From: Chromatiales bacterium
GTDB lineage: Bacteria > Pseudomonadota > Gammaproteobacteria > SZUA-152
Length of the DNA stretch: 61,830 nt
Assembly: GCA_026982555.1 (NCBI GenBank)
Contig: JALSGT010000084.1
Span: 1 to 61,830 of the forward strand
Reading direction: 5' to 3'
The position numbers were made by a program, and so were the translations under genes. Below, one piece after another: positions 1 to 61,830 of the stretch; position 1 is the stretch's first letter, and each line of letters opens with the position of its first letter. A model generated the notes under the pieces. The model made no database searches. It was not told where the DNA came from and was given only the letters and a program-made list of their open reading frames with translations.

Positions 1-170
1 AACAGTCAACACTTTGCGTTAGGTACGCAATAACTGATGTTACGCAGGCCTCAGTCGGTGATAAATTTGAATGAAAAGCTGGCATAACCATTGTGACTGA
101 CGTTAGCCGCTTACAAATGTAGTACTTGATTGATGTTTAAAGTCTTCAGGCAACGCAGTTGCTTTCTACA

Positions 171-207
171 CCTTCTCCCCTTGAGGGGAGAAGGTTGGGG
201 TGAGGGG
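171..207. repeat. REP-like palindrome (CCTTCTCCCC-ttga-GGGGAGAAGG plus TTGGGGTGAGGGG tail)
   Basis: Perfect 10-bp stem (171-180/185-194) followed by a GGGGTGAGGGG tail, as in the widespread CCCCTCACCCC-type intergenic repeats. Confidence 0.65.
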
Positions 208-278
208 TGCCCTCACACAACCAAACCGGGTCGTTACGAAAAACTTATTGCAGCATTTATTGAAGGTCAAGGCATACC

Positions 279-2114
279 ATGTTTCCAGTACGTGAAGATG
301 AACCTAAATACGCTTTTCTTGCCGATAAGGAAAGCCAGGAAAAAAACATCCACGGCAAGTTCATTGAACTGGTCGAAAAAAGCAGCTCGCTGTACGGGCA
401 AAGTCTGAATATCAACGGCGACAGCGCCGTGAGTGATAACCCCAACCGTTACAAACAACACGGCTTTCATTTTACCGCAGATAACTGCATCGCCTGCCAT
501 GCCTGTGAAGCCGCATGCAGTGAAAAAAATGACAACCCGGCACACCTGGCATTTCGCAGCGTGGGTTATGTTGAAGGGGGTACCTATCCTGCCTATCAGC
601 GTATGAATATTTCCATGGCCTGTAATCACTGCGATAACCCGGTTTGTCTGAAAGGTTGTCCTACCCGTGCCTATACCAAATTTGCAGAATATGGCGCGGT
701 ATTGCAGGATCCGGACATCTGTTTTGGCTGTGGTTATTGCACCTGGGTCTGTCCCTACAATGCGCCACAGCTGGACCCTGTTAAAGGGCAGGTATCAAAG
801 TGCAATATGTGTGTGGATCGACTTGAAGTCGGCCTTAAACCTGCCTGCGTATCCGCCTGCCTGGGCGGCGCACTGGAATTTGGTGTCATCGAAAACACAC
901 CGCTGAACCGGGATCAGGCAAAACTGGACATTCCCGGGTTTCCCACCACAGATATTACCCATCCCAATATTCGTTTTCAGCAAAAACGCAGCATGCCGCG
1001 TGAAATGAGCCGCCCGGATTCCATGCCACTGAAATATCATCGTGATGACCGGCAGGAAAAATATATTCCCGTGGTGGATGAGAAAAAAGGCAAACTGCAA
1101 CGTCAGTGGAATCTGCGTAAACTGCTGGGCTCACACGAAAATGCACACATCGCCTTTACCCTTTGTGCGCAAACCGTTATCGGTGCTTTTATGTTACTGA
1201 TATTTGCACCATGGCTGGGTTTGTCAGCTGTGGCCACGGCGACATCCGAAGCCTTTCTGCCATTATTTGCCACGCTGTTTGTCATACTGGCCATCGGCAT
1301 GTTCAAGCTCAACATGCACCTGGGCAAACCGTTACGTTTTTATCGCGGGTTTAATAACTGGCGACTGTCACCGGTCAGTCGTGAAATTGCCGGTGTATCA
1401 CTCTTTTTTGGTGGCATGGTGGGCTATGGTTTTTTTGCCAGCCTCATTCATTACAACCTGCTGGTACTGCCTGTTATACACTGGCTGGCAGTGGCCTCTG
1501 CCATCGCCGCAATCATCGGTGGACTGGTGGGCTTTTATTACATGTATAAACTCTACCGCATTCCTGCACGCCCGTACTGGAATCACTGGCAAACCGGCAG
1601 CAGCTTTGTTGGCACCGCCCTGGTATTGGGTTCTGTGCTGATTTTACTGGTCAGTGGCATCGCATCAGGTTTATCTGCCATACAGGCATTATTACCTTCC
1701 CTGGCATGGCTGATTTTTTGCGGCCTGCTTCTGGAAAGTATTGGACTGCTGGCTCATGCACGCGACCTCAAACGACAGGGAGGCGAGGGCGCTGCATCGC
1801 ACTTTGAACAGACGACCAAATTTGGTTATGCCTATGTGTTGCGAAATACCCTGTTAGGTGCCAATTTGTTATTAGTGTTTTTATTAACGCTGGACAGCGT
1901 AGCTCTGTCACCAATGGTGCTGGTGCTTGGCAGCATCACCCTGATATCACTACTGGCAATGAATGTGATTGGACGGGCCTTGTTCTATGTACTGGTGATC
2001 CCGACCACCATGCCGGGAGCCTTCTTCTGGAAAAATAAAGCCTTCGAAGAACATGCCAGAGAAACAGGGCTGGCCAACATGCCGCAGGTAGGGGTAGTGC
2101 CAGACGGGCATTAA
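279..2114 (+). CDS. Fused 4Fe-4S ferredoxin (DmsB/NrfC-like) and DmsC/YnfH-family membrane anchor of a molybdoenzyme complex
   Basis: Four Cys clusters (CIACHACEAAC, CNHCDNPVCLKGC, CFGCGYCTWVC, CNMCVDR...PAC). The multi-TM C-terminal half carries HLGKPLRFYRG...SPVSREI and GRALFY motifs typical of DmsC. Confidence 0.85.
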   Translation: MFPVREDEPKYAFLADKESQEKNIHGKFIELVEKSSSLYGQSLNINGDSAVSDNPNRYKQHGFHFTADNCIACHACEAACSEKNDNPAHLAFRSVGYVEGGTYPAYQRMNISMACNHCDNPVCLKGCPTRAYTKFAEYGAVLQDPDICFGCGYCTWVCPYNAPQLDPVKGQVSKCNMCVDRLEVGLKPACVSACLGGALEFGVIENTPLNRDQAKLDIPGFPTTDITHPNIRFQQKRSMPREMSRPDSMPLKYHRDDRQEKYIPVVDEKKGKLQRQWNLRKLLGSHENAHIAFTLCAQTVIGAFMLLIFAPWLGLSAVATATSEAFLPLFATLFVILAIGMFKLNMHLGKPLRFYRGFNNWRLSPVSREIAGVSLFFGGMVGYGFFASLIHYNLLVLPVIHWLAVASAIAAIIGGLVGFYYMYKLYRIPARPYWNHWQTGSSFVGTALVLGSVLILLVSGIASGLSAIQALLPSLAWLIFCGLLLESIGLLAHARDLKRQGGEGAASHFEQTTKFGYAYVLRNTLLGANLLLVFLLTLDSVALSPMVLVLGSITLISLLAMNVIGRALFYVLVIPTTMPGAFFWKNKAFEEHARETGLANMPQVGVVPDGH

Positions 2115-2261
2115 TGTTTCAGCATTGCTGTCCTGTTAGTACCTCATTGTTATGCCGGCACAGGCAGGTATCCGGTTTGTTGTCGTTATTGAAATTACTG
2201 GATGTCAGCCGAGACGGGAATAATGGAAAGACGTTAACGATATTGTTCGGGTTATAAAATA

Positions 2262-2687
2262 ATGAGAGGGCAGTGGGTTTTTGTTATTGTGGTGTTTTTA
2301 ACTGTTTCATGCTCCACATATACTGTTACCAACAAAAACCACGAGAGTGTCAGCTTCTCAAAAATAAAATCAGATTATCGATTAACCGATTTGAATAATT
2401 ATGGCTGCGAAAAAATTAATTCATCAGTAATAAAGCACATTTTACATACAGGTACACGGGTTACTGAAAAAGAAGTCCATGATTATTATTCTACAACCGG
2501 GTGTAGTGTTAAGGGAAGTGTACTCCTGAATGGTAGCAATGCTGATTTTACCTTTGATTACGGCGGTATTATGTACTTTAGTAACGGGATAATGCTAGGG
2601 TGTGGTGAAAATTGTTGCAGTGAAAATTATCCATATTGCTCGTTCGATATGCATAACCTTAAAGGATTTCAGCAGCCTTCCAGATAA
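2262..2687 (+). CDS. Hypothetical Cys-rich lipoprotein
   Basis: Hydrophobic leader ending LTVS-C (lipobox-like), several Cys (GCGENCC...YC), AT-rich. No family recognised. Confidence 0.55.
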   Translation: MRGQWVFVIVVFLTVSCSTYTVTNKNHESVSFSKIKSDYRLTDLNNYGCEKINSSVIKHILHTGTRVTEKEVHDYYSTTGCSVKGSVLLNGSNADFTFDYGGIMYFSNGIMLGCGENCCSENYPYCSFDMHNLKGFQQPSR

Positions 2688-2783
2688 GTGATTTATATAG
2701 AATGGAACATTTATGAAAAAATGGGCACTTGCATTGAGGCTCCTTTCCGTTGTGTGGTGTGTAGCCTTTGCTGAAATAACAAC

Positions 2784-4310
2784 ATGAAAACACGCATCCA
2801 ACAGCTACAGACCGCCTTGCAGTCGGGACTGATCGAACGTGAAACACCGGCTCGTCTGGCCCTGTTAGCTGCCCTCTCGGGAGAACACCTGCTATTGATT
2901 GGTGCGCCCGGCACTGCCAAAAGCGCACTGGCACGAAGACTCCACCTCGTCTTTGATCATGGTCAGTATTTTGAGCGACTGCTCACCCGGTTTTCTGTAC
3001 CGGAAGAATTGTTTGGCCCGTTGTCCATCAAGGCGCTGGAAGATGACCGTTATGAACGCCTGACACAAGCCTACCTTCCTGACGCATCCATTGCCTTTAT
3101 TGACGAGATATTCAAAGCCAACAGCGCCATCCTCAATGCACTGCTTACAATATTGAACGAACGTGAATTTGATAACGGCAGCCGACGCATCAAAATTCCG
3201 CTGGTTGCGGTCATTGCGGCCAGCAACGAACTGCCCGAAGGTGACGAACTGGATGCACTGTATGATCGTTTTTTACTGCGCTACCACGTTGAGCCCATCA
3301 GTCCTGAAGGTTTTAACCAACTATTAATGCTGGAAAACATCGAAATACCGGTTATTGATCCACAATGGAAGCTGACTCGCGACGACCTGCAACAAATACA
3401 AACGCAATCCGCACAAGTCCTGCTGGATGACGATGTTCACTATCTTCTGAGCCAGTTACGCGAGCATTTAACAGCACAAAACCATTATGTATCAGACCGG
3501 CGCTGGCGGAAGCTGGTGAAACTGCTCAAAGTGGCTGCCTGGACCGATGGACGTACTACCGTTGACGTATGGGACTGCTGGTTATTGCAACATTGCCTGT
3601 GGCATTTACCGGAGCAACGCGCCGACTTGTTGCAATGGTATGAAAAAAGCCTTGGTGCAGATGCCATTATTAATCCTGCACGCCTTACTCGTCTGGCCGA
3701 TGCCTGGGAAAATACCCTGAACAATGAACAGGGCAGTCATCGGCAATTACACGATGAAAACGGTCATCCGTTATATCTCGACACTGAAGGTGAGCTGACA
3801 CTGCGCTCAGGCCATCAGGAAGAACTGACGATAAACGGGGAGCCATTGTATCTGGCGCCCCCCGATCAGGCGGACCGCACCAATAACGGCAAAGGCTATC
3901 AGCAAAAAGAACTGGCATCACTTTTTTTTGATGACCATTACCAACAATGTCACATAGATGGAAAATGGGTCTCACTGGCGCAATACACAGCAGACCCGGA
4001 AAACCGTTTAACCCGCGATATTCACTACCCGCCACATGCTGAGCCTGTATACTTCAGTCAGACACATGTTGCCGAGCGGGTGCAGGAAGTACAGGTCATT
4101 CTGGATGCCATTAAACGCTACGAACAGGCCGTGAATGAAAAACTGTCAACATTAAAAGCCGACATATCACAACGCCTGTGGGTAGAAAAAGCCTTTGTTA
4201 CCCCGGCTCATGACAATTTGCAACAAAGTCTTCACGTCATTCAAACGCTGGCCGGGCGCATCGAAAAACTGCGTGTCGGCTTTAGCCAGCTACCGGTAAA
4301 ACAAGCCTGA
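2784..4310 (+). CDS. ravA: MoxR-family AAA+ ATPase RavA-like
   Basis: Walker A GAPGTAKS, FERLLTRFSVPEELFGP, Walker B FIDEIFKANSAILNALL, ALYDRFLLR, SDRRWRK. Confidence 0.88.
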   Translation: MKTRIQQLQTALQSGLIERETPARLALLAALSGEHLLLIGAPGTAKSALARRLHLVFDHGQYFERLLTRFSVPEELFGPLSIKALEDDRYERLTQAYLPDASIAFIDEIFKANSAILNALLTILNEREFDNGSRRIKIPLVAVIAASNELPEGDELDALYDRFLLRYHVEPISPEGFNQLLMLENIEIPVIDPQWKLTRDDLQQIQTQSAQVLLDDDVHYLLSQLREHLTAQNHYVSDRRWRKLVKLLKVAAWTDGRTTVDVWDCWLLQHCLWHLPEQRADLLQWYEKSLGADAIINPARLTRLADAWENTLNNEQGSHRQLHDENGHPLYLDTEGELTLRSGHQEELTINGEPLYLAPPDQADRTNNGKGYQQKELASLFFDDHYQQCHIDGKWVSLAQYTADPENRLTRDIHYPPHAEPVYFSQTHVAERVQEVQVILDAIKRYEQAVNEKLSTLKADISQRLWVEKAFVTPAHDNLQQSLHVIQTLAGRIEKLRVGFSQLPVKQA

Positions 4311-4328
4311 TCTCACCCCGGGTAATTT

Positions 4329-5828
4329 ATGAAAGCCTTATGCCTGGAAGAACAGTTTCAATTTCTGGATGCGCTTCCTGAAACCCTGTTTGACCGGGTA
4401 GTGACACTGGCATATGGCAACCTGCAAGAGCGGGTTCGCGGCATTCTCTTTTGGCGGGAGAATCTTTTACACGGTTTTCTGCCACCGGTTAATGATATTT
4501 TCTGGCCGGAGCCGGATATGGCAAAAATCATCCACCAACGTCTTCATGCGGTTGATTTATTACCCTTTTGTCGTGACGAAGAAAGCCTGGTTGACCAGAT
4601 ACTACAAGACATCTGTACAGCCATTGAAAGTATCTTGCAACAACGGCTACATAACACTGAAAGTTTGTTTGACGACATCCTCGCACAACAACCCTCCCAA
4701 AATGACCTCCATTCCCGGCAGCCGGAAAACGACACACTTAACGACAACCCGTCCACAAACACAGAAAATACACCGTCTGCAAACCCGTCTGCGAACAGTG
4801 AATTTAACAGCCTGACAGATATTGGTGAAAACCTCGAACAACAATGGATAAAATTATTGTTTCAATGGAAAGAAACCCGCGAAATTTTCAGCAGCATGGG
4901 AACTCGCCCAGGACGGGGCTGGGATCTTTCCAAAGGTATCCTGGCCACCGCAGGCTGGCGTGACTTTATCGCTTATCGAAAACTGATTCGCGACCATCCG
5001 CAACTTAAAAAAGTCATCAGTATCCTTGGACAAAAACAGCAAACCGTTTCAGCATACAAACGGTCCCGCATAACATCAGACAACACGTTAATAGCCGAAG
5101 AAAAACCGATAAAAATTAAATCGCCCTTATCAACGCAAGGCGTGACCCGGAGTGGCGATATTGCCCGCATGCTGCCACAAGAAGCCGCCTTTCTCGGTCA
5201 TCCAAAACTGCACATGCTATGGCACGTACGTCGTGCAGAAAATGCATTACTCAGCTATCAGGTAGAAGGGGTATTGTCAGATCATCAGCCAGACATACCG
5301 ACATCGGAAAAAAACCACCCGTATTCATCGTCCTCCGGCACAAGGAAAAAAGGCCCCATCATCCTCTGTATCGATACCTCAGGTTCCATGCACGGAGAGC
5401 CAGAACAACTCGCTAAAGCAATTTGCCTGGAAGTTATCCGCCAGGCCGCCCGTTTGGGACAACCTTGTTTATTATTTGCATTCAGTGGTCCCGGACAACT
5501 GCTGGAACAGTCTTTATCATTTGACCAAGATGGCCTGAGAGCCATTATTCGTTTTCTGCAACAAACATTCCATGGCGGGACAGATATTCGCGAACCCTTT
5601 GCCCGGGCTTTGGAAAAAATTACAGAACGCCATTGGCAGCATGCTGATATTTTATTGGTCAGTGATGGCCGGTTTCCCGTACCGGAACACCTGACCACAA
5701 AACTGGCTGATGCCCAAAAACGGGAAGGCCTGCGTGTTTTCGGAATAACCGTTGGCCACTGGTCCTCCTCCTCGATGGAGGCCGTTTGTCAAATGGTATA
5801 CCGTGTGAATACAAAGGTTTCGGTCTGA
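4329..5828 (+). CDS. viaA: VWA-domain protein ViaA-like
   Basis: MIDAS CIDTSGSM, FHGGTD, LVSDG and SGDIARMLPQE; lies directly downstream of the RavA-like ATPase. Confidence 0.85.
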   Translation: MKALCLEEQFQFLDALPETLFDRVVTLAYGNLQERVRGILFWRENLLHGFLPPVNDIFWPEPDMAKIIHQRLHAVDLLPFCRDEESLVDQILQDICTAIESILQQRLHNTESLFDDILAQQPSQNDLHSRQPENDTLNDNPSTNTENTPSANPSANSEFNSLTDIGENLEQQWIKLLFQWKETREIFSSMGTRPGRGWDLSKGILATAGWRDFIAYRKLIRDHPQLKKVISILGQKQQTVSAYKRSRITSDNTLIAEEKPIKIKSPLSTQGVTRSGDIARMLPQEAAFLGHPKLHMLWHVRRAENALLSYQVEGVLSDHQPDIPTSEKNHPYSSSSGTRKKGPIILCIDTSGSMHGEPEQLAKAICLEVIRQAARLGQPCLLFAFSGPGQLLEQSLSFDQDGLRAIIRFLQQTFHGGTDIREPFARALEKITERHWQHADILLVSDGRFPVPEHLTTKLADAQKREGLRVFGITVGHWSSSSMEAVCQMVYRVNTKVSV

Positions 5829-5848
5829 GCTGTGATATTCATGTCTAT

Positions 5849-5941
5849 TATCATGGAATGAGAAAGTCCGGTGCGGACAAGGAGGGTTCAGTCCTGAGCC
5901 GCAAGGCGAGGCTAAAGCCTCGCTTCCGCGCCCGGCTCAGG
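5849..5941. repeat. Non-autonomous copy of the RAYT left end with a GAGGCTAAAGCCTC REP hairpin
   Basis: 5849-5890 is identical to 46188-46229 (42 nt). 5890-5928 matches 46254-46292 with a few substitutions. An outer stem CCTGAGCCG/CGGCTCAGG lies at 5893-5901/5933-5941. Confidence 0.8.
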
Positions 5942-7901
5942 CTTTGCCTTGTAGCTGAAGTATGATGGCTTCATTTTCCAGGGTGGAGGTATCCTGAGTG
6001 ATTTCCTCACCGGCGGCGATGGTGCGTAACAGACGGCGCATGATTTTGCCGGAACGGGTTTTGGGCAGGTTGTCAGAAAAACGCATGTCATCAGGTTTGG
6101 CGATGGGGCCAATCTGTTTGGCAACCCAGTCGCGCAGTTCGGCGGTCAGTGCTTTGTCGATGCCGTCTGCCGGGCGTTCACCCCGCAGTACCACGAAGGC
6201 AAAAATGCTTTCACCTTTCACGTCATGGGGACGACCGACCACGGCCGCTTCGGCAACTTTAGGGTGGGCCACCAGTGCGGACTCTACTTCCATAGTGCCG
6301 AGACGATGACCGGAGACGTTGAGCACGTCGTCGATGCGGCCCATGATCCAGAAATAACCGTCTTCATCACGGCGGGCATTGTCACCGGCGACATAAAGTT
6401 TGCCATCGAACATTTTCCAGTAGGTGTCGTAATAGCGTTGCTCATCACCCCATACGGTGCGAATCATGGAGGGCCAGGGCTTACGGATGACCAGTATGCC
6501 TCCTTGATTGGGTTCAGTGATGGAGTTGCCTTCGGCATCCACAATGTCTGCGGCGATACCGGGCAGTGGCAGGGTGCAGGAGCCGGGTTTGGTGGCTACG
6601 GCACCGGGCACGGGCGCAAGCATATGTGAGCCGGTTTCAGTCTGCCACCAGGTATCAACGATGGGGCAGCGTTCACCGCCGATAATTTTGTGGTACCACA
6701 TCCAGGCTTCGGGGTTGATGGGTTCACCCACAGTGCCTAACAGGCGGATACTGCTTAGGTCATATTGATTTGGTAAATCATCGCCTGCCTTCATCAGGGC
6801 ACGGATGGCGGTGGGGGCCGTGTAAAAAATCGTGACGTGGTGATCTTCGCAGATTTTCCAGAAACGCCCGGCGTCTGGCACTGTGGGTGCGCCTTCATAC
6901 ATCAGCATGGTGGCACCTGCGGCCAGGGGGCCGAAGGCCACATAAGTATGGCCGGTGATCCAGCCCACATCGGCGGTACACCAGAAAATGTCAGTGTCGT
7001 TAATGTCGAATACCCATTTCATGCTGGTAATGGCATTCAGCAGGTAGCCGCCGGAGGAGTGCTGGACACCTTTGGGTTTGCCGGTGGAGCCCGAGGTGTA
7101 AAGCAGAAACAGGGGATGCTCACTGCCCACCCATTCCGGTTCGCAGGTGGATTCCTGGCCTTCAATCAATTCATGCCACCAGATATCACGGGAGTCAGTG
7201 AAGTTGATATCATGGCCGGTGCGTTTCAGTACGATGACTTTTTCAGTGCTGGCGCATCCGCTGTTGAGTGCTTCATCCGTTGCGGATTTCAGTTCGACAA
7301 TTTTGCCACCCCGGTGGGCGCCATCGGCGGTAATAACCACTTTTGCACCGGCGTTCTCGATACGGTCTTTCAATGATTCTGCCGAGAAGCCACCGAACAC
7401 CACAGAATGTGTGGCACCGATGCGTGCGCAGGCCTGCATGGCCACTACGGCTTCGGGGGTCATGGGCATGTACAGAATCACCCGGTCGCCAAGACCAACG
7501 CCCAGTGATTTCAGGCCATTGGCGAACTGGCAGACATCGCGGTGCAGCTCTGAGTAGCTGATGTGCCGGGCGTCACCTTTTTCACCCTCAAATACGATGG
7601 CCGTTTTGTCGCCACGCTCGGCCAGGTGGCGATCCAGGCAGTTGTACGACACATTGAGTTTGCCATCGCTGAACCATTGATAATGGGGTGCATTACTTTC
7701 ATCCAGCACGGAAGTGAACGGTGTTTGCCAGTCCAGTTCATTACGAGCCAGTTCGGCCCAGAAACCTTCGTGATCGGCTTCGGCTTTGGCGCGCAAGGCA
7801 TCCAGTTCAGCGCGGTTTTTAATGCGTGCCTTGCTGGAAAACTCAGCGGAGGGGGCAAACAGACGATTTTCTTGCAGGGTGGATTGGATATTTTCTTCCA
7901 T
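5937..7901 (-). CDS. acs: Acetyl-CoA synthetase
   Basis: [42 protein letters not shown]. Start placed at MEENIQ (7901) behind a GGAGA RBS. Confidence 0.97.
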
Positions 7902-8065
7902 GGTGTCTCCCAGGTTTTGCGGGCAAAAATCAGTCTGGGTACAGCGGATTTTTGCACAAAATGATACTAACGAGTTCTTGTCGCATATTAACAGGGCGGC
8001 GGTGGGTGTGCATCTGTATTGGGCATGCATGAGAGGTAGGGGACATAGCCGTCAGGCTAAGCCGG

Positions 8066-8192
8066 GTAGGGTGGAACAAGCGCAGCGGTTCCAGCAAGCG
8101 GGAAAAGAACATCAAGGTTTGCCGGTGGACATAGAGGCTATTGTTGTTTCTTATCGCCTATTGGTGGAACCGCTGCGCTTGTTCCACCCTAC
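8066..8192. repeat. GTAG-family REP doublet (REPIN)
   Basis: GTAGGGTGGAACAAGCGCAGCGGTTCCAGCAA (8066-8097) and its inverted copy (8161-8192), 31/32 identical. Confidence 0.85.
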
Positions 8193-8567
8193 CGTTTTAC
8201 TCTGTATTGAAGAAAGTCGAATAAAAAGCCGGTAATACTCCAGTCTCACCCTCTTTCCGGGTAGAGCTTAGCCTGACGGTTATGTGGGGGGATTCAGATG
8301 TCATTTTTTTTGCATTTTTTGTCTAACATAACTTCATTTGTATTTTTCGCGTCAATCTTTGTGTTCTGCATCAAGTATGAGCGACGGGTTGGCAATATCC
8401 GTATTTCTCATGGGTGAAAAAACGGGTATTGGAATCCGCACAAAGGCAGGTCGGCGTTTGGGGAGGTTAATTTTAGTATTTATGAAATGTGAGAAACTTC
8501 ACAGGTTCAGATTACGTTGAGGGGAGAGGGGGGAATATTATTGACGATATTACCCAGGAGATAAGAC

Positions 8568-9575
8568 ATGGCCGAAGATATCAAGTCCATTGGGAGAGTG
8601 CTTCAGCGTGTTTGTAATGATCTGCTAAAAAAACAAAATGTAGTGGCTACCGGCATCGGTTATAAAACCAGTGCGGGAGAGAGAAGCCTGAATCTTTCAA
8701 TCATCTGCTCGGTTGAGAAAAAGCTGCCCGGGATACAGCTCAACAGTAAAGACCTTATTCCGAAACAAATTGATGGAATCACAACAGACGTTGTTGAAAC
8801 TGGCCGCATACGGGCGCTTAATACGCATACCCAACGCCATCGACCGGCACCCGGCGGAGTCAGTATCGCCCACCGTGATGTTACGGCGGGTACACTCGGT
8901 TGTATTGTGAAAAAACAGGGTCAGCGGGTGATTCTTTCAAATAATCATGTGCTGGCCAACAGCAATGTTGCCGGGATTGGTGATGCTATTCTGCAGCCTG
9001 GTCCGGCTGATGGTGGTCAATTTCCGGGTGACCATATTGCGAACCTGCTTGAGTTTGTTCCCATTAATCTGAGCGGAGGTATTGGTTTACCGAGTGATTG
9101 CCCAATCGGCAATGGTTTCGCCGCGATACTGAATTTGCTTGCGGCCTCCACGGGGAGCCGTACCCGTCTGCAAGCGGTCAGGGTTCAGGCCGAAGATAAT
9201 CGGGTGGATGCCGCTATTGCCAAACCGCTTGATGACAATGATATTTCCGCTGACATTCTTGATATCGGAGCTATTGCCGGGATGACGCCAGGGGTATTGG
9301 GTATGGCGATCCAAAAAAGCGGTCGCACGACAGAATACACCACGGGGACTATCGAACAGATTGATGTCACTGTTAATGTGCAGTACGGCGGAGGACAGGT
9401 TGGCCGGTTCACTGATCAGATCATGGCCGGGGCTATGAGTCAGGGCGGTGACAGTGGTTCGGCGGTGCTGGACAATGACAGGAATCTGGTGGGGCTGCTG
9501 TTTGCCGGGAGCGATACAACGACAATTATCAATCGTATGGAAAATGTCTTTTCCGCCCTGGACCTGAGTCTTTGA
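8568..9575 (+). CDS. Trypsin-like (Nal1-type) serine protease with N-terminal pro-domain
   Basis: GTLGC, SNNHV (His), RVDAA (Asp), GDSGS (Ser). GGAGA RBS; no signal peptide. Confidence 0.8.
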   Translation: MAEDIKSIGRVLQRVCNDLLKKQNVVATGIGYKTSAGERSLNLSIICSVEKKLPGIQLNSKDLIPKQIDGITTDVVETGRIRALNTHTQRHRPAPGGVSIAHRDVTAGTLGCIVKKQGQRVILSNNHVLANSNVAGIGDAILQPGPADGGQFPGDHIANLLEFVPINLSGGIGLPSDCPIGNGFAAILNLLAASTGSRTRLQAVRVQAEDNRVDAAIAKPLDDNDISADILDIGAIAGMTPGVLGMAIQKSGRTTEYTTGTIEQIDVTVNVQYGGGQVGRFTDQIMAGAMSQGGDSGSAVLDNDRNLVGLLFAGSDTTTIINRMENVFSALDLSL

Positions 9576-9859
9576 ACCTGAAGCGGCTTGTCTTTTTTCT
9601 GTCATTGTTTTTTGCCATCACTTTGACTCTTGCGGAAACGGATATGCGAATGACTATTCAGCAGGTAAAGGAAAAATACCAGACAGAATTAATGGTTCTG
9701 CCGGGTGTGGTTTCGGTGGGTATTGGTCTGTCTGAAGGAGAAACGGTCATCAAGATTGGTTTGGATGGCAGGCATCCCGACACTGAAAAAGCATTGCCAA
9801 AAGCACTGGAAGGGTACAGGGTCGTCAGTCAGGATACAGGCACAATCAAAGCAAGATAA
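9572..9859 (+). CDS. Small exported protein resembling the pro-domain of the upstream protease
   Basis: TTG start overlaps the protease stop; signal-peptide-like N-terminus. ELMVLPGVVSVGIG and LPKALEG...DTGTIKA align with the protease's DLLKKQNVVATGIG and IPKQIDG...ETGRIRA. Confidence 0.65.
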   Translation: MNLKRLVFFLSLFFAITLTLAETDMRMTIQQVKEKYQTELMVLPGVVSVGIGLSEGETVIKIGLDGRHPDTEKALPKALEGYRVVSQDTGTIKAR

Positions 9860-10005
9860 GGAGCGTGTCAGGGAATGTGTTATTGCATTCTCTAAAGCGG
9901 TCAGTTGCGGAATTTAGGTATTGAAAACAGAGGGCCGACCAGTCTGTATAACTACAGGGGTTGATCGGCTGCATCAGTTGTAGACTTGCTTACACTGAGT
10001 CGAGC

Positions 10006-10302
10006 TTATGCGGCCACGCTTCCTATTTTCTGATACTCAGCACCGCGCTCGTTCTGCAATTCCCACAGCGCGAGTGCTTGTTGCATCCCTAGCCAGCTCT
10101 CGGGGGTGGTATTCAGCAGGCGAGCGAGACGCATGGCCATGTCGGGGGAAAGGGCGCGCTTCTCGTGGATCAATTCGGACACAGTAAGGCGCGAGACGCC
10201 TAGACGCCGGGCAAGCTCGGCTTGACTCATACCCAGCTCGGGCAGGATGTCTTCACGCAGGATCGCGCCGGGGTGGGTGGGTTTGCGGGTTCTGGTAGCC
10301 AT
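10006..10302 (-). CDS. higA: HigA/VapI-family antitoxin
   Basis: PTHPGAILREDIL, HTH region, ALSPDMAMRLARLLNTTPESWLGMQ. Confidence 0.9.
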   Translation of the reverse strand: MATRTRKPTHPGAILREDILPELGMSQAELARRLGVSRLTVSELIHEKRALSPDMAMRLARLLNTTPESWLGMQQALALWELQNERGAEYQKIGSVAA

Positions 10303-10580
10303 CAGTGATAATCCTCCAGGTTTACGTTGTGGGCGTCGCTCTGCCGGAAAGCGAAGGTGATGCGCCAGTTACCGGAGACCGCCACGCTGTAGGTGCCTTT
10401 ACGCTTTCCAGCGAGTTCGTGGAAACGATAGCCGGGTAAGTTCATATCGGCTACTTCCACCGATGCCTCTAGCCGATCCAAAAGACGGCCAATACGTGCG
10501 GCATGCTGTGTGGTAATGCCACGCTTGCTCCCGGTCAGAAAAAAGCGCTCAAGCCCCTTGTGAGCAAAGGTCTTTATCAT
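10302..10580 (-). CDS. higB: HigB (RelE/ParE superfamily) toxin
   Basis: MIKTFAHKGLERFF, PGYRFHELAG, YSVAVSGNWRITFAF; toxin-first order; 1-nt overlap with higA. Confidence 0.9.
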   Translation of the reverse strand: MIKTFAHKGLERFFLTGSKRGITTQHAARIGRLLDRLEASVEVADMNLPGYRFHELAGKRKGTYSVAVSGNWRITFAFRQSDAHNVNLEDYH

Positions 10581-10589
10581 TGTCCGAGT

Positions 10590-10606
10590 GTAATATGTGG
10601 CATTAC
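10590..10606. promoter_or_regulatory. Possible HigA operator
   Basis: Inverted repeat GTAAT-N7-ATTAC 10 nt upstream of the higB start. Confidence 0.4.
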
Positions 10607-10811
10607 GCCTTTCAACCCGAAGTCCGCAGTTGAATAACTGCTAGAGTGCGTTGAATTTTGTGGCTGGGAAGGTGCGATGAGGAGCAATGGCCCGCTATTG
10701 CGACGATGTGCAATGCGGCCAGACGCAAACAACTGTTGATATCTCTGTGGTTGAGCCGGGATCGACCAACAAACATCGGCGAACGCAGAATAATAATGTA
10801 AATCAAGGAGA

Positions 10812-10898
10812 TGGTACCGAGGGCCGGAATCGAACCGGCACTCCCGTGAAGGAACCGGATTTTGAATCCGGCGCGTCTACCAGTTCCGCCACCCCGGC
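10812..10898 (-). tRNA. tRNA-Leu (CAA)
   Basis: Reverse complement GCCGGGGTGGCGGAACTGGTAGACGCGCCGGATTCAAAATCCGG...GGTTCGATTCCGGCCCTCGGTACCA: CAA anticodon, long variable arm, encoded CCA. Confidence 0.95.
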
Positions 10899-11003
10899 AT
10901 TCTCACTTGTTGAGACGGCGCACATGATATGCGTTTAGCGCGTTACAGGCAAGTTGCAGGGGAAGGAGATTTTTTACAGGGTAGTTTGCTACACTCCCGC
11001 GCC

Positions 11004-12029
11004 ATGCGTCGTTGTGATTTCCATTTTGATTTACCCCCTGAGCTGATCGCCCAGCATCCGCTTGCCGAGCGGACGGCCAGCCGTTTGCTGGTGCTGCGGG
11101 GTAACACCGTTGAGGATGCCGTGTTTGCACAAGTGGGTGCGCTGTTGCAGCCGGGTGATTTACTGGTAATGAATAATACCCGGGTGATTCCGGCGCGTCT
11201 GTTTGGTCAGAAAGACACGGGTGGCAAAGTGGAGGTGTTGGTGGAGCGGGTGCTTGATGAGCATCGTATAGTGGCCCATGTGCGGGCCAGCAAATCCCCC
11301 AGGCCGGGCAGCCGCTTATTGCTGGAGGGCGAGGTGCGGGCCACAGTAACAGGACGTGAGGACGCACTTTTTTGTCTGAGTTTTGAAGGACCGGAATCGG
11401 TGGTGACGCTACTGGAGCGCCACGGCCATATGCCATTGCCTCCGTACATCGAGCGTGCTGATGAATCCGGGGACCGTGAGCGTTATCAAACAGTATTTGC
11501 CCAGCGACAGGGAGCGGTTGCTGCACCGACAGCGGGATTGCACTTCAATCAGAATTTGCTGGATGAGCTGGCGAAGCAGGGCATTGAATCGACTTTTATC
11601 ACACTGCATGTAGGGGCCGGTACGTTTCAGCCGGTACGTGTGGATAATATCGCGGAACACCACATGCATAAGGAAACCATCGAGGTGTCGGCGGACACGG
11701 TGGCGGCGGTGCAACAAACACAGGCCCGTGGTGGTCGTGTGGTGGCGGTGGGTACAACCAGCGTGCGTGCATTGGAAAGCGCAGCCCGTGGAGGGGAGCT
11801 GGTTCCTTTTCAGGGAGATACGGATATTTTTATCACTCCCGGTTACACGTTTCGTGTGGTGGATGCCCTGATCACTAATTTTCATTTGCCGGAATCCACG
11901 TTATTAATGTTGGTGAGTGCCTTTGCCGGTTTTGACGAAATAAAAACAGCCTACACACATGCCATTGCACAACGGTATCGTTTTTTCAGTTACGGTGATG
12001 CGATGTTTTTACACCGGAAAAACACCTGA
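11004..12029 (+). CDS. queA: S-adenosylmethionine:tRNA ribosyltransferase-isomerase
   Basis: [62 protein letters not shown]. Confidence 0.96.
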
Positions 12030-12035
12030 ACTCCC

Positions 12036-13112
12036 ATGGCGCATGATCAAAACACATCAGGGCGGCGTTGCACGCTAGTGCTGCCGGGCCTGCTGGATTT
12101 GCCACCTGCCGGGCGTGAATCTGTGTTTGCTCAGGCGGGACGTTTGCCTGAGCTGGAGTGTTTCTTTTCCCGTGCGCAAAAACAGCGTTTTTCAGGTGCC
12201 GGTTTTGAGGCGGTGCTGTTTGCACTTTTTGACGTGGTTACACCAGCGGATGTTGACTTGCCGGTGGCCGCTGTCGGTTATGTCGGTGACACAGGACGGT
12301 CAGCAGCGGGTTGGTGCTTGCGGGCTGATCCGGTGCAGCTGATCCCGGACCGTGATCATCTGGTGCTGGTGGGGCCGGAAAGTTTGTCCTTGTCCCAGGC
12401 CGAAGCTGATTTGTTAGTGGCTGACCTGAATACACAATTTGCGCAGGATGGCTGGCATATTGAAGCCGCGACGCCCACGCGCTGGTATTTACATCAGTCT
12501 GATGCACCGAGGTTGCGTACTTACGATTTGGCGCAAGTGCGCGGTCGGGCCATTGGTGAATACTTGCCGGGTGGCGTGGACGGTAAACAATGGCATCGTC
12601 TGATGAACGAAGTGCAAATGGTTTTGCATATCAGTGCAGTAAATCAGGGAAGACAAGCCGTAGGACAGCCGCCAGTGAGTAGTCTGTGGTTTTGGGGCGG
12701 GGGTGAAACGCCAGCGATACTCTCCGACAATAAACGCAGTCAATGGAGCCAGGTGTGGAGCAATGAACCTGTGAGTCAGGGGCTGGTTGCACTGTCAAAT
12801 ACAGCACACAAGCGGTTGCCGGAAAATGCTGCAACGTGGTTAAGCGCCGCCCTTTCATCCGGCGAGCATTTGCTGGTGCTGGATGATTTATTGTGTTGTT
12901 GGCAAAATGGGGAAATGGCGGGCTGGGCACAATGGGTGCGCGCATTCAATCGTGAATGGATGCTTCCTTTGTTGAACGCATTGCGTCGAAACGAGATTGA
13001 TGAGCTTGCCCTTTATGCCTGCAATGGTAGTCAATTTACCTTGTCGCGTACCGGATTAAGGCGTTGGTGGCGTCGAAAAAAATCACTATCGGTTATTGCT
13101 GCGCGGGTGTAA
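12036..13112 (+). CDS. Phosphoglycerate-mutase-like / RpfE-type conserved protein
   Basis: LRADPVQL, LMNEVQMVLH, SSLWFWGGG motifs of this family. Confidence 0.65.
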   Translation: MAHDQNTSGRRCTLVLPGLLDLPPAGRESVFAQAGRLPELECFFSRAQKQRFSGAGFEAVLFALFDVVTPADVDLPVAAVGYVGDTGRSAAGWCLRADPVQLIPDRDHLVLVGPESLSLSQAEADLLVADLNTQFAQDGWHIEAATPTRWYLHQSDAPRLRTYDLAQVRGRAIGEYLPGGVDGKQWHRLMNEVQMVLHISAVNQGRQAVGQPPVSSLWFWGGGETPAILSDNKRSQWSQVWSNEPVSQGLVALSNTAHKRLPENAATWLSAALSSGEHLLVLDDLLCCWQNGEMAGWAQWVRAFNREWMLPLLNALRRNEIDELALYACNGSQFTLSRTGLRRWWRRKKSLSVIAARV

Positions 13113-13646
13113 AAGGTCGCAATTTTTTGGTTACAGTAGAGGTGTTTATAGTTTTATTGTTCCTGTGTTGGCGGGAAACTGCATCACCGAATATCGAGCG
13201 TGATTTGCAGATTGCAAAAAAAATGTTAATTGGCAAATACGTAAATAAAAATTAAAGAATAAGAATATGTATTCGTTGTTATGTCTGTTATGCTTGTTTC
13301 AGGGGAATGTTGTTGATTTTAGAGTTTTGGAGAAGTAAGTAACATTTGCGTAAGCCTCATGGTGTGTCGTCATCGAAGCTCACAAATGATTGCTGGTTTC
13401 ATATAAAAACTATTTTATAAAACTATATAAAGCGTATGCAGGTGAATAGAATTAACCGTTAAATTTGTTATTTCTATTTCTTCTTAATGACCGCTCAGGG
13501 GTATATTCCCCGTAGTTTTCTGTATAAAAATCAAAATTTATGATTTCTGAACATTCTTTCTTGTTGATGTTTCGTCAGCTTGCTGCGTAGGCATTTGAGC
13601 TGATTAATGCAATACCCCGCTTCACGACGAGTGCGGCGAGAGTTAT

Positions 13647-15725
13647 TTGAATGGACTTTATAATATGAGTTGGCAGAACCCTGCTTGTTGTAAAATACAA
13701 TTTTTTAAATGTGCAGCTTCAATTTTATTTCTGTTTTTTGTTTTGCCATCTGTAGGGTTTGGCTCAGGTGTCAGTATAGCGACTGACAGTACCGGCATTG
13801 CCACATCAGGCGGGCAGGTATCGATTAGTCTGGAAGAGCTTGGGTATGAAGAGGGTATTCATTTTGCGAATACTGAAATCGGTCATGAAGCAAAGCTGGC
13901 TTACGCTATTCCACATGATACAAAAGTATCTTCTGCAAGTATTCATCTCCGTTACAACGTTTCATCGTTGCTGGGCCAGCGTTCAAATATCCTGCTGCTG
14001 GCGAATGGTCACCCGCTTAAGCAGGTGCAGTTGACGGACGAGCAATACCGCCGTGATCTCAAGGTCGATATTCCTGTCAATTTAATACAACCGGGTACTT
14101 TGAATATCACTGTCAAAGTAACCTTGCTCACCACAAATGATCGTTATCCGGATGCGCGTACCAGTGGTGCTTTACTGCATATTGAGGCGGATTCAACACT
14201 CACCATTGGCTATCAGGACACGATTGCCTCACTGCGCGATGCCTGGATACTGTTACCCGGGAAGGTCGTTTTGACAATACCGGACAGACCTTTTTCTGAA
14301 GACGAATTTAATGCTGTCTGGGGGATCATGGATCATCTGTATCGCCAGGGGAAAAATATTGTTATTACGCATTATCCTGAGATCGGTCATATCGTCATCG
14401 GGGATAGATCAAACCTGAAGAAGCGGTTGCTGCTGGAGTTGCAGTCAGCACAGCCGGAGCAGGAACCCCCGGACTTGTTGCAAACCCTTGATGATGACAA
14501 CACGATTATGTTGCTGAGCAGCCCGTTGCGCAGTGTTATTTCTATTACCCGGCCTGCTGAGACATCAGCTTCGGCATTGATGAACACCACCTGGCAAAAA
14601 CTGGTGGCAGGACGCCAGTATAAAATGCTGACAACCGGTTCCGGTGAAAAATTTACCGCTTCTGATGATGGCATGCATGAGATACGACTTGCCGATTTTG
14701 GTATGGACACATCAACCCGTTACGTCTGGGCCAACACGGAATGGAATCTGTTACTGGACCCTTTCAGAATGCCTGCGGGTACACGCCCGGCGGTATTGTT
14801 TTTGGATCTGATGGTGCCGCCGCCGTCCAATACGGCAGCATTCAGTTTATATACCTATTTGAATGATATCATGGTGTATGCACAACATCTGGATGGCCGT
14901 GATGGTGTGCAGCGCCTTCAAATTCCGCTACCTGCCAGATATCAGCAATTGTATAATAATTTGCGTATACAAATTATAAATACAGCGTCAGTCAATGGCA
15001 ATTCTGAACAGGGGCTTACCACATTCCCGGTGCAGCTATTGCCAGAAAGCACCTTGGTTCTTGAGCAAAATACCGCGAAACCTGAACGGTTTGTGGATCT
15101 TCCGGCCTATCTTGCCGAACAATTTGATATTTACCTGCCTTCGGCTTATCTCGACAGCCCGGAACAGTCATTGCGCTTTACCGCTGCTTTTACCGCAAAC
15201 TTCCCGGTACCTTTTGCTGAGCGTAAAGCCATTTTTGTCAAGCCAGGCAATACCCTTACTCCTGCACGCCCGTTTATTGCATTGGGCGATGTTGCATTTT
15301 CAGAACTGGATGCGCCCGTTGATTTTGAGCAGGGTGTTATTGAGGTCAAGGATAGAAAAGGCGAGTCTTTATTAAAGGTGAATGAGTTATCGGGCATTGC
15401 CATTGCACAGCTTGTGACCAGCCATGGTCAACACGGACTGTGGTTACGTTCCGGTGACAGTGACCCTTATCCAGATATACGCAGGTTGTTTCTCAATGAA
15501 GATGATGTTGCTTTTGCGGACCGCAATGGTTTGCTGTTCAGCCTGAACAGTACAGAGCCTACTTTGGCCAGAGTGCATTACCCGTCAACTCGTAACTGGC
15601 TGGCGGCCATTAGTGAATATCGTTTTTGGATTATGGTTTTTGTATGGCTGACTCTGGTGCTGGGTATTGTTTATCTGTTCAGACGCCAACGTCAACAGCA
15701 GAGCAATAACCGTCAGTCTGTGTGA
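13647..15725 (+). CDS. BcsB-like periplasmic polysaccharide copolymerase subunit
   Basis: N-terminal hydrophobic leader; ISLEELGY...IP...ASIHLRY...S.LL...SNILLLANG pattern repeated in a second domain (YLNDIMV); single C-terminal TM followed by basic residues. Confidence 0.7.
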   Translation: MNGLYNMSWQNPACCKIQFFKCAASILFLFFVLPSVGFGSGVSIATDSTGIATSGGQVSISLEELGYEEGIHFANTEIGHEAKLAYAIPHDTKVSSASIHLRYNVSSLLGQRSNILLLANGHPLKQVQLTDEQYRRDLKVDIPVNLIQPGTLNITVKVTLLTTNDRYPDARTSGALLHIEADSTLTIGYQDTIASLRDAWILLPGKVVLTIPDRPFSEDEFNAVWGIMDHLYRQGKNIVITHYPEIGHIVIGDRSNLKKRLLLELQSAQPEQEPPDLLQTLDDDNTIMLLSSPLRSVISITRPAETSASALMNTTWQKLVAGRQYKMLTTGSGEKFTASDDGMHEIRLADFGMDTSTRYVWANTEWNLLLDPFRMPAGTRPAVLFLDLMVPPPSNTAAFSLYTYLNDIMVYAQHLDGRDGVQRLQIPLPARYQQLYNNLRIQIINTASVNGNSEQGLTTFPVQLLPESTLVLEQNTAKPERFVDLPAYLAEQFDIYLPSAYLDSPEQSLRFTAAFTANFPVPFAERKAIFVKPGNTLTPARPFIALGDVAFSELDAPVDFEQGVIEVKDRKGESLLKVNELSGIAIAQLVTSHGQHGLWLRSGDSDPYPDIRRLFLNEDDVAFADRNGLLFSLNSTEPTLARVHYPSTRNWLAAISEYRFWIMVFVWLTLVLGIVYLFRRQRQQQSNNRQSV

Positions 15726-15771
15726 GGCGATAAGATCTATGGATGGCTCAACCATTTTTATGAAGGATACG

Positions 15772-17640
15772 ATGAGTGATTCTGCGCCACTTGGAGAGTT
15801 ACTGATTACCCGTGGATTACTTCAGCAAAAGCAGCTGGACACTGCGCTTGATTTGCAAAAAAAATGGGGTACACGTCTGGGCGATATTCTGCTCTCCAAG
15901 GGATGGGTGCGCGCTCAGGATTTTTATCTCACGCTTGCCATTCAGTATCAAAAACCATTTGTTGACCTTTTTAAAGAACGTCCGGATAAAGCGTTATGGC
16001 GAGATGACGAGCTTACCCGTTACACAGAACTGCTCGTGTTGCCTTTACGTAAAATGGACGGAGGGATTCTGTTTGCCGTGGCCGACCCGACACCAGCGGT
16101 GTTTGAGTATATGGATGAGCATAGTGATGGTTTGTATGATTATGTCATAACCTCCAAGTTTGACATTATATGGTCAGCGCAAAACGAGGCAGACCATCAT
16201 TTCAGTGACCGGGCCGTGAATGAGCTTGCCCGGCAGCAGCCAGTGAATTCCGCCGGACAGGTTTTTACCCGCGCACAACTGTTCTGGATATTTGGTGTGT
16301 TGTCGGTGCTTATTGTATCCGCCACATTCTGGCCCATTGCGACCCTGGTTCTGGCCAATGTTTTTATCAGCCTTTTTATGCTGTTGAATTTTGGTTTGCG
16401 TATGTTGTTCGCATGGGTCGGCAGCCATGCAAACATTGATGTCAAGGTCACGGATGAAGAAGTCCGTGCGATCAATGATCGTGACCTGCCTTTTTATACG
16501 GTGCTTGTCCCCATGTACAAAGAGCCCAGCGTATTGCCAATTATTACCGAATCATTGCGCAATATTGACTATCCACTTTCAAAGCTGGATATCAAGCTGA
16601 TCCTTGAAGAGGACGACGAGGAAACCATTGCTGCGGCCAAAAATCTTGACCTGGAAAGTATGTTCGAGATTATTCGTGTGCCGGTTTCGTTGCCTAAAAC
16701 CAAGCCCAAAGCCTGCAATTATGCACTGAGTTTCGCACGCGGCGAACTGGTGACGATTTATGATGCCGAGGACAAGCCGGAACGTGATCAGTTAAAGAAA
16801 GCGGTTATTGCTTTTCGCAAAGCGCCGGAGAATACGGCGGTCATCCAGGCGCGTCTTAACTATTTTAACGCCAATGAAAACTGGCTCACACGGATGTTCA
16901 CGCTGGAGTATTCCCTCTGGTTTGATTTTTATCTGCCTGCACTTGAGGCATTGAAAATACCGATACCTCTGGGAGGCACCTCGAACCATTTCAAGCTGCG
17001 GATTCTAAAAAAGGTTAATGCATGGGACCCTTATAATGTCACGGAAGATGCTGATCTGGGCGTCCGCCTGACGCAGCTGAATTACCATGTGGGTGTGGTT
17101 AACTCAACAACTTATGAAGAGGCCACGAACCGGTTTGGTAACTGGATCAGACAGCGTTCACGCTGGATCAAGGGTTATATGCAAACGTACCTGGTGCATA
17201 TGCGTCATCCTGTGCGCTTGTATCGGTCACTGGGGCATGTCGGCTTTTGGGGTTTCCAGTTTTTCATCGGTGGCGCTGTTCTCAGCTGTCTGTTGGCTCC
17301 GCTCCTTTATTTAACGTATTTCGGCTGGCTGTATACCCAGACCCATGTGCTGGATGTCATTTTCCCCTCTATTATTCTGTATGCCAGCCTGTTCAGCCTG
17401 TTGCTGGGTAACGGGTTATTAATCTACCTGTCAACATTATGCGTCTTCAAACGTCATTTGTATCACCTCATACCCTGGGCGCTGACAGTGCCTGTTTACT
17501 GGCTGATGATGTCAATTGCGGCCTATAAAGCGCTTTGGCAGCTTATTCATAAACCGTTCTACTGGGAAAAAACCACGCATGGCTTGACTAATTTTTTGCA
17601 TGTTGATCCGCGTGAGAAAAAAGACCAGGCCGACGTATGA
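15772..17640 (+). CDS. Processive GT2 glycosyltransferase with N-terminal MshEN (c-di-GMP-binding) domain
   Basis: PLGELLITRGLL...ALDLQKKWGTRLGDILLSKGWV (tandem MshEN motif), KPKACNYAL, IYDAED (DxD), TEDADLG, QRSRW; TM helices flank the catalytic domain. Confidence 0.85.
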   Translation: MSDSAPLGELLITRGLLQQKQLDTALDLQKKWGTRLGDILLSKGWVRAQDFYLTLAIQYQKPFVDLFKERPDKALWRDDELTRYTELLVLPLRKMDGGILFAVADPTPAVFEYMDEHSDGLYDYVITSKFDIIWSAQNEADHHFSDRAVNELARQQPVNSAGQVFTRAQLFWIFGVLSVLIVSATFWPIATLVLANVFISLFMLLNFGLRMLFAWVGSHANIDVKVTDEEVRAINDRDLPFYTVLVPMYKEPSVLPIITESLRNIDYPLSKLDIKLILEEDDEETIAAAKNLDLESMFEIIRVPVSLPKTKPKACNYALSFARGELVTIYDAEDKPERDQLKKAVIAFRKAPENTAVIQARLNYFNANENWLTRMFTLEYSLWFDFYLPALEALKIPIPLGGTSNHFKLRILKKVNAWDPYNVTEDADLGVRLTQLNYHVGVVNSTTYEEATNRFGNWIRQRSRWIKGYMQTYLVHMRHPVRLYRSLGHVGFWGFQFFIGGAVLSCLLAPLLYLTYFGWLYTQTHVLDVIFPSIILYASLFSLLLGNGLLIYLSTLCVFKRHLYHLIPWALTVPVYWLMMSIAAYKALWQLIHKPFYWEKTTHGLTNFLHVDPREKKDQADV

Positions 17641-19124
17641 AAGTGAATCGACAGAGAGCGGACTTTGCCTGGCTGTTGTTGTTCGGGGTTTTGTTGACCG
17701 GTTTTTGTGTCTGGTTGACAGGAAACAACTTCAGCCATGAAATGGCACTGCGGGACTGGGTAAAGGTGCTGGGTGTTCTGGATGCAGATCCATTCCGCCT
17801 TGAGAATCTTGGTCTGGATACACCGCATCTGCCTTTGTATTTATTGATGCCCTTTGCCTGGTTGTCGCCAGATGCGCAAGGTGTGGCACCGTATCTCTTG
17901 TCCAGTTTATTGATTGCACTATTGTTGACGGTCTGGAATCACCAATTGCGTCATCAGGAATTTGCATTGTGGCAACGTTTCCTGCTGCTCATGCTGGTGT
18001 TGTTTCAGGCGCCTCTGTTATGGGCCGCCACGACGGGTGGACATATTGCGCTTACCCTTCTGATTTTTTATTTCGTATATCTGGCCTGCTTGCGGATGAA
18101 TTTTCAGGCGGATCTACGTTCTTTTATTATGCTGGGTCTGTTATTGGGCCTGTTATTTTTTGTTGATGCTGTGGCGTTGTTTATTTTTATTGCCCTGTTT
18201 CCTTTTTTCGCATTAATTGCACCACGGCGTATTTTTCTGGAAGCGCCTTTGAGTGTTTATATTGTTATCTGTATTCCACTGGGTGTGGCTGTGTTGACAT
18301 GGGCGTATCTCGGTTGGGTTTTTGAAGGTGGGCCAGGTCATTTTATTCGTCAACCCGGTTCCACATTTCTCGGAGCCTGGCAGCATGCTGCGGATTCACC
18401 CTGGCTGATTCAGTATGGCGGCCAATGGTTTGCACCGCTGGCTGCGGCGTTTATGCTGCTGCTGGTTTATTTTCCCATTGTGTTTTTATTGCTGGCACTG
18501 GCCGCGAAACACAAGGATCACCTGAAAGTCAGTCTGGCATTGATGTCAGTTCCGCTGATTGCCATCGCCTTTGCGACCAGTAAATTTTATCTTGAACGTC
18601 CCGTTGAACTATTGGCACTGGTCATGGTGGCGGTTATGGCAGAACTGAGTATTATCCGGACTCGAAAAGGCTGGACGTTCCCGGCGGTTGTACTGCTGCT
18701 GATTGCGGGGGGCGCATCTGGCTGGCACAATTTTCTGCAAACGCCGGACCCCGTCGTACGTGATTGGCAAAATGCGCTTTTTGCCCGTTTAAATAATACG
18801 CATACAGCAGATGTTGCACTGGGACAGTTTCTGTTTCGTCAGCAGGGTGAGGTACTTATCGATGATTTTAGCGCCTATCGTGTTATTGCTGCTTATGGCA
18901 ATACAGAAAAAATGGCATTGCCCAAGTCAGACTTGTTCAAGTTACAGGTTCGCAGGCAGGTACCGGATATCGACTATATTGTCGTGCCGGATCCGCGTGT
19001 AGGCCAAGGTGACTGGGACCGTATCAATAAACATTTTCCTGACCTGTATCGCTCTGGAATGAAAGACTATCAGCAGGTTTATGATTATCAGGGCTGGCGG
19101 GTATTCAAACATGTTGATGGTTGA
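17637..19124 (+). CDS. Polytopic membrane protein, GT-C (ArnT/PMT-like) candidate
   Basis: About 11-12 hydrophobic segments, an acidic first periplasmic loop (DADP...DTPH), and a soluble C-terminal domain; overlaps the GT2 stop. Confidence 0.5.
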   Translation: MKVNRQRADFAWLLLFGVLLTGFCVWLTGNNFSHEMALRDWVKVLGVLDADPFRLENLGLDTPHLPLYLLMPFAWLSPDAQGVAPYLLSSLLIALLLTVWNHQLRHQEFALWQRFLLLMLVLFQAPLLWAATTGGHIALTLLIFYFVYLACLRMNFQADLRSFIMLGLLLGLLFFVDAVALFIFIALFPFFALIAPRRIFLEAPLSVYIVICIPLGVAVLTWAYLGWVFEGGPGHFIRQPGSTFLGAWQHAADSPWLIQYGGQWFAPLAAAFMLLLVYFPIVFLLLALAAKHKDHLKVSLALMSVPLIAIAFATSKFYLERPVELLALVMVAVMAELSIIRTRKGWTFPAVVLLLIAGGASGWHNFLQTPDPVVRDWQNALFARLNNTHTADVALGQFLFRQQGEVLIDDFSAYRVIAAYGNTEKMALPKSDLFKLQVRRQVPDIDYIVVPDPRVGQGDWDRINKHFPDLYRSGMKDYQQVYDYQGWRVFKHVDG

Positions 19125-20175
19125 TAAATTGCGCAATCTGCTGCCGTTATGGGCTTGTATGTTGCTGTTAATCACTCAGAGTGCTGATGCAAGCTGTTCG
19201 GCGCCCATCCTGCACGGATTCAATTTTCTACAGGACAGGCAGACTGCGCTGGACTCACCAAAGGTTTGCCAGTCGCTTCAGAAACTTCATCGAACCGGTG
19301 CCAACTCTGTTGCTTTTATCCCTTTTATGAAACAGGAGAGCCCGCAAACAACGAACCTGTTTTTGGCTGACAATGTATCTGATGAGGAACTGATTGCAGG
19401 AATACGTGAAGCAAAACGCCAGGGTCTGCATGTTGTTGTCAAGCCTCAATTGCTGGTCAGCGGCTCCTGGGCTGGCCGGATTAAACTGGCGACAGATGCG
19501 GATGAGCAAATCTGGTTCACACGGTATATTGCACATTTAGCCCACTATGCCAGGATCGCGGAAACCAACAAAGTGGATGCTTTTGTAGTGGGCACCGAGA
19601 TGAAGCGGTTGAGAAAGAGCAAATACTGGCCCGATGTTATTAAAGCCATACGCCGCCATTTCAGCGGGCACATTACCTATGCTGCGCATGGCGTAGACGG
19701 TGTTATTGCATTTCCATACTGGGATTTACTGGACAGTGTCGGCGTTACATTGTACCCGGTGTTCCCGGAAAAAGCCGATGCCGGTCAAGTGCGAGAGGTG
19801 ATTACGCAGCGCATTAACAAGCTGGGAGAAACCATCCGCAAGCAAAAGGGCAAAACCGCCTGGATACTTGAAATCGGTATACCATCGGCTGAAGGCTGGG
19901 AACGATATCCCTGGGACTGGCGGAAATTACGTGAGGAAAAACCACGGGCCGATAACCAAATGCAAGTTGTCATTATGCAGGAGTGGTTGATGTCCATGGA
20001 CAGACCATGGATTGAAGGTGTCTGGATATGGAAATGGAAAAGTTCACCGCAAGCCGGAGGCACAGAAGATCCGGGTTATACGGTACAAAATAAACCGGCG
20101 CAAGGGGTGATTCAGGCAGCCTGGCAGTGTGCCACGTCAATTCCGGATCATGGACAGGATTTATGCAAGGATTAG
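19111..20175 (+). CDS. Exported TIM-barrel glycoside hydrolase, GH113-like
   Basis: Signal peptide (...SADA), GANSVAF, VVVKPQL, FVVGTEM (putative acid/base Glu), TYAAH, ILEIG (putative nucleophile Glu), GVWIWKW. Confidence 0.7.
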   Translation: MLMVDKLRNLLPLWACMLLLITQSADASCSAPILHGFNFLQDRQTALDSPKVCQSLQKLHRTGANSVAFIPFMKQESPQTTNLFLADNVSDEELIAGIREAKRQGLHVVVKPQLLVSGSWAGRIKLATDADEQIWFTRYIAHLAHYARIAETNKVDAFVVGTEMKRLRKSKYWPDVIKAIRRHFSGHITYAAHGVDGVIAFPYWDLLDSVGVTLYPVFPEKADAGQVREVITQRINKLGETIRKQKGKTAWILEIGIPSAEGWERYPWDWRKLREEKPRADNQMQVVIMQEWLMSMDRPWIEGVWIWKWKSSPQAGGTEDPGYTVQNKPAQGVIQAAWQCATSIPDHGQDLCKD

Positions 20176-21008
20176 TTTGTTCAACCTATTTTAAACAGCT
20201 GCTGTTTGGTGTGGCCATGTTGACATGTGCAACCATTGTGCAGGCTGCCAGCCCCTGGATGCGCTCTGAAGCAGAGCGGTTTTACTGGGCGGGTGTTACG
20301 TATTCAACAGGGGATCAGCGCTGGGACGACAAGAGTAACCAGAAAAAGGTGGACTGTCGAAACAGTGACTGGTACATGCACCAAAAAATCGAATACGGGT
20401 ATAGCTATTATTACACCCTGATTGCAGGATTAAGTGCCGCCTCTGCCAATTGTGGTGATGACAGCCTGACCGGCGTGGGAGACCTGACTCTGGGTATTCG
20501 GGGGCGACTGGACAAGTATCGCAATGGTAAAAGCTGGGAGATTACCACCATTATCCCGACGGGCTATGAGCGCGATAATTCATCGCGTCCGGGTAACGGT
20601 CGGTTTGGTCTCGAAGCGGGTGTCGCCTGGTTATTCAAAGAGGAAGAGAGGGAACTGGTCAATTCCTGGTCCTGGCAGGGAGGGGTCGCCATTCGACTTT
20701 GGCAGGGACCCCCTGCGGATCAGTTTCTCAGCTACTTATCGGTACAGCATCGTATTGCTGCTGTTGGCAAAATTGGTATGCGCATCAGCGGTGATTTTTC
20801 CTTTCGCAATGAATCGCCTGAAAAAACAAAATTTGAAAATCGTACCCGCCTGACGGATTTCGATAAAGTAAGAGCCGCAGTCTCATGGTCCAGCCGCATT
20901 AATGCGCGCTGGTCCTGGCAGGCCAATGTTGGTCATGTTCTGTGGGGCAGAAACGTGACTGACAATCTGACTGTTGGTTTAAATATCAGCCATGACTGGA
21001 GCCAGTGA
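20163..21008 (+). CDS. Putative outer-membrane beta-barrel protein
   Basis: Signal peptide (...IVQA), alternating aromatic/hydrophobic strands, C-terminal TVGLNISHDW. Confidence 0.55.
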   Translation: MQGLVCSTYFKQLLFGVAMLTCATIVQAASPWMRSEAERFYWAGVTYSTGDQRWDDKSNQKKVDCRNSDWYMHQKIEYGYSYYYTLIAGLSAASANCGDDSLTGVGDLTLGIRGRLDKYRNGKSWEITTIIPTGYERDNSSRPGNGRFGLEAGVAWLFKEEERELVNSWSWQGGVAIRLWQGPPADQFLSYLSVQHRIAAVGKIGMRISGDFSFRNESPEKTKFENRTRLTDFDKVRAAVSWSSRINARWSWQANVGHVLWGRNVTDNLTVGLNISHDWSQ

Positions 21009-22846
21009 ATCCTGTGAAATTATCCATCGATTTTATTTGCCGCGCTGCCGGGATAGTGATGTTATCCAGAGTGCTTGTATTGTTTTTTCTGAGTATGGCC
21101 GTCCATGCGGATGAGCGCTGGACCACCGAAAAAGCGAGTATGGTTGACAGTATCGAAAAGCAAACCGGTTTATCCCGGACGAGTATTGGCACCTTGCATC
21201 TCAACATGCGACCTATTGATGCTGATGTTCTGTTTCGTAAAGATCCACACGATACATCCTCGTTCGCCGTCAGCATCGTGGATGATGCAGGAGAAATGCT
21301 AAAAGGGCGTATCAAGGTATCGGGCAGTTTCACCCGTCGTTTCCCCAAAAAAAGTATTTTTATAAAACTTGAAAATGGGCAGCAATGGAAAGGCCGGCAA
21401 AAAGTATCCCTCGATGCCATGGCAACCGATGGCTCGATGCAGCGTGAATGGCTTGCCTGGCAACTGGTGCATGCACTGGGGATGCCTGGCCCTGAACTGC
21501 AATACGTGCGCGTCTATATCAACAACCGCTACAGCGGGCTGTTTATGCATACCGAGTGGCTCGATACCGGCGTTCTGGCACGTTACGGACTGGGTGCTGA
21601 CGGACAGTTTTTTCATCCTTCAGACTCACGGTTTTGTGGTGATTTCCTGCCGCATCACAAAAAAACGCTGAAAGACTGCTGGTTTAAACTCTCGCCACGG
21701 GATAAAGACTTTTCACCTTTGCAGGCGCTTATGGATGACATTGCGCAAACACCGGTTAAAGAATTTCATGAATACCTCGAAATGCACTTTGACGTTGATT
21801 CGGTCATTAATTGGCTGGCACTCAATGTGCTCACCAGTAATGGTGATACCTATAATAAAAACTACTTTCTTTATCGGTCGGCGATTACCGGGAAGTGGGT
21901 GGTTATCCCTTGGGATTACGACCTGTCTTTCGGGCGTAACTGGGATGCTTATCTACCTTTTCCCGAAAATATTCTGAATGATAATTTTCAGTATTTTTAT
22001 CCTCCTGAGCTGGGCGCACCCAACCCATTAAAAGAAAAAACATTACGCAACCCGGTGCTCAATCAACTTTTCACTGAACGAATGTTGCACTTGCTTGGTG
22101 AGAAACGACATGGGGCAGCGGCAACTTTTGGCTGGTTCAGCCCGAAAGCCATGCGGGAACGCATTGACCGTACCGCGATCAGATTACAACCTGAACGCAT
22201 TGATGATCCCTATCTTAAAGACAGCGCGATTGATTTTTCGCAAGAAACGGAAAGCCTTTGGCATTACGTGCAGCGACGGCATGCGTATTTACGTGAAATT
22301 TTCACAGGTGCCGTTCCCTGGAACCCGGAGCTGGCAATCTGGAATCCGGCGGATGCACCACCACGCCCGGCATTGAGCGTCAGTTTGTTTGCCAGCCAGC
22401 AGGTCTCCGCTAACGGGCAGTATGCAACAATCGCAGCACCCGCTTATGGGTATCTACTGGCGGCGATAAAACTGAAAGATAATAACGGGGAGGCTGCTAA
22501 ATTCAACGTTGAGTCTGCAATAAATCATACGCCCACTGTTTTTCCACCCGGCTATGATCCGGCATCCTGCATTCAGCGCAGCTGGTTTATTACCTTGCGA
22601 ACACCCTTCAAATCACGCGTCATGGATTTGCAGCTGGATTATTTACAGGAAGACTCACAGCGACAGGAATTGGGAAGCGTTCGTAGTGAACAAAACTTTA
22701 CACTTTGGGTGTTGGATGGCCAGCGTTGGCATAAGCTCAAGACGCATGTCAATCCCTTATCAAATGTAATCAGCACTCAAAATATGACAATCCATCCATC
22801 ACAGATGCTGCGTTTTGTTGCCTGCCCGGAAAGTACAGAAAGTTAA
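21005..22846 (+). CDS. Exported CotH-family atypical kinase
   Basis: Leader ending AVHA; GSFTRRFPKKSIFIKL, REWLAWQL, NGDTYNKNYFLY, PWDYDLSFG; extra C-terminal domain. Confidence 0.85.
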   Translation: MNPVKLSIDFICRAAGIVMLSRVLVLFFLSMAVHADERWTTEKASMVDSIEKQTGLSRTSIGTLHLNMRPIDADVLFRKDPHDTSSFAVSIVDDAGEMLKGRIKVSGSFTRRFPKKSIFIKLENGQQWKGRQKVSLDAMATDGSMQREWLAWQLVHALGMPGPELQYVRVYINNRYSGLFMHTEWLDTGVLARYGLGADGQFFHPSDSRFCGDFLPHHKKTLKDCWFKLSPRDKDFSPLQALMDDIAQTPVKEFHEYLEMHFDVDSVINWLALNVLTSNGDTYNKNYFLYRSAITGKWVVIPWDYDLSFGRNWDAYLPFPENILNDNFQYFYPPELGAPNPLKEKTLRNPVLNQLFTERMLHLLGEKRHGAAATFGWFSPKAMRERIDRTAIRLQPERIDDPYLKDSAIDFSQETESLWHYVQRRHAYLREIFTGAVPWNPELAIWNPADAPPRPALSVSLFASQQVSANGQYATIAAPAYGYLLAAIKLKDNNGEAAKFNVESAINHTPTVFPPGYDPASCIQRSWFITLRTPFKSRVMDLQLDYLQEDSQRQELGSVRSEQNFTLWVLDGQRWHKLKTHVNPLSNVISTQNMTIHPSQMLRFVACPESTES

Positions 22847-24195
22847 TGAAGAATACGATAAAACGGCTGGCTGGCCGTGTGATGTCACTGTCTGCAACGA
22901 TACACAGTGACGAAATCGGCCCAACACTCAAACTGGCGCTGCGGATTTTTCTTATCCTGTTTGCTTATTACCTGCTCAAGCCTGCGCGTGAAGCTTTTAT
23001 CCTCACTGATGGCAGCGCAGAGCTGCGCAGTTATTCCGTGGCTTTGCAGGCATTAGTGCTTTTTATTGTTATTCCGTTATACAGTACGCTCTATAAACGT
23101 GTTACCGGTGAAAAACTTTATAACAGAATCACACTTTTTTTTGTTGTGACATTACTGGGTTTCTGGTTACTTGGTGTTAATGGTCTGGCGATCAGTGTGC
23201 CGTTTTTTATCTGGCTGGGCATCTTCAGTGTCACGCAAGTTGCCCAGTTCTGGGCACTGGTGACGGATTTGCATCATCCCAAATCGGGCAAGCGCCTGTT
23301 TGCAATTATCGGCTTTGGGGGCTCTTTGGGGGCCGTGCTAGGGTCCAGTTTTGCTTCAGAGTTGTTTGCCTACTTCGGCCCCTATAATCTGTTATTGCTG
23401 GCTGCTGCCATTCTTTTGCTCAGCAGTATTGCTGTGCGGGTTAAAGCGACGAATTCGAATGCCTCCACTCAGGCGGCAAAGGCGGTTGACTGGCATGCTA
23501 TGCTGGGTGGTCTGCATCTGGTGATAAAATTACCTTATCTGCGGATTCTGGCCATATTCGTTGTATTACTGAATTGTGTTAATTCAATTGGCGAGTATAT
23601 TTTGGCCAGCATGGTTGTTGATCATTTTTCGGCAATTACCTCCAGTAGTGAACGCGGTATTTTAATTGGTGAATTTTATTCGGACTTCTTTTTCTGGGTG
23701 AATCTGGCCAGTTTGTTATTGCAGTTTTTTATTGTCTCAAGAATTTACCGGTTGATTGGTGTGTCAGGGGCAATATTGTTACTGCCATTGATCACCACGA
23801 TAGGTTATACGCTGATTGCATTTTTTCCTATTTTTGCCGTTGTGCGTATTATCAAGATTATTGAAAACAGCACAGACTACTCGATAACGGCCACCAGTCG
23901 CCATGCACTTTTTCTTCCCGTGTGTACAGACTCAAAATACCTGGGAAAAACCACAATTGACACCTTCTTCTGGCGGCTTGGTGATTTGATTCAGGCCGGG
24001 GTCGTTTTTGCGGGTACTACTTTGCTTAAACTGGAGCTTGGTGCCTTTGCTATGCTCAATGTTTTACTTTCACTATTGTGGCTATGGGTCGGTATACGCA
24101 TAGGGCGGTATTATAAACATTACACACAGCAATCGGCACTCACGGGTCAAGTCGACATGAGCAGGCCCATACTCTCTAAAAAACAGAGCCCTTGA
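22846..24195 (+). CDS. Npt1/TLC-type NTP/NDP exchange transporter (MFS)
   Basis: YYLLKPAREA, KRLFAIIGFGGSLGA, NSTDYS, KTTIDTFFWRLGD; about 12 TM; start overlaps the CotH stop. Confidence 0.8.
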   Translation: MKNTIKRLAGRVMSLSATIHSDEIGPTLKLALRIFLILFAYYLLKPAREAFILTDGSAELRSYSVALQALVLFIVIPLYSTLYKRVTGEKLYNRITLFFVVTLLGFWLLGVNGLAISVPFFIWLGIFSVTQVAQFWALVTDLHHPKSGKRLFAIIGFGGSLGAVLGSSFASELFAYFGPYNLLLLAAAILLLSSIAVRVKATNSNASTQAAKAVDWHAMLGGLHLVIKLPYLRILAIFVVLLNCVNSIGEYILASMVVDHFSAITSSSERGILIGEFYSDFFFWVNLASLLLQFFIVSRIYRLIGVSGAILLLPLITTIGYTLIAFFPIFAVVRIIKIIENSTDYSITATSRHALFLPVCTDSKYLGKTTIDTFFWRLGDLIQAGVVFAGTTLLKLELGAFAMLNVLLSLLWLWVGIRIGRYYKHYTQQSALTGQVDMSRPILSKKQSP

Positions 24196-24419
24196 TAGCC
24201 CGCTTACTTTTATGCGACATGCCTGCAACAACAAGGTGGAATTCTGCATTATGAAGTGCAATGTGAAATTTTGATGATACAATGCGCAAATTCATGCCTT
24301 CAATGTGAATGACCGGCTAAACATGCTGTTCGTGCGTTTTACTGAAAACAGGTGTTTTTAGCACTTAATTCATGTTTCGGGTTAATTTAACCAACTCATA
24401 AATTTGCTGATTGATATCC

Positions 24420-24905
24420 ATGGAAAAAGTTAACGTTTTATTTGTTTGCATGGGCAATATATGTCGCTCGCCGACGGCTGAGGGGGTTTTTACCCGGCAT
24501 GTACAGGAAGCCAGTCTTGCCGATGTTATCAGGATTGATTCAGCGGGTACTCATGCCTACCATATCGGGGAAGCTCCTGATCCGCGTTCGCAGAAAACGG
24601 CGCTGAAGCGCGGTTATGATTTGTCTTCACAAAAGGCACGACGCGCGGTTGCTGAGGACTTTACTACCTTTGATTATATTCTGGCCATGGACAGAGACAA
24701 CCAGCAGGGTTTGCAGGCTATCTGCCCGGTGGGGGCAGAGTACAAATTACATTTGTTTTTAAGCTATGCACCCAACCTTGAATATGATGAGGTGCCGGAC
24801 CCGTACTACGGTGGCCCGATGGGGTTTGAGCGGGTATTAGATATGATTGAAGAGGCTTCAGCAGGTTTGCTTCAGGATATACAACTGCGCTATTTGCAGA
24901 ATTGA
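24420..24905 (+). CDS. ptpA: Low-molecular-weight protein-tyrosine phosphatase
   Basis: VCMGNICRSPTAE P-loop and DPYYG. Confidence 0.93.
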   Translation: MEKVNVLFVCMGNICRSPTAEGVFTRHVQEASLADVIRIDSAGTHAYHIGEAPDPRSQKTALKRGYDLSSQKARRAVAEDFTTFDYILAMDRDNQQGLQAICPVGAEYKLHLFLSYAPNLEYDEVPDPYYGGPMGFERVLDMIEEASAGLLQDIQLRYLQN

Positions 24906-24935
24906 CGGCGAGACATGCCGGGTCTGGCAGGCACT

Positions 24936-24970
24936 AAAAGCCCCAGCTACATGATGTAGCTGGGGCTTTT
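24936..24970. terminator. Bidirectional intrinsic terminator
   Basis: Perfect 17-bp inverted repeat AAAAGCCCCAGCTACAT-g-ATGTAGCTGGGGCTTTT between the convergent ptpA and rne genes. Confidence 0.8.
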
Positions 24971-25009
24971 TGCTAGTGTCAGTCAGTCAAGCCAATTTTT
25001 CGATTTTTT

Positions 25010-25083
25010 GCAGACTGGTGGTGGGCTTGCGAACCCCAGCCGCGTTGACCACGTTGGGGTTCGCAGGCTCACCACCAACCTGC
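25010..25083. repeat. REP doublet (GCAG/GTAG-type)
   Basis: GCAGACTGGTGGTGGGCTTGCGAACCCCAGC (25010-25040) is inverted against 25053-25083 with about 5 mismatches. Confidence 0.7.
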
Positions 25084-25131
25084 GGTACTAAAAATCCCCA
25101 GCGGTGACACTGACAAGTGCTGTGTTACAAA

Positions 25132-25204
25132 CACAGAGATCGCAGAGGGCGCGGAGTGTTGCGTGTTCTCTCCGCGTCCTTTGCATCTCTGTGATCTCTG
25201 CGTT
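25132..25204. repeat. CACAGAG/CGCAGAG-type imperfect inverted repeat
   Basis: CACAGAGATCGCAGAGGGCGCGGAG (25132-25156) pairs with 25170-25193; a further ATCTCTGCG unit follows. Confidence 0.6.
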
Positions 25205-25236
25205 AAATACCCGGTGCTTCTTAAAAATAATGTATT

Positions 25237-27975
25237 TTAGTCGCTATTTTCCGGTTTGCTGACGGGTTTTTCCACAGGCTTTGCGGCACGCGGTGCAGCA
25301 GGCGCGTCCACAACAGGTGGTGGTGATATGCCCGGCGGTTTTGTTTCAATGGGTACCGTTTTTTCACGTTCTACCGGTTTTGGTGCAGGGGCGGGCGTAG
25401 CAGCAGGGGGTTGCTTTACCGGACTTGTTGAGCCCACGTTGTTTGCTGTTTTTGCCAATGCCGGTTTTGTTTCGACCTGTACCAGCGCTGCTGATTTTGG
25501 TTTTTCCGGCGCTGGAGTAGCAGGTGCTGACGGTGTCTTTTTCACAGGGCTATGGGGTCGAGCCTCTGGCTTCTGCCTTGCTTCCTGCGCCGTCGTTGCA
25601 GATGGCGTTACGGCCTGCGGTGTTGCTGGTTTTTTCACCGGGTTACTGGTTGCCGGTTTCGGCTTGTCTTTGCGTTCAGTAGAGGGTTGAGTTACTGCCG
25701 CGTCTGGCACAGTTGCGGTTACAGCTTCCGTTTTTACCAGTGCTGTTGATTGTTTGGCTTCGCCAGTATTCCCATTACTTTTGTTTTCGGCCGCACCATT
25801 TTCATGAGTGCTGGCTTCGTTACCGTTGGCTTCCACATTTTGGGTGCGATTACCGCTATCGCGCCGACGGCGTCGCCCACCACGACGCCCACGACGTGAC
25901 CCCGTTTTTTGCTGGCCATCATTTTGTGCGTTTTGCTCGGTGTCCACCTGCTCATTGATCACCGTTTCGCCAGTGCTGGCATCCCGGTTTTTGGTTTGGT
26001 TTCGGTTTTGCGTACGAGCGGTTTGTTTATCGCCGGTTTTTGGTTTTTCGTTTCTATCCGCGGATGTTTTTGCTTGTACATTGCGGTTTTGTGTACTCTT
26101 TTTTTGCTCGTCCCGGTTTTGTGTGCCGTCCTGTTTATCACGGTTTTGATTGCGTCGGGCAGGGCGGCGGTTTGAGTTGCTGCGATTACCGGCGGTGTTG
26201 CGGTTACGCCCACGGTTCTGTGCCGGTTTTGTACTTTCGGTTTTTTCAATCGGTTTTGCAGGCGTGGCTTCGGAGTTTTCAACACCTCCCACCAGAGTGC
26301 TCCAAATGCGTTTGATGAAACCACCTTGTTGTGTGCTTTCATTTGCCGCTGCGGCTTGTGGTACGGGCGCTGTGGGCACCACACCTCTTACTGCAGGGGT
26401 TTCGGATGTCAGTTTGGGTTTGTCATCCAGTGATTCCGATGCGTCTTCGCGTTCCACTGCCAGGGAATAACTGGCTTGTGAATCTGCATCGTGTGCAAGG
26501 TCGCTGGCGCGTTCACGCTGCACTTCATAGTGAGGTGTGTCAAAAGAGGGGTTGGGAATCAGCACCACTTTGATACCTTGACGTTGCTCAATGTCCGAAA
26601 TGGCCTGACGTTTTTCGTTGAGCAGGAAGGTGGCTACGTTGACCGGTACCTGTACGACGATACGTGCTGTCTGCTCTTTCATGGCATCTTCTTCGATGAT
26701 GCGCAGGATGGACAGAGCCAGCGAGTCGGTGCCACGAATGGTACCGTGGCCTTCGCAGCGCGGGCAGACAATTTGCACCGATTCACCCAGCGACGGGCGC
26801 AGGCGCTGTCGTGACATTTCCAGCAGGCCAAAGCGTGAAATGCGTCCGATCTGCACGCGGGCACGATCCATCTTCAGTGCTTCACGCAGGGTGTTTTCCA
26901 CTTCACGCTGGTTGCGTGATGCCGACATGTCGATGAAGTCGATGACCACCAGTCCACCGAGATCCCGCAGGCGCAATTGCCGGGCGACTTCTTCAGCGGC
27001 TTCCCGGTTGGTGTTGAGCGCGGTTTCTTCGATATCACTGCCCTTGGTGGCACGGGCGGAGTTGATGTCAATGGAAATCAGCGCTTCGGTATGATCGATC
27101 ACAATGGCCCCACCGGAGGGCAGGCGCACTTCGCGTTTAAAGGCGGTCTCGATTTGTGATTCAATCTGATAGCGGGTAAACAGCGGTACGCTGTCATTAT
27201 AATGCTTGAGTTTGTTCAGGTTATGCGGCATCACCATCTGCATGAACTCAGTGGCTTTGTCGAAGATCACCTTGTCATCAATGAGAATTTCACTGATGTC
27301 CTTACGCAGGTTATCGCGTATTGCGCGGATGATGACATCACTTTCCTGGTAAATCAGGAAGGGGGCTGACCCTTCTTTGGAGGCCTTGTCGATGGCTTCC
27401 CATAACTGCAATAAGTAGTTAAGATCCCATTGCAGTTCTTCGGGATTTTTACCGACACCTGCGGTGCGTACAATCAGTCCCATGTCTTCGGGAATATCCA
27501 GTGCCGCCAGCGCATCACGAATTTCATTGCGTTCTTCACCGACGATACGCCGTGATACCCCTCCCGCACGCGGGTTGTTGGGCATTAAAACCAGATAACG
27601 TCCGGCGAGGCTGATAAAGGTCGTCAGTGCTGCACCTTTGTTGCCGCGTTCTTCCTTTTCAACCTGAACGATGATTTCCTGGCCTTCTTTCAATACCTGT
27701 TTGATATTGACGCGGCCACCGGTTTTTTCGGCATTGGGATCAAAGTAGGCGCGGGAAACTTCTTTCAAGGGGAGGAAGCCGTGGCGATCAGCACCGTAAT
27801 CAACAAACGCAGCTTCGAGGCTGGGTTCGACCCGGGTAATGCGGGCTTTGTAGATGTTGGCTTTTTTCTGTTCGCGGCCAGCGGTTTCGATATCCAGATC
27901 GTAAAGTCGTTGACCATCAACCATGGCAACGCGCAACTCTTCTGGCTGAGTTGCGTTAAACAGCATTCTTTTCAT
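25237..27975 (-). CDS. rne: Ribonuclease E
   Basis: [39 protein letters not shown], followed by an Arg-rich and Pro/Ala-rich disordered C-terminal half. Confidence 0.96.
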
Positions 27976-28365
27976 TTTTTCAGCCCATGCGCTCAACCAA
28001 TGTCCGCTTGTGGCTGCGGGCAAAAAATGGCTTCACAAACAATAGACAGTGTTACCGTTCGCCGACTGATCCGGCCATTTTAGTTTTGATCACTAAAAAC
28101 AGGGGCCAGCGTCGCGAGTCTGGTTTTGCTGCTATTGGTCAGCTCGTCATGAACACAAAATGGACATGGGAGCGCACTAAATATTGTAAATACACCCGTC
28201 ATGACACGGATGTTAAGAAAATTGTTTCGTTCTGCGCCCCATCCTGTCGCGTTTCAGCGTAGCTCCGTGCTGAGGGAAAATGGGCGGAGAGTCAATACTA
28301 TCCCGCAATAAGCCGGGCAAATATAGCAGCCTTATGGCATGGCAGCAAACCGGGCGTGATTTGTT

Positions 28366-29373
28366 ATGATGCACCCCATGACGCAGCGACCGCCACAAAC
28401 GCCCCCAAAAACCGCCCAGGGGGTCTCCACAAAGGCCCGCATTGTTGAAGTAGATGAGGAACGGGCGGGCCAAAGAATCGACAATTTTCTGCTGGCCAGT
28501 CTCAAAGGGGTGCCCAAAAGCCGGGTTTACCGCATGCTGCGCAAGGGTGAGGTGCGTGTCAACAAAGGGCGTATCAAGGCCAGTTACCGTTTGCAAAGTG
28601 GTGATGCTGTGCGTATTCCGCCCGTGCGGGTGGCCGACATTGAAGCCCCGGTCAATCCGGGACAGCGGGTGCTGAAGCGTATCGAAGCGGGCATCATCGC
28701 GGAGGAAAAGGGCTTTTTATTATTGAACAAACCCTCCGGCATTGCCGTGCATGGCGGCAGCGGGTTGAATTACGGGATCATCGAGGCGTTGCGCGTGCTG
28801 CGGCCGGAAGCACCGTATCTGGAGCTGGTGCATCGGCTGGACCGGGATACCTCGGGTTGTCTGCTCATCGCCAAACGCCGCAGCGTATTACGTGAGCTGC
28901 ACCGTTTGTTGCGTGAAGGCGGGATGGATAAACGCTATCTGGCGTTAGTGAAAGGACAATGGCGGGGCGGTGAGCGTCGTGTGGATGCGCCATTGCTGAA
29001 AAACACCTTGTGCTCCGGGGAACGGGTGGTCACTGTCAGTAGCGAAGGAAAATCTGCTGTGAGTGTTTTTCGTCCAGTGACAATTTTTGCGCAGGCCAGT
29101 TTGGTGGAGGTCAGCCTGCTTACCGGGCGCACTCACCAGATACGGGTACATGCCGCATCCATTGGTCATCCTATTGCCGGTGATGAAAAATACGGCGATG
29201 CAGAATTTGACCAGAAAATGAAGAAATATGGCGTGCGCCGACTTTTTTTACATGCGCGTTCACTGGGGTTTTCGCTGCGTGGCCTGGACGAACAAGCGCC
29301 AGTCCATCAATTTACCGCACCGCTGGGCGATGAGCTGGAAACCGTGCTGGGCAATCTGCGGACTGAGTGCTGA
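28366..29373 (+). CDS. rluC: 23S rRNA pseudouridine synthase C
   Basis: S4 domain GQRIDNFL, HGGSG, HRLDRDTSG, GRTHQIRVH, LFLHA; divergent from rne. Confidence 0.95.
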   Translation: MMHPMTQRPPQTPPKTAQGVSTKARIVEVDEERAGQRIDNFLLASLKGVPKSRVYRMLRKGEVRVNKGRIKASYRLQSGDAVRIPPVRVADIEAPVNPGQRVLKRIEAGIIAEEKGFLLLNKPSGIAVHGGSGLNYGIIEALRVLRPEAPYLELVHRLDRDTSGCLLIAKRRSVLRELHRLLREGGMDKRYLALVKGQWRGGERRVDAPLLKNTLCSGERVVTVSSEGKSAVSVFRPVTIFAQASLVEVSLLTGRTHQIRVHAASIGHPIAGDEKYGDAEFDQKMKKYGVRRLFLHARSLGFSLRGLDEQAPVHQFTAPLGDELETVLGNLRTEC

Positions 29374-29398
29374 CAAAATAGCAACGATAGAAATACTG

Positions 29399-30073
29399 AT
29401 GAAACAAAAAATGCAAAAAACCTATGAACTGGTGGTGTTTGACTGGGATGGCACACTGATGGATTCCGAAGCTCATATTGTGACCAGCATGCAACACGCA
29501 CTGAAAGACCTGGATTTGCCGGTACTGTCCCGGGAAAAAATCCGTGACATTATTGGCCTGGGGTTGCGTGAAGCCATTATGCGGTTGCTGCCGGGTTGCG
29601 GGGAGGGTGTGCTGTCGGCCATCATTGACCGCTATCGCTACCACTTTTTTACCGATGACCCTTGTGAGCCGTTTATGGGGGCAGAGCAGGTGTTGCAGGA
29701 TCTGCATGAGGCCGGGTATTTGCTGGCAGTCGCCACCGGCAAGGGGCGCCGGGGGTTGGATCGGGTTTTGCAAAGCACCGGGTTTTCGCAGTATTTTACG
29801 GAAACACGCTGTGCGGATGAAACTCACTCAAAGCCTCACCCACAAATGTTACTGGATATTATGGACATTCTCGATGTCGATGCAAAACGGACTCTGATGG
29901 TGGGGGATACCGAATATGATCTGGAAATGGCCAATGCCGCTCGTACCGCCGCTGTGGGTGTGGATTACGGAGTACACACCCGGGAGCGTTTAATGGCATG
30001 CTCACCGCTGGCCTGCCTGTCATCCATCACAGAATTACCGGAGTGGCTGGCTAACGAAATCAATACGGCGTAA
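29399..30073 (+). CDS. HAD-family phosphatase (Gph-like)
   Basis: FDWDGTLMDS, ATGK, SKPHP, MVGDTEYD. Confidence 0.9.
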   Translation: MKQKMQKTYELVVFDWDGTLMDSEAHIVTSMQHALKDLDLPVLSREKIRDIIGLGLREAIMRLLPGCGEGVLSAIIDRYRYHFFTDDPCEPFMGAEQVLQDLHEAGYLLAVATGKGRRGLDRVLQSTGFSQYFTETRCADETHSKPHPQMLLDIMDILDVDAKRTLMVGDTEYDLEMANAARTAAVGVDYGVHTRERLMACSPLACLSSITELPEWLANEINTA

Positions 30074-30134
30074 TAATCTGCGGTAAGAAGCAGAGCGTAA
30101 AATCTAAAATAATGAAACACAAAAGGTACATTTC

Positions 30135-31223
30135 ATGAGTGATCACGACAAAATGGATGCACAAAAACCACCCGTGTCATCCGAACCCCATGCAACGAAT
30201 GACGTTGATGTCTGGACTCATGGTGAAGCAGTGGGTGACCCGGTGGGCGCGACCGATAAAAAAGACCAAAAAACAACGACAGTTGAATGGGAAAAAGAAA
30301 CGCTTAACCGGTTGGCATTTGCAGCCATCAATGAACAGCGGCGTGCCCGCCGTTGGAGTATCTTTTTCAAATCCCTGTTTTTTGTTTATTTGTTTGCGAT
30401 TATTTTGTATATCCCCACAGACTGGGGTGAAGGCAGCATCTCGCATGATGAACATACGGCATTGATTGATCTCGAAGGAGTGATTGCATCAAATGCTCAA
30501 GCCAGTGCCGATAATCTTGTGGGTGGATTGCGCGCAGCTTTTAAAGATAAAAAAACAGCCGCAGTGATTATGCGCATTAACAGCCCGGGTGGCAGCCCGG
30601 TACAGGCAGGTTACGTTTATGATGAAATCAAACGCTTGCGTGAAAAATATCCAGAGATTAAATTATATGCGGTTATTGCAGATATCTGTGCCTCCGGTGG
30701 TTATTATATCGCCGCTGCAGCGGATGAAATCTATGCCAACAAAGCCAGTATCGTAGGCTCCATTGGTGTGCTCATGGACGGTTTTGGGTTTGTGGATACG
30801 CTGGAAAAAGTCGGCGTAGAACGTCGTCTGATGACGGCGGGTAAACACAAAGGTGTGCTTGATCCTTTTTCACCGTTAAAAAAACCAGAAGTACAACATG
30901 TACAGAATCTGCTGGATGCAGTGCATCGCCAGTTCATCGATCAGGTAAAAGCCGGACGTGGAGACAGGCTGTCTGATAACCCAGATTTATTCACCGGATT
31001 GTTCTGGAATGGTGAAGAGAGTGTTAAATTAGGTCTGGTAGATGGGTTGGGTAGCGCCAGTTATGTTGCACGGGAGATTATTGGCGTGGAAAATATTGTC
31101 GATTTTACACCCCGGCCCAATTATCTGGACCGTTTTGCTGATAGCATCGGCGTGACACTGGCTAATGTTATAACCAACAGTGTTGGTTTGCCAAATACCA
31201 CGCAACAAACACCGATGCGTTAA
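30135..31223 (+). CDS. sppA: S49 signal peptide peptidase
   Basis: RINSPGGSP, ASGGYYIA, IVGSIGV, AGKHK; conserved rluC-HAD-sppA order. Confidence 0.9.
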   Translation: MSDHDKMDAQKPPVSSEPHATNDVDVWTHGEAVGDPVGATDKKDQKTTTVEWEKETLNRLAFAAINEQRRARRWSIFFKSLFFVYLFAIILYIPTDWGEGSISHDEHTALIDLEGVIASNAQASADNLVGGLRAAFKDKKTAAVIMRINSPGGSPVQAGYVYDEIKRLREKYPEIKLYAVIADICASGGYYIAAAADEIYANKASIVGSIGVLMDGFGFVDTLEKVGVERRLMTAGKHKGVLDPFSPLKKPEVQHVQNLLDAVHRQFIDQVKAGRGDRLSDNPDLFTGLFWNGEESVKLGLVDGLGSASYVAREIIGVENIVDFTPRPNYLDRFADSIGVTLANVITNSVGLPNTTQQTPMR

Positions 31224-31261
31224 TAACGTATAACTCGCCGTATATAACAACAGGCACAGAT

Positions 31262-32197
31262 ATGTCACAAAAACACCCTATTGTCGCCGTTACTGGCGCT
31301 TCCGGTGCAGGCACGACGGTGGTAAAAAAAGCCTTTGCACGTATTTTCCGGCGCGAAAGTATTAATGCTGCTTTTGTGGATGGCGAATGTTTTCGTCGTT
31401 ATGACCGCAGCGAAATGCAAGCAGTGCTGGCAAAAGCAGAAGCTGATGGTGATATCGTCACCCCCTATGGCCCGGAAGTGAACCGTTTCGATTTACTGGA
31501 ATCACTTTTCCAGTCGTATGGGAAATGTGGCACCGGGAAATTCCGGCGTTACATCAGTGAAGAAGTCGCGAGCGATGCAGACACCCCCAGCGGCACATTC
31601 ACCGATTGGCAACAAATATCCCCGCAATCTGATTTATTGTTCTTTGAGGGACTGCATGGTGGTGTCGTAGCCCAGCGCTGGACACGCCGAAAAATGAGCG
31701 CCTCGCATAATCCGCGCGTCGTCAATGAGCGCCGCAACACACAAAAAAATACCGGCGTGGATGTTGCGCAGCATGTAGATCTGCTACTTGGTGTTGTGCC
31801 CGTGGTCAATCTGGAATGGATGCAAAAAATTACCCGTGACATGCGCACCAAAGGCTATTCTCACGAAGCAACGTCTGCCCGTATTGTTGAACGCATGCAG
31901 GAATATATCCACTTTATCGTGCCACAATTTTCTGTGACTGATATCAATTTTCAGCGTGTGCCGGTGGTGGATACCTCCAATCCCTTTATTGCCACAGAAA
32001 TTCCTGAAAGCCATGAATGCATGGTCGTGATTCGTTTTCGTGATCCGTCACGTTATGATTTCCCCAAATTACAGGAGTTGATTGATGGCGCGTTTATGTC
32101 GCGCCCGAATACCATGGTGATTTCCGGCAGTCAGATGCAGCAGGCACTGGATGTTATATGTACACCGCTGATTCATGAGTTGACCGCCAGAGGTTGA
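31262..32197 (+). CDS. prkB: Phosphoribulokinase-family protein, divergent
   Basis: MSQKHPIVAVTGASGAGTT, EGLHGGVV, GVVPVVNLEWMQK, NFQRVPVVDTSNPF. Confidence 0.8.
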   Translation: MSQKHPIVAVTGASGAGTTVVKKAFARIFRRESINAAFVDGECFRRYDRSEMQAVLAKAEADGDIVTPYGPEVNRFDLLESLFQSYGKCGTGKFRRYISEEVASDADTPSGTFTDWQQISPQSDLLFFEGLHGGVVAQRWTRRKMSASHNPRVVNERRNTQKNTGVDVAQHVDLLLGVVPVVNLEWMQKITRDMRTKGYSHEATSARIVERMQEYIHFIVPQFSVTDINFQRVPVVDTSNPFIATEIPESHECMVVIRFRDPSRYDFPKLQELIDGAFMSRPNTMVISGSQMQQALDVICTPLIHELTARG

Positions 32198-32325
32198 GTT
32201 GCCATGGAAACTTATTTTAGCCCCTGTAACATAAATAAGGGTTGATGCTATTGAGGCACAGAAGGGAGGGCCTGGAAAAGAATCTGCCCATTACCAGTAA
32301 TATATTTTGATTAAAATGGATAATA

Positions 32326-34215
32326 ATGCTTAGTGTCATAACGAAAAGAATCAACGTTTTCATATTTATTGTGGTGAGTATTCAAACTTCAGCAGCCATG
32401 GCAGATTTTTTGGAAATGCCGGAAGTTGAACAACTCAGGGATGCAGAAGAAAAAACCTTGCTGCGGGATCTGGACGTACCCGCAGTACGTGATCGTTCCC
32501 CTGATCCTGCTGCCGGGCCCAGGCTGGCGGTTTCGGAGTTCAGGATTCAGGGGCTGGTTGAATTTCCTGAACTGGGTATTACCCGCGAGGCATTGACTCA
32601 GCTGGTTGAAAATATTCGTTTTATTATCATGGGAGAAGGTAAACTTCTCGAATCAGGCTATACCATTGATGAGTTAGGTGAAATATCTGATCTTCTCGTT
32701 GAAATCGAGGAAGAGACTTTAGAGCGACATGTCTCTCCACTTGAAGTGCAAAAACTGGTTTGGCTGATCAGGGAGCAGCGCGGCAAACGCGGTGTTACTC
32801 TGGGCCAGATTGAAGCTGTCGCCAATAAAATCACTGATTTTTATCGAGAGCGTGGTTTTATTCTTGCCAAAGCGTTTATACCCAAACAACGAGTGCGGGA
32901 TGGTGTGGTCAGCCTTACGTTATTGCTGGGAATATTGGGAGAGGTCTCGATAAAAAACAACGACATGTACAATGCAGAAACGCTACGCTCCGTTTTTGAT
33001 GATCTTTTAACGAAACCTGTTACCAACAAAACAGTAGAAGAGAATTTGTTTGTTATCAATAGTTTTCCTGGCATTACCGTGGATGGTTATTTTGAGCCGG
33101 GTTTCCAGGTGGGTGATACCCGCCTGAACATTAACGTTAAAAATGAAGCGCGTTATAATGCCAATCTCAGAGCCGATAATCATGGTACAGATGAATCGGG
33201 TTTATACCGATTTTATGCAGACTTTCAGGTTAATAACCTGTTGGGTATCGCTGATTACATGAAAATGAGTTTATTGCAGGCAAAATCACCCGACAACACA
33301 ACATATTGGCAATTGGCCTTTGAAAGTAATTTTTTGAGTCCGCGCTTTCGTGGGGGGATTGAGTCATCGCGAAATCAATTTGTTGTGGATCAAACGGCCG
33401 CCGAAAACCTGGATTTGAGTGGCGGGGTTGATGTCTTTAGCGTATACGGTAAATATATACAAGAACGTGGGCGCACGAAAAATAGTCACTATGAGCTTCG
33501 ATTTGAAACAATAAAATCTGATACGGAAACTAGAAGCGGTACCACAGTTTTTGCCGGAAATAATAACGAGTTACGACACACTTCCATAAAATATAAGCTG
33601 GATTATCTGGATGATGCCAACAAACGTTTGCACGAGGGGAGTGTTAAATACACCCGGGGTAAGTTCGAGGTCGGAAAGTCGGCAAAGCAGGATGAGGATT
33701 ACAATATTCTATCTGCCGATTACACGCTGTTAACGTTTTTACGGATTCCATTTACAGAAAGCACCTCACGGCTCATTTTTCGTTCCAGTCTCCAGTATTC
33801 CGGGACCAATCTGTCAGCAATCGCGCGATTTTCTTTGGCAGGCTCAACGCGGGTACGCGGATTTTCACCCAGTTTTTTTACGGCGGATGATGCAGTGTAT
33901 CTTGGAACAGACTGGGTGTTTAACAGCCCCGATATGTTCGATGTTCAAATCGGCTCAGTTAATTTTAAAACGTTTGCCAAACCCTTTGTGTTTTTCGATT
34001 ATGCTTATGGTAAACAGTATGAGCTTCGCTCCGGGCAAAAAGACCCCACAGGACAATTAGCTGATATAGGTATCGGGTTGCAGTTTTCACATAGCCATAA
34101 TTTTAACGGGAATTTGCAGTTAGCCCATAAAATACTTGATCAGCTGACGGATATTGACGCGCAGTTAAAAGCAGATGATATAAGGTTGTTATTTGATATG
34201 CAGTACAGTTTTTAA
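32326..34215 (+). CDS. ShlB/FhaC/HecB-family (TpsB) outer-membrane transporter
   Basis: Signal peptide, POTRA motifs (YRERGFILAKAFIPKQ, INSFPGI), DNHG...G.YR, RVRGF in loop 6, terminal Phe. Confidence 0.85.
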   Translation: MLSVITKRINVFIFIVVSIQTSAAMADFLEMPEVEQLRDAEEKTLLRDLDVPAVRDRSPDPAAGPRLAVSEFRIQGLVEFPELGITREALTQLVENIRFIIMGEGKLLESGYTIDELGEISDLLVEIEEETLERHVSPLEVQKLVWLIREQRGKRGVTLGQIEAVANKITDFYRERGFILAKAFIPKQRVRDGVVSLTLLLGILGEVSIKNNDMYNAETLRSVFDDLLTKPVTNKTVEENLFVINSFPGITVDGYFEPGFQVGDTRLNINVKNEARYNANLRADNHGTDESGLYRFYADFQVNNLLGIADYMKMSLLQAKSPDNTTYWQLAFESNFLSPRFRGGIESSRNQFVVDQTAAENLDLSGGVDVFSVYGKYIQERGRTKNSHYELRFETIKSDTETRSGTTVFAGNNNELRHTSIKYKLDYLDDANKRLHEGSVKYTRGKFEVGKSAKQDEDYNILSADYTLLTFLRIPFTESTSRLIFRSSLQYSGTNLSAIARFSLAGSTRVRGFSPSFFTADDAVYLGTDWVFNSPDMFDVQIGSVNFKTFAKPFVFFDYAYGKQYELRSGQKDPTGQLADIGIGLQFSHSHNFNGNLQLAHKILDQLTDIDAQLKADDIRLLFDMQYSF

Positions 34216-34775
34216 TTGAGTCTAAAGCCCTGAAAGCATCTGCGCTTGCGTCCGCAAAGTGAAATTTTTTGGCTATTGATTGCAATAAAGATAACGCGCA
34301 AAGTTGTCAGTCTCTCTAACCAGGCAATATTCTGCACCGGGGCAAGTGCGCTTATTTGCGCTAACCCCGGTTAAATATTTTTGCAATCATCCACTTCTTG
34401 TTAGTTTTTAGGGTTAACCTATTGTTTTTAAAGTAAAATAATGAATAAATCGGCTTTGTGTGAATATGTCACATAAATATGTGGGAATTTCAGTACAATG
34501 GGCCGCTATCGTTGGTGCTGTTGATAGCACAGCCTCAAAGACCCCTTCAAAGCAGCGAGACCGGCCCGAAAGTCAGGCCTTGCTGGGTGCCAGAGTTGGC
34601 GGGACGGGATCATGGGGCGCAATGATAGGCTATGTTAAACGACCCGATAGAAAATGTTTGGAATCATAGAGGTTACAAAGGAATGCTGGTTGTTCATCGC
34701 TAACAATTACCCTATTATTGCAAGTCGATTTACGGGTATTTTTTTGTTTAAACGGGAAGGAGAGAGGAAAGTAAA

Positions 34776-35258
34776 ATGGCAATATATCTTGAATATGATG
34801 GAATACCGGGAAATGTAACGGCTGAAGGTTTTGAGAAGTGCATCAAAATCAGCTCAGTGAGTTTTGGTACGTCACGCCCGATTACCATGGAAGCGGGTAA
34901 AATGGCTAACCGTGAAGTCGGCAAGCCCACTGTTTCTGAAGTAAATCTCACGAAAATAGCCGATAATTCTGTTGCTGCACTGTTTAAAGAGTCTGTTTCC
35001 GGTTCGTCAGGCAAAAATGCAGTTCTTAAATTTACTCGCACTGGCAGTGACGGTGTTGAAGAATTTATGGAATATTCGCTGGAAAATTGCCTGGTCAGCA
35101 GCTACCACATTGCTGCCAACGGCGATGCCGAGCCAGAAGAAACGATCACGTTGAGTTTTTCCAAGTGTGAAATCAACTACAAAGATCACGATGCAACCAA
35201 TAAGACGGGTAGTCCGCAACGCGCAGGTTACGATCTGACAAAAGCTGTACCGTTATAA
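34776..35258 (+). CDS. hcp: T6SS tube protein Hcp
   Basis: MAIYLEYDGIPG, NLTK..D, L.N..VSSY, E.ITLSF..CEINY. Confidence 0.9.
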   Translation: MAIYLEYDGIPGNVTAEGFEKCIKISSVSFGTSRPITMEAGKMANREVGKPTVSEVNLTKIADNSVAALFKESVSGSSGKNAVLKFTRTGSDGVEEFMEYSLENCLVSSYHIAANGDAEPEETITLSFSKCEINYKDHDATNKTGSPQRAGYDLTKAVPL

Positions 35259-35278
35259 AGAAAAAGAAAGCCCAATGA

Positions 35279-35322
35279 CATTGGTGCTGCCTGTTTAAGG
35301 GTGGCACCAATGTTTGTTTTGT
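35279..35322 (+). terminator. Intrinsic terminator/attenuator after hcp
   Basis: CATTGGTGC...GCACCAATG stem followed by TTTGTTTT. Confidence 0.6.
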
Positions 35323-35396
35323 TATTGCATGTATGACTGCATACCTGAGAACCGGGGTGTGCCTGCCGCAAATATTTGAGTTAGGGAGTTCAGTAA

Positions 35397-37328
35397 ATGA
35401 GTGATTTTACTCAGGACAGCCGTCTTATCGCTGTTGACACACCTTTGGGGAAGGATGTGCTTTTGCTGGCCTCATTTGATGGCGCTGAATTTGTCTCTTC
35501 TCCATTTGAGTTTCATCTGACCGCGCTGTCTCTCAATCTTGAAATCAAACCGGAAGACCTCGTCGGTAAACCGATTACGGTTAAAATTCAAAATGAACAT
35601 GGCCGGGTTTTTCATGGTCTTGTCAGCAAGTTTGCGTTTGGCGAAATAACCTCCAGTAGTTTCCGCAAGTATCATCTGGTGATGGTGCCATGGCTTCAGT
35701 TCCTTTCTCATACCGAAAATCGTCGTATTTTTCAAAACAAAAACTCAAAGGATATCATCAGCCAGGTATTTGCTGATCTGGGGTTTGGTGATTTTGATTT
35801 CAGGGCAAGTGGTGGTGTGCCAAGGGAGTATTGCGTTCAATATGGTGAAAGCGATCTGGATTTTGTTTCCCGGCTACTGGAAGAGGAAGGCTATGCCTAT
35901 TACTTCACCCATGGGGAAGACAAGCACACGCTGATCATTGTTGACAAAGCGAATGCTTATGATGAATGTACTGAAACGAATTTAACTTGCTCAAAGGGCT
36001 CGACACCGGACTCTGAAATACAGAGCTGGGAACATCATTATGAGTTCAGGAAAGGTGGCTGGATTGTAAATGACTTTAATTTTAAAGAGCCGAAAAAAAG
36101 CCAGGAAGTAGAAACAAAATCAAAAAGCAAATTTGCCAATAACAGCAAATTCAAACATTATGAATACCCTGATTTATATGATGTCGGCTCGGGGGCTGAT
36201 CTGGTTAAGGTCCGTATGGAAGCAGAAGAAGCGCCGATGGATACCATTACCGGCTCCAGCAATTGCAGTACGTTTTATGCCGGTGGTTTTTTTAAGCTGG
36301 ACAAACACGATGCCAAGAGTGAGCAGGGTAGCTATACTTTGCTGCGAGTCGAACATCATGCCTCTGATTCCAGTTATTACACAGGCGAAAAAGGCGAGAC
36401 AGGTTACAGTAATAAATTTGATTGCATTTCATCGGACGTACATTTTCGGCCAGCCCGGGAGCATCCGCGTCCTGTAATGAAGGGGCCGCAGTCTGCAATA
36501 GTCACAGGCCCGGCAGGCGAAGAAATTTATATTGATGAGTTTGGCCGAATCAAGGCCCAGTTTATCTGGGATCGGGAAGGGAAAAATGACGAGAACAGCT
36601 CCTGTTTTCTGCGTGTCATGCAGGCCTGGGCAGGTAATGGCTGGGGTACTTCATTTATTCCTCGTATTGGCCACGAAGTAATTGTCACGTTTCTTGATGG
36701 TGACCCGGACCGGCCGATTGTGACCGGAACTGTTTATAACGGGGTTAACAAACCACCTTATGGCTCAAAAACACAAAGTGGTATCAAAACGCACTCAACC
36801 AAAAGTGGCACCGCAGCAAACTTTAATGAACTGCGCTTTGAAGATAAAAAGGGCTCGGAACAGGTTTATATCCATGCCGAAAAAAACCTGGATACAATGG
36901 TCGAGAACAACGAAACCTTAACCGTTGATAATGACCGTACAAAAACCATCAAAAATGATGAAAATTCAACAATAGAAAATGACCGTAACAAAACGGTCAA
37001 TAACAACCAGACGGAAACCATAAAAAAGAATAAAACCATTGATGTTGGCAAGGACCACAAAGAAACCATTGGGTCAAATATGACGATTATGGTTGATAAG
37101 GATCTGAAAGAATCCGTTAAGGGTAACTATACAGAGAGCGTCACAAAAGATTATGCATTGCAGGCCAAGACAATTACTTTACAGGCAAATGATAAAATTA
37201 CCATCCGAACAGGTGCTGCCCAGATAGTGATGAAAAGTAATGGCGATATCACCATGAGCGGAAAGACGATCAATATCAAAGGCTCCGGTAATGTGGTGAT
37301 TAATGGCAGTAAGGTGATTACCAATTAG
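35397..37328 (+). CDS. vgrG: T6SS spike protein VgrG
   Basis: REYCVQYGESDLDFVSRLLEEEG, GPQSAIVTGPAGEEIY, IPRIGHEVIVTFLDGDPDRP, NELRFEDKKG; about 8-aa gp5-type C-terminal repeats; no effector extension. Confidence 0.93.
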   Translation: MSDFTQDSRLIAVDTPLGKDVLLLASFDGAEFVSSPFEFHLTALSLNLEIKPEDLVGKPITVKIQNEHGRVFHGLVSKFAFGEITSSSFRKYHLVMVPWLQFLSHTENRRIFQNKNSKDIISQVFADLGFGDFDFRASGGVPREYCVQYGESDLDFVSRLLEEEGYAYYFTHGEDKHTLIIVDKANAYDECTETNLTCSKGSTPDSEIQSWEHHYEFRKGGWIVNDFNFKEPKKSQEVETKSKSKFANNSKFKHYEYPDLYDVGSGADLVKVRMEAEEAPMDTITGSSNCSTFYAGGFFKLDKHDAKSEQGSYTLLRVEHHASDSSYYTGEKGETGYSNKFDCISSDVHFRPAREHPRPVMKGPQSAIVTGPAGEEIYIDEFGRIKAQFIWDREGKNDENSSCFLRVMQAWAGNGWGTSFIPRIGHEVIVTFLDGDPDRPIVTGTVYNGVNKPPYGSKTQSGIKTHSTKSGTAANFNELRFEDKKGSEQVYIHAEKNLDTMVENNETLTVDNDRTKTIKNDENSTIENDRNKTVNNNQTETIKKNKTIDVGKDHKETIGSNMTIMVDKDLKESVKGNYTESVTKDYALQAKTITLQANDKITIRTGAAQIVMKSNGDITMSGKTINIKGSGNVVINGSKVITN

Positions 37329-37346
37329 TGCTAATGGTGATTAGCC

Positions 37347-37904
37347 GTGAAATATAACGAGCCTGATATAACTCAAGCGCAAGAAGAAACCCTGTCATTG
37401 CCCTCCGGTATAGCGCCTGGTGAGATTGTCATCGGCACTCTGGTGGACACTGACAAACAGGGGCAGCCGCTTGTGGACTTTTCGGAAAACCCGGCCAATA
37501 AGCCATTAAAAGCAATAGCAACGCTTGTCCTTACCCAAAGGCATGTCGGCAGGCAGGTTGCCCTCCTGTTTACAAACGGAAATCTGCAAAACCCGGTGAT
37601 CATGGGTATGATCCACAGCCCTTTGCAAGACATGCTGGAAAATTTTGGGCAATTTCAGACCAAAGATGAACCTGATAATGAGACCCGGAACGATGCAGGG
37701 CAAGAGGGTGATCTGAAAGTAGATGATGTCCTGGTTGATGGTCAGAAAATTATTTTTGAAGCCAAGGATAAAATCGTCCTGAAATGTGGTAAATCAAGCA
37801 TTATCCTGACCAAAGATGGAAAAGTGTCAATACGCGGAAAAAACGTATTGAGCCGCGCAACGGGTACCCATCAAATCAAGGGCAGTGCGTTTCAGGTGAA
37901 CTGA
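37347..37904 (+). CDS. DUF6484-like protein (gp5 OB-fold plus short needle-like tail)
   Basis: VALLF.NG...PVIMG followed by VLKCGKSSIILTKDGKVSIRG; position between vgrG and DUF2169. Confidence 0.65.
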   Translation: MKYNEPDITQAQEETLSLPSGIAPGEIVIGTLVDTDKQGQPLVDFSENPANKPLKAIATLVLTQRHVGRQVALLFTNGNLQNPVIMGMIHSPLQDMLENFGQFQTKDEPDNETRNDAGQEGDLKVDDVLVDGQKIIFEAKDKIVLKCGKSSIILTKDGKVSIRGKNVLSRATGTHQIKGSAFQVN

Positions 37905-37924
37905 CACTGGCGTCGGTATCGACT

Positions 37925-38917
37925 ATGTTACAACTTCGCAACAGCAGTCCCTTTGCAGCCGGCCTTGCCCTGTTTCCGAATGAAGAGGGTATTGATACAT
38001 TCTACTTGCTGGTTCGGGCCACGTTCAATATTGGCGAACAATGGACTCTGGCCGATGAACAACTTCCCCCCGCAGAGGGTGATGAGTATTGGGGAGACCC
38101 TGAGAAATCCAGTATTAAACAAGTATCGGATTATCATACCGGCAAACCGGGCAGCGATATTATCATGCTCGGTAATGCTTTTGCCCCCGATGGAAAAGAA
38201 GTTCAGCAACTGGACGTCAGCCTGACGGTTGGCCAGATACATAAAACTGTCCGTGTCTTTGGTGATCGTTATTGGCAGAATGGACGTATATCCGCCCCGA
38301 AGCCATTTCATACCATGGCGATGATTTATGAAAATGCTTACGGTGGAACACATCTTGTCGATGACGTCGCCATTGCGACGGAAGAACGAAACCCTGTCGG
38401 CTGTGGTTTTGCAGGGCAGCGCACGGCAGAAGAAATGAATGGTCTGCCTCTGCCTAATCTGGAAGACCCCAGTGACCTGATTACCCGTATTTCCCAACAA
38501 CCTGTTCCCGCCTGTTTTGGCGCAAGCGCTCCGCACTGGCAGCCACGCGCCGCTTATGCCGGTACATATGATGCTGCATGGCAAACAGGCCGGGCACCTT
38601 TCCTGCCGGAAGACTTTGACAAGCGTTTTTGTAATATGGCGCACCCTGATCTGGTGTATGCCGGGTTTCTCAAAGGAGGGGAACCTGTCACCATTACTCA
38701 CATGCATCCACACGGCACCATTAACTTTGAAATACCCCACGTCCGGCTGCATGCAGATGTGACCGTTGCGGGAACTTCTGTGCAGCCCCCGTTTAACCTG
38801 GAAACAGTAATCATAGAGCCGAACCGGTTAAAACTTGGCATGGTCTGGCGTGCCGCAATGCTGTGTGACAAACAGGCACAGCTGATCAGTGACGTGGCAC
38901 TCAAATTGTCAAAATGA
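37925..38917 (+). CDS. DUF2169 T6SS adaptor/chaperone
   Basis: KPGSDIIMLG, KTVRVFGDR, YENAYGG, NPVGCG, RAAYAGTYD..W, P.LPEDFD.RF.N.A, LETVIIEP. Confidence 0.88.
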   Translation: MLQLRNSSPFAAGLALFPNEEGIDTFYLLVRATFNIGEQWTLADEQLPPAEGDEYWGDPEKSSIKQVSDYHTGKPGSDIIMLGNAFAPDGKEVQQLDVSLTVGQIHKTVRVFGDRYWQNGRISAPKPFHTMAMIYENAYGGTHLVDDVAIATEERNPVGCGFAGQRTAEEMNGLPLPNLEDPSDLITRISQQPVPACFGASAPHWQPRAAYAGTYDAAWQTGRAPFLPEDFDKRFCNMAHPDLVYAGFLKGGEPVTITHMHPHGTINFEIPHVRLHADVTVAGTSVQPPFNLETVIIEPNRLKLGMVWRAAMLCDKQAQLISDVALKLSK

Positions 38918-40076
38918 GCCATCTGATGATCACAGACATATTCAATCAGACTCAATCATGACTGCAAATGGACAAAGCAAAAAAATGCCGGATTCAGATA
39001 CATTTCAGCCTCCGACGCGACCTGTTATTGTGCATGATGTCACCATGCTGTCACCACTGGGGGATGATGTTATGCAGGTGGCGGCGGCGGTACGTGCAAA
39101 CATTAGCCGGTTTAACGAAAGTGTTTTTTACAATCAAAAATTATTGCCCCTCAAAATGGCACTGGTGCCCGATGGGATTTTACCCCCTCTTGATGATGAA
39201 CTGCTTAAAAAAGGGGGTATTTCCCCCTGGCAAAAACGTTTATTAAGGCTGGCAACCCGCCCACTGACAACACTGTTTAAGATGCGGGGCAGAGGCGCAT
39301 TACCCCTTTTCCTCGCCTGTCCGGAAACACTGCCTGGGCGTCGTTATCGCATCACCGACCGTTTTCTTTCATTGCTGAAAATACAGACAAAGCAAGCGAT
39401 TGATATGGAGAACAGTTATCTGTTTCCTTTTGGGCGTGCGGCAGGATTGTGTGCGTTGGAAGCTGCCATGCTCCATATTGAAAAACACCCGGGCAGTCAG
39501 GCGATAGTAGGCGGTATTGATAGTTATATTGATCCCTACCTGCTGAGCACTTTGGCACAAAAGAACCGCATCGCGGGACATGGCGTTATGGATGGCTTTA
39601 TCCCGGGAGAGGGAGCCGCTTTTTTATTAATAGGTGCGGCGTCTCAGTTATCTGCTGAAGCCTCAATAGACACTGGATCTCGCTTTATATTATACCCGCC
39701 CGGTATTGCTTCAGAACCGGGGCACCGCTACTCCCCTGAACCGTATCGCGGGGAAGGGCTGGCTAACGCCGTCACCGATGCACTGGATGTTAACCTAAAT
39801 TCAAAAGTTGATACGGTGATGATCAGTTTCAACGGCGAAAACTTTTTTGCGAAAGAGTGGGGTGTGGCGGCAATACGCAATGCCGCTGCATTTACCGCAG
39901 AACCGGCATTTTTACACCCCGCAGATTGTTTTGGTGATGTCGGTGCCGCGTTTGGACCCATGGCCATAGGGGTCAGTATCATGGGAATGCATAAAAAATA
40001 TTTAACATCACCGGCATTGATCTGCTGTTCTTCCGAAATGGAACAGCGTTCAGCCGTTTGTTTAACCGTTATTTAA
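38889..40076 (+). CDS. Thiolase/ketoacyl-synthase-like T6SS accessory protein (PRK06147-like)
   Basis: GGIDSY, FIPGEGAAFLL, NGE.F.AKEW, HPADCFGDVGAA; typical partner of DUF2169. Confidence 0.8.
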   Translation: MTWHSNCQNEPSDDHRHIQSDSIMTANGQSKKMPDSDTFQPPTRPVIVHDVTMLSPLGDDVMQVAAAVRANISRFNESVFYNQKLLPLKMALVPDGILPPLDDELLKKGGISPWQKRLLRLATRPLTTLFKMRGRGALPLFLACPETLPGRRYRITDRFLSLLKIQTKQAIDMENSYLFPFGRAAGLCALEAAMLHIEKHPGSQAIVGGIDSYIDPYLLSTLAQKNRIAGHGVMDGFIPGEGAAFLLIGAASQLSAEASIDTGSRFILYPPGIASEPGHRYSPEPYRGEGLANAVTDALDVNLNSKVDTVMISFNGENFFAKEWGVAAIRNAAAFTAEPAFLHPADCFGDVGAAFGPMAIGVSIMGMHKKYLTSPALICCSSEMEQRSAVCLTVI

Positions 40077-40091
40077 GGAGGTATCCGCGTT

Positions 40092-40472
40092 ATGGCTTGC
40101 AGCGTATTTGTTAATGGAAGAGGGATTGCCCATAAAGGCAGTGGCGGGAAATCAATTGTTTTTCCAGATGTCTGTAAAACACCGGTTGGCCCTTCCGTTG
40201 TGCCGATTCCTTACCCTAATCTGGGCCAGTCGGCGGATACCTCAAAAGGGCCAAAATCCATCACCATCAATGGCCAGATGCCCATGGTCAAAGGGGCAAA
40301 ATACGCAATGAGCAGTGGCGATGAAGCGGGCGTTGCCAAAGGTATTATCAGTGGCAAAATCAAAGGTGAATGTGAATTTCTCATGTACTCCTTTGACGTG
40401 AAATTTGAAGGAAAAAACGTCTGTCGCATGGGTGACCCGTTATGGCACAACAAAAAGAATATTTTAGGGTAG
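40092..40472 (+). CDS. Stand-alone PAAR-like DUF4150 (PIPY) spike-tip protein
   Basis: FPDVCKTP...PIPYPN, SSGDEAG, SFDVKFEGKNV.R.GD; stops after 126 aa with no toxin fusion. Confidence 0.88.
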   Translation: MACSVFVNGRGIAHKGSGGKSIVFPDVCKTPVGPSVVPIPYPNLGQSADTSKGPKSITINGQMPMVKGAKYAMSSGDEAGVAKGIISGKIKGECEFLMYSFDVKFEGKNVCRMGDPLWHNKKNILG

Positions 40473-40514
40473 CGAATACCGTTACGGTGTGGATAACAAC
40501 CACGGAGAAAAACA

Positions 40515-41360
40515 ATGACAGAGATGATTGAACCCGTATCGGTGGCCACCATTGATCACGAAGACCATGAAGAAGAAACCTGTGCATTTTGTACCGCACC
40601 GACCAAACCCACCGATGAAAAAAACACGCTTCAGGATGATTTTGATGAAGACAAACATGAAATTCCGGGCCTGAATGATGATGGTATGGCACTTAAAAAC
40701 AGCGCCGGGCAGCTCGGCAAAAACCTCGCCAAAAAAGGAGCGGCGCAGATCACTGCCGAGGTGAAACTGGCCGGACTTGCCAAAATACTGCCGGTGACCA
40801 GTGCTGCCCATCATGTGATTCCCGGCAATGCAGCGTTAAAGAGAAGTGAAATCATGCAATACCTGCATACCGACGGCATGGCCACGGGCAATATCGGTTA
40901 TAACGTCAACAACGATGAAAATGGTATCTGGCTGGTGGGTAATTATGCCTTGCGTGGCAAAAAAGGGTTGCCCGCCTGGGGGCCTGAAGGTGCTCATTTC
41001 ACTGTCGGTAAACCGGGTGTGCCGGGCACTAAAAAAGACCCTTATGAATATGCCAAAGCAGCGATAGAAGCAACCGGTTACCAGTTCCACGATGGCCATG
41101 ATAAATACAGTATATTTGTGAAAAAAACATTGGATTTGATCGCCAAAAAAATGGAGCTGACGCAGGATGTCTGGTGTATCGAGGCAGCCAATAAGCCGAA
41201 TAAACCTGAAGAGCAGCAACTGTTCATGTTGGTCAACCGGCTCAACACGGTCTCACGACGCATGAAAACCCTGTTGCAAAACCCGGGTAAAAACTGGAAA
41301 AAAAATGTTTTTACCTCCCGTTTCAGTGAAAAATATATCGAAGATGAAATCTATAAATAA
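40515..41360 (+). CDS. AHH-family (HNH/EndoVII fold) nuclease effector, copy 1
   Basis: SAAHHVIPG, GYNVNNDENGIWL, QFHDGHDKY; own GGAGA RBS. Confidence 0.8.
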   Translation: MTEMIEPVSVATIDHEDHEEETCAFCTAPTKPTDEKNTLQDDFDEDKHEIPGLNDDGMALKNSAGQLGKNLAKKGAAQITAEVKLAGLAKILPVTSAAHHVIPGNAALKRSEIMQYLHTDGMATGNIGYNVNNDENGIWLVGNYALRGKKGLPAWGPEGAHFTVGKPGVPGTKKDPYEYAKAAIEATGYQFHDGHDKYSIFVKKTLDLIAKKMELTQDVWCIEAANKPNKPEEQQLFMLVNRLNTVSRRMKTLLQNPGKNWKKNVFTSRFSEKYIEDEIYK

Positions 41361-41376
41361 ATAGAGAGAGGCAAGT

Positions 41377-41979
41377 ATGTTTTATATGCTGGATGATACC
41401 ACCGCAAAAAAGCGCTGGCTGGATATTGATGACTATCTGGATCATTATGGTTTTCGCTCACAATATGGAACAACGTTCAGGTGGTTTAATGGGTCGATAT
41501 TCGTTGACGCCCCCCCTGAACCCTTTGAAATAAAGTTGCGACCGCTTGAGGTTGACCATCCTGATCACGGCCCACTGATTCCATCATACTATGATGACAC
41601 AATTGTTTTGATGCGCGATGATCTGATCGAGGCGATGGTGACCTTTGGTGTGGATAACCTGGACACCTATGCGGTGAACCTCACCGACCCGGATGATGGC
41701 ACGGTTTACACTAACTACAAGGCGGTCAATATCATCGGCGTAGTGGCTGCCGCCGACATGAAAAAATCCACCGCAACGGTGCATAACAACATCCCGCTGG
41801 TGGATGTCTCCTTCGACAAGCTCGTGATCAATGAAGAAAAGGTGCAGGATTTACTGCTCTTTCGTCTGGCAGAAAACCTGATGACCATCCTGATGAACGA
41901 GCACCTGCGCAACTATCTGCTGGAAAAAGGGTTTGATGATATTAAGTATTACCCGCTGGATGAAGTGGCGACACCATAA
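41377..41979 (+). CDS. Imm11/DUF1629-like immunity protein, copy 1
   Basis: Immediately downstream of the toxin; V.LMRDDL.EAM..FGVDN, Y..VNIIG, LFRLAEN. Confidence 0.72.
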   Translation: MFYMLDDTTAKKRWLDIDDYLDHYGFRSQYGTTFRWFNGSIFVDAPPEPFEIKLRPLEVDHPDHGPLIPSYYDDTIVLMRDDLIEAMVTFGVDNLDTYAVNLTDPDDGTVYTNYKAVNIIGVVAAADMKKSTATVHNNIPLVDVSFDKLVINEEKVQDLLLFRLAENLMTILMNEHLRNYLLEKGFDDIKYYPLDEVATP

Positions 41980-42013
41980 CGGTGATGATGATGGTAATCA
42001 CGGAGAACAGACA

Positions 42014-42859
42014 ATGACAGAGATGATTGAACCCGTATCGGTGGCCACCATTGATCACGAAGACCATGAAGAAGAAACCTGTGCATTTTGTACCGCACCG
42101 ACCAAACCAACCGATGAAAAAAACACGCTTCAGGATGATTTTGATGAAGATAAAAATGAAATCCCGGGCCTGAATGATGATGGCATGGCACTTAAAAACA
42201 GCGCCGGGCAGCTCGGCAAAAACCTCGCCGAAAAAGGAGCGGCGCAGATCACTGCCGAGGTGAAACTGGCCGGACTTGCCAAAATACTGCCGGTGACCAG
42301 TGCTGCCCATCATGTGATTCCCGGCAATGCAGCGTTAAAGAGAAGTAAAATCATGAAATACCTGCATACCGACGGCATGGCCACGGGCAATATCGGTTAT
42401 AACGTCAACAACGATGAAAATGGTATCTGGCTGGTGGGTAATTATGCTTTGCGTGGCAAAAAAGGGCTGCCCGCCTGGGGGCCTGAAGGTGCTCATTTTA
42501 CCGTCGGCAAACCCGAAGTGCCCGGCACGGGCAAAGACCCTTATGAATATGCCAAAGCGGCGATAGAATCAACCGGTTGCCAGTTCCACGATGGTCACGG
42601 GAAGTACAGTACATTTGTGGAAAAAACACTGGATTTGATTGCCAAAAAAATGGGGCTGACGCAGGATGTCTGGTGTATCGAGGCAGCCAATAAACCGGCG
42701 AAACCTGAAGAGCAGCAACTGTTCATGCTGGTCAACCGGCTCAACACAGTCTCTCGACGCATGAAAACTATGTTGCAAAACCCGGGTAAAAACTGGAAAA
42801 AGAATGTTTTTACCTCCCGTTTCAGTGAAAAATATATCGAAGATGAAATCTATAAATAA
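42014..42859 (+). CDS. AHH nuclease effector, copy 2
   Basis: Same 281-aa length as copy 1, intact AHH motifs, about 15 substitutions; 1499-bp offset from copy 1. Confidence 0.8.
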   Translation: MTEMIEPVSVATIDHEDHEEETCAFCTAPTKPTDEKNTLQDDFDEDKNEIPGLNDDGMALKNSAGQLGKNLAEKGAAQITAEVKLAGLAKILPVTSAAHHVIPGNAALKRSKIMKYLHTDGMATGNIGYNVNNDENGIWLVGNYALRGKKGLPAWGPEGAHFTVGKPEVPGTGKDPYEYAKAAIESTGCQFHDGHGKYSTFVEKTLDLIAKKMGLTQDVWCIEAANKPAKPEEQQLFMLVNRLNTVSRRMKTMLQNPGKNWKKNVFTSRFSEKYIEDEIYK

Positions 42860-42873
42860 ATAGAGAGGCAAGT

Positions 42874-43476
42874 ATGTTTTATATGTTAGATGATACCAGC
42901 GCAAAAAAACGCTGGCTGGATATCGATGATTATATAGATCGTTATGACTTTCGCTCACCGTATGACGATAAATTCACCTGGTTTAATGGGTCGATATTCG
43001 TTGACGCCCCCCCTGAACCCTTTGAAATAAAACTGCTGCCCTATGTTGCCGAAGACCCTGATCACGGCCCATTGATTCCATCATATTATGATCACAAAAT
43101 TGTCTTGATGCGCGATGACCTGGTCGAGGCGATGGAGGCTTTTGGTGTGGATAACCTGGACACCTATGCGGTGAACCTCACCGACCCGGATGATGGCACG
43201 GTTTACACTAACTACAAGGCGGTCAATATCATCGGCGTAGTGGCTGCCGCCGACATGAAAAAATCCACCGCAACAGTGCATAACAACATCCCGCTGGTGG
43301 ATGTCTCCTTCGACAAGCTGGTGATCAATGAAGAAAAGGTGCAGGATTTGCTGCTCTTTCGTCTGGCAGAAAACCTGATGACCATCCTGATGAACGAGCA
43401 CCTGCGCAACTATCTGCTGGAAAAAGGGTTTGATGATATTAAGTATTACCCGCTGGATGAAGTGGCGACACCATGA
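42874..43476 (+). CDS. Imm11/DUF1629-like immunity protein, copy 2
   Basis: 200 aa; identical to copy 1 after residue ~90, divergent before it. Confidence 0.72.
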   Translation: MFYMLDDTSAKKRWLDIDDYIDRYDFRSPYDDKFTWFNGSIFVDAPPEPFEIKLLPYVAEDPDHGPLIPSYYDHKIVLMRDDLVEAMEAFGVDNLDTYAVNLTDPDDGTVYTNYKAVNIIGVVAAADMKKSTATVHNNIPLVDVSFDKLVINEEKVQDLLLFRLAENLMTILMNEHLRNYLLEKGFDDIKYYPLDEVATP

Positions 43477-43582
43477 CTTTTAATCCCGGCAGGTTTACGT
43501 TCCCGCTGCTTGCCGTGTTGTTGGGGGAGTGGATTTAGCCGTAAAGATCGAAAAGGAAATCTATAAATAACGAGAGGCAAGT

Positions 43583-44149
43583 ATGTTTTATATGCTGGAT
43601 GATACCACCGCAAAAAAACGCTGGCTGGATATTAGTAATTATAATGACTGTTATGGTTTTCGCTCACAATATGGAACCAGGTTCAGGTGGTTTAATGGGT
43701 CGATATTCGTTGATGCCCCCCCTGAACCCTTTGAAATAAAACTGCTGCCCTATGTTGCCGAAGACCCTGATCACGGCCCATTGATTCCATCATATTATGA
43801 TCACAAAATTGTCTTGATGCGCGATGACCTGATCGAGGCGATGGTGACCTTTGGTGTGGATAACCTGGACACCTATGCGGTGAACCTTACCGACCCGGAT
43901 GATGGCACGGTTTACACTAACTACAAGGCGGTCAATATCATCGGCGTAGTGGCTGCCGCCGACATGAAAAAATCCACCGCAACAGTGCATAACAACATCC
44001 CGCTGGTGGATGTCTCCTTCGACAAGCTGGTGATCAATGAAGAGAAGGTGCAGGATTTGCTGCTGTTTCGTCTGGCGGAAAACCTGATGACCATCCTGAT
44101 GAATGAGCACCTGCGAAACTACCTGCTGGATGAAGTGGCGACGCCGTAG
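43583..44149 (+). CDS. Orphan Imm11-like immunity protein, copy 3 (mosaic, 12-aa deletion)
   Basis: 188 aa; lacks EKGFDDIKYYPL; preceded only by a 24-nt toxin 3'-end scar (43547-43570). Confidence 0.7.
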   Translation: MFYMLDDTTAKKRWLDISNYNDCYGFRSQYGTRFRWFNGSIFVDAPPEPFEIKLLPYVAEDPDHGPLIPSYYDHKIVLMRDDLIEAMVTFGVDNLDTYAVNLTDPDDGTVYTNYKAVNIIGVVAAADMKKSTATVHNNIPLVDVSFDKLVINEEKVQDLLLFRLAENLMTILMNEHLRNYLLDEVATP

Positions 44150-44185
44150 TTTTTGATGATGCCTGGGTTTGGTGTTTTGAATAAA

Positions 44186-45421
44186 ATGAATACACAACAT
44201 TTTTTTAAAGATATTCATGAGCAATATGTTGATGATGCCGCTTTTCTGTGGATATTACGCTCAGTTGCGACAGAAAAACCTCACTATAAGGCTAGTGATA
44301 TACAGGGGCTGGAACAACGCATCGAGGCACCTCTCGATGGGCTTATGACCTCGTTGGAGTCTGGCTGGGCGGCTTGTGAGTCAGCCCTGGAGATGCAAGA
44401 GCCGGGTGAGGTGTTTACCGCGATGACCATCGCCATGCGCAGCCATGAAGCCCGTAAAATCCAGCAGGCTGTTGAAGCTGGATTGGCCAATGATCTCGCC
44501 ACGCCCGGTTTGATCTCTGCCATGGGCTGGCTGCCCGCTGAAATCGCAACCCCCTGGATGGAACGGTTTCTCAATGGCAAAGAGATGAATCACAAGTATT
44601 TAGGCTTGGCGACCTGTAGTGTCCGCCGCCAGGACCCGGGCGAAATACTGACTAATATTTTACGACGAGACGACTGTCTGCAACATGAAAAGCTCTATGC
44701 ACGCGCTTTGCGTTTGATTGGAGAATTACGCCGTCAGGATTGTATGCCAGCAATCAATACCTCCCTGCATGACGACAATGAAAATATCCGCTTCTGGGCA
44801 AACTGGTCTGCGGTGTTATTAGGCCAGCGAGCCAGTGTTAAAAATCTCGAATCCCTTGTTTTTAAAGCCGGCCCCCATCAAGACCAGGCTATCCAGCTGG
44901 CTTTCCGGGTTTTGCCCGTCGAGCAGGCCCGGGAATGGATCTCCAGATTATCAGAAGATGGAAGCCAGATCCGGGCGGTAATCAAGGCCACGGGCGTACT
45001 CGGCGATCCTCACGCTATTAACTGGCTGATCAGCAAAATGCAAAACCCAATATTAGCAAAACTCGCTGGTGAGTCATTTTCATTAATCACGGGCATCGAT
45101 TTAGAAAGACACCATTTGCAAATTGATGTGCCTGACAATACGTCTCCCGTCGAAAATGTTGACGATGACAATATCGAGCTGGATCAGGATGAAAATTTGC
45201 CATTCCCGGATGTCACGAAAGTGGAAGCCATTTGGCGTAATCATGGACAGAACTTTATTATTGGCCGTCGCTATTTTATGGGCCGCCCTGTTACATCAGA
45301 AATTCTTAAAGAAAAATTGGCCGACGGTACACAACGTCAACGTCATGCAGCAGCAATGGAGCTGGCATTGAGTGAAAATGATGTGCAGCTTCCCAACACG
45401 CGCGCACGGATATTGGCCTGA
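44186..45421 (+). CDS. TIGR02270-family HEAT-repeat T6SS accessory protein
   Basis: DDAAFLW..R...P.Y...L..RIEA.LDGL, GDPHAINWLI, AGESFSLITG, LPFPD. Confidence 0.82.
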   Translation: MNTQHFFKDIHEQYVDDAAFLWILRSVATEKPHYKASDIQGLEQRIEAPLDGLMTSLESGWAACESALEMQEPGEVFTAMTIAMRSHEARKIQQAVEAGLANDLATPGLISAMGWLPAEIATPWMERFLNGKEMNHKYLGLATCSVRRQDPGEILTNILRRDDCLQHEKLYARALRLIGELRRQDCMPAINTSLHDDNENIRFWANWSAVLLGQRASVKNLESLVFKAGPHQDQAIQLAFRVLPVEQAREWISRLSEDGSQIRAVIKATGVLGDPHAINWLISKMQNPILAKLAGESFSLITGIDLERHHLQIDVPDNTSPVENVDDDNIELDQDENLPFPDVTKVEAIWRNHGQNFIIGRRYFMGRPVTSEILKEKLADGTQRQRHAAAMELALSENDVQLPNTRARILA

Positions 45422-45537
45422 GGGCAAAACAGTGCTTTCACCATCCAGGTAAAACAGGCAGTAAGAATGATTCAACCATCTACGGCAGTTAGTAACAAGA
45501 ATTCTGGAAGCTGCCGTGCGGGTGAGACTTGCTCAAA

Positions 45538-45570
45538 TAAAAAAGGCCACCGTATTAGGGCGACCCTTTC
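45538..45570 (-). terminator. Terminator of ssrA
   Basis: Minus strand AGGGTCGCC...GGTGGCCTT followed by a T run, just downstream of the tmRNA CCA. Confidence 0.6.
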
Positions 45571-45584
45571 ATTTTGAACAAAGA

Positions 45585-45947
45585 TGGTGGAGCTGGCGGG
45601 AGTCGAACCCGCGTCCGCAAATCCTCCGCCTTCGGATCTACATGCTTAGCCAAGTCTTTAAATTTAACCGCACGCTACCCGACTGGCAGGGAAGACGTAC
45701 GACGAGCTCAGTCAGGTTTTAGCGAATTGGCCCTGAACATACCTCATCGCGATCTTGTGAGAGTCGACCCCGGTGATCTCCATGCACAAGCACATGTAAG
45801 GCCGAGGGCACTAAGACAGGTTATTAAGCTGCTAGTGCGTAGTTGTCGTCGTTGGCAACTATAAAGTTTGCAGTTGGATTTACGAGGTAATTGCTCCTCG
45901 GCATGCACCTCAGGTTTTGTGACCCACGTCGAAGCCAGGTCAGCCCC
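45585..45947 (-). ncRNA. ssrA: tmRNA
   Basis: 5' GGGGCTGACCTGGCTTCGAC, tag ANDDNYALAA, 3' TCGACTCCCGCCAGCTCCACCA. Confidence 0.96.
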
Positions 45948-46232
45948 ATTGGTTCTCTTTCTGAGACCTGCATTGTAACGGAAAGTTTCGCGCTTTTGAC
46001 AGGAATATTTTGATTGTGTCGAAGGAAAGGGGGGTGCCGAGCTTTCATGATGCGTTGCTTGCCTTTGGTAAAGCCGGTTTCGGGCTTTGGCCCGAATTGA
46101 ACCAACGATGCCCCACCCACAGACAAAGGATCTGGCTGAACGTTATGAATGCACCGCTATCACCGCAAGCTTGAACCGAGGTTAAAATATCATGGAATGA
46201 GAAAGTCCGGTGCGGACAAGGAGGGTTCAATA

Positions 46233-46820
46233 GTGAAAAAGAATAGGGGGTTTAGTCCTGGCCTACAAGGCGAGGCTAAAGCCTCACTTCCGAGACATCG
46301 TCATCTTCCTCATCTGGATATGGAAAATCATCACCAGTTTATCACGTTTCGCACCCGGGATAGCGTTGATGGCTACTTGAAAAAACGGGCACAACAAAAC
46401 CTGCCCAATGGTAAACGGCAGCTCGCGATAGACAAATATCTGGATCAATCAAAAAATGGTGCTTACCTTAATGATGATGTTTTGGTTTTATTCAGTGAGT
46501 TTATTAAAACGAAAGACACGGTGTTATATGAACTCATTGCTTTTTGTATCATGCCAAACCATGTTCATCTGTTGATAAAACCATTGGATAAGCTGGCTAA
46601 GGTGATGCAAAAACTAAAAGGGGGCAGTGCAAAATTAATTAATGAAATGCTGGGGAGAAAGGGGAGTTTTTGGGCGGTAGATTATTACGACAAATTAATC
46701 AGAGACGAAAAACATTTTTCTGTTGTGTATGAGTACATCAAAAATAACCCGGCTGTTTTGGGCGAGGCTAAAGCCTCACCTCCAAGGTTTTACGGTATTT
46801 ACGAGGAACCGGGACTTTAG
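46233..46820 (+). mobile_element. REP-associated tyrosine transposase (RAYT, HUH Y1)
   Basis: RHLPH...QFITFRT, CIMPNHVHLL (HUH), FW...YYD..IRD, YI.NNP. Start uncertain (46149 ATG, 46233 GTG behind AAGGAGGG, or 46320). Confidence 0.85.
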
Positions 46821-46890
46821 CCTCGGACAGATCACAAGGCAAGATTTACGGTATTTACGAGGAACCGGGGCTTTAGCCCCGGACAGATCA
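46789..46890. repeat. Tandem 46-bp duplication, each copy holding a GGGCTAAAGCCC-type REP
   Basis: 46789-46834 and 46845-46890 differ at 2 positions; the second copy has a perfect CCGGGGCT-TT-AGCCCCGG hairpin. Confidence 0.8.
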
Positions 46891-46936
46891 ACAGGGCGCA
46901 ACCGGCAGCCAATAACCACGGTCAGGCAGCAAAGGG

Positions 46937-47410
46937 TTACCGGCCTTTCATGATGCGCTGTTTGTCCCGTTTCCAGTCGCGGTCTTTCTCGGCGGCGCGT
47001 TTGTCGTGTTGCTGTTTACCTTTGGCGAGGCCGATTTCGGCTTTGACCCGTCCGTGTTTCCAGTACAGGGCCGTCGGCACCATGGTGTAGCCTTTGCGTT
47101 CTACGGCTCCGATGAGTTTGTTGATTTCCGAGCGATGCAGCAGCAGTTTGCGTACCCGTGTGGGTTCGGGATGAATGTGGGTGGAGGCGGTGAGCAGAGG
47201 GGTGATCAGCAGGTTGCTGATGTAGGCCTCGTTGTTTTTGAGAAATACGTGGGCATCGACAATCTGGATGCGCCCGGCGCGCAGGGCTTTGACTTCCCAG
47301 CCTTGCAGGACGATACCGGCCTCGAAGCGATCTTCGATGAAAAAATTATGACGGGCCTGTTTGTTCAGCGCGATGGTATTGCTGTTGCCGGGTTTTTTCT
47401 TCTTTGACAT
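46937..47410 (-). CDS. smpB: SsrA-binding protein
   Basis: [10 protein letters not shown]...[30 protein letters not shown]. Confidence 0.96.
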
Positions 47411-47527
47411 GGCGGGGGATTATACCGGAAGGATACGGCTTTGAGGGGGAGTTGGGCCGGGGAGTTGAGCCAATGCGTTAATTCACCGACAATGCTGCCA
47501 ATAAAATCTGCGGGAGGGCAGGTCGGT

Positions 47528-48892
47528 ATGTCAACAAAACGTGAATCCATTCACGGTCAATGGTCTAATCGCTGGATTTTTATTCTGGCAGCTACGGGCT
47601 CGGCGGTGGGTCTGGGCAATATCTGGAAATTTCCGTACATCACGGGTGAGAATGGCGGCGGCGCGTTTGTGCTGGTGTATTTGCTGTGTATTGCGGCCAT
47701 TGGTATTCCGATTATGATGGCTGAGGTATTGCTGGGGCGGCGTGGTCGGCAAAGCCCGATTAACACCATGAAAACGCTGGCCAGAGAGGAAGGCCGTTCA
47801 GGTGCCTGGGCGTTATTGGGCTGGAGCGGGGTGATCGCGGGTTTTTTGATCCTCTCTTATTACAGTGTCATTGCAGGCTGGGCACTGGCGTATGTGTTGA
47901 ATGCCGGGTCGGGTGTATTCACTAATGCACCGGCGGCAGAGATTCAAAATATATTTGCAGCATTGACCGCCAGCCCGGGGCAGCTGATTTTCTGGCACAG
48001 CCTGTTTATGCTGATGACCATGCTGGTGGTGGCGCGGGGTGTGAAAAAAGGGTTGGAGGTGGCTATCCGGTTTTTGATGCCCGCGTTGTTTGTGTTGTTG
48101 TTGATTATGGTGGGTTATGCCATTAGCAGCGGTGATTTTGTCCGTGGCTTGCGTTTTTTGTTTACGCCGGACTTCAGTAAAATCACTGGGGAGGGGGTGC
48201 TGATTGCTATGGGTCATGCCTTTTTCACGCTGAGCCTGGGTATGGGGGCGATTATGATCTATGGCTCGTACATGCCTCAAAATGCCTCTATTGCGAAAAC
48301 GTCGATTATTGTGGCGCTGGCGGATACTGCTGTTGCATTGCTGGCCGGTATGGCCATTTTTCCCATTGTGTTTGCCAATGCCCTGGAGCCGGGTGCAGGC
48401 CCGGGGTTAATTTTCCAGACGTTGCCCATTGCTTTTGGCAGTATGCCCGGCGGCAGTTTTTTTGGGACGGTATTTTTTGTGCTGCTGGTACTGGCAGCAT
48501 GGTCTTCGGCCATTTCGCTGATTGAACCGGCGGTGGCCTGGCTGGTGGAAAACAAGGGCTGGACGCGCATCAAGGCCAGTGCCTGGTGTGGTTTCGCAAC
48601 GTGGCTGATGGGGCTGGGTACGGTGTTGTCGTTTAATGAATGGTCTGCCTATACCCTGTGGGGCAAAAACTTTTTTGATTTATTGGACTTTCTGACATCT
48701 AACATTATGTTGCCGCTGGGCGGGTTGTTTATCGCGCTGTTTGCAGCCTGGGTGATGAAGTCGTCGTCCACCGCTGATGAGCTGAAATTGCCCGAAAACG
48801 GCATGGCGCATACCGGCTGGCGGTTTTTGGTGCGCTTTGTCACGCCAGTGGCGGTGATTATTGTTTTCCTTAATGCCATTGGGGTGGTGTGA
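47528..48892 (+). CDS. Sodium-dependent transporter, NSS/SNF family
   Basis: GSAVGLGNIWKFPY, GGGAF, HAFFTLSLGMG, GPGLIF, SAISLIEP. Confidence 0.92.
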   Translation: MSTKRESIHGQWSNRWIFILAATGSAVGLGNIWKFPYITGENGGGAFVLVYLLCIAAIGIPIMMAEVLLGRRGRQSPINTMKTLAREEGRSGAWALLGWSGVIAGFLILSYYSVIAGWALAYVLNAGSGVFTNAPAAEIQNIFAALTASPGQLIFWHSLFMLMTMLVVARGVKKGLEVAIRFLMPALFVLLLIMVGYAISSGDFVRGLRFLFTPDFSKITGEGVLIAMGHAFFTLSLGMGAIMIYGSYMPQNASIAKTSIIVALADTAVALLAGMAIFPIVFANALEPGAGPGLIFQTLPIAFGSMPGGSFFGTVFFVLLVLAAWSSAISLIEPAVAWLVENKGWTRIKASAWCGFATWLMGLGTVLSFNEWSAYTLWGKNFFDLLDFLTSNIMLPLGGLFIALFAAWVMKSSSTADELKLPENGMAHTGWRFLVRFVTPVAVIIVFLNAIGVV

Positions 48893-48894
48893 TA

Positions 48895-49329
48895 ATGCCG
48901 ACAATTGCAAAAAGTGCATTGGTACACCACAGTGCGGCTGATATGTTTGCCCTGGTGGATAACGTGCCTGCTTATGTGGACTTTCTCCCCTGGTGTGGGG
49001 GTTCCGAGGAATTGTCGCGCAGCGAGGACGAGGTGCGGGCGACGGTGGTGATTGCTTATGGTGGCTTGAATAAAGCGTTTACCACGCTAAATCGTTTACA
49101 GCCTGACAAGATGATTGAGATTAATTTGATTGACGGCCCCTTTAAACACCTGCATGGCTTTTGGCGTTTTGATGCGCTGTCGGAAAATGCCTGTAAGATA
49201 TCGTTTGATATGGAGTATGAGTTTTCCAGTAAACTGGTGGGTATGGCCCTGGGGCCGGTGTTCAGCCAGATTGCCAATGCTTTGCTGGATTCTTTTTGTC
49301 AACGTGCGGAGGTGGTGTATGGAAACTAG
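48895..49329 (+). CDS. ratA: RatA/PasT (Coq10 START-domain) protein
   Basis: MFALVDNVPAYVDFLPWC, FTTLN, GPFKHLHGFWRF. Confidence 0.9.
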   Translation: MPTIAKSALVHHSAADMFALVDNVPAYVDFLPWCGGSEELSRSEDEVRATVVIAYGGLNKAFTTLNRLQPDKMIEINLIDGPFKHLHGFWRFDALSENACKISFDMEYEFSSKLVGMALGPVFSQIANALLDSFCQRAEVVYGN

Positions 49330-49369
49330 TGTTGCAAGTCACCGGGATCAAAGCGAAATAAAGGGTGAA

Positions 49370-49720
49370 ATGAACAATGGAATAACGGATGACGTGAAGA
49401 GCGTGCCGAAAAAAATAACGGTTGAAGTTGCCTATGCGGAACCGGATACGCAAGTGATTATTCCGCTGACTGTGGATGAAGGTACGACTCTGGAGCAGGC
49501 GATTCAACAGTCCGGCGTGCTGGAAACCTTTCCCGATATTGATCTTGCGGTTAACAAAGTGGGGGTCTTTGGCAAGCTGGGCAAGCTGAATCAGGTTTTG
49601 CGGGAAAGGGACCGAGTGGAAATTTACCGCAAACTGATTGCTGATCCCAAAGCGGTGCGTAAACAACGGGCGGCAGAAGGCAAAAAAATGCGTAAGGGCG
49701 GCAGCACCACTGATCAGTGA
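49370..49720 (+). CDS. rnfH: RnfH/RatB ubiquitin-like protein
   Basis: VEVAYA, VGVFGK, DRVEIYR.LIADPK..R..RA; start approximate. Confidence 0.88.
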   Translation: MNNGITDDVKSVPKKITVEVAYAEPDTQVIIPLTVDEGTTLEQAIQQSGVLETFPDIDLAVNKVGVFGKLGKLNQVLRERDRVEIYRKLIADPKAVRKQRAAEGKKMRKGGSTTDQ

Positions 49721-50142
49721 GCATGGCCTCCTGCGGGGCCGGGGGAAGACGAGCTGCGGCGCAGAGGTGAGTCCGGTTTTTTCACCTCGTGTTCTTTAGG
49801 TAATGCCGACTGCACATCAATTTTGGTAAGCTGATTATTTTCAAAGTACACGACAAGATGGGCAGACTGGTGTTCGTTCGTATTGCCTGCCTCATAAATG
49901 TACACATAATCCCAGCGATCTCGACGGAAGGGATCGACGATTAACGGGGTACCCAGGGTCATTTTGACGCGTGTTTTATCCATGCCAATTTTAAGTTTTT
50001 CAAACATTTCCTGAGTGATAACATTACCCTGCTGAATGTCGATCTTGTGTACAGAACAGGCCGACAGCAGTAACAGGAAAAACACGATTGACAGGCAGCG
50101 TCCGGTTTTTGTTAAAAAGGATCTGGCGAAAAAATCAGTCAT
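49714..50142 (-). CDS. bamE: Outer-membrane assembly lipoprotein BamE
   Basis: Lipobox LSAC, IQQGN, GM.K..V...LGTP, RWDYVY; divergent from fur. Confidence 0.92.
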   Translation of the reverse strand: MTDFFARSFLTKTGRCLSIVFFLLLLSACSVHKIDIQQGNVITQEMFEKLKIGMDKTRVKMTLGTPLIVDPFRRDRWDYVYIYEAGNTNEHQSAHLVVYFENNQLTKIDVQSALPKEHEVKKPDSPLRRSSSSPGPAGGHAH

Positions 50143-50255
50143 AATACTTTGAGGCTCAGAGTTTACACAGTGTTAACGCGATGAAGTTGCGCAGCATCTT
50201 AACCGATAACGTGGCAGGATTGTAGCAATCCGCACGTTTGGCAGGCAGAGAAACC

Positions 50256-50687
50256 ATGACCATTTCCAGTAATGAATTACGGGCCGCAGGGCTCAAGTCC
50301 ACACTTCCGCGTCGCAAGATACTGGAGGTAATGGAGTCCCGTGGCACGCGCCACATGAGCGCAGAGGATATTTACCGCAGCCTGCTGGAGTCTGAGGAGG
50401 ATGTGGGGCTGGCGACGGTATACCGGGTATTGACCCAGTTTGAAGCAGCGGGTCTGGTGGCAAAACACAATTTTGAAGGTGGTCACTCGGTGTACGAGCT
50501 TAACCAGGGTGAGCACCATGATCATATCTTGTGCGTGAAATGCGGCAAGGTGGAAGAGTTTGTGGATGAGATTATCGAACAACGCCAGCATGATATCGCC
50601 GACAAGGCGGGGTATGCCATGACTGACCACTGCCTGTACATCTACGGTATCTGCGCCGATTGCCAGAAGGAAGAGGCGGCTTCATGA
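50256..50687 (+). CDS. fur: Ferric uptake regulator
   Basis: GLKSTLPR, HMSAEDIY, GLATVYRVL, HHDH, CVKC, CADC. Confidence 0.95.
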   Translation: MTISSNELRAAGLKSTLPRRKILEVMESRGTRHMSAEDIYRSLLESEEDVGLATVYRVLTQFEAAGLVAKHNFEGGHSVYELNQGEHHDHILCVKCGKVEEFVDEIIEQRQHDIADKAGYAMTDHCLYIYGICADCQKEEAAS

Positions 50688-50969
50688 CTTGCACCCGCTT
50701 ATGCCCCATACTCCGCGACTCCCGGCCGACGGTGCAGGGCAAGGGCAGATAGCCCCGTTTTAGCTTGAGTCAGCACATGGATAGCAATAATCCTTGTTGC
50801 TCAGGGGGAGCCTGATCGAGGCGAAAACAGTGCCTTCCTTACAGCGTATAAGGAACTTCTGATGCAGGCCGGAGTCCCCATAAATCAGTGGTTCCTGACA
50901 TGAAGCAAACCCCAGGAGGTGGAAACGCCCACTTGCGCCGCCGGGCACAAAAATCAAGGAGAACAATAA

Positions 50970-51698
50970 ATGAACCCTGACTCGGCATTTTTCAGTGAAA
51001 GTACCGGATGTCTGGAACAGTCACCACTTTTCTCCGCGCTGGGACCAGGTGCTATTGATGATATCGTTACGCGCTGTCGGCGGGAAACCTGGAAGCGTCG
51101 TCGCCAGCTGCCGATGGAGGAAACCTGGCAGCGTTTTCATATTCTGCTTTCCGGGCGGGTACGTCTCAGCCGCAGTAACCCGGAAAGTGGCCGTATGATT
51201 ACCCTGTTTTTGCTTGGCCCTGGCGAACCCTTTTGTATTTTCAGTCTACTGGATGGTAAAGCTCATGACGTGATGCTGGAAACCCTGGATGACGTTACTC
51301 TGTTGAGCCTGCCCATGGGTGAGGCTCGCCAATGGCTTGATGAACACCCGGAATTCAATCGTAATCTCCTGCCGTATCTGGGGGAGCAAATGTGCAGTCT
51401 GGCCGGTCTGGCGAGTGATCTTGCGTTGCATGATACAGAGACTCGTCTGGCGCGCCTGATCCTGCGTCATGTGGATTCGGATACAGAAAAGCAACACGTT
51501 ACGCCGCGCCTGATCAACGATCTTTCCCACGAATCCCTGGCTGAGATGATTGGCAGCGTGCGGGTAGTGGTCAATCGACAACTGCAACACTGGAAACAGG
51601 AAGGTATCGTCGATGCCCGTCGTGGTCATCTGGAAGTGGAGGCTTTGCAGGAGCTGGTGAGACGGGCAGAAAACCTTTCCCACAAAGTACCTGTGTAA
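50970..51698 (+). CDS. Crp/Fnr-family transcriptional regulator
   Basis: cNMP-like domain (LLSGRVRL, GPGEPF), RLARLIL, HTH SHESLAEMIGSVRVVVNRQL; no FNR Cys cluster. Confidence 0.88.
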   Translation: MNPDSAFFSESTGCLEQSPLFSALGPGAIDDIVTRCRRETWKRRRQLPMEETWQRFHILLSGRVRLSRSNPESGRMITLFLLGPGEPFCIFSLLDGKAHDVMLETLDDVTLLSLPMGEARQWLDEHPEFNRNLLPYLGEQMCSLAGLASDLALHDTETRLARLILRHVDSDTEKQHVTPRLINDLSHESLAEMIGSVRVVVNRQLQHWKQEGIVDARRGHLEVEALQELVRRAENLSHKVPV

Positions 51699-51922
51699 CT
51701 CTGGTAGCAGAACCCTTCGGTCTTCCGGGTGACAATCAGGTATGGGGACATTGTCCGTCCCTGATTGTTTCATGTCTATGAAGGAGCGGAAGCATGGCCT
51801 GGTTATTCCTGAAGACAGTATCATTCGCATGCTTGCTTGCGGTGACTTTACGTATTGCATGAGGAAAAAGTTATCGAGACATGAAATAACTTTACGAAGT
51901 CTGATCAACATTTTGCCACTGT

Positions 51923-52990
51923 ATGAATATCGACTTGTCACGTATTCGGGAAACAGCATATGAAAAGACCTTTTTTATTTTTTTGCTCGTTGTCATCTTC
52001 GCTGGAACAGGTGGTTATTTCTGGCTACAGCAATCCAGGAATGATAATGACAGCAATCAACTGAGCCTGTACGGCAATATTGATATCCGCGAAGCCCAGC
52101 TGGCCTTCAATGGCAGTGAACATATTGCGGAAATTCTGGTGCAAGAAGGCGACCGTGTCAGCAAAGGGCAGTTATTGGCCCGTCTGCACACAGCGTTACT
52201 GGATGCGCAATTAGCCGAGGCCGAAGCAGCCATGGAAGTGCAGCGACAGGTGTTAATCAAACTGGAAGCGGGCAGTCGACCAGAGGAAATCCATAAAGCC
52301 GAAGCGGAGTTGCAAGCTGCTGAAGCGCAGGCCAAAGCAGCATATGACAGTCATCGCCGTGTGGCTCATTTATTGGAAAAGAAACTCGTTTCGCCAGAGG
52401 ATGAAGAGCAGGCACGTTCCCAGGCTGATGCCGCTGCTGCTCAGCTGAAAGCGGTGCAAGCCACTGTGGCTTTGATCAAAGCAGGGGCTCGTAAAGAAGA
52501 TATTGCGGCGGCCCGTGCCCTGTTAGCCGCGCGCGAGGCAGCGCTAAAACAGGCACGACAACGCTTCGCTGATGCCAGCCTCTATGCGCCCGCTGATGGT
52601 ATTATTCGTAATCGTATCCTTGAGCCGGGTGACATGGCCTTTCCACAATCGCCAGTGCTGACCCTGGCTTTTCTTGATCCTGTCTGGGTGCGTGCCTATT
52701 TGCCGGAGCCTATGCTGGGTCGTGTGCGTCCTGGTATCACCGCCTGGATCACGACAGACAGTTATCCCGAAAAACGCTATCAAGGCTGGGTGGGCTATAT
52801 TTCACCCACTGCCGAGTTCACCCCGAAGACGGTGCAAACGTCGGAATTGCGTACCCGGCTGGTTTATTCCGTACGCATTATTACCTGTAACCCTGATAAT
52901 GAATTGCGCCTGGGTATGCCAGTGAGTGTGGATATAGTGCTGGATCAAAATGTTATCGAAAATCAGTCCCGGCCGTGTGGCCCTCATTGA
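51923..52990 (+). CDS. HlyD-family periplasmic adaptor (YbhG-like); start region possibly frameshifted
   Basis: LYGNIDIR, VQEGD.V.KGQLLA.L, GYISPTAEFTPKTVQT..LR..LVY, LRLGMPV. Confidence 0.85.
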   Translation: MNIDLSRIRETAYEKTFFIFLLVVIFAGTGGYFWLQQSRNDNDSNQLSLYGNIDIREAQLAFNGSEHIAEILVQEGDRVSKGQLLARLHTALLDAQLAEAEAAMEVQRQVLIKLEAGSRPEEIHKAEAELQAAEAQAKAAYDSHRRVAHLLEKKLVSPEDEEQARSQADAAAAQLKAVQATVALIKAGARKEDIAAARALLAAREAALKQARQRFADASLYAPADGIIRNRILEPGDMAFPQSPVLTLAFLDPVWVRAYLPEPMLGRVRPGITAWITTDSYPEKRYQGWVGYISPTAEFTPKTVQTSELRTRLVYSVRIITCNPDNELRLGMPVSVDIVLDQNVIENQSRPCGPH

Positions 52991-53037
52991 TTATTTCTGT
53001 TTTCCCACTCACCATATACTGTAAATAGCCATCCATA

Positions 53038-53329
53038 ATGGATAACCCGGTTCTCAGCTTTCGCAATGTACGCCAGGTTTTCTCCCAAGAAGAGCGCACA
53101 CTGTGTGCCCTTGATAATCTCAACTTTAAACATCGCCTCCGGTCAGGTAACCGGTCTCATTGGTCCTGATGGCGCAGGAAAAACCACGCTTATGCGTCTG
53201 GCCTGTGGATTGTTGCGTCCCGAGTCGGGAGAGATTCATGTACTGGGTTTGAATGCCATAACCGAGCCACAAGCCGTACAATCCGCAGTGGGTTACATGC
53301 CCCAGAATTCCCTTGAGAACGCCGGATAG
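53038..53329 (+). pseudogene. Frameshifted, truncated ABC ATPase (YbhF/RbbA-like)
   Basis: MDNPVLSFRNV...ALDNLNF in one frame, then NIASGQVTGLIGPDGAGKTTLMR...GYMPQ in another (extra A at 53128-53130); stops 7 codons after GYMPQ. Confidence 0.85.
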
Positions 53330-53356
53330 CCCCCTATTTAATTCACTTGAATGTAT

Positions 53357-56300
53357 TTACAGTACACCTTCCAGAACCCGACGTATTTTTTCCCGGTTGG
53401 AATTTTTTTCCAGCGCTGCCTGAAAACCGTAATGTTCGTAATGGGTCATTTCCGGGCCTTCTGTGTGGCCGCTGGCAACAATGATTTTGATGTGCGGGTC
53501 GATGATTCTCAACTTACTGGCAATTTCAACACCACCCATGCTGCCGGGGAGGGTGAGGTCCAGGATCACGATATCAATGGGTTGTTTGTTGTGCTGTGAT
53601 TGTTGGAAGAGGTGGATAGCCTTGTCTGCATTACTCGCGAGGACAGTGGTGCAACCCAGTTTTTGCAGATTGAATTGAAACAGTTTTTGCATGTCCTGAT
53701 CATCATCAACGACCAGAATATTGCGGCCGGCAAGTGTGTCCGACGGGTTGTTTATGGGGTTCTGGTATGCGGTGTCTTCGTTTTTTGCATCTTTTTCACC
53801 TTTTTCATCCAGTATCAGCCGGATGCGTTGGGCAAGATCGTGCTTACGATAGGGTTTGCTGAGCAAGTGGGCGGAGAATCGAGCGAGACCGTTGTGTGCC
53901 ATTGTTTTGGAGGTAAAGCCCGACGTCAGTAGCACTTTGGGCTCGGGGCGGTGACGTACGTGTGCCAGTTGAATGGCTTGTTGTGCCAGTTCGTAGCCGT
54001 TCATGCCACCCGGCATGACCACGTCACTGAATAACAGGTCGATACTGTCGTCGGCGTTGAGTATGTCCAGCGCTTGTGCGGCATTTTCGGCCAGCCGGGT
54101 GCGATAGCCCAGTGAACGCAGATATTGGTCAGCCAGTTGCAGCAGGCCGGCTTCGTCGTCAACGATGAGGATGGATTCATTGCCGGTGGCCAGTGGTGCA
54201 GGGAGGGACTCCTGATGACTGACATCGGGTTTGGGAGTGCGGGTGCGTGGCAGATACAGGCGGATGGTCGTGCCGACACCGGGTTCTGAATAGAGCTTGA
54301 TATGGCCACAGTAACGTTTGGCAAAGCCGTAGACCATGGACATGCCCAGGCCCGTGCCTTTACTTTCGGGCTTGGTGGTGAAGAAGGGCTCAAAAACATG
54401 CTCCAGGGTTTCCTTGTCCATGCCGGTACCGGTATCGCTCAGTGTCAGTTGTACATATTCGCCGGCTTCAAGCCAGGGGTTGAGGGTGACATAGTCGTTA
54501 TCCAGGTATTTATTACTGGTTTCGATGAGCAGTTTGCCGCCTTCCGGCATGGCATCGCGGGCATTGATGACCATATTCAGCAAAGCATCCTGGAATTCGT
54601 TAGGGTCGATTTCGCTCAGCCAGGGGGAGTCGGTAAGAAAATACTGTACGTCCACTTCCGGGGTGAGCGAACGTTCGATCATGGTTTCCATTTCTTTAAT
54701 CGTGGTATTGAGATTAACCACGGTTTTTTCTCTGGGCTGATGGCGGGAAAAGGCCAGTAATTGCCGGGTCAGGTTAATGCAACGCAGGCTGGAGCGGGTG
54801 GCAATTTCCACCCACTGTTGTGGCTGCCCTGTATCCTTCAAATGTTCACGCAGAAAATCCAGGTAACCGATGACGACGCTGAGCTGGTTGTTGAAATCGT
54901 GCGCAATGCCGCCGGAGAGCTGGCCAATGGCCTCCATTTTTTGCGCTTGCTGTAGTTGTTTTTGCAACAGCTCGCGCTCTTCGTGTGAGCGTAGTGTGTT
55001 GATGCCGTAGGCGAGGTTACTGGCCAGTTCCTGTAAAAATTTTACTTCATCATCATCGAAGGCATCAGCTTCGCGGGCATAAATATTCAGTGCGCCAAAG
55101 GTCTGGTTTTTTTCCTTGAGGGGCAGCGCGATAGATGAACGGTAGCCGTATTCCATGGCGGCATCATGCCAGGGGGCAAGGTGCGGGTCTTTGGTGATAT
55201 TGCGAATAATGTTAGCTTCACCATTGCGGATGGTTGTGCCTGTGGGCCCTTTTCCTTGTACGTTATTGCGCCAGGTGAGGTTCAGGGTATCGAGGTAATT
55301 TTGTTCAAAACCGGCTTGTGCCATAGGACGGATTGTTTTTTCCTTGTCATTCCCGGCATAGCCCACCCAGGCAAGGTGGTAACCGGCATCTTTTACAATA
55401 ACGTCGCAAATGCTGTGCAGTAATGTCGCTTCGTCTGTGGCTTTTACCAGGTTTTCATTGCAGGCACTGAGGGCTTGCAGGGAACGGTTCAGGCGTTGCA
55501 GGGATCGTTCAGCTTGTTTGCTGGCGCTGATGTCGGTGCGAATGGCAACGTATTGATAGGGTTTGTCGTGGTTATCCATAAACGGGACGATGGTGGTATC
55601 CGTCCAGTAGCGGCTGCCGTCGCTGGCCTGATTTTGTATTTGTCCGCGCCAGACGTTGCCTTGGGCGATGGTGCCCCACAATTGTTTGAAAAATGCGGGA
55701 GAGTGGGAGTCTGATTTTACAATGCGATGATTTTGACCAATGAGTTCCGCTGCTGAGCGCTGGCTAATGTCGCAAAATTTCTGGTTGGCGTAGGTGATGA
55801 TGCCATTTTGATCAGTAATGCTGACAATGGCGTGCTGATCCAACGCGAACTTCTGATAGTTCAGGTCGGTGACGGTTTGACGCAGAATGGCCGCAGTTCG
55901 GTTGAGCTGAAACAGAATGCCTGCGATATAAGCCAGCAAAAGGATAGAAAGCCCATACAAGGCCAGACGCCAGGTGCCGGTACTCTGAATTATTTTGTCA
56001 TATTCAATACCATAGGCAGTGAGCAGCGCCTCCATGTTTTGCGCCGTGGGCAGGTTGAGCAATTGCCGCACCTGTTGGTCGGTTTGTTTTTTATTGTCGA
56101 GCACAATGCGCACATGGGCGAGCAGTGCATCCAGCTCCTGTTGACGCTCAGGAGCGTGGCGGGCCAGCATGGTTTTCAGTGCCGTGCTGCGTGCCATCAG
56201 CGTTGGATTGAATGACACATCATTATTGAGGTTGCTGACCAATGTATCGCGTAACAAGATGCTCAGGGTTTGTTTCAGTTTGTCAACACGGGAACCCGAA

Positions 56301-56734
56301 GGGAGGCGGGCATTGAATTGGGTGATAGCAATGGGGAGATAGCGTAATGAATTATGCAATACCGCATTGCTGGATTTGAAACCTTCAAGCAGCTCCCGTT
56401 TTTGTGTCAGTGCCTGGGTGGTTGCTTGCAGGTGTTGTGCGATTCTAGTGGGGAGTACGGGATACAATTGCATTGCGATCAACGCCGTGGCATCCAGGTG
56501 CTCTTCAAGTTCGACCATATTGTTTACGGTGGAGTCATAATAGGGCAGCAGCCCCTGGCGTATTTCCAGGATGTGTTGGTTAAGAATGGCATCCACTCGC
56601 TTGAACTGGTTAGCGTGGCTGACAACCTGATTGTGTTTGTCGAGGTCAGTGGCCTGGGTCTTGATGTAAAGGAAAGACATGAGGAGCAGGGCGCCCACGC
56701 CAAGCACGAGAAACTTGACCCAGTTTCGGCTCAT
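53357..56734 (-). CDS. Hybrid sensor kinase: DAHL-PAS-GAF-HisKA-HATPase-REC-REC
   Basis: DAHL-like FKSSNAVLHNSLRYLP between two TMs, PAS (ITYANQKF), GAF, GIAHDFNN, GTGLG, two receiver domains with Asp retained. Confidence 0.88.
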   Translation of the reverse strand: MSRNWVKFLVLGVGALLLMSFLYIKTQATDLDKHNQVVSHANQFKRVDAILNQHILEIRQGLLPYYDSTVNNMVELEEHLDATALIAMQLYPVLPTRIAQHLQATTQALTQKRELLEGFKSSNAVLHNSLRYLPIAITQFNARLPSGSRVDKLKQTLSILLRDTLVSNLNNDVSFNPTLMARSTALKTMLARHAPERQQELDALLAHVRIVLDNKKQTDQQVRQLLNLPTAQNMEALLTAYGIEYDKIIQSTGTWRLALYGLSILLLAYIAGILFQLNRTAAILRQTVTDLNYQKFALDQHAIVSITDQNGIITYANQKFCDISQRSAAELIGQNHRIVKSDSHSPAFFKQLWGTIAQGNVWRGQIQNQASDGSRYWTDTTIVPFMDNHDKPYQYVAIRTDISASKQAERSLQRLNRSLQALSACNENLVKATDEATLLHSICDVIVKDAGYHLAWVGYAGNDKEKTIRPMAQAGFEQNYLDTLNLTWRNNVQGKGPTGTTIRNGEANIIRNITKDPHLAPWHDAAMEYGYRSSIALPLKEKNQTFGALNIYAREADAFDDDEVKFLQELASNLAYGINTLRSHEERELLQKQLQQAQKMEAIGQLSGGIAHDFNNQLSVVIGYLDFLREHLKDTGQPQQWVEIATRSSLRCINLTRQLLAFSRHQPREKTVVNLNTTIKEMETMIERSLTPEVDVQYFLTDSPWLSEIDPNEFQDALLNMVINARDAMPEGGKLLIETSNKYLDNDYVTLNPWLEAGEYVQLTLSDTGTGMDKETLEHVFEPFFTTKPESKGTGLGMSMVYGFAKRYCGHIKLYSEPGVGTTIRLYLPRTRTPKPDVSHQESLPAPLATGNESILIVDDEAGLLQLADQYLRSLGYRTRLAENAAQALDILNADDSIDLLFSDVVMPGGMNGYELAQQAIQLAHVRHRPEPKVLLTSGFTSKTMAHNGLARFSAHLLSKPYRKHDLAQRIRLILDEKGEKDAKNEDTAYQNPINNPSDTLAGRNILVVDDDQDMQKLFQFNLQKLGCTTVLASNADKAIHLFQQSQHNKQPIDIVILDLTLPGSMGGVEIASKLRIIDPHIKIIVASGHTEGPEMTHYEHYGFQAALEKNSNREKIRRVLEGVL

Positions 56735-57789
56735 GGTTTGTGCCCCAGCGGCTGCCCGCGATATTCACCCGGAAGACTTTCCAGAAAGGTAACGATGTGC
56801 TGGATATCCTGCCCTGGAATTGTGCGTCCCAGTTGATGCTCGGCCATGATACTCACGGCTTCTGCCAGTGTGGTGACACGGCCATCGTGAAAATAGGGGG
56901 GTGTAAGTGCGACGAGCCGCAGGCTGGGTACACGGAACACATGACGGTCACGCGCTTTGCCGGTGACATTGAAGCGCCCCAGATCTGCACGAGTGGGATT
57001 ACCACGCACAGCAAAGTAGTCTTTGAATACACCGAGCTTTACGAACAGGTTGCCACCCACATTGCTGCCCTGGTGACAGGCGACGCAGCCATAAGCTTTG
57101 AACAGGCGGTAACCTGCTTTTGCCTGTGGACTGATGGCGTCACTATCACCCAGTAAAAAACGATCAAAGGGGGAGTTGACGGTTATCAGGCTGCGCACAA
57201 AGGTGGCAATGGCATTGCGAATATTGTTTGCGGTAATGCCTTTCGGATAAATTTCCGGGAAAGTGCGGGCGTAGTCCGTATCCTGTTCCAGTTTGCCAAT
57301 GATGCTCGGCCAGGTCGTGGCAAATTCTTTGGGGTTGGTGACTACAGTATCAATCTGTTCTTCCAGGTTGCGGGCGCGGCCATCCCAGAACTGTCGATGA
57401 TTGCGGCTGCTGTTGAAGACAGTCAGGGTATTAACATCCAGGGTAGTACCATCCCGGCCAGGAGCCCGGGTATAGTGGTCGGCACCGTTGTCGTTGATGT
57501 TATGGCAACTGCTGCAAGCCATGTCGTTGTCGCGTCCCAGGCGGAGGTCGTGAAACAGGCGTTCACCCAGACTGATTTTATGCGGGTTTAATCCCTCTGT
57601 CTGTCTCAGTGGCTGGATGGGTTCATGGTACAGGTCAGATTGTAATAGCGGGGCAGCGCTTTTGGGTGACACCTCATCTGAAAAGACAGCAGGTGACAGC
57701 GATAACGATAATAATAAGGTCAGCAAGCAGAGAGTTACTGGGTAAATACTCGGTGACTTTTTGTTTTTAGTGAAAACAATAGGGTTCAT
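56731..57789 (-). CDS. Di-heme cytochrome c peroxidase/MauG-family protein
   Basis: Signal peptide, CSSCH, QFWDGRA, CVACH, FRVPSLR...TPPYFHDG; 4-nt overlap with the kinase start. Confidence 0.88.
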   Translation of the reverse strand: MNPIVFTKNKKSPSIYPVTLCLLTLLLSLSLSPAVFSDEVSPKSAAPLLQSDLYHEPIQPLRQTEGLNPHKISLGERLFHDLRLGRDNDMACSSCHNINDNGADHYTRAPGRDGTTLDVNTLTVFNSSRNHRQFWDGRARNLEEQIDTVVTNPKEFATTWPSIIGKLEQDTDYARTFPEIYPKGITANNIRNAIATFVRSLITVNSPFDRFLLGDSDAISPQAKAGYRLFKAYGCVACHQGSNVGGNLFVKLGVFKDYFAVRGNPTRADLGRFNVTGKARDRHVFRVPSLRLVALTPPYFHDGRVTTLAEAVSIMAEHQLGRTIPGQDIQHIVTFLESLPGEYRGQPLGHKP

Positions 57790-58136
57790 ATTTATATTTT
57801 TTTATGCCTCAAAACAATTCCCGGAGGCCGAACAAGAATATAGCGGGTTAGTAATTTTCACTCCATGTTTAACCTGAATTCCGCAGTTGACCGCCTGGAA
57901 GGCTTAATAACACATTGATCAACATTATGTTTTGAGTTTTTGTTGGGCTCACTTGCCAGGTGAGCCACTATGACCGGTATAGCACGTTGCCTTTATGCGT
58001 CTGGCCGCGCGACGATATTCCCAGTAAAAAATGCTAACGGGTTAATTTAGCCCTTAATGCACATTTAAGGAAATATGTTTTTATAAAGCACGCAGAGTGA
58101 AATCGCTGGTTTTCCGTATGGGTGTCGCTGGTTTTG

Positions 58137-58970
58137 TCAGGCGGTCAATAATTTTACAATTTCTGCAATTTCATCACGCGCTTCCTCCAGTGCGGCAATG
58201 CTGTCTTCCGGGCCGAGGTCGAGTTTATTGAAGGCGGGTATTTCGGCCCAGTTTGTTTGGGTGTTATGGCGTTGTTTGCCGACATAGCTGAGCAGGTTGG
58301 CGACGGTGACGATGTCGGCGAGATCGATATTTTCTGAGTTGCGTGCGAGGTTTTCATGTTCGGCGACGGCGGTCACCATACCGGGTGCAAAGCCCCAGGT
58401 TTGCACAATCACTTTTCCCAGTGCCGGATGCAGTTTTTCGTCCAGGGTATCCATGCATGCAGAATCATTCGCCAGCGCTGCATGGTCTTCGGCTTTCAGA
58501 ATCAGTGGCAGTTTTCCAATGTCATGTATCAGTCCCGCAAGCATGGCTTCATCCGGCTTTAACGGGCTAAACCGGTTGGCGAGTACATGGCTGATGGCGG
58601 CCACATGGGCACTGTGATTCCACACTCGCATAAGGCGTTTTTTGAGCACATCATGTTTTGTGTGAAAAAGCTGGCTGACCAAAAAGGAAGTCACAATGTT
58701 GCGTACGGTTCCCATACCCATGCGGGTAACGGCGGTTTGCACATTTTCTGCCGTGGCACCGACACGAAACATCGGGCTGTTGGCTACCTGGATCATGCGC
58801 GCGGAGAGTGCGGTATCGGTATTGATGACCTGAGCGATTTTTTTGGCGGTGGCATCGGGGCCATCGATGATACTGTTTATTTTTAAGGCGACCTGCGGTA
58901 GCGCGGGAAGTTTGAGGCGGTTTGCTTTCAGGTCTGTCAGGATTTCTGTAATCAGCTTTACGACATCCAT
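58137..58970 (-). CDS. Stand-alone HDOD-domain protein
   Basis: LPALPQVA, D..LSARMIQVANS, AMLAGLIHDIG. Confidence 0.88.
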   Translation of the reverse strand: MDVVKLITEILTDLKANRLKLPALPQVALKINSIIDGPDATAKKIAQVINTDTALSARMIQVANSPMFRVGATAENVQTAVTRMGMGTVRNIVTSFLVSQLFHTKHDVLKKRLMRVWNHSAHVAAISHVLANRFSPLKPDEAMLAGLIHDIGKLPLILKAEDHAALANDSACMDTLDEKLHPALGKVIVQTWGFAPGMVTAVAEHENLARNSENIDLADIVTVANLLSYVGKQRHNTQTNWAEIPAFNKLDLGPEDSIAALEEARDEIAEIVKLLTA

Positions 58971-59029
58971 TTTTCTGCGTCCTATTGGTATGTTCTTCAG
59001 GGAGCATGCACTGTTTATTGTGCTTTCTC

Positions 59030-60139
59030 TTATTGCGCCTCCTCTATCACATAGGGCAAGGTCAGCAGCTTTAACAATGGGCCATTGGTATCGTGCAAGC
59101 GCAACGGTCGTTTTTCGGCACTGCTGATTTCGATCACAGCCAGCAGGTCGCTCCCACCTTCCGGACTGGCCTGTGTGCGTACTACTTTACCGACACCCTG
59201 ACCGGATTCGGAGCCTTCGGCATACAGTGTGTCTCCCGCCTGAACCGGTGAGTCGTTGTCCGTGTGTGCGATAAACATACGTCGTTTGAGTTTGCCCAGG
59301 TAATGCATGCGCGCGACAATTTCCTGTCCGGGGTAACAGCCTTTTTTGAAACTCAGGGCATCAATGGCTTGCAGGTTGAGCATTTGCGGCACGAAGGCTT
59401 CCTGTGTTTGCGCATAAACATCGGGCAGGGCAGCATGAATATCGAGCAGTTCCCAGGCACCGGCACCCACGGGTGTGGCATTGTCGGACAGTTGCTGCCA
59501 GAGGTTTTGCAATGCGGTTTCATTGCCGTAAATCTCAAAACGAATATCGGACTGAACACAGATGATCGTCAGGCCAGCGGTGTGTGTAACTGCATCGGTG
59601 GTGGTGGGTACGGCGTCAAACAATGCGCGAAGGTGCTGACCGGCTTGTGGGCCTGCGTAGCCCATACGTGCCAAAGTGTCGCTGGCATCACTTAATGTGG
59701 TCTTTGTCATCATTACATACATGCGCAGGCGGCTGAGTGTGGGTTCGATAATTTCCTGGGGTAACCGCAGGTAATAACTCTCTTCACGTTGAAACAAACG
59801 GAAGAAGGCGAGCACACGGCCTTTGGGGGTGCAGTAAGCACTCAGCTGGCTTTGTAATGTTGAGACTTTATGCACGTCGTTGCAAAACTGGTTTTGTAAA
59901 AAGCTTTCGCTTTCCGGGCCAATGGCCTGAATCAGGCTATAGTGGGAGAGGTCGCATAAAATGGTTTGCTTTCCCGCCAGTGCCATGCGTTTTTCCGCGG
60001 TGGTATTGTCAGGGTCATCGCCGAAATACTGTACCTGATTGTAGTGTGTATCACTATTTCCGGTGTCATCCCAATGGGCACCCTGCGTTGTCAGAAATTG
60101 TTGCCAGTTAGTGTGTGTCATGTTTTTAAGTTTGCTCAT
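59030..60139 (-). CDS. ygfZ: Folate-binding Fe-S repair/tRNA-modifying protein YgfZ
   Basis: FLQNQFCND, CTPKGR, KGCYPGQEIVAR; start approximate. Confidence 0.92.
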   Translation of the reverse strand: MSKLKNMTHTNWQQFLTTQGAHWDDTGNSDTHYNQVQYFGDDPDNTTAEKRMALAGKQTILCDLSHYSLIQAIGPESESFLQNQFCNDVHKVSTLQSQLSAYCTPKGRVLAFFRLFQREESYYLRLPQEIIEPTLSRLRMYVMMTKTTLSDASDTLARMGYAGPQAGQHLRALFDAVPTTTDAVTHTAGLTIICVQSDIRFEIYGNETALQNLWQQLSDNATPVGAGAWELLDIHAALPDVYAQTQEAFVPQMLNLQAIDALSFKKGCYPGQEIVARMHYLGKLKRRMFIAHTDNDSPVQAGDTLYAEGSESGQGVGKVVRTQASPEGGSDLLAVIEISSAEKRPLRLHDTNGPLLKLLTLPYVIEEAQ

Positions 60140-60269
60140 TGACCTTGTGTAGCGTTCGGTTGATGATAGCGGATAATGATTCGGCCCGTCATATCGATTT
60201 ATGAATATGTTGAATAAACACAATAAAACAGAATTTCACCCTGCACAGATAATCAATCACAGATAATCA

Positions 60270-60662
60270 ATGAGCGCGACGGATAACAGACCGGTTTTTC
60301 TCAATCTACTCCGGATACGCCAGCCGGTTATGGCGGTGGTGTCCATTTTTCACCGTATCAGCGGCGTGCTGATGATTCTGTCATTGCCCGGGCTGGTTTA
60401 TCTGCTCAACTTATCCCTTAGCAATCAGGCGGGCTTTGCCCAGGTGTCCGGTTTGCTCACCAGTCCCGTATTTAAAGTCCTTGCAGTGCTGTTGGGCTGG
60501 GCGCTGGCGCATCATATTTTAGCAGGCATTCGTTTCATGCTGCTGGACTTTGACCTGGCCATTGAACGGGGCGCTGCACGAAAAACCGCATGGCTGGTGC
60601 ATGCCGGTGCGCTGGGTATTACATTGTGGTTTGCCGGTCTTGTTTTCGGAGTGTGGCCGTGA
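60270..60662 (+). CDS. sdhC: Succinate dehydrogenase cytochrome b556 subunit
   Basis: RPVFLNL, SIFHRISG, HHILAGIR. Confidence 0.92.
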   Translation: MSATDNRPVFLNLLRIRQPVMAVVSIFHRISGVLMILSLPGLVYLLNLSLSNQAGFAQVSGLLTSPVFKVLAVLLGWALAHHILAGIRFMLLDFDLAIERGAARKTAWLVHAGALGITLWFAGLVFGVWP

Positions 60663-61000
60663 GCTGGCGGGCATCCTCCGGCCTGCGCTCCTGGCTGATG
60701 CAACGGCTGACAGCACTTTACATTGTCATTTTTCTGGCGGTGTTCGCCTTTGTATGGGGTGGGCAGAGCATTACCTTTGAATCCTGGCGCGCCTGGGTGG
60801 CTCATCCGGCAGCAAATATTGCACTGTTGTTGTTTGTTTTTGCATTGCTGATGCATGCCTGGATCGGCGGGCGGGATGTGGTCATCGACTATGTTAAATC
60901 TGCCTCTACACGTTATGTGTTGCTAATTGTCTTCGCTCTGGGCTTAGGCATCATGGGGTTGTGGACGTTGCGTATATTACTGCTGGCTGGAACGGGATGA
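60659..61000 (+). CDS. sdhD: Succinate dehydrogenase hydrophobic anchor
   Basis: [29 protein letters not shown] start overlaps the sdhC stop. Confidence 0.9.
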
Positions 61001-61830
61001 GTGCCTTGAATATTGAACGACGTCAGTTTGACACGCTGGTGATCGGTGCGGGTGGGGGCGGGTTGCGTGCAGCCTTGCAGATGTCCGAGGCCGAAGCCAA
61101 TGTGGCGGTGGTGTCCAAGGTTTTTCCTACCCGTTCACACACCGTTGCGGCGCAGGGCGGCATGAATGCAGCACTGGGTAATGTGATGCCGGACAACTGG
61201 CACTGGCATATGTATGACACCGTGAAAGGCAGTGACTATCTCGGCGATCAGGATGCCATCGAATACATGTGTCGTGCGGCATCGCATCTGGTGGTCGAAC
61301 TGGAGCATGCCGGGGTGCCTTTTTCCCGTTTGGCCAATGGCAAAATTTATCAACGGGCCTTTGGCGGACAAAGCCGGAATTTCGGTGGTGAGCAGGCCGC
61401 ACGCACCTGTGCGGCGGCAGACCGTACCGGTCATGCCATTTTGCATTCCCTCTATCAGCAGAATATCCGCGCCAAAACCCATTTTTTTGATGAATATTTT
61501 GCCATTGATTTGTTGAAAGACGATGACGGTTACATTCTTGGCGTAGTGGTGTTGTGCATCGAAACCGGCGAACCGCTGATTATCGAAGCGAAAACAACCT
61601 TGCTGGCGACGGGCGGGGTAGGGCAGTTATTTCGCACCAATACCAATGCGCGTATCAATACCGGTGACGGTATCGCCATGGCCTTGCGCGCAGGCATTCC
61701 CGTACAGGACATGGAATTTTTTCAGTTTCATCCCACCGGTATTGCTGGCAAGGGCATGCTGATTACCGAAGGCGTGCGTGGCGAGGGCGGATATCTGGTG
61801 AACAAAAATGGCGAACGCTTCATGGAACGC
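60997..61830 (+). CDS. sdhA: Succinate dehydrogenase flavoprotein subunit (partial, runs off the window)
   Basis: [53 protein letters not shown]. Confidence 0.93.

Follow-up and report, generated by a model that had tools for sequence, protein, structure and literature searches.

A three-cassette AHH nuclease/Imm11 immunity array at the end of a T6SS cluster, probably grown by duplication and patched by recombination

We find that a T6SS gene cluster of a Chromatiales bacterium ends in three successive cassettes of an AHH-family nuclease toxin and an Imm11 immunity protein, two of them complete and the third reduced to a toxin scar and an orphan immunity gene. The explanation that we prefer, and regard as probable, is an effector-immunity array that has grown by duplication and been patched by recombination, and that is probably cross-neutralising. 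The window, by which we mean the whole stretch of 61,830 nucleotides that was analysed, is a contig (JALSGT010000084.1) of a MAG (GCA_026982555.1) that is 73% complete, 4.1% contaminated and divided into 162 contigs. A preliminary description of this DNA had reported a direct repeat of about 1.5 kb, and this was borne out: positions 40515-43476 hold a 1499/1497-bp tandem duplication of an AHH toxin gene and an Imm11 gene. A third Imm11 gene and a toxin 3' scar, both absent from that description, follow, and the array therefore has three cassettes, not two.

Genes for Hcp, VgrG, DUF2169, PRK06147-like and PAAR-like proteins lie directly upstream of the array on the same strand, and a HEAT-repeat gene closes the cluster. 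The surrounding features are these.

34776..35258, + strand: Hcp, T6SS tube protein; the syntenic gene of the sister-strain contig (L014) carries PF05638 T6SS_HCP
35397..37328, + strand: VgrG spike protein (TIGR03361 VI_Rhs_Vgr, E=4e-179, 596 bits against a cut-off of 186)
37347..37904, + strand: DUF6484 protein, spike-associated (PF20093, E=5e-20)
37925..38917, + strand: DUF2169 T6SS adaptor (PF09937, E=6e-95)
38889..40076, + strand: PRK06147-like (ketoacyl-synthase-like) putative adaptor (NF004798 PRK06147, E=1e-48, under the curated cut-off)
40092..40472, + strand: PAAR-like (DUF4150 / Tox-PAAR-like) spike tip protein (PF13665, E=3e-43)
44153..45421, + strand: TIGR02270-family HEAT-repeat protein, cluster end (TIGR02270, E=1e-102, 344 bits against a cut-off of 207)

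Because the sister gene is called with a length of 364 aa, the PRK06147-like gene probably begins near 38982. DUF2169 proteins are a known T6SS adaptor class and PRK06147 proteins a proposed one, often with PAAR and AHH genes after them, and hcp-vgrG-adaptor-PAAR operons in which AHH toxins are frequent partners have been described (PMC7714669). In the sister strain and in a congener (G007), too, the HEAT-repeat gene comes after the final immunity gene. A search of the source MAG, at its 73% completeness, found no gene for the T6SS sheath protein TssC (PF05943); 5 of 13 genomes of the genus have one, among them G007, the closest genome with the array locus.

Between the PAAR-like and HEAT-repeat genes the array is laid out as follows.

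40515..41360, + strand: T1, AHH-family nuclease toxin, 281 aa (PF14412, 33.5 bits against a cut-off of 22.3)
41377..41979, + strand: I1, Imm11 immunity protein, 200 aa (PF07791, 27.0 bits against a cut-off of 22.1)
41980..42013, + strand: duplication junction, a unique stretch of ~19 nt, CGGTGATGATGATGGTAAT, then the retained ribosome-binding block CACGGAGAA (from junction sequence comparison)
42014..42859, + strand: T2, second full-length AHH nuclease toxin, 281 aa (PF14412, 35.7 bits; 95% identical to T1)
42874..43476, + strand: I2, Imm11 immunity protein, 200 aa (PF07791, 29.9 bits; 90% identical to I1)
43547..43570, + strand: third-toxin scar, the last 7 codons and stop (IEKEIYK*), of the sister-strain allele type
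43583..44149, + strand: I3, orphan Imm11 gene, 188 aa (PF07791, 23.5 bits against a cut-off of 22.1)

Repeat search and alignment gave a spacing of 1499 between the toxin starts (40515 and 42014), and the immunity starts (41377 and 42874) are 1497 apart because of a 2-bp indel in the toxin-immunity spacer. Tandem Repeats Finder reported no repeats for the window because its longest period is 500. The 19-nt stretch between I1 and T2 matches neither the PAAR-to-T1 nor the I2-to-I3 spacer. A microhomology at the junction, ACC[A/G]T[T/A]ACGGTG, was considered as the crossover point and rejected as too short and imperfect. The scar before I3 (24 nt, 8 codons including the stop) was matched by blastn-short at 92% to the toxin 3' ends of the window and at 96% to the sister copies.

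The PF14412 matches of both toxins exceed the gathering score, and a whole-genome search agrees. By pI, the N-terminal ~95 aa of T1 are acidic and its nuclease part is basic. T1 and T2 both keep A98-H99-H100, N126, N132, N136-G137 and Q190-F191-H192-D193-x-H195, residues that do not vary among 36 homologues; we take the AHH, Asn and His residues to be catalytic and part of a beta-beta-alpha-metal finger, as in the family. That both toxins are intact, as the preliminary description had it, proved correct: their frames are open, each has its own ribosome-binding site, 40 of 40 family-invariant residues are kept, and T2 starts at its own ATG at 42014 behind a CACGGAGAA block identical to that of T1. 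The earlier count of about 15 toxin differences comes to 14 of 281 residues (H48N, K73E, E112K, Q115K, G168E, K173G, A186S, Y189C, D196G, I200T, K203E, E214G, N229A and L253M), and the three peptide blocks quoted with it are right. Their clustering in the catalytic half also stands, with 12 of the 14 in residues 112-253 (binomial p=0.007), as does the restriction of the immunity differences to the first ~90 aa: 20 residues differ, all within 9-89, and residues 90-200 are identical (p=9e-8). T1 and T2 have in common a 6-aa (18-nt) insertion that is absent from 34 homologues (33 in alignment A3 and the congener toxin). Neither a PDB sequence search with the toxin nor a Foldseek search of the toxin model against the PDB gave a match (for Foldseek, none that was significant), which leaves both the complex and a structural check of the beta-beta-alpha-metal core without a template.

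The array immunity proteins are mutually 90-93% identical. I3 carries a 36-bp (12-aa) in-frame deletion between GCTGGA repeats, and alignment and site patterns make it a recombinant mosaic of I1-like and I2-like segments. The AF2 model of I1 (pLDDT 92.4) has MXAN_0049 (6a4c) as its sole PDB match in Foldseek (E=7.4e-11, TM 0.67/0.63, 211 columns), and a PDB sequence search with the immunity protein gave a weak match to MXAN_0049 and nothing else. In related loci, 71 of 71 candidate ORFs immediately after the toxin encode an Imm11 homologue, an arrangement also seen in T1-I1 and T2-I2.

From family knowledge, the toxin would be a cargo effector. Its acidic N-terminal part, near-identical between T1 and T2, would attach to the basic PAAR-like/VgrG tip, aided by the adaptors; its basic C-terminal AHH (HNH/EndoVII) nuclease would cut target-cell DNA, and the acidic Imm11 protein from the gene just downstream would bind and neutralise the toxin in the producer. 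We infer nuclease activity, secretion and neutralisation of the T1/T2 system from family membership.

Comparison with relatives suggests how the array may have arisen. The congener G007 has a single toxin-immunity pair followed by the HEAT gene, and the sister strain, in an independent assembly (L014) with flanks ~96% identical to the window, has a toxin, an immunity gene, an 88-codon toxin fragment (a 69-aa ORF), a second immunity gene and the HEAT gene. Set against these, the array would have originated by tandem duplication of one toxin-immunity pair; the toxins of copies would afterwards have been eroded from the 5' end, leaving orphan immunity genes, and the window would display three stages in a row: full pair, full pair, scar with orphan. 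The preliminary description held that downstream cassettes in polymorphic toxin loci are usually C-terminal fragments, and a full second toxin is indeed uncommon in this family: of 81 loci surveyed, two have two full-length toxins. A more diverged toxin-immunity-toxin-immunity arrangement (identities 65% and 73%) was found in L083; two other loci have a full toxin and a C-terminal fragment (L014, L024), and L089 has two fragments.

The block pattern of differences between the copies was analysed at silent sites. Between T1 and T2, dS is 0.055 in codons 1-145 and 0.33 in codons 146-265; between I1 and I2 it is 0.54 in codons 1-92 and 0.04 in codons 93-200. Taking as core the toxin 3' (nuclease) half with the immunity 5' half, and as arms the toxin 5' part, the toxin tail and the immunity 3' half, silent divergence in the core is 6-13 times that in the arms (Fisher p=1.7e-9), and a single duplication followed by uniform divergence is therefore excluded. 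In all segments dN/dS is 0.14-0.23 and amino-acid change is not in excess; positive selection is rejected on these values at the level of segments, the sequences being too few for site-level tests.

Within each genome the toxin tails are 100% identical; between the window and sister strains the figure is 85.5%. In the N-terminal half of the immunity protein, I1 and I2 are 83% identical, I2 and Ia of the sister strain 89%, and I1 and Ia 75%, the same as I1 against another species. The immunity genes are mosaics, with some segments homogenised within the genome and others carrying alleles common to both strains. The PHI test on five immunity copies from the window and the sister strain was significant (p≤0.0005; 764 of 1596 informative site pairs incompatible), and on the toxin genes alone (four sequences) it was not (p=0.31). 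The aligned copies thus show a mosaic of segment ages and not recent adaptive divergence: intra-array gene conversion keeps the arms near-identical, the core carries older alleles, which strains have in common and which have been reshuffled among them, and purifying selection acts on all parts of the array.

A diverged core amid homogenised flanks could reflect selection for two specificities, and a segment-wide dN/dS is blind to single sites.

The preliminary description had read the locus as toxin-immunity specificity diverging in place after duplication, and the low dN/dS, the gap in silent change between core and arms, and the immunity mosaics go against that. In a broader form, the cassettes would be becoming, or already be, orthogonal, with the 14 toxin and 20 immunity differences marking the binding interface and selection keeping the cores distinct. 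We think this rather unlikely, even though several observations agree with it. When the variable residues are placed on predicted secondary structure, the toxin differences adjoin the catalytic motif: 112 and 115 would lie on the helix after the AHH strand, and 196, 200 and 203 (i, i+4, i+7) on one face of the helix directly after QFHDGH. Charge is altered by 8 of the 14 toxin and 12 of the 20 immunity changes, and both sets fall in the most variable columns of their families (entropy 2.39 versus 1.49 for the toxin, p<1e-4; 3.0 versus 2.22 for the immunity protein). The core remains diverged despite its homogenised flanks; however, its variable segments have dN/dS of 0.16-0.23 and plentiful silent change. 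Mutual information at the variable toxin/immunity positions in 61 independent cognate pairs was 0.045 against 0.001±0.007 for entropy-matched positions, but we regard this signal, across 61-66 pairs, as weak, formally significant though it is against the entropy-matched controls: three gap-rich, hypervariable columns of the immunity protein (31, 57 and 58) account for it, and phylogeny confounds it. Similarly, Y189 goes with a GFRSxYGT immunity module and C189 with DFRSPYDD in 4 of 4 complete pairs, although four pairs are too few to establish co-variation. The homologues of Myxococcus xanthus also speak against orthogonality: Imm1 eased Toxin2 toxicity, with similarities of 46% for the immunity proteins and 53% for the toxins, and complementation was obtained with an immunity orthologue of 86% identity (PMC12077131), whereas the window copies are 90% (immunity) and 95% (toxin) identical. 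Given cross-protection at 46% immunity identity in that AHH/Imm11 system (PMC12077131, PMC12077181), it is likely here at 90-95%, and by this analogy T1/T2 and I1/I2 probably still cross-neutralise. It is unlikely that the locus is a natural intermediate toward orthogonal pairs, in which conversion homogenises the arms and selection blocks it over a core of ~700 bp. That core would encode the toxin active-site face and the immunity N-terminal subdomain, and both toxins would use the same spike, since the toxin loading domain and the immunity scaffold half would be kept identical. If this were true, two non-cross-protecting specificities at 14 plus 20 differences would define an AHH/Imm11 specificity code.

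The tandem copies themselves might be an artefact, strain variants of one pair or of a pair-plus-orphan array having been strung together or mis-phased by the assembler, with no full second toxin on one chromosome. The contamination of the MAG would allow this, related samples contain closely related strains, and the allele type of the scar before I3 is that of the sister strain. Identical runs between the copies are as long as 134 nt (U1/U2) and 155 nt (U2/U3), lengths close to or over common k-mer sizes, and the ENA assembly of the sister strain (L015) breaks exactly after the toxin. Exact look-ups of the T1 and T2 proteins in other assemblies found none, and an exact scan of other metagenome contigs did not find the junction 28-mer; a scan of metagenome contigs for close relatives returned the sister contig and two short contigs only, none with two full toxins, and neither the I1-to-T2 junction nor a full-length second toxin was found in any independent assembly searched. 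Nevertheless, we consider such an artefact very unlikely. The 19-nt stretch at the I1-to-T2 junction is unlike both other spacers, and reads running from the immunity 3' end into the toxin 5' end must therefore exist. Moreover, I1, I2 and I3 end in three different stop codons followed by distinct sequence, in the 5' part of T2 its private differences come at intervals of under 120 nt, the insertion of T1 and T2 occurs in no other sequence, and the sister strain independently has a tandem array at the same place.

On the reading that we prefer, the array was enlarged by duplication and patched by recombination, and the second cassette would add dose, redundancy or breadth of immunity and not an orthogonal new weapon. 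Few T6SS and kin-discrimination toxins are commoner than AHH/Imm11 pairs, and the origin of new specificities and of orphan immunity arrays is an active question. The window, the sister strain and the congener form a plausible series from a single pair through a full tandem duplicate and a truncated toxin with orphan to a scar with orphan. The locus is no evidence for new specificity arising under positive selection; it is an ordinary example of array growth by duplication with recombination patching, and its value is illustrative and practical, not conceptual, because all components and processes are already known. With only 14 and 20 residue differences, the two pairs would be a compact set with which to map Imm11 specificity.

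Two known systems resemble the array in part. The Ssp1-Rap1a and Ssp2-Rap2a pairs of Serratia marcescens are reportedly adjoining paralogous T6SS pairs, both effectors being secreted; these are said to be peptidoglycan endopeptidases with periplasmic immunity proteins, each described as cognate to its own effector. The window likewise has two full-length paralogous effectors and paralogous immunity genes side by side in one cluster, but the Ssp/Rap paralogues are much more diverged than its pairs. Among the E2/E7/E8/E9 DNase colicins, silent and replacement changes reportedly cluster in the immunity-binding part and the immunity gene, in a variable stretch flanked by near-identical sequence, and both recombination and diversifying selection are said to have been proposed. 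The window shares the contiguous variable stretch over toxin and immunity gene with near-identical flanks; however, the colicins are plasmid-borne released toxins compared between plasmids and not tandem chromosomal copies, and the replacement excess reported for some colicin pairs is seen in none of the window pairs.

The nearest characterised system is the T6SS AHH nuclease and Imm11 of M. xanthus, MXAN_0050 / MXAN_0049 with three homologous pairs (PMC12077131, PMC12077181), for which DNase activity and toxicity have been demonstrated (PMC12077131). Both systems combine PF14412 and PF07791, and in both the immunity gene follows the toxin directly, the PAAR-type protein is a single domain encoded upstream by a gene of its own, and the N-terminal toxin segment, variable or acidic, is implicated in secretion. 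They also have in common a basic nuclease and an acidic immunity protein, and additional imm11 genes after some loci. They differ in that I1 is only ~16% identical to MXAN_0049 despite the fold match, and in that the window encodes a DUF4150 PAAR-like tip protein together with DUF2169 and PRK06147 adaptors. The pairs of M. xanthus are also dispersed, at 14-53% similarity, whereas those of the window are in direct tandem at 90-95% identity.

As in the aux clusters of Vibrio cholerae and in Rhs C-terminal displacement, immunity genes pile up at the 3' end of the T6SS cluster (PMC5361080) and orphans keep a toxin 3' remnant, here 8 codons before I3 and 88 codons in the sister strain; mosaic genes made by frequent homologous recombination are a further likeness to V. 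cholerae. There an array combines members of different types, which show no clustering by genome, and its authors rejected duplication as an origin (Kirchberger et al. 2017, PMC5361080). The members in the window, in contrast, belong to one subfamily and parts of them cluster within the genome, although other segments are shared across strains, which gives a mixed picture. The single subfamily, the private insertion of T1 and T2, and the complete T2 with its ribosome-binding site argue for duplication in place and gene conversion, not displacement by foreign modules. AHH/Imm11 arrays can thus grow by in-place duplication with concerted evolution, a route rejected for the arrays of V. cholerae itself.

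Two AHH toxin genes, each followed by an Imm11 immunity gene, lie in a direct repeat at 40512-43476. The toxin gene starts are 1499 bp apart and the immunity gene starts 1497 bp apart, as the spacer between toxin and immunity gene carries a 2-bp indel; this repeat confirms the 1.5-kb tandem toxin-immunity duplication claimed in the preliminary description. Tandem Repeats Finder gave no match to the array because of its period limit of 500. With a third immunity gene preceded by a toxin scar, the array consists of three cassettes, two of them full and one made up of a scar and an orphan:

40515 (start), toxin gene T1, 281 aa
41377 (start), immunity gene I1, 200 aa
42014 (start), toxin gene T2, 281 aa
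42874 (start), immunity gene I2, 200 aa
43547-43570, toxin 3' scar (last seven codons, IEKEIYK, and stop), preceding I3
43583-44149, orphan immunity gene I3, 188 aa

The same CACGGAGAA ribosome-binding block was found 5' of the start codon of T2 as of T1. For T2 the deposited annotation (P0040, 307 aa) begins inside I1 (region 41933-42013) and is probably over-extended, as homology and the ribosome-binding site place the real start at 42014. The orphan I3 has lost 36 bp in frame between two GCTGGA repeats, EKGFDDIKYYPL being absent, and is a mix of modules resembling those of I1 and of I2, along with private changes (SNYNDC). T1 and T2 differ at 14 residues, 12 of them in residues 112-253 (binomial p=0.007), so that the clustering described previously stands and the earlier count of about 15 is slightly high; the three peptide blocks quoted for the toxins are correct on comparison of the two proteins. 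I1 and I2 differ at 20 residues, all in positions 9-89, and are identical over 90-200 (p=9e-8), in agreement with the claim that differences are confined to the first ~90 aa.

The components belong to known families: AHH, Imm11, PAAR-like, DUF2169, PRK06147 and TIGR02270. Matches to Pfam AHH (PF14412, cut-off 22.3 bits) scored 33.5 bits for T1 and 35.7 for T2, and those to Imm11 (PF07791, cut-off 22.1) scored 27.0, 29.9 and 23.5 bits for I1, I2 and I3. Upstream on the same strand are genes for Hcp, VgrG (TIGR03361, E=4e-179), a DUF6484 protein, a DUF2169 adaptor, a PRK06147-like ketoacyl-synthase-like protein and a PAAR-like (DUF4150) tip protein, and a TIGR02270 HEAT-repeat protein is encoded downstream of the array. 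The order DUF2169, PRK06147, PAAR, effector is a known T6SS architecture, and AHH ranks second among the toxin families adjoining PRK06147 (PMC7714669). The source MAG comprises 2.43 Mb in 162 contigs, the window being one of them (73% complete, 4.1% contaminated). A search of the assembled part of this MAG for the TssC/VipB sheath gene gave no match; the window has Hcp, VgrG and PAAR-like genes, and 5 of 13 congeneric genomes carry TssC, among them G007, the congener that carries the closest version of the locus.

Both toxins retain all 40 columns invariant in an alignment of 36 homologues, including A98-H99-H100, N126, N132, N136-G137 and Q190-F191-H192-D193-x-H195. Among the same homologues E6, H18, C23, F25 and N37 are invariant in the N-terminal part, and C26 nearly so (40515-40800 in the window); toxin residues 1-95 may hold a candidate metal-binding or tip-docking motif. 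The pI is 9.3 for the toxin nuclease part, 4.5 for its N-terminal 95 residues, 4.3-4.5 for the immunity proteins and 9.4 for the PAAR-like protein, and the pairing of a basic toxin with an acidic immunity protein is common to M. xanthus (PMC12077131). AlphaFold2 modelled I1 with high confidence (pLDDT 92.4), and the sole significant PDB match to this model was MXAN_0049 (6a4c; E=7e-11, TM 0.67), the Imm11 protein of Myxococcus xanthus whose immunity role has been validated by experiment (PMC12077131); a PDB search with the toxin model (pLDDT 81) gave no match. In all 71 related loci with a candidate ORF 3' of the toxin, this ORF encodes a homologue of Imm11.

G007, which is another species, has a single pair in the order PRK06147-like, PAAR-like, toxin (81% identical), one immunity gene and HEAT protein, and the single-pair form is also found on a 2.6-kb metagenome contig. 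A sister strain, assembled independently from a metagenome (JGI Ga0316209_1000370, 84 kb), has flanks 95.6-96.8% identical, with gene order conserved throughout. Its array consists of a toxin (275 aa), an immunity gene, a toxin C-terminal fragment (a 69-aa ORF, with homology starting at about codon 193), a second immunity gene and the HEAT protein. A second assembly of this strain (L015; ENA ERZ27251196 k141_239415, MEGAHIT) ends 39 bp past the toxin gene, as where a repeat breaks assembly. In a wider survey of 81 loci with a toxin homologue, a tandem full-length toxin pair was found in two, the window and L083 (4727-8471 of OZ246012.1, a gammaproteobacterial MAG chromosome), where each of the two AHH toxins has its Imm11 and the toxins are 65% and the immunity proteins 73% identical. 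A full toxin with a C-terminal fragment was found in the sister strain (L014) and in L024, and two fragments in L089. The premise that start-less downstream cassettes are usual therefore holds among these loci, and a complete second toxin is uncommon, not unique. In L024 (OZ252214.1, a Cellvibrionaceae MAG) the toxin C-terminal fragment, Imm11 and the next gene (7799-8803) are repeated about 4.8 kb downstream (12637-13725) with 98% protein identity; unrelated genes lie between the copies, indicating segmental, not tandem, duplication. L097 (1-895 of Ga0316202_10083368) carries another toxin-tail and Imm11 allele, with a further combination of N-terminal modules and a downstream gene other than the HEAT protein.

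Divergence between T1 and T2 and between I1 and I2 was estimated by the Nei-Gojobori method:

Divergence by segment
Toxin codons 1-145: dS 0.055, dN/dS 0.22
Toxin codons 146-265: dS 0.33, dN/dS 0.16
Immunity codons 1-92: dS 0.54, dN/dS 0.23
Immunity codons 93-200: dS 0.04, dN = 0

No segment has an excess of amino-acid change, and neighbouring segments within a single repeat unit contrast 6- to 13-fold in silent divergence. Of ~142 silent sites in the core (toxin 3' half and immunity 5' half) 42 differ, against 8 of ~171 in the arms (toxin 5' part and tail, immunity 3' half; Fisher p=1.7e-9). This contrast excludes a single duplication followed by uniform divergence as the source. The preliminary description had seen in the blocks a divergence of specificity in place after duplication, and this is not supported by the dN/dS values and the uneven silent divergence; the duplication was correctly described and its mechanism over-interpreted.

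We compared variable-site patterns among the three window copies, the two sister copies and G007. In some segments copies are identical within a genome and strains differ: over the toxin tail and spacer (41304-41376) the first two window cassettes are 100% identical, as are the two sister cassettes, and identity between strains is 85.5%. In others, alleles that differ within a genome are common to both strains. Over the immunity N-half, I1 and I2 are 83.3% identical, I2 and the sister's immunity copy Ia 88.8%, and I1 and that copy 75.0%, no nearer than I1 to the other species (75.4%). Four short immunity modules are combined differently across five copies:

Residues 9-36: two alleles
Residues 55-61: RPLEVDH or LPYVAED
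Residues 74-75: DT or HK
Residues 84-89: IEAMVT, VEAMEA or IEAMEA

The PHI test was significant for the five immunity copies (p≤0.0005; 764 of 1596 informative site pairs incompatible) and not significant for the four toxin sequences alone (p=0.31). An 18-nt insertion (VGKPGVPG region) in T1 and T2 is absent from the sister strain, G007 and the other 32 aligned homologues, and the two toxins therefore have a common origin within the window lineage or have exchanged that stretch. The simplest account of these blocks would be that a toxin-immunity pair was duplicated in place, that repeated gene conversion among array members then homogenised the arms, and that the core recombined with alleles of other strains.

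Could the tandem from I1 to T2 be an assembly artefact? Its junction was found in no independent assembly by exact T1/T2 protein look-ups or by junction and close-relative scans of metagenome contigs, identical runs between copies reach 134 and 155 nt, L015 breaks directly after the toxin, and the scar 5' of I3 is of the sister allele type. However, the junction has a unique 19-nt sequence matching neither other spacer, the immunity genes end in TAA, TGA and TAG with different downstream sequence at each, private differences in the 5' part of T2 are spaced less than 120 nt apart, the private insertion is common to both toxins, and a tandem array independently occupies the same site in the sister strain. 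An artefact is thus improbable, and we are highly confident that the duplicated cassette is real.

The placement of the variable residues is suggestive of a candidate binding interface, with a possible new specificity. Toxin positions 112 and 115 are predicted on the helix after the AHH strand, 186 and 189 precede the QFHDGH motif, and 196, 200 and 203 (i, i+4, i+7) would share one face of a helix starting right after it. Charge is altered in 8 of 14 toxin changes, as the preliminary description had said of many, and in 12 of 20 immunity changes. In both families these changes fall in the columns that vary most, which is as compatible with specificity sites as with unconstrained surface sites. 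Mutual information between the changed toxin and immunity positions exceeded entropy-matched controls (0.045 versus 0.001±0.007; 61 cognate pairs from other loci), a hint only, since the signal is driven by three gap-rich immunity columns and confounded by phylogeny. Experiments on the same two families argue against orthogonal specificities: M. xanthus Imm1 bound Toxin2 and made it less toxic, where the immunity proteins are 46% and the toxins 53% similar, and an MXAN_0049 deletion was complemented by an 86% identical orthologue (PMC12077131; commentary in PMC12077181). Because the window copies are 90% and 95% identical, above these cross-protecting levels, T1/T2 and I1/I2 would be more likely to cross-protect. 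Specificity switches by a single residue are, however, known in other toxin-immunity systems. With 14 and 20 differences, the two pairs offer a small, naturally occurring set for testing Imm11 specificity.

The array illustrates successive stages of array evolution. Its predicted delivery logic is the one characterised for PAAR-dependent AHH/Imm11 pairs in M. xanthus. Arrays of orphan immunity genes that retain remnants of toxins are already well documented, and in V. cholerae duplication was rejected as their source because members did not cluster within genomes (PMC5361080). In contrast, within-genome clustering is seen for parts of the window array, which also contains a complete duplicate, and the AHH/Imm11 family thus exemplifies the duplication route. 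Adjoining full-length paralogous effector-immunity pairs, as in the window, are reportedly found in Serratia (Ssp1/Rap1a-Ssp2/Rap2a). In nuclease colicins silent and replacement changes cluster in a stretch covering the toxin end and the immunity gene, and this clustering is common to the window array.
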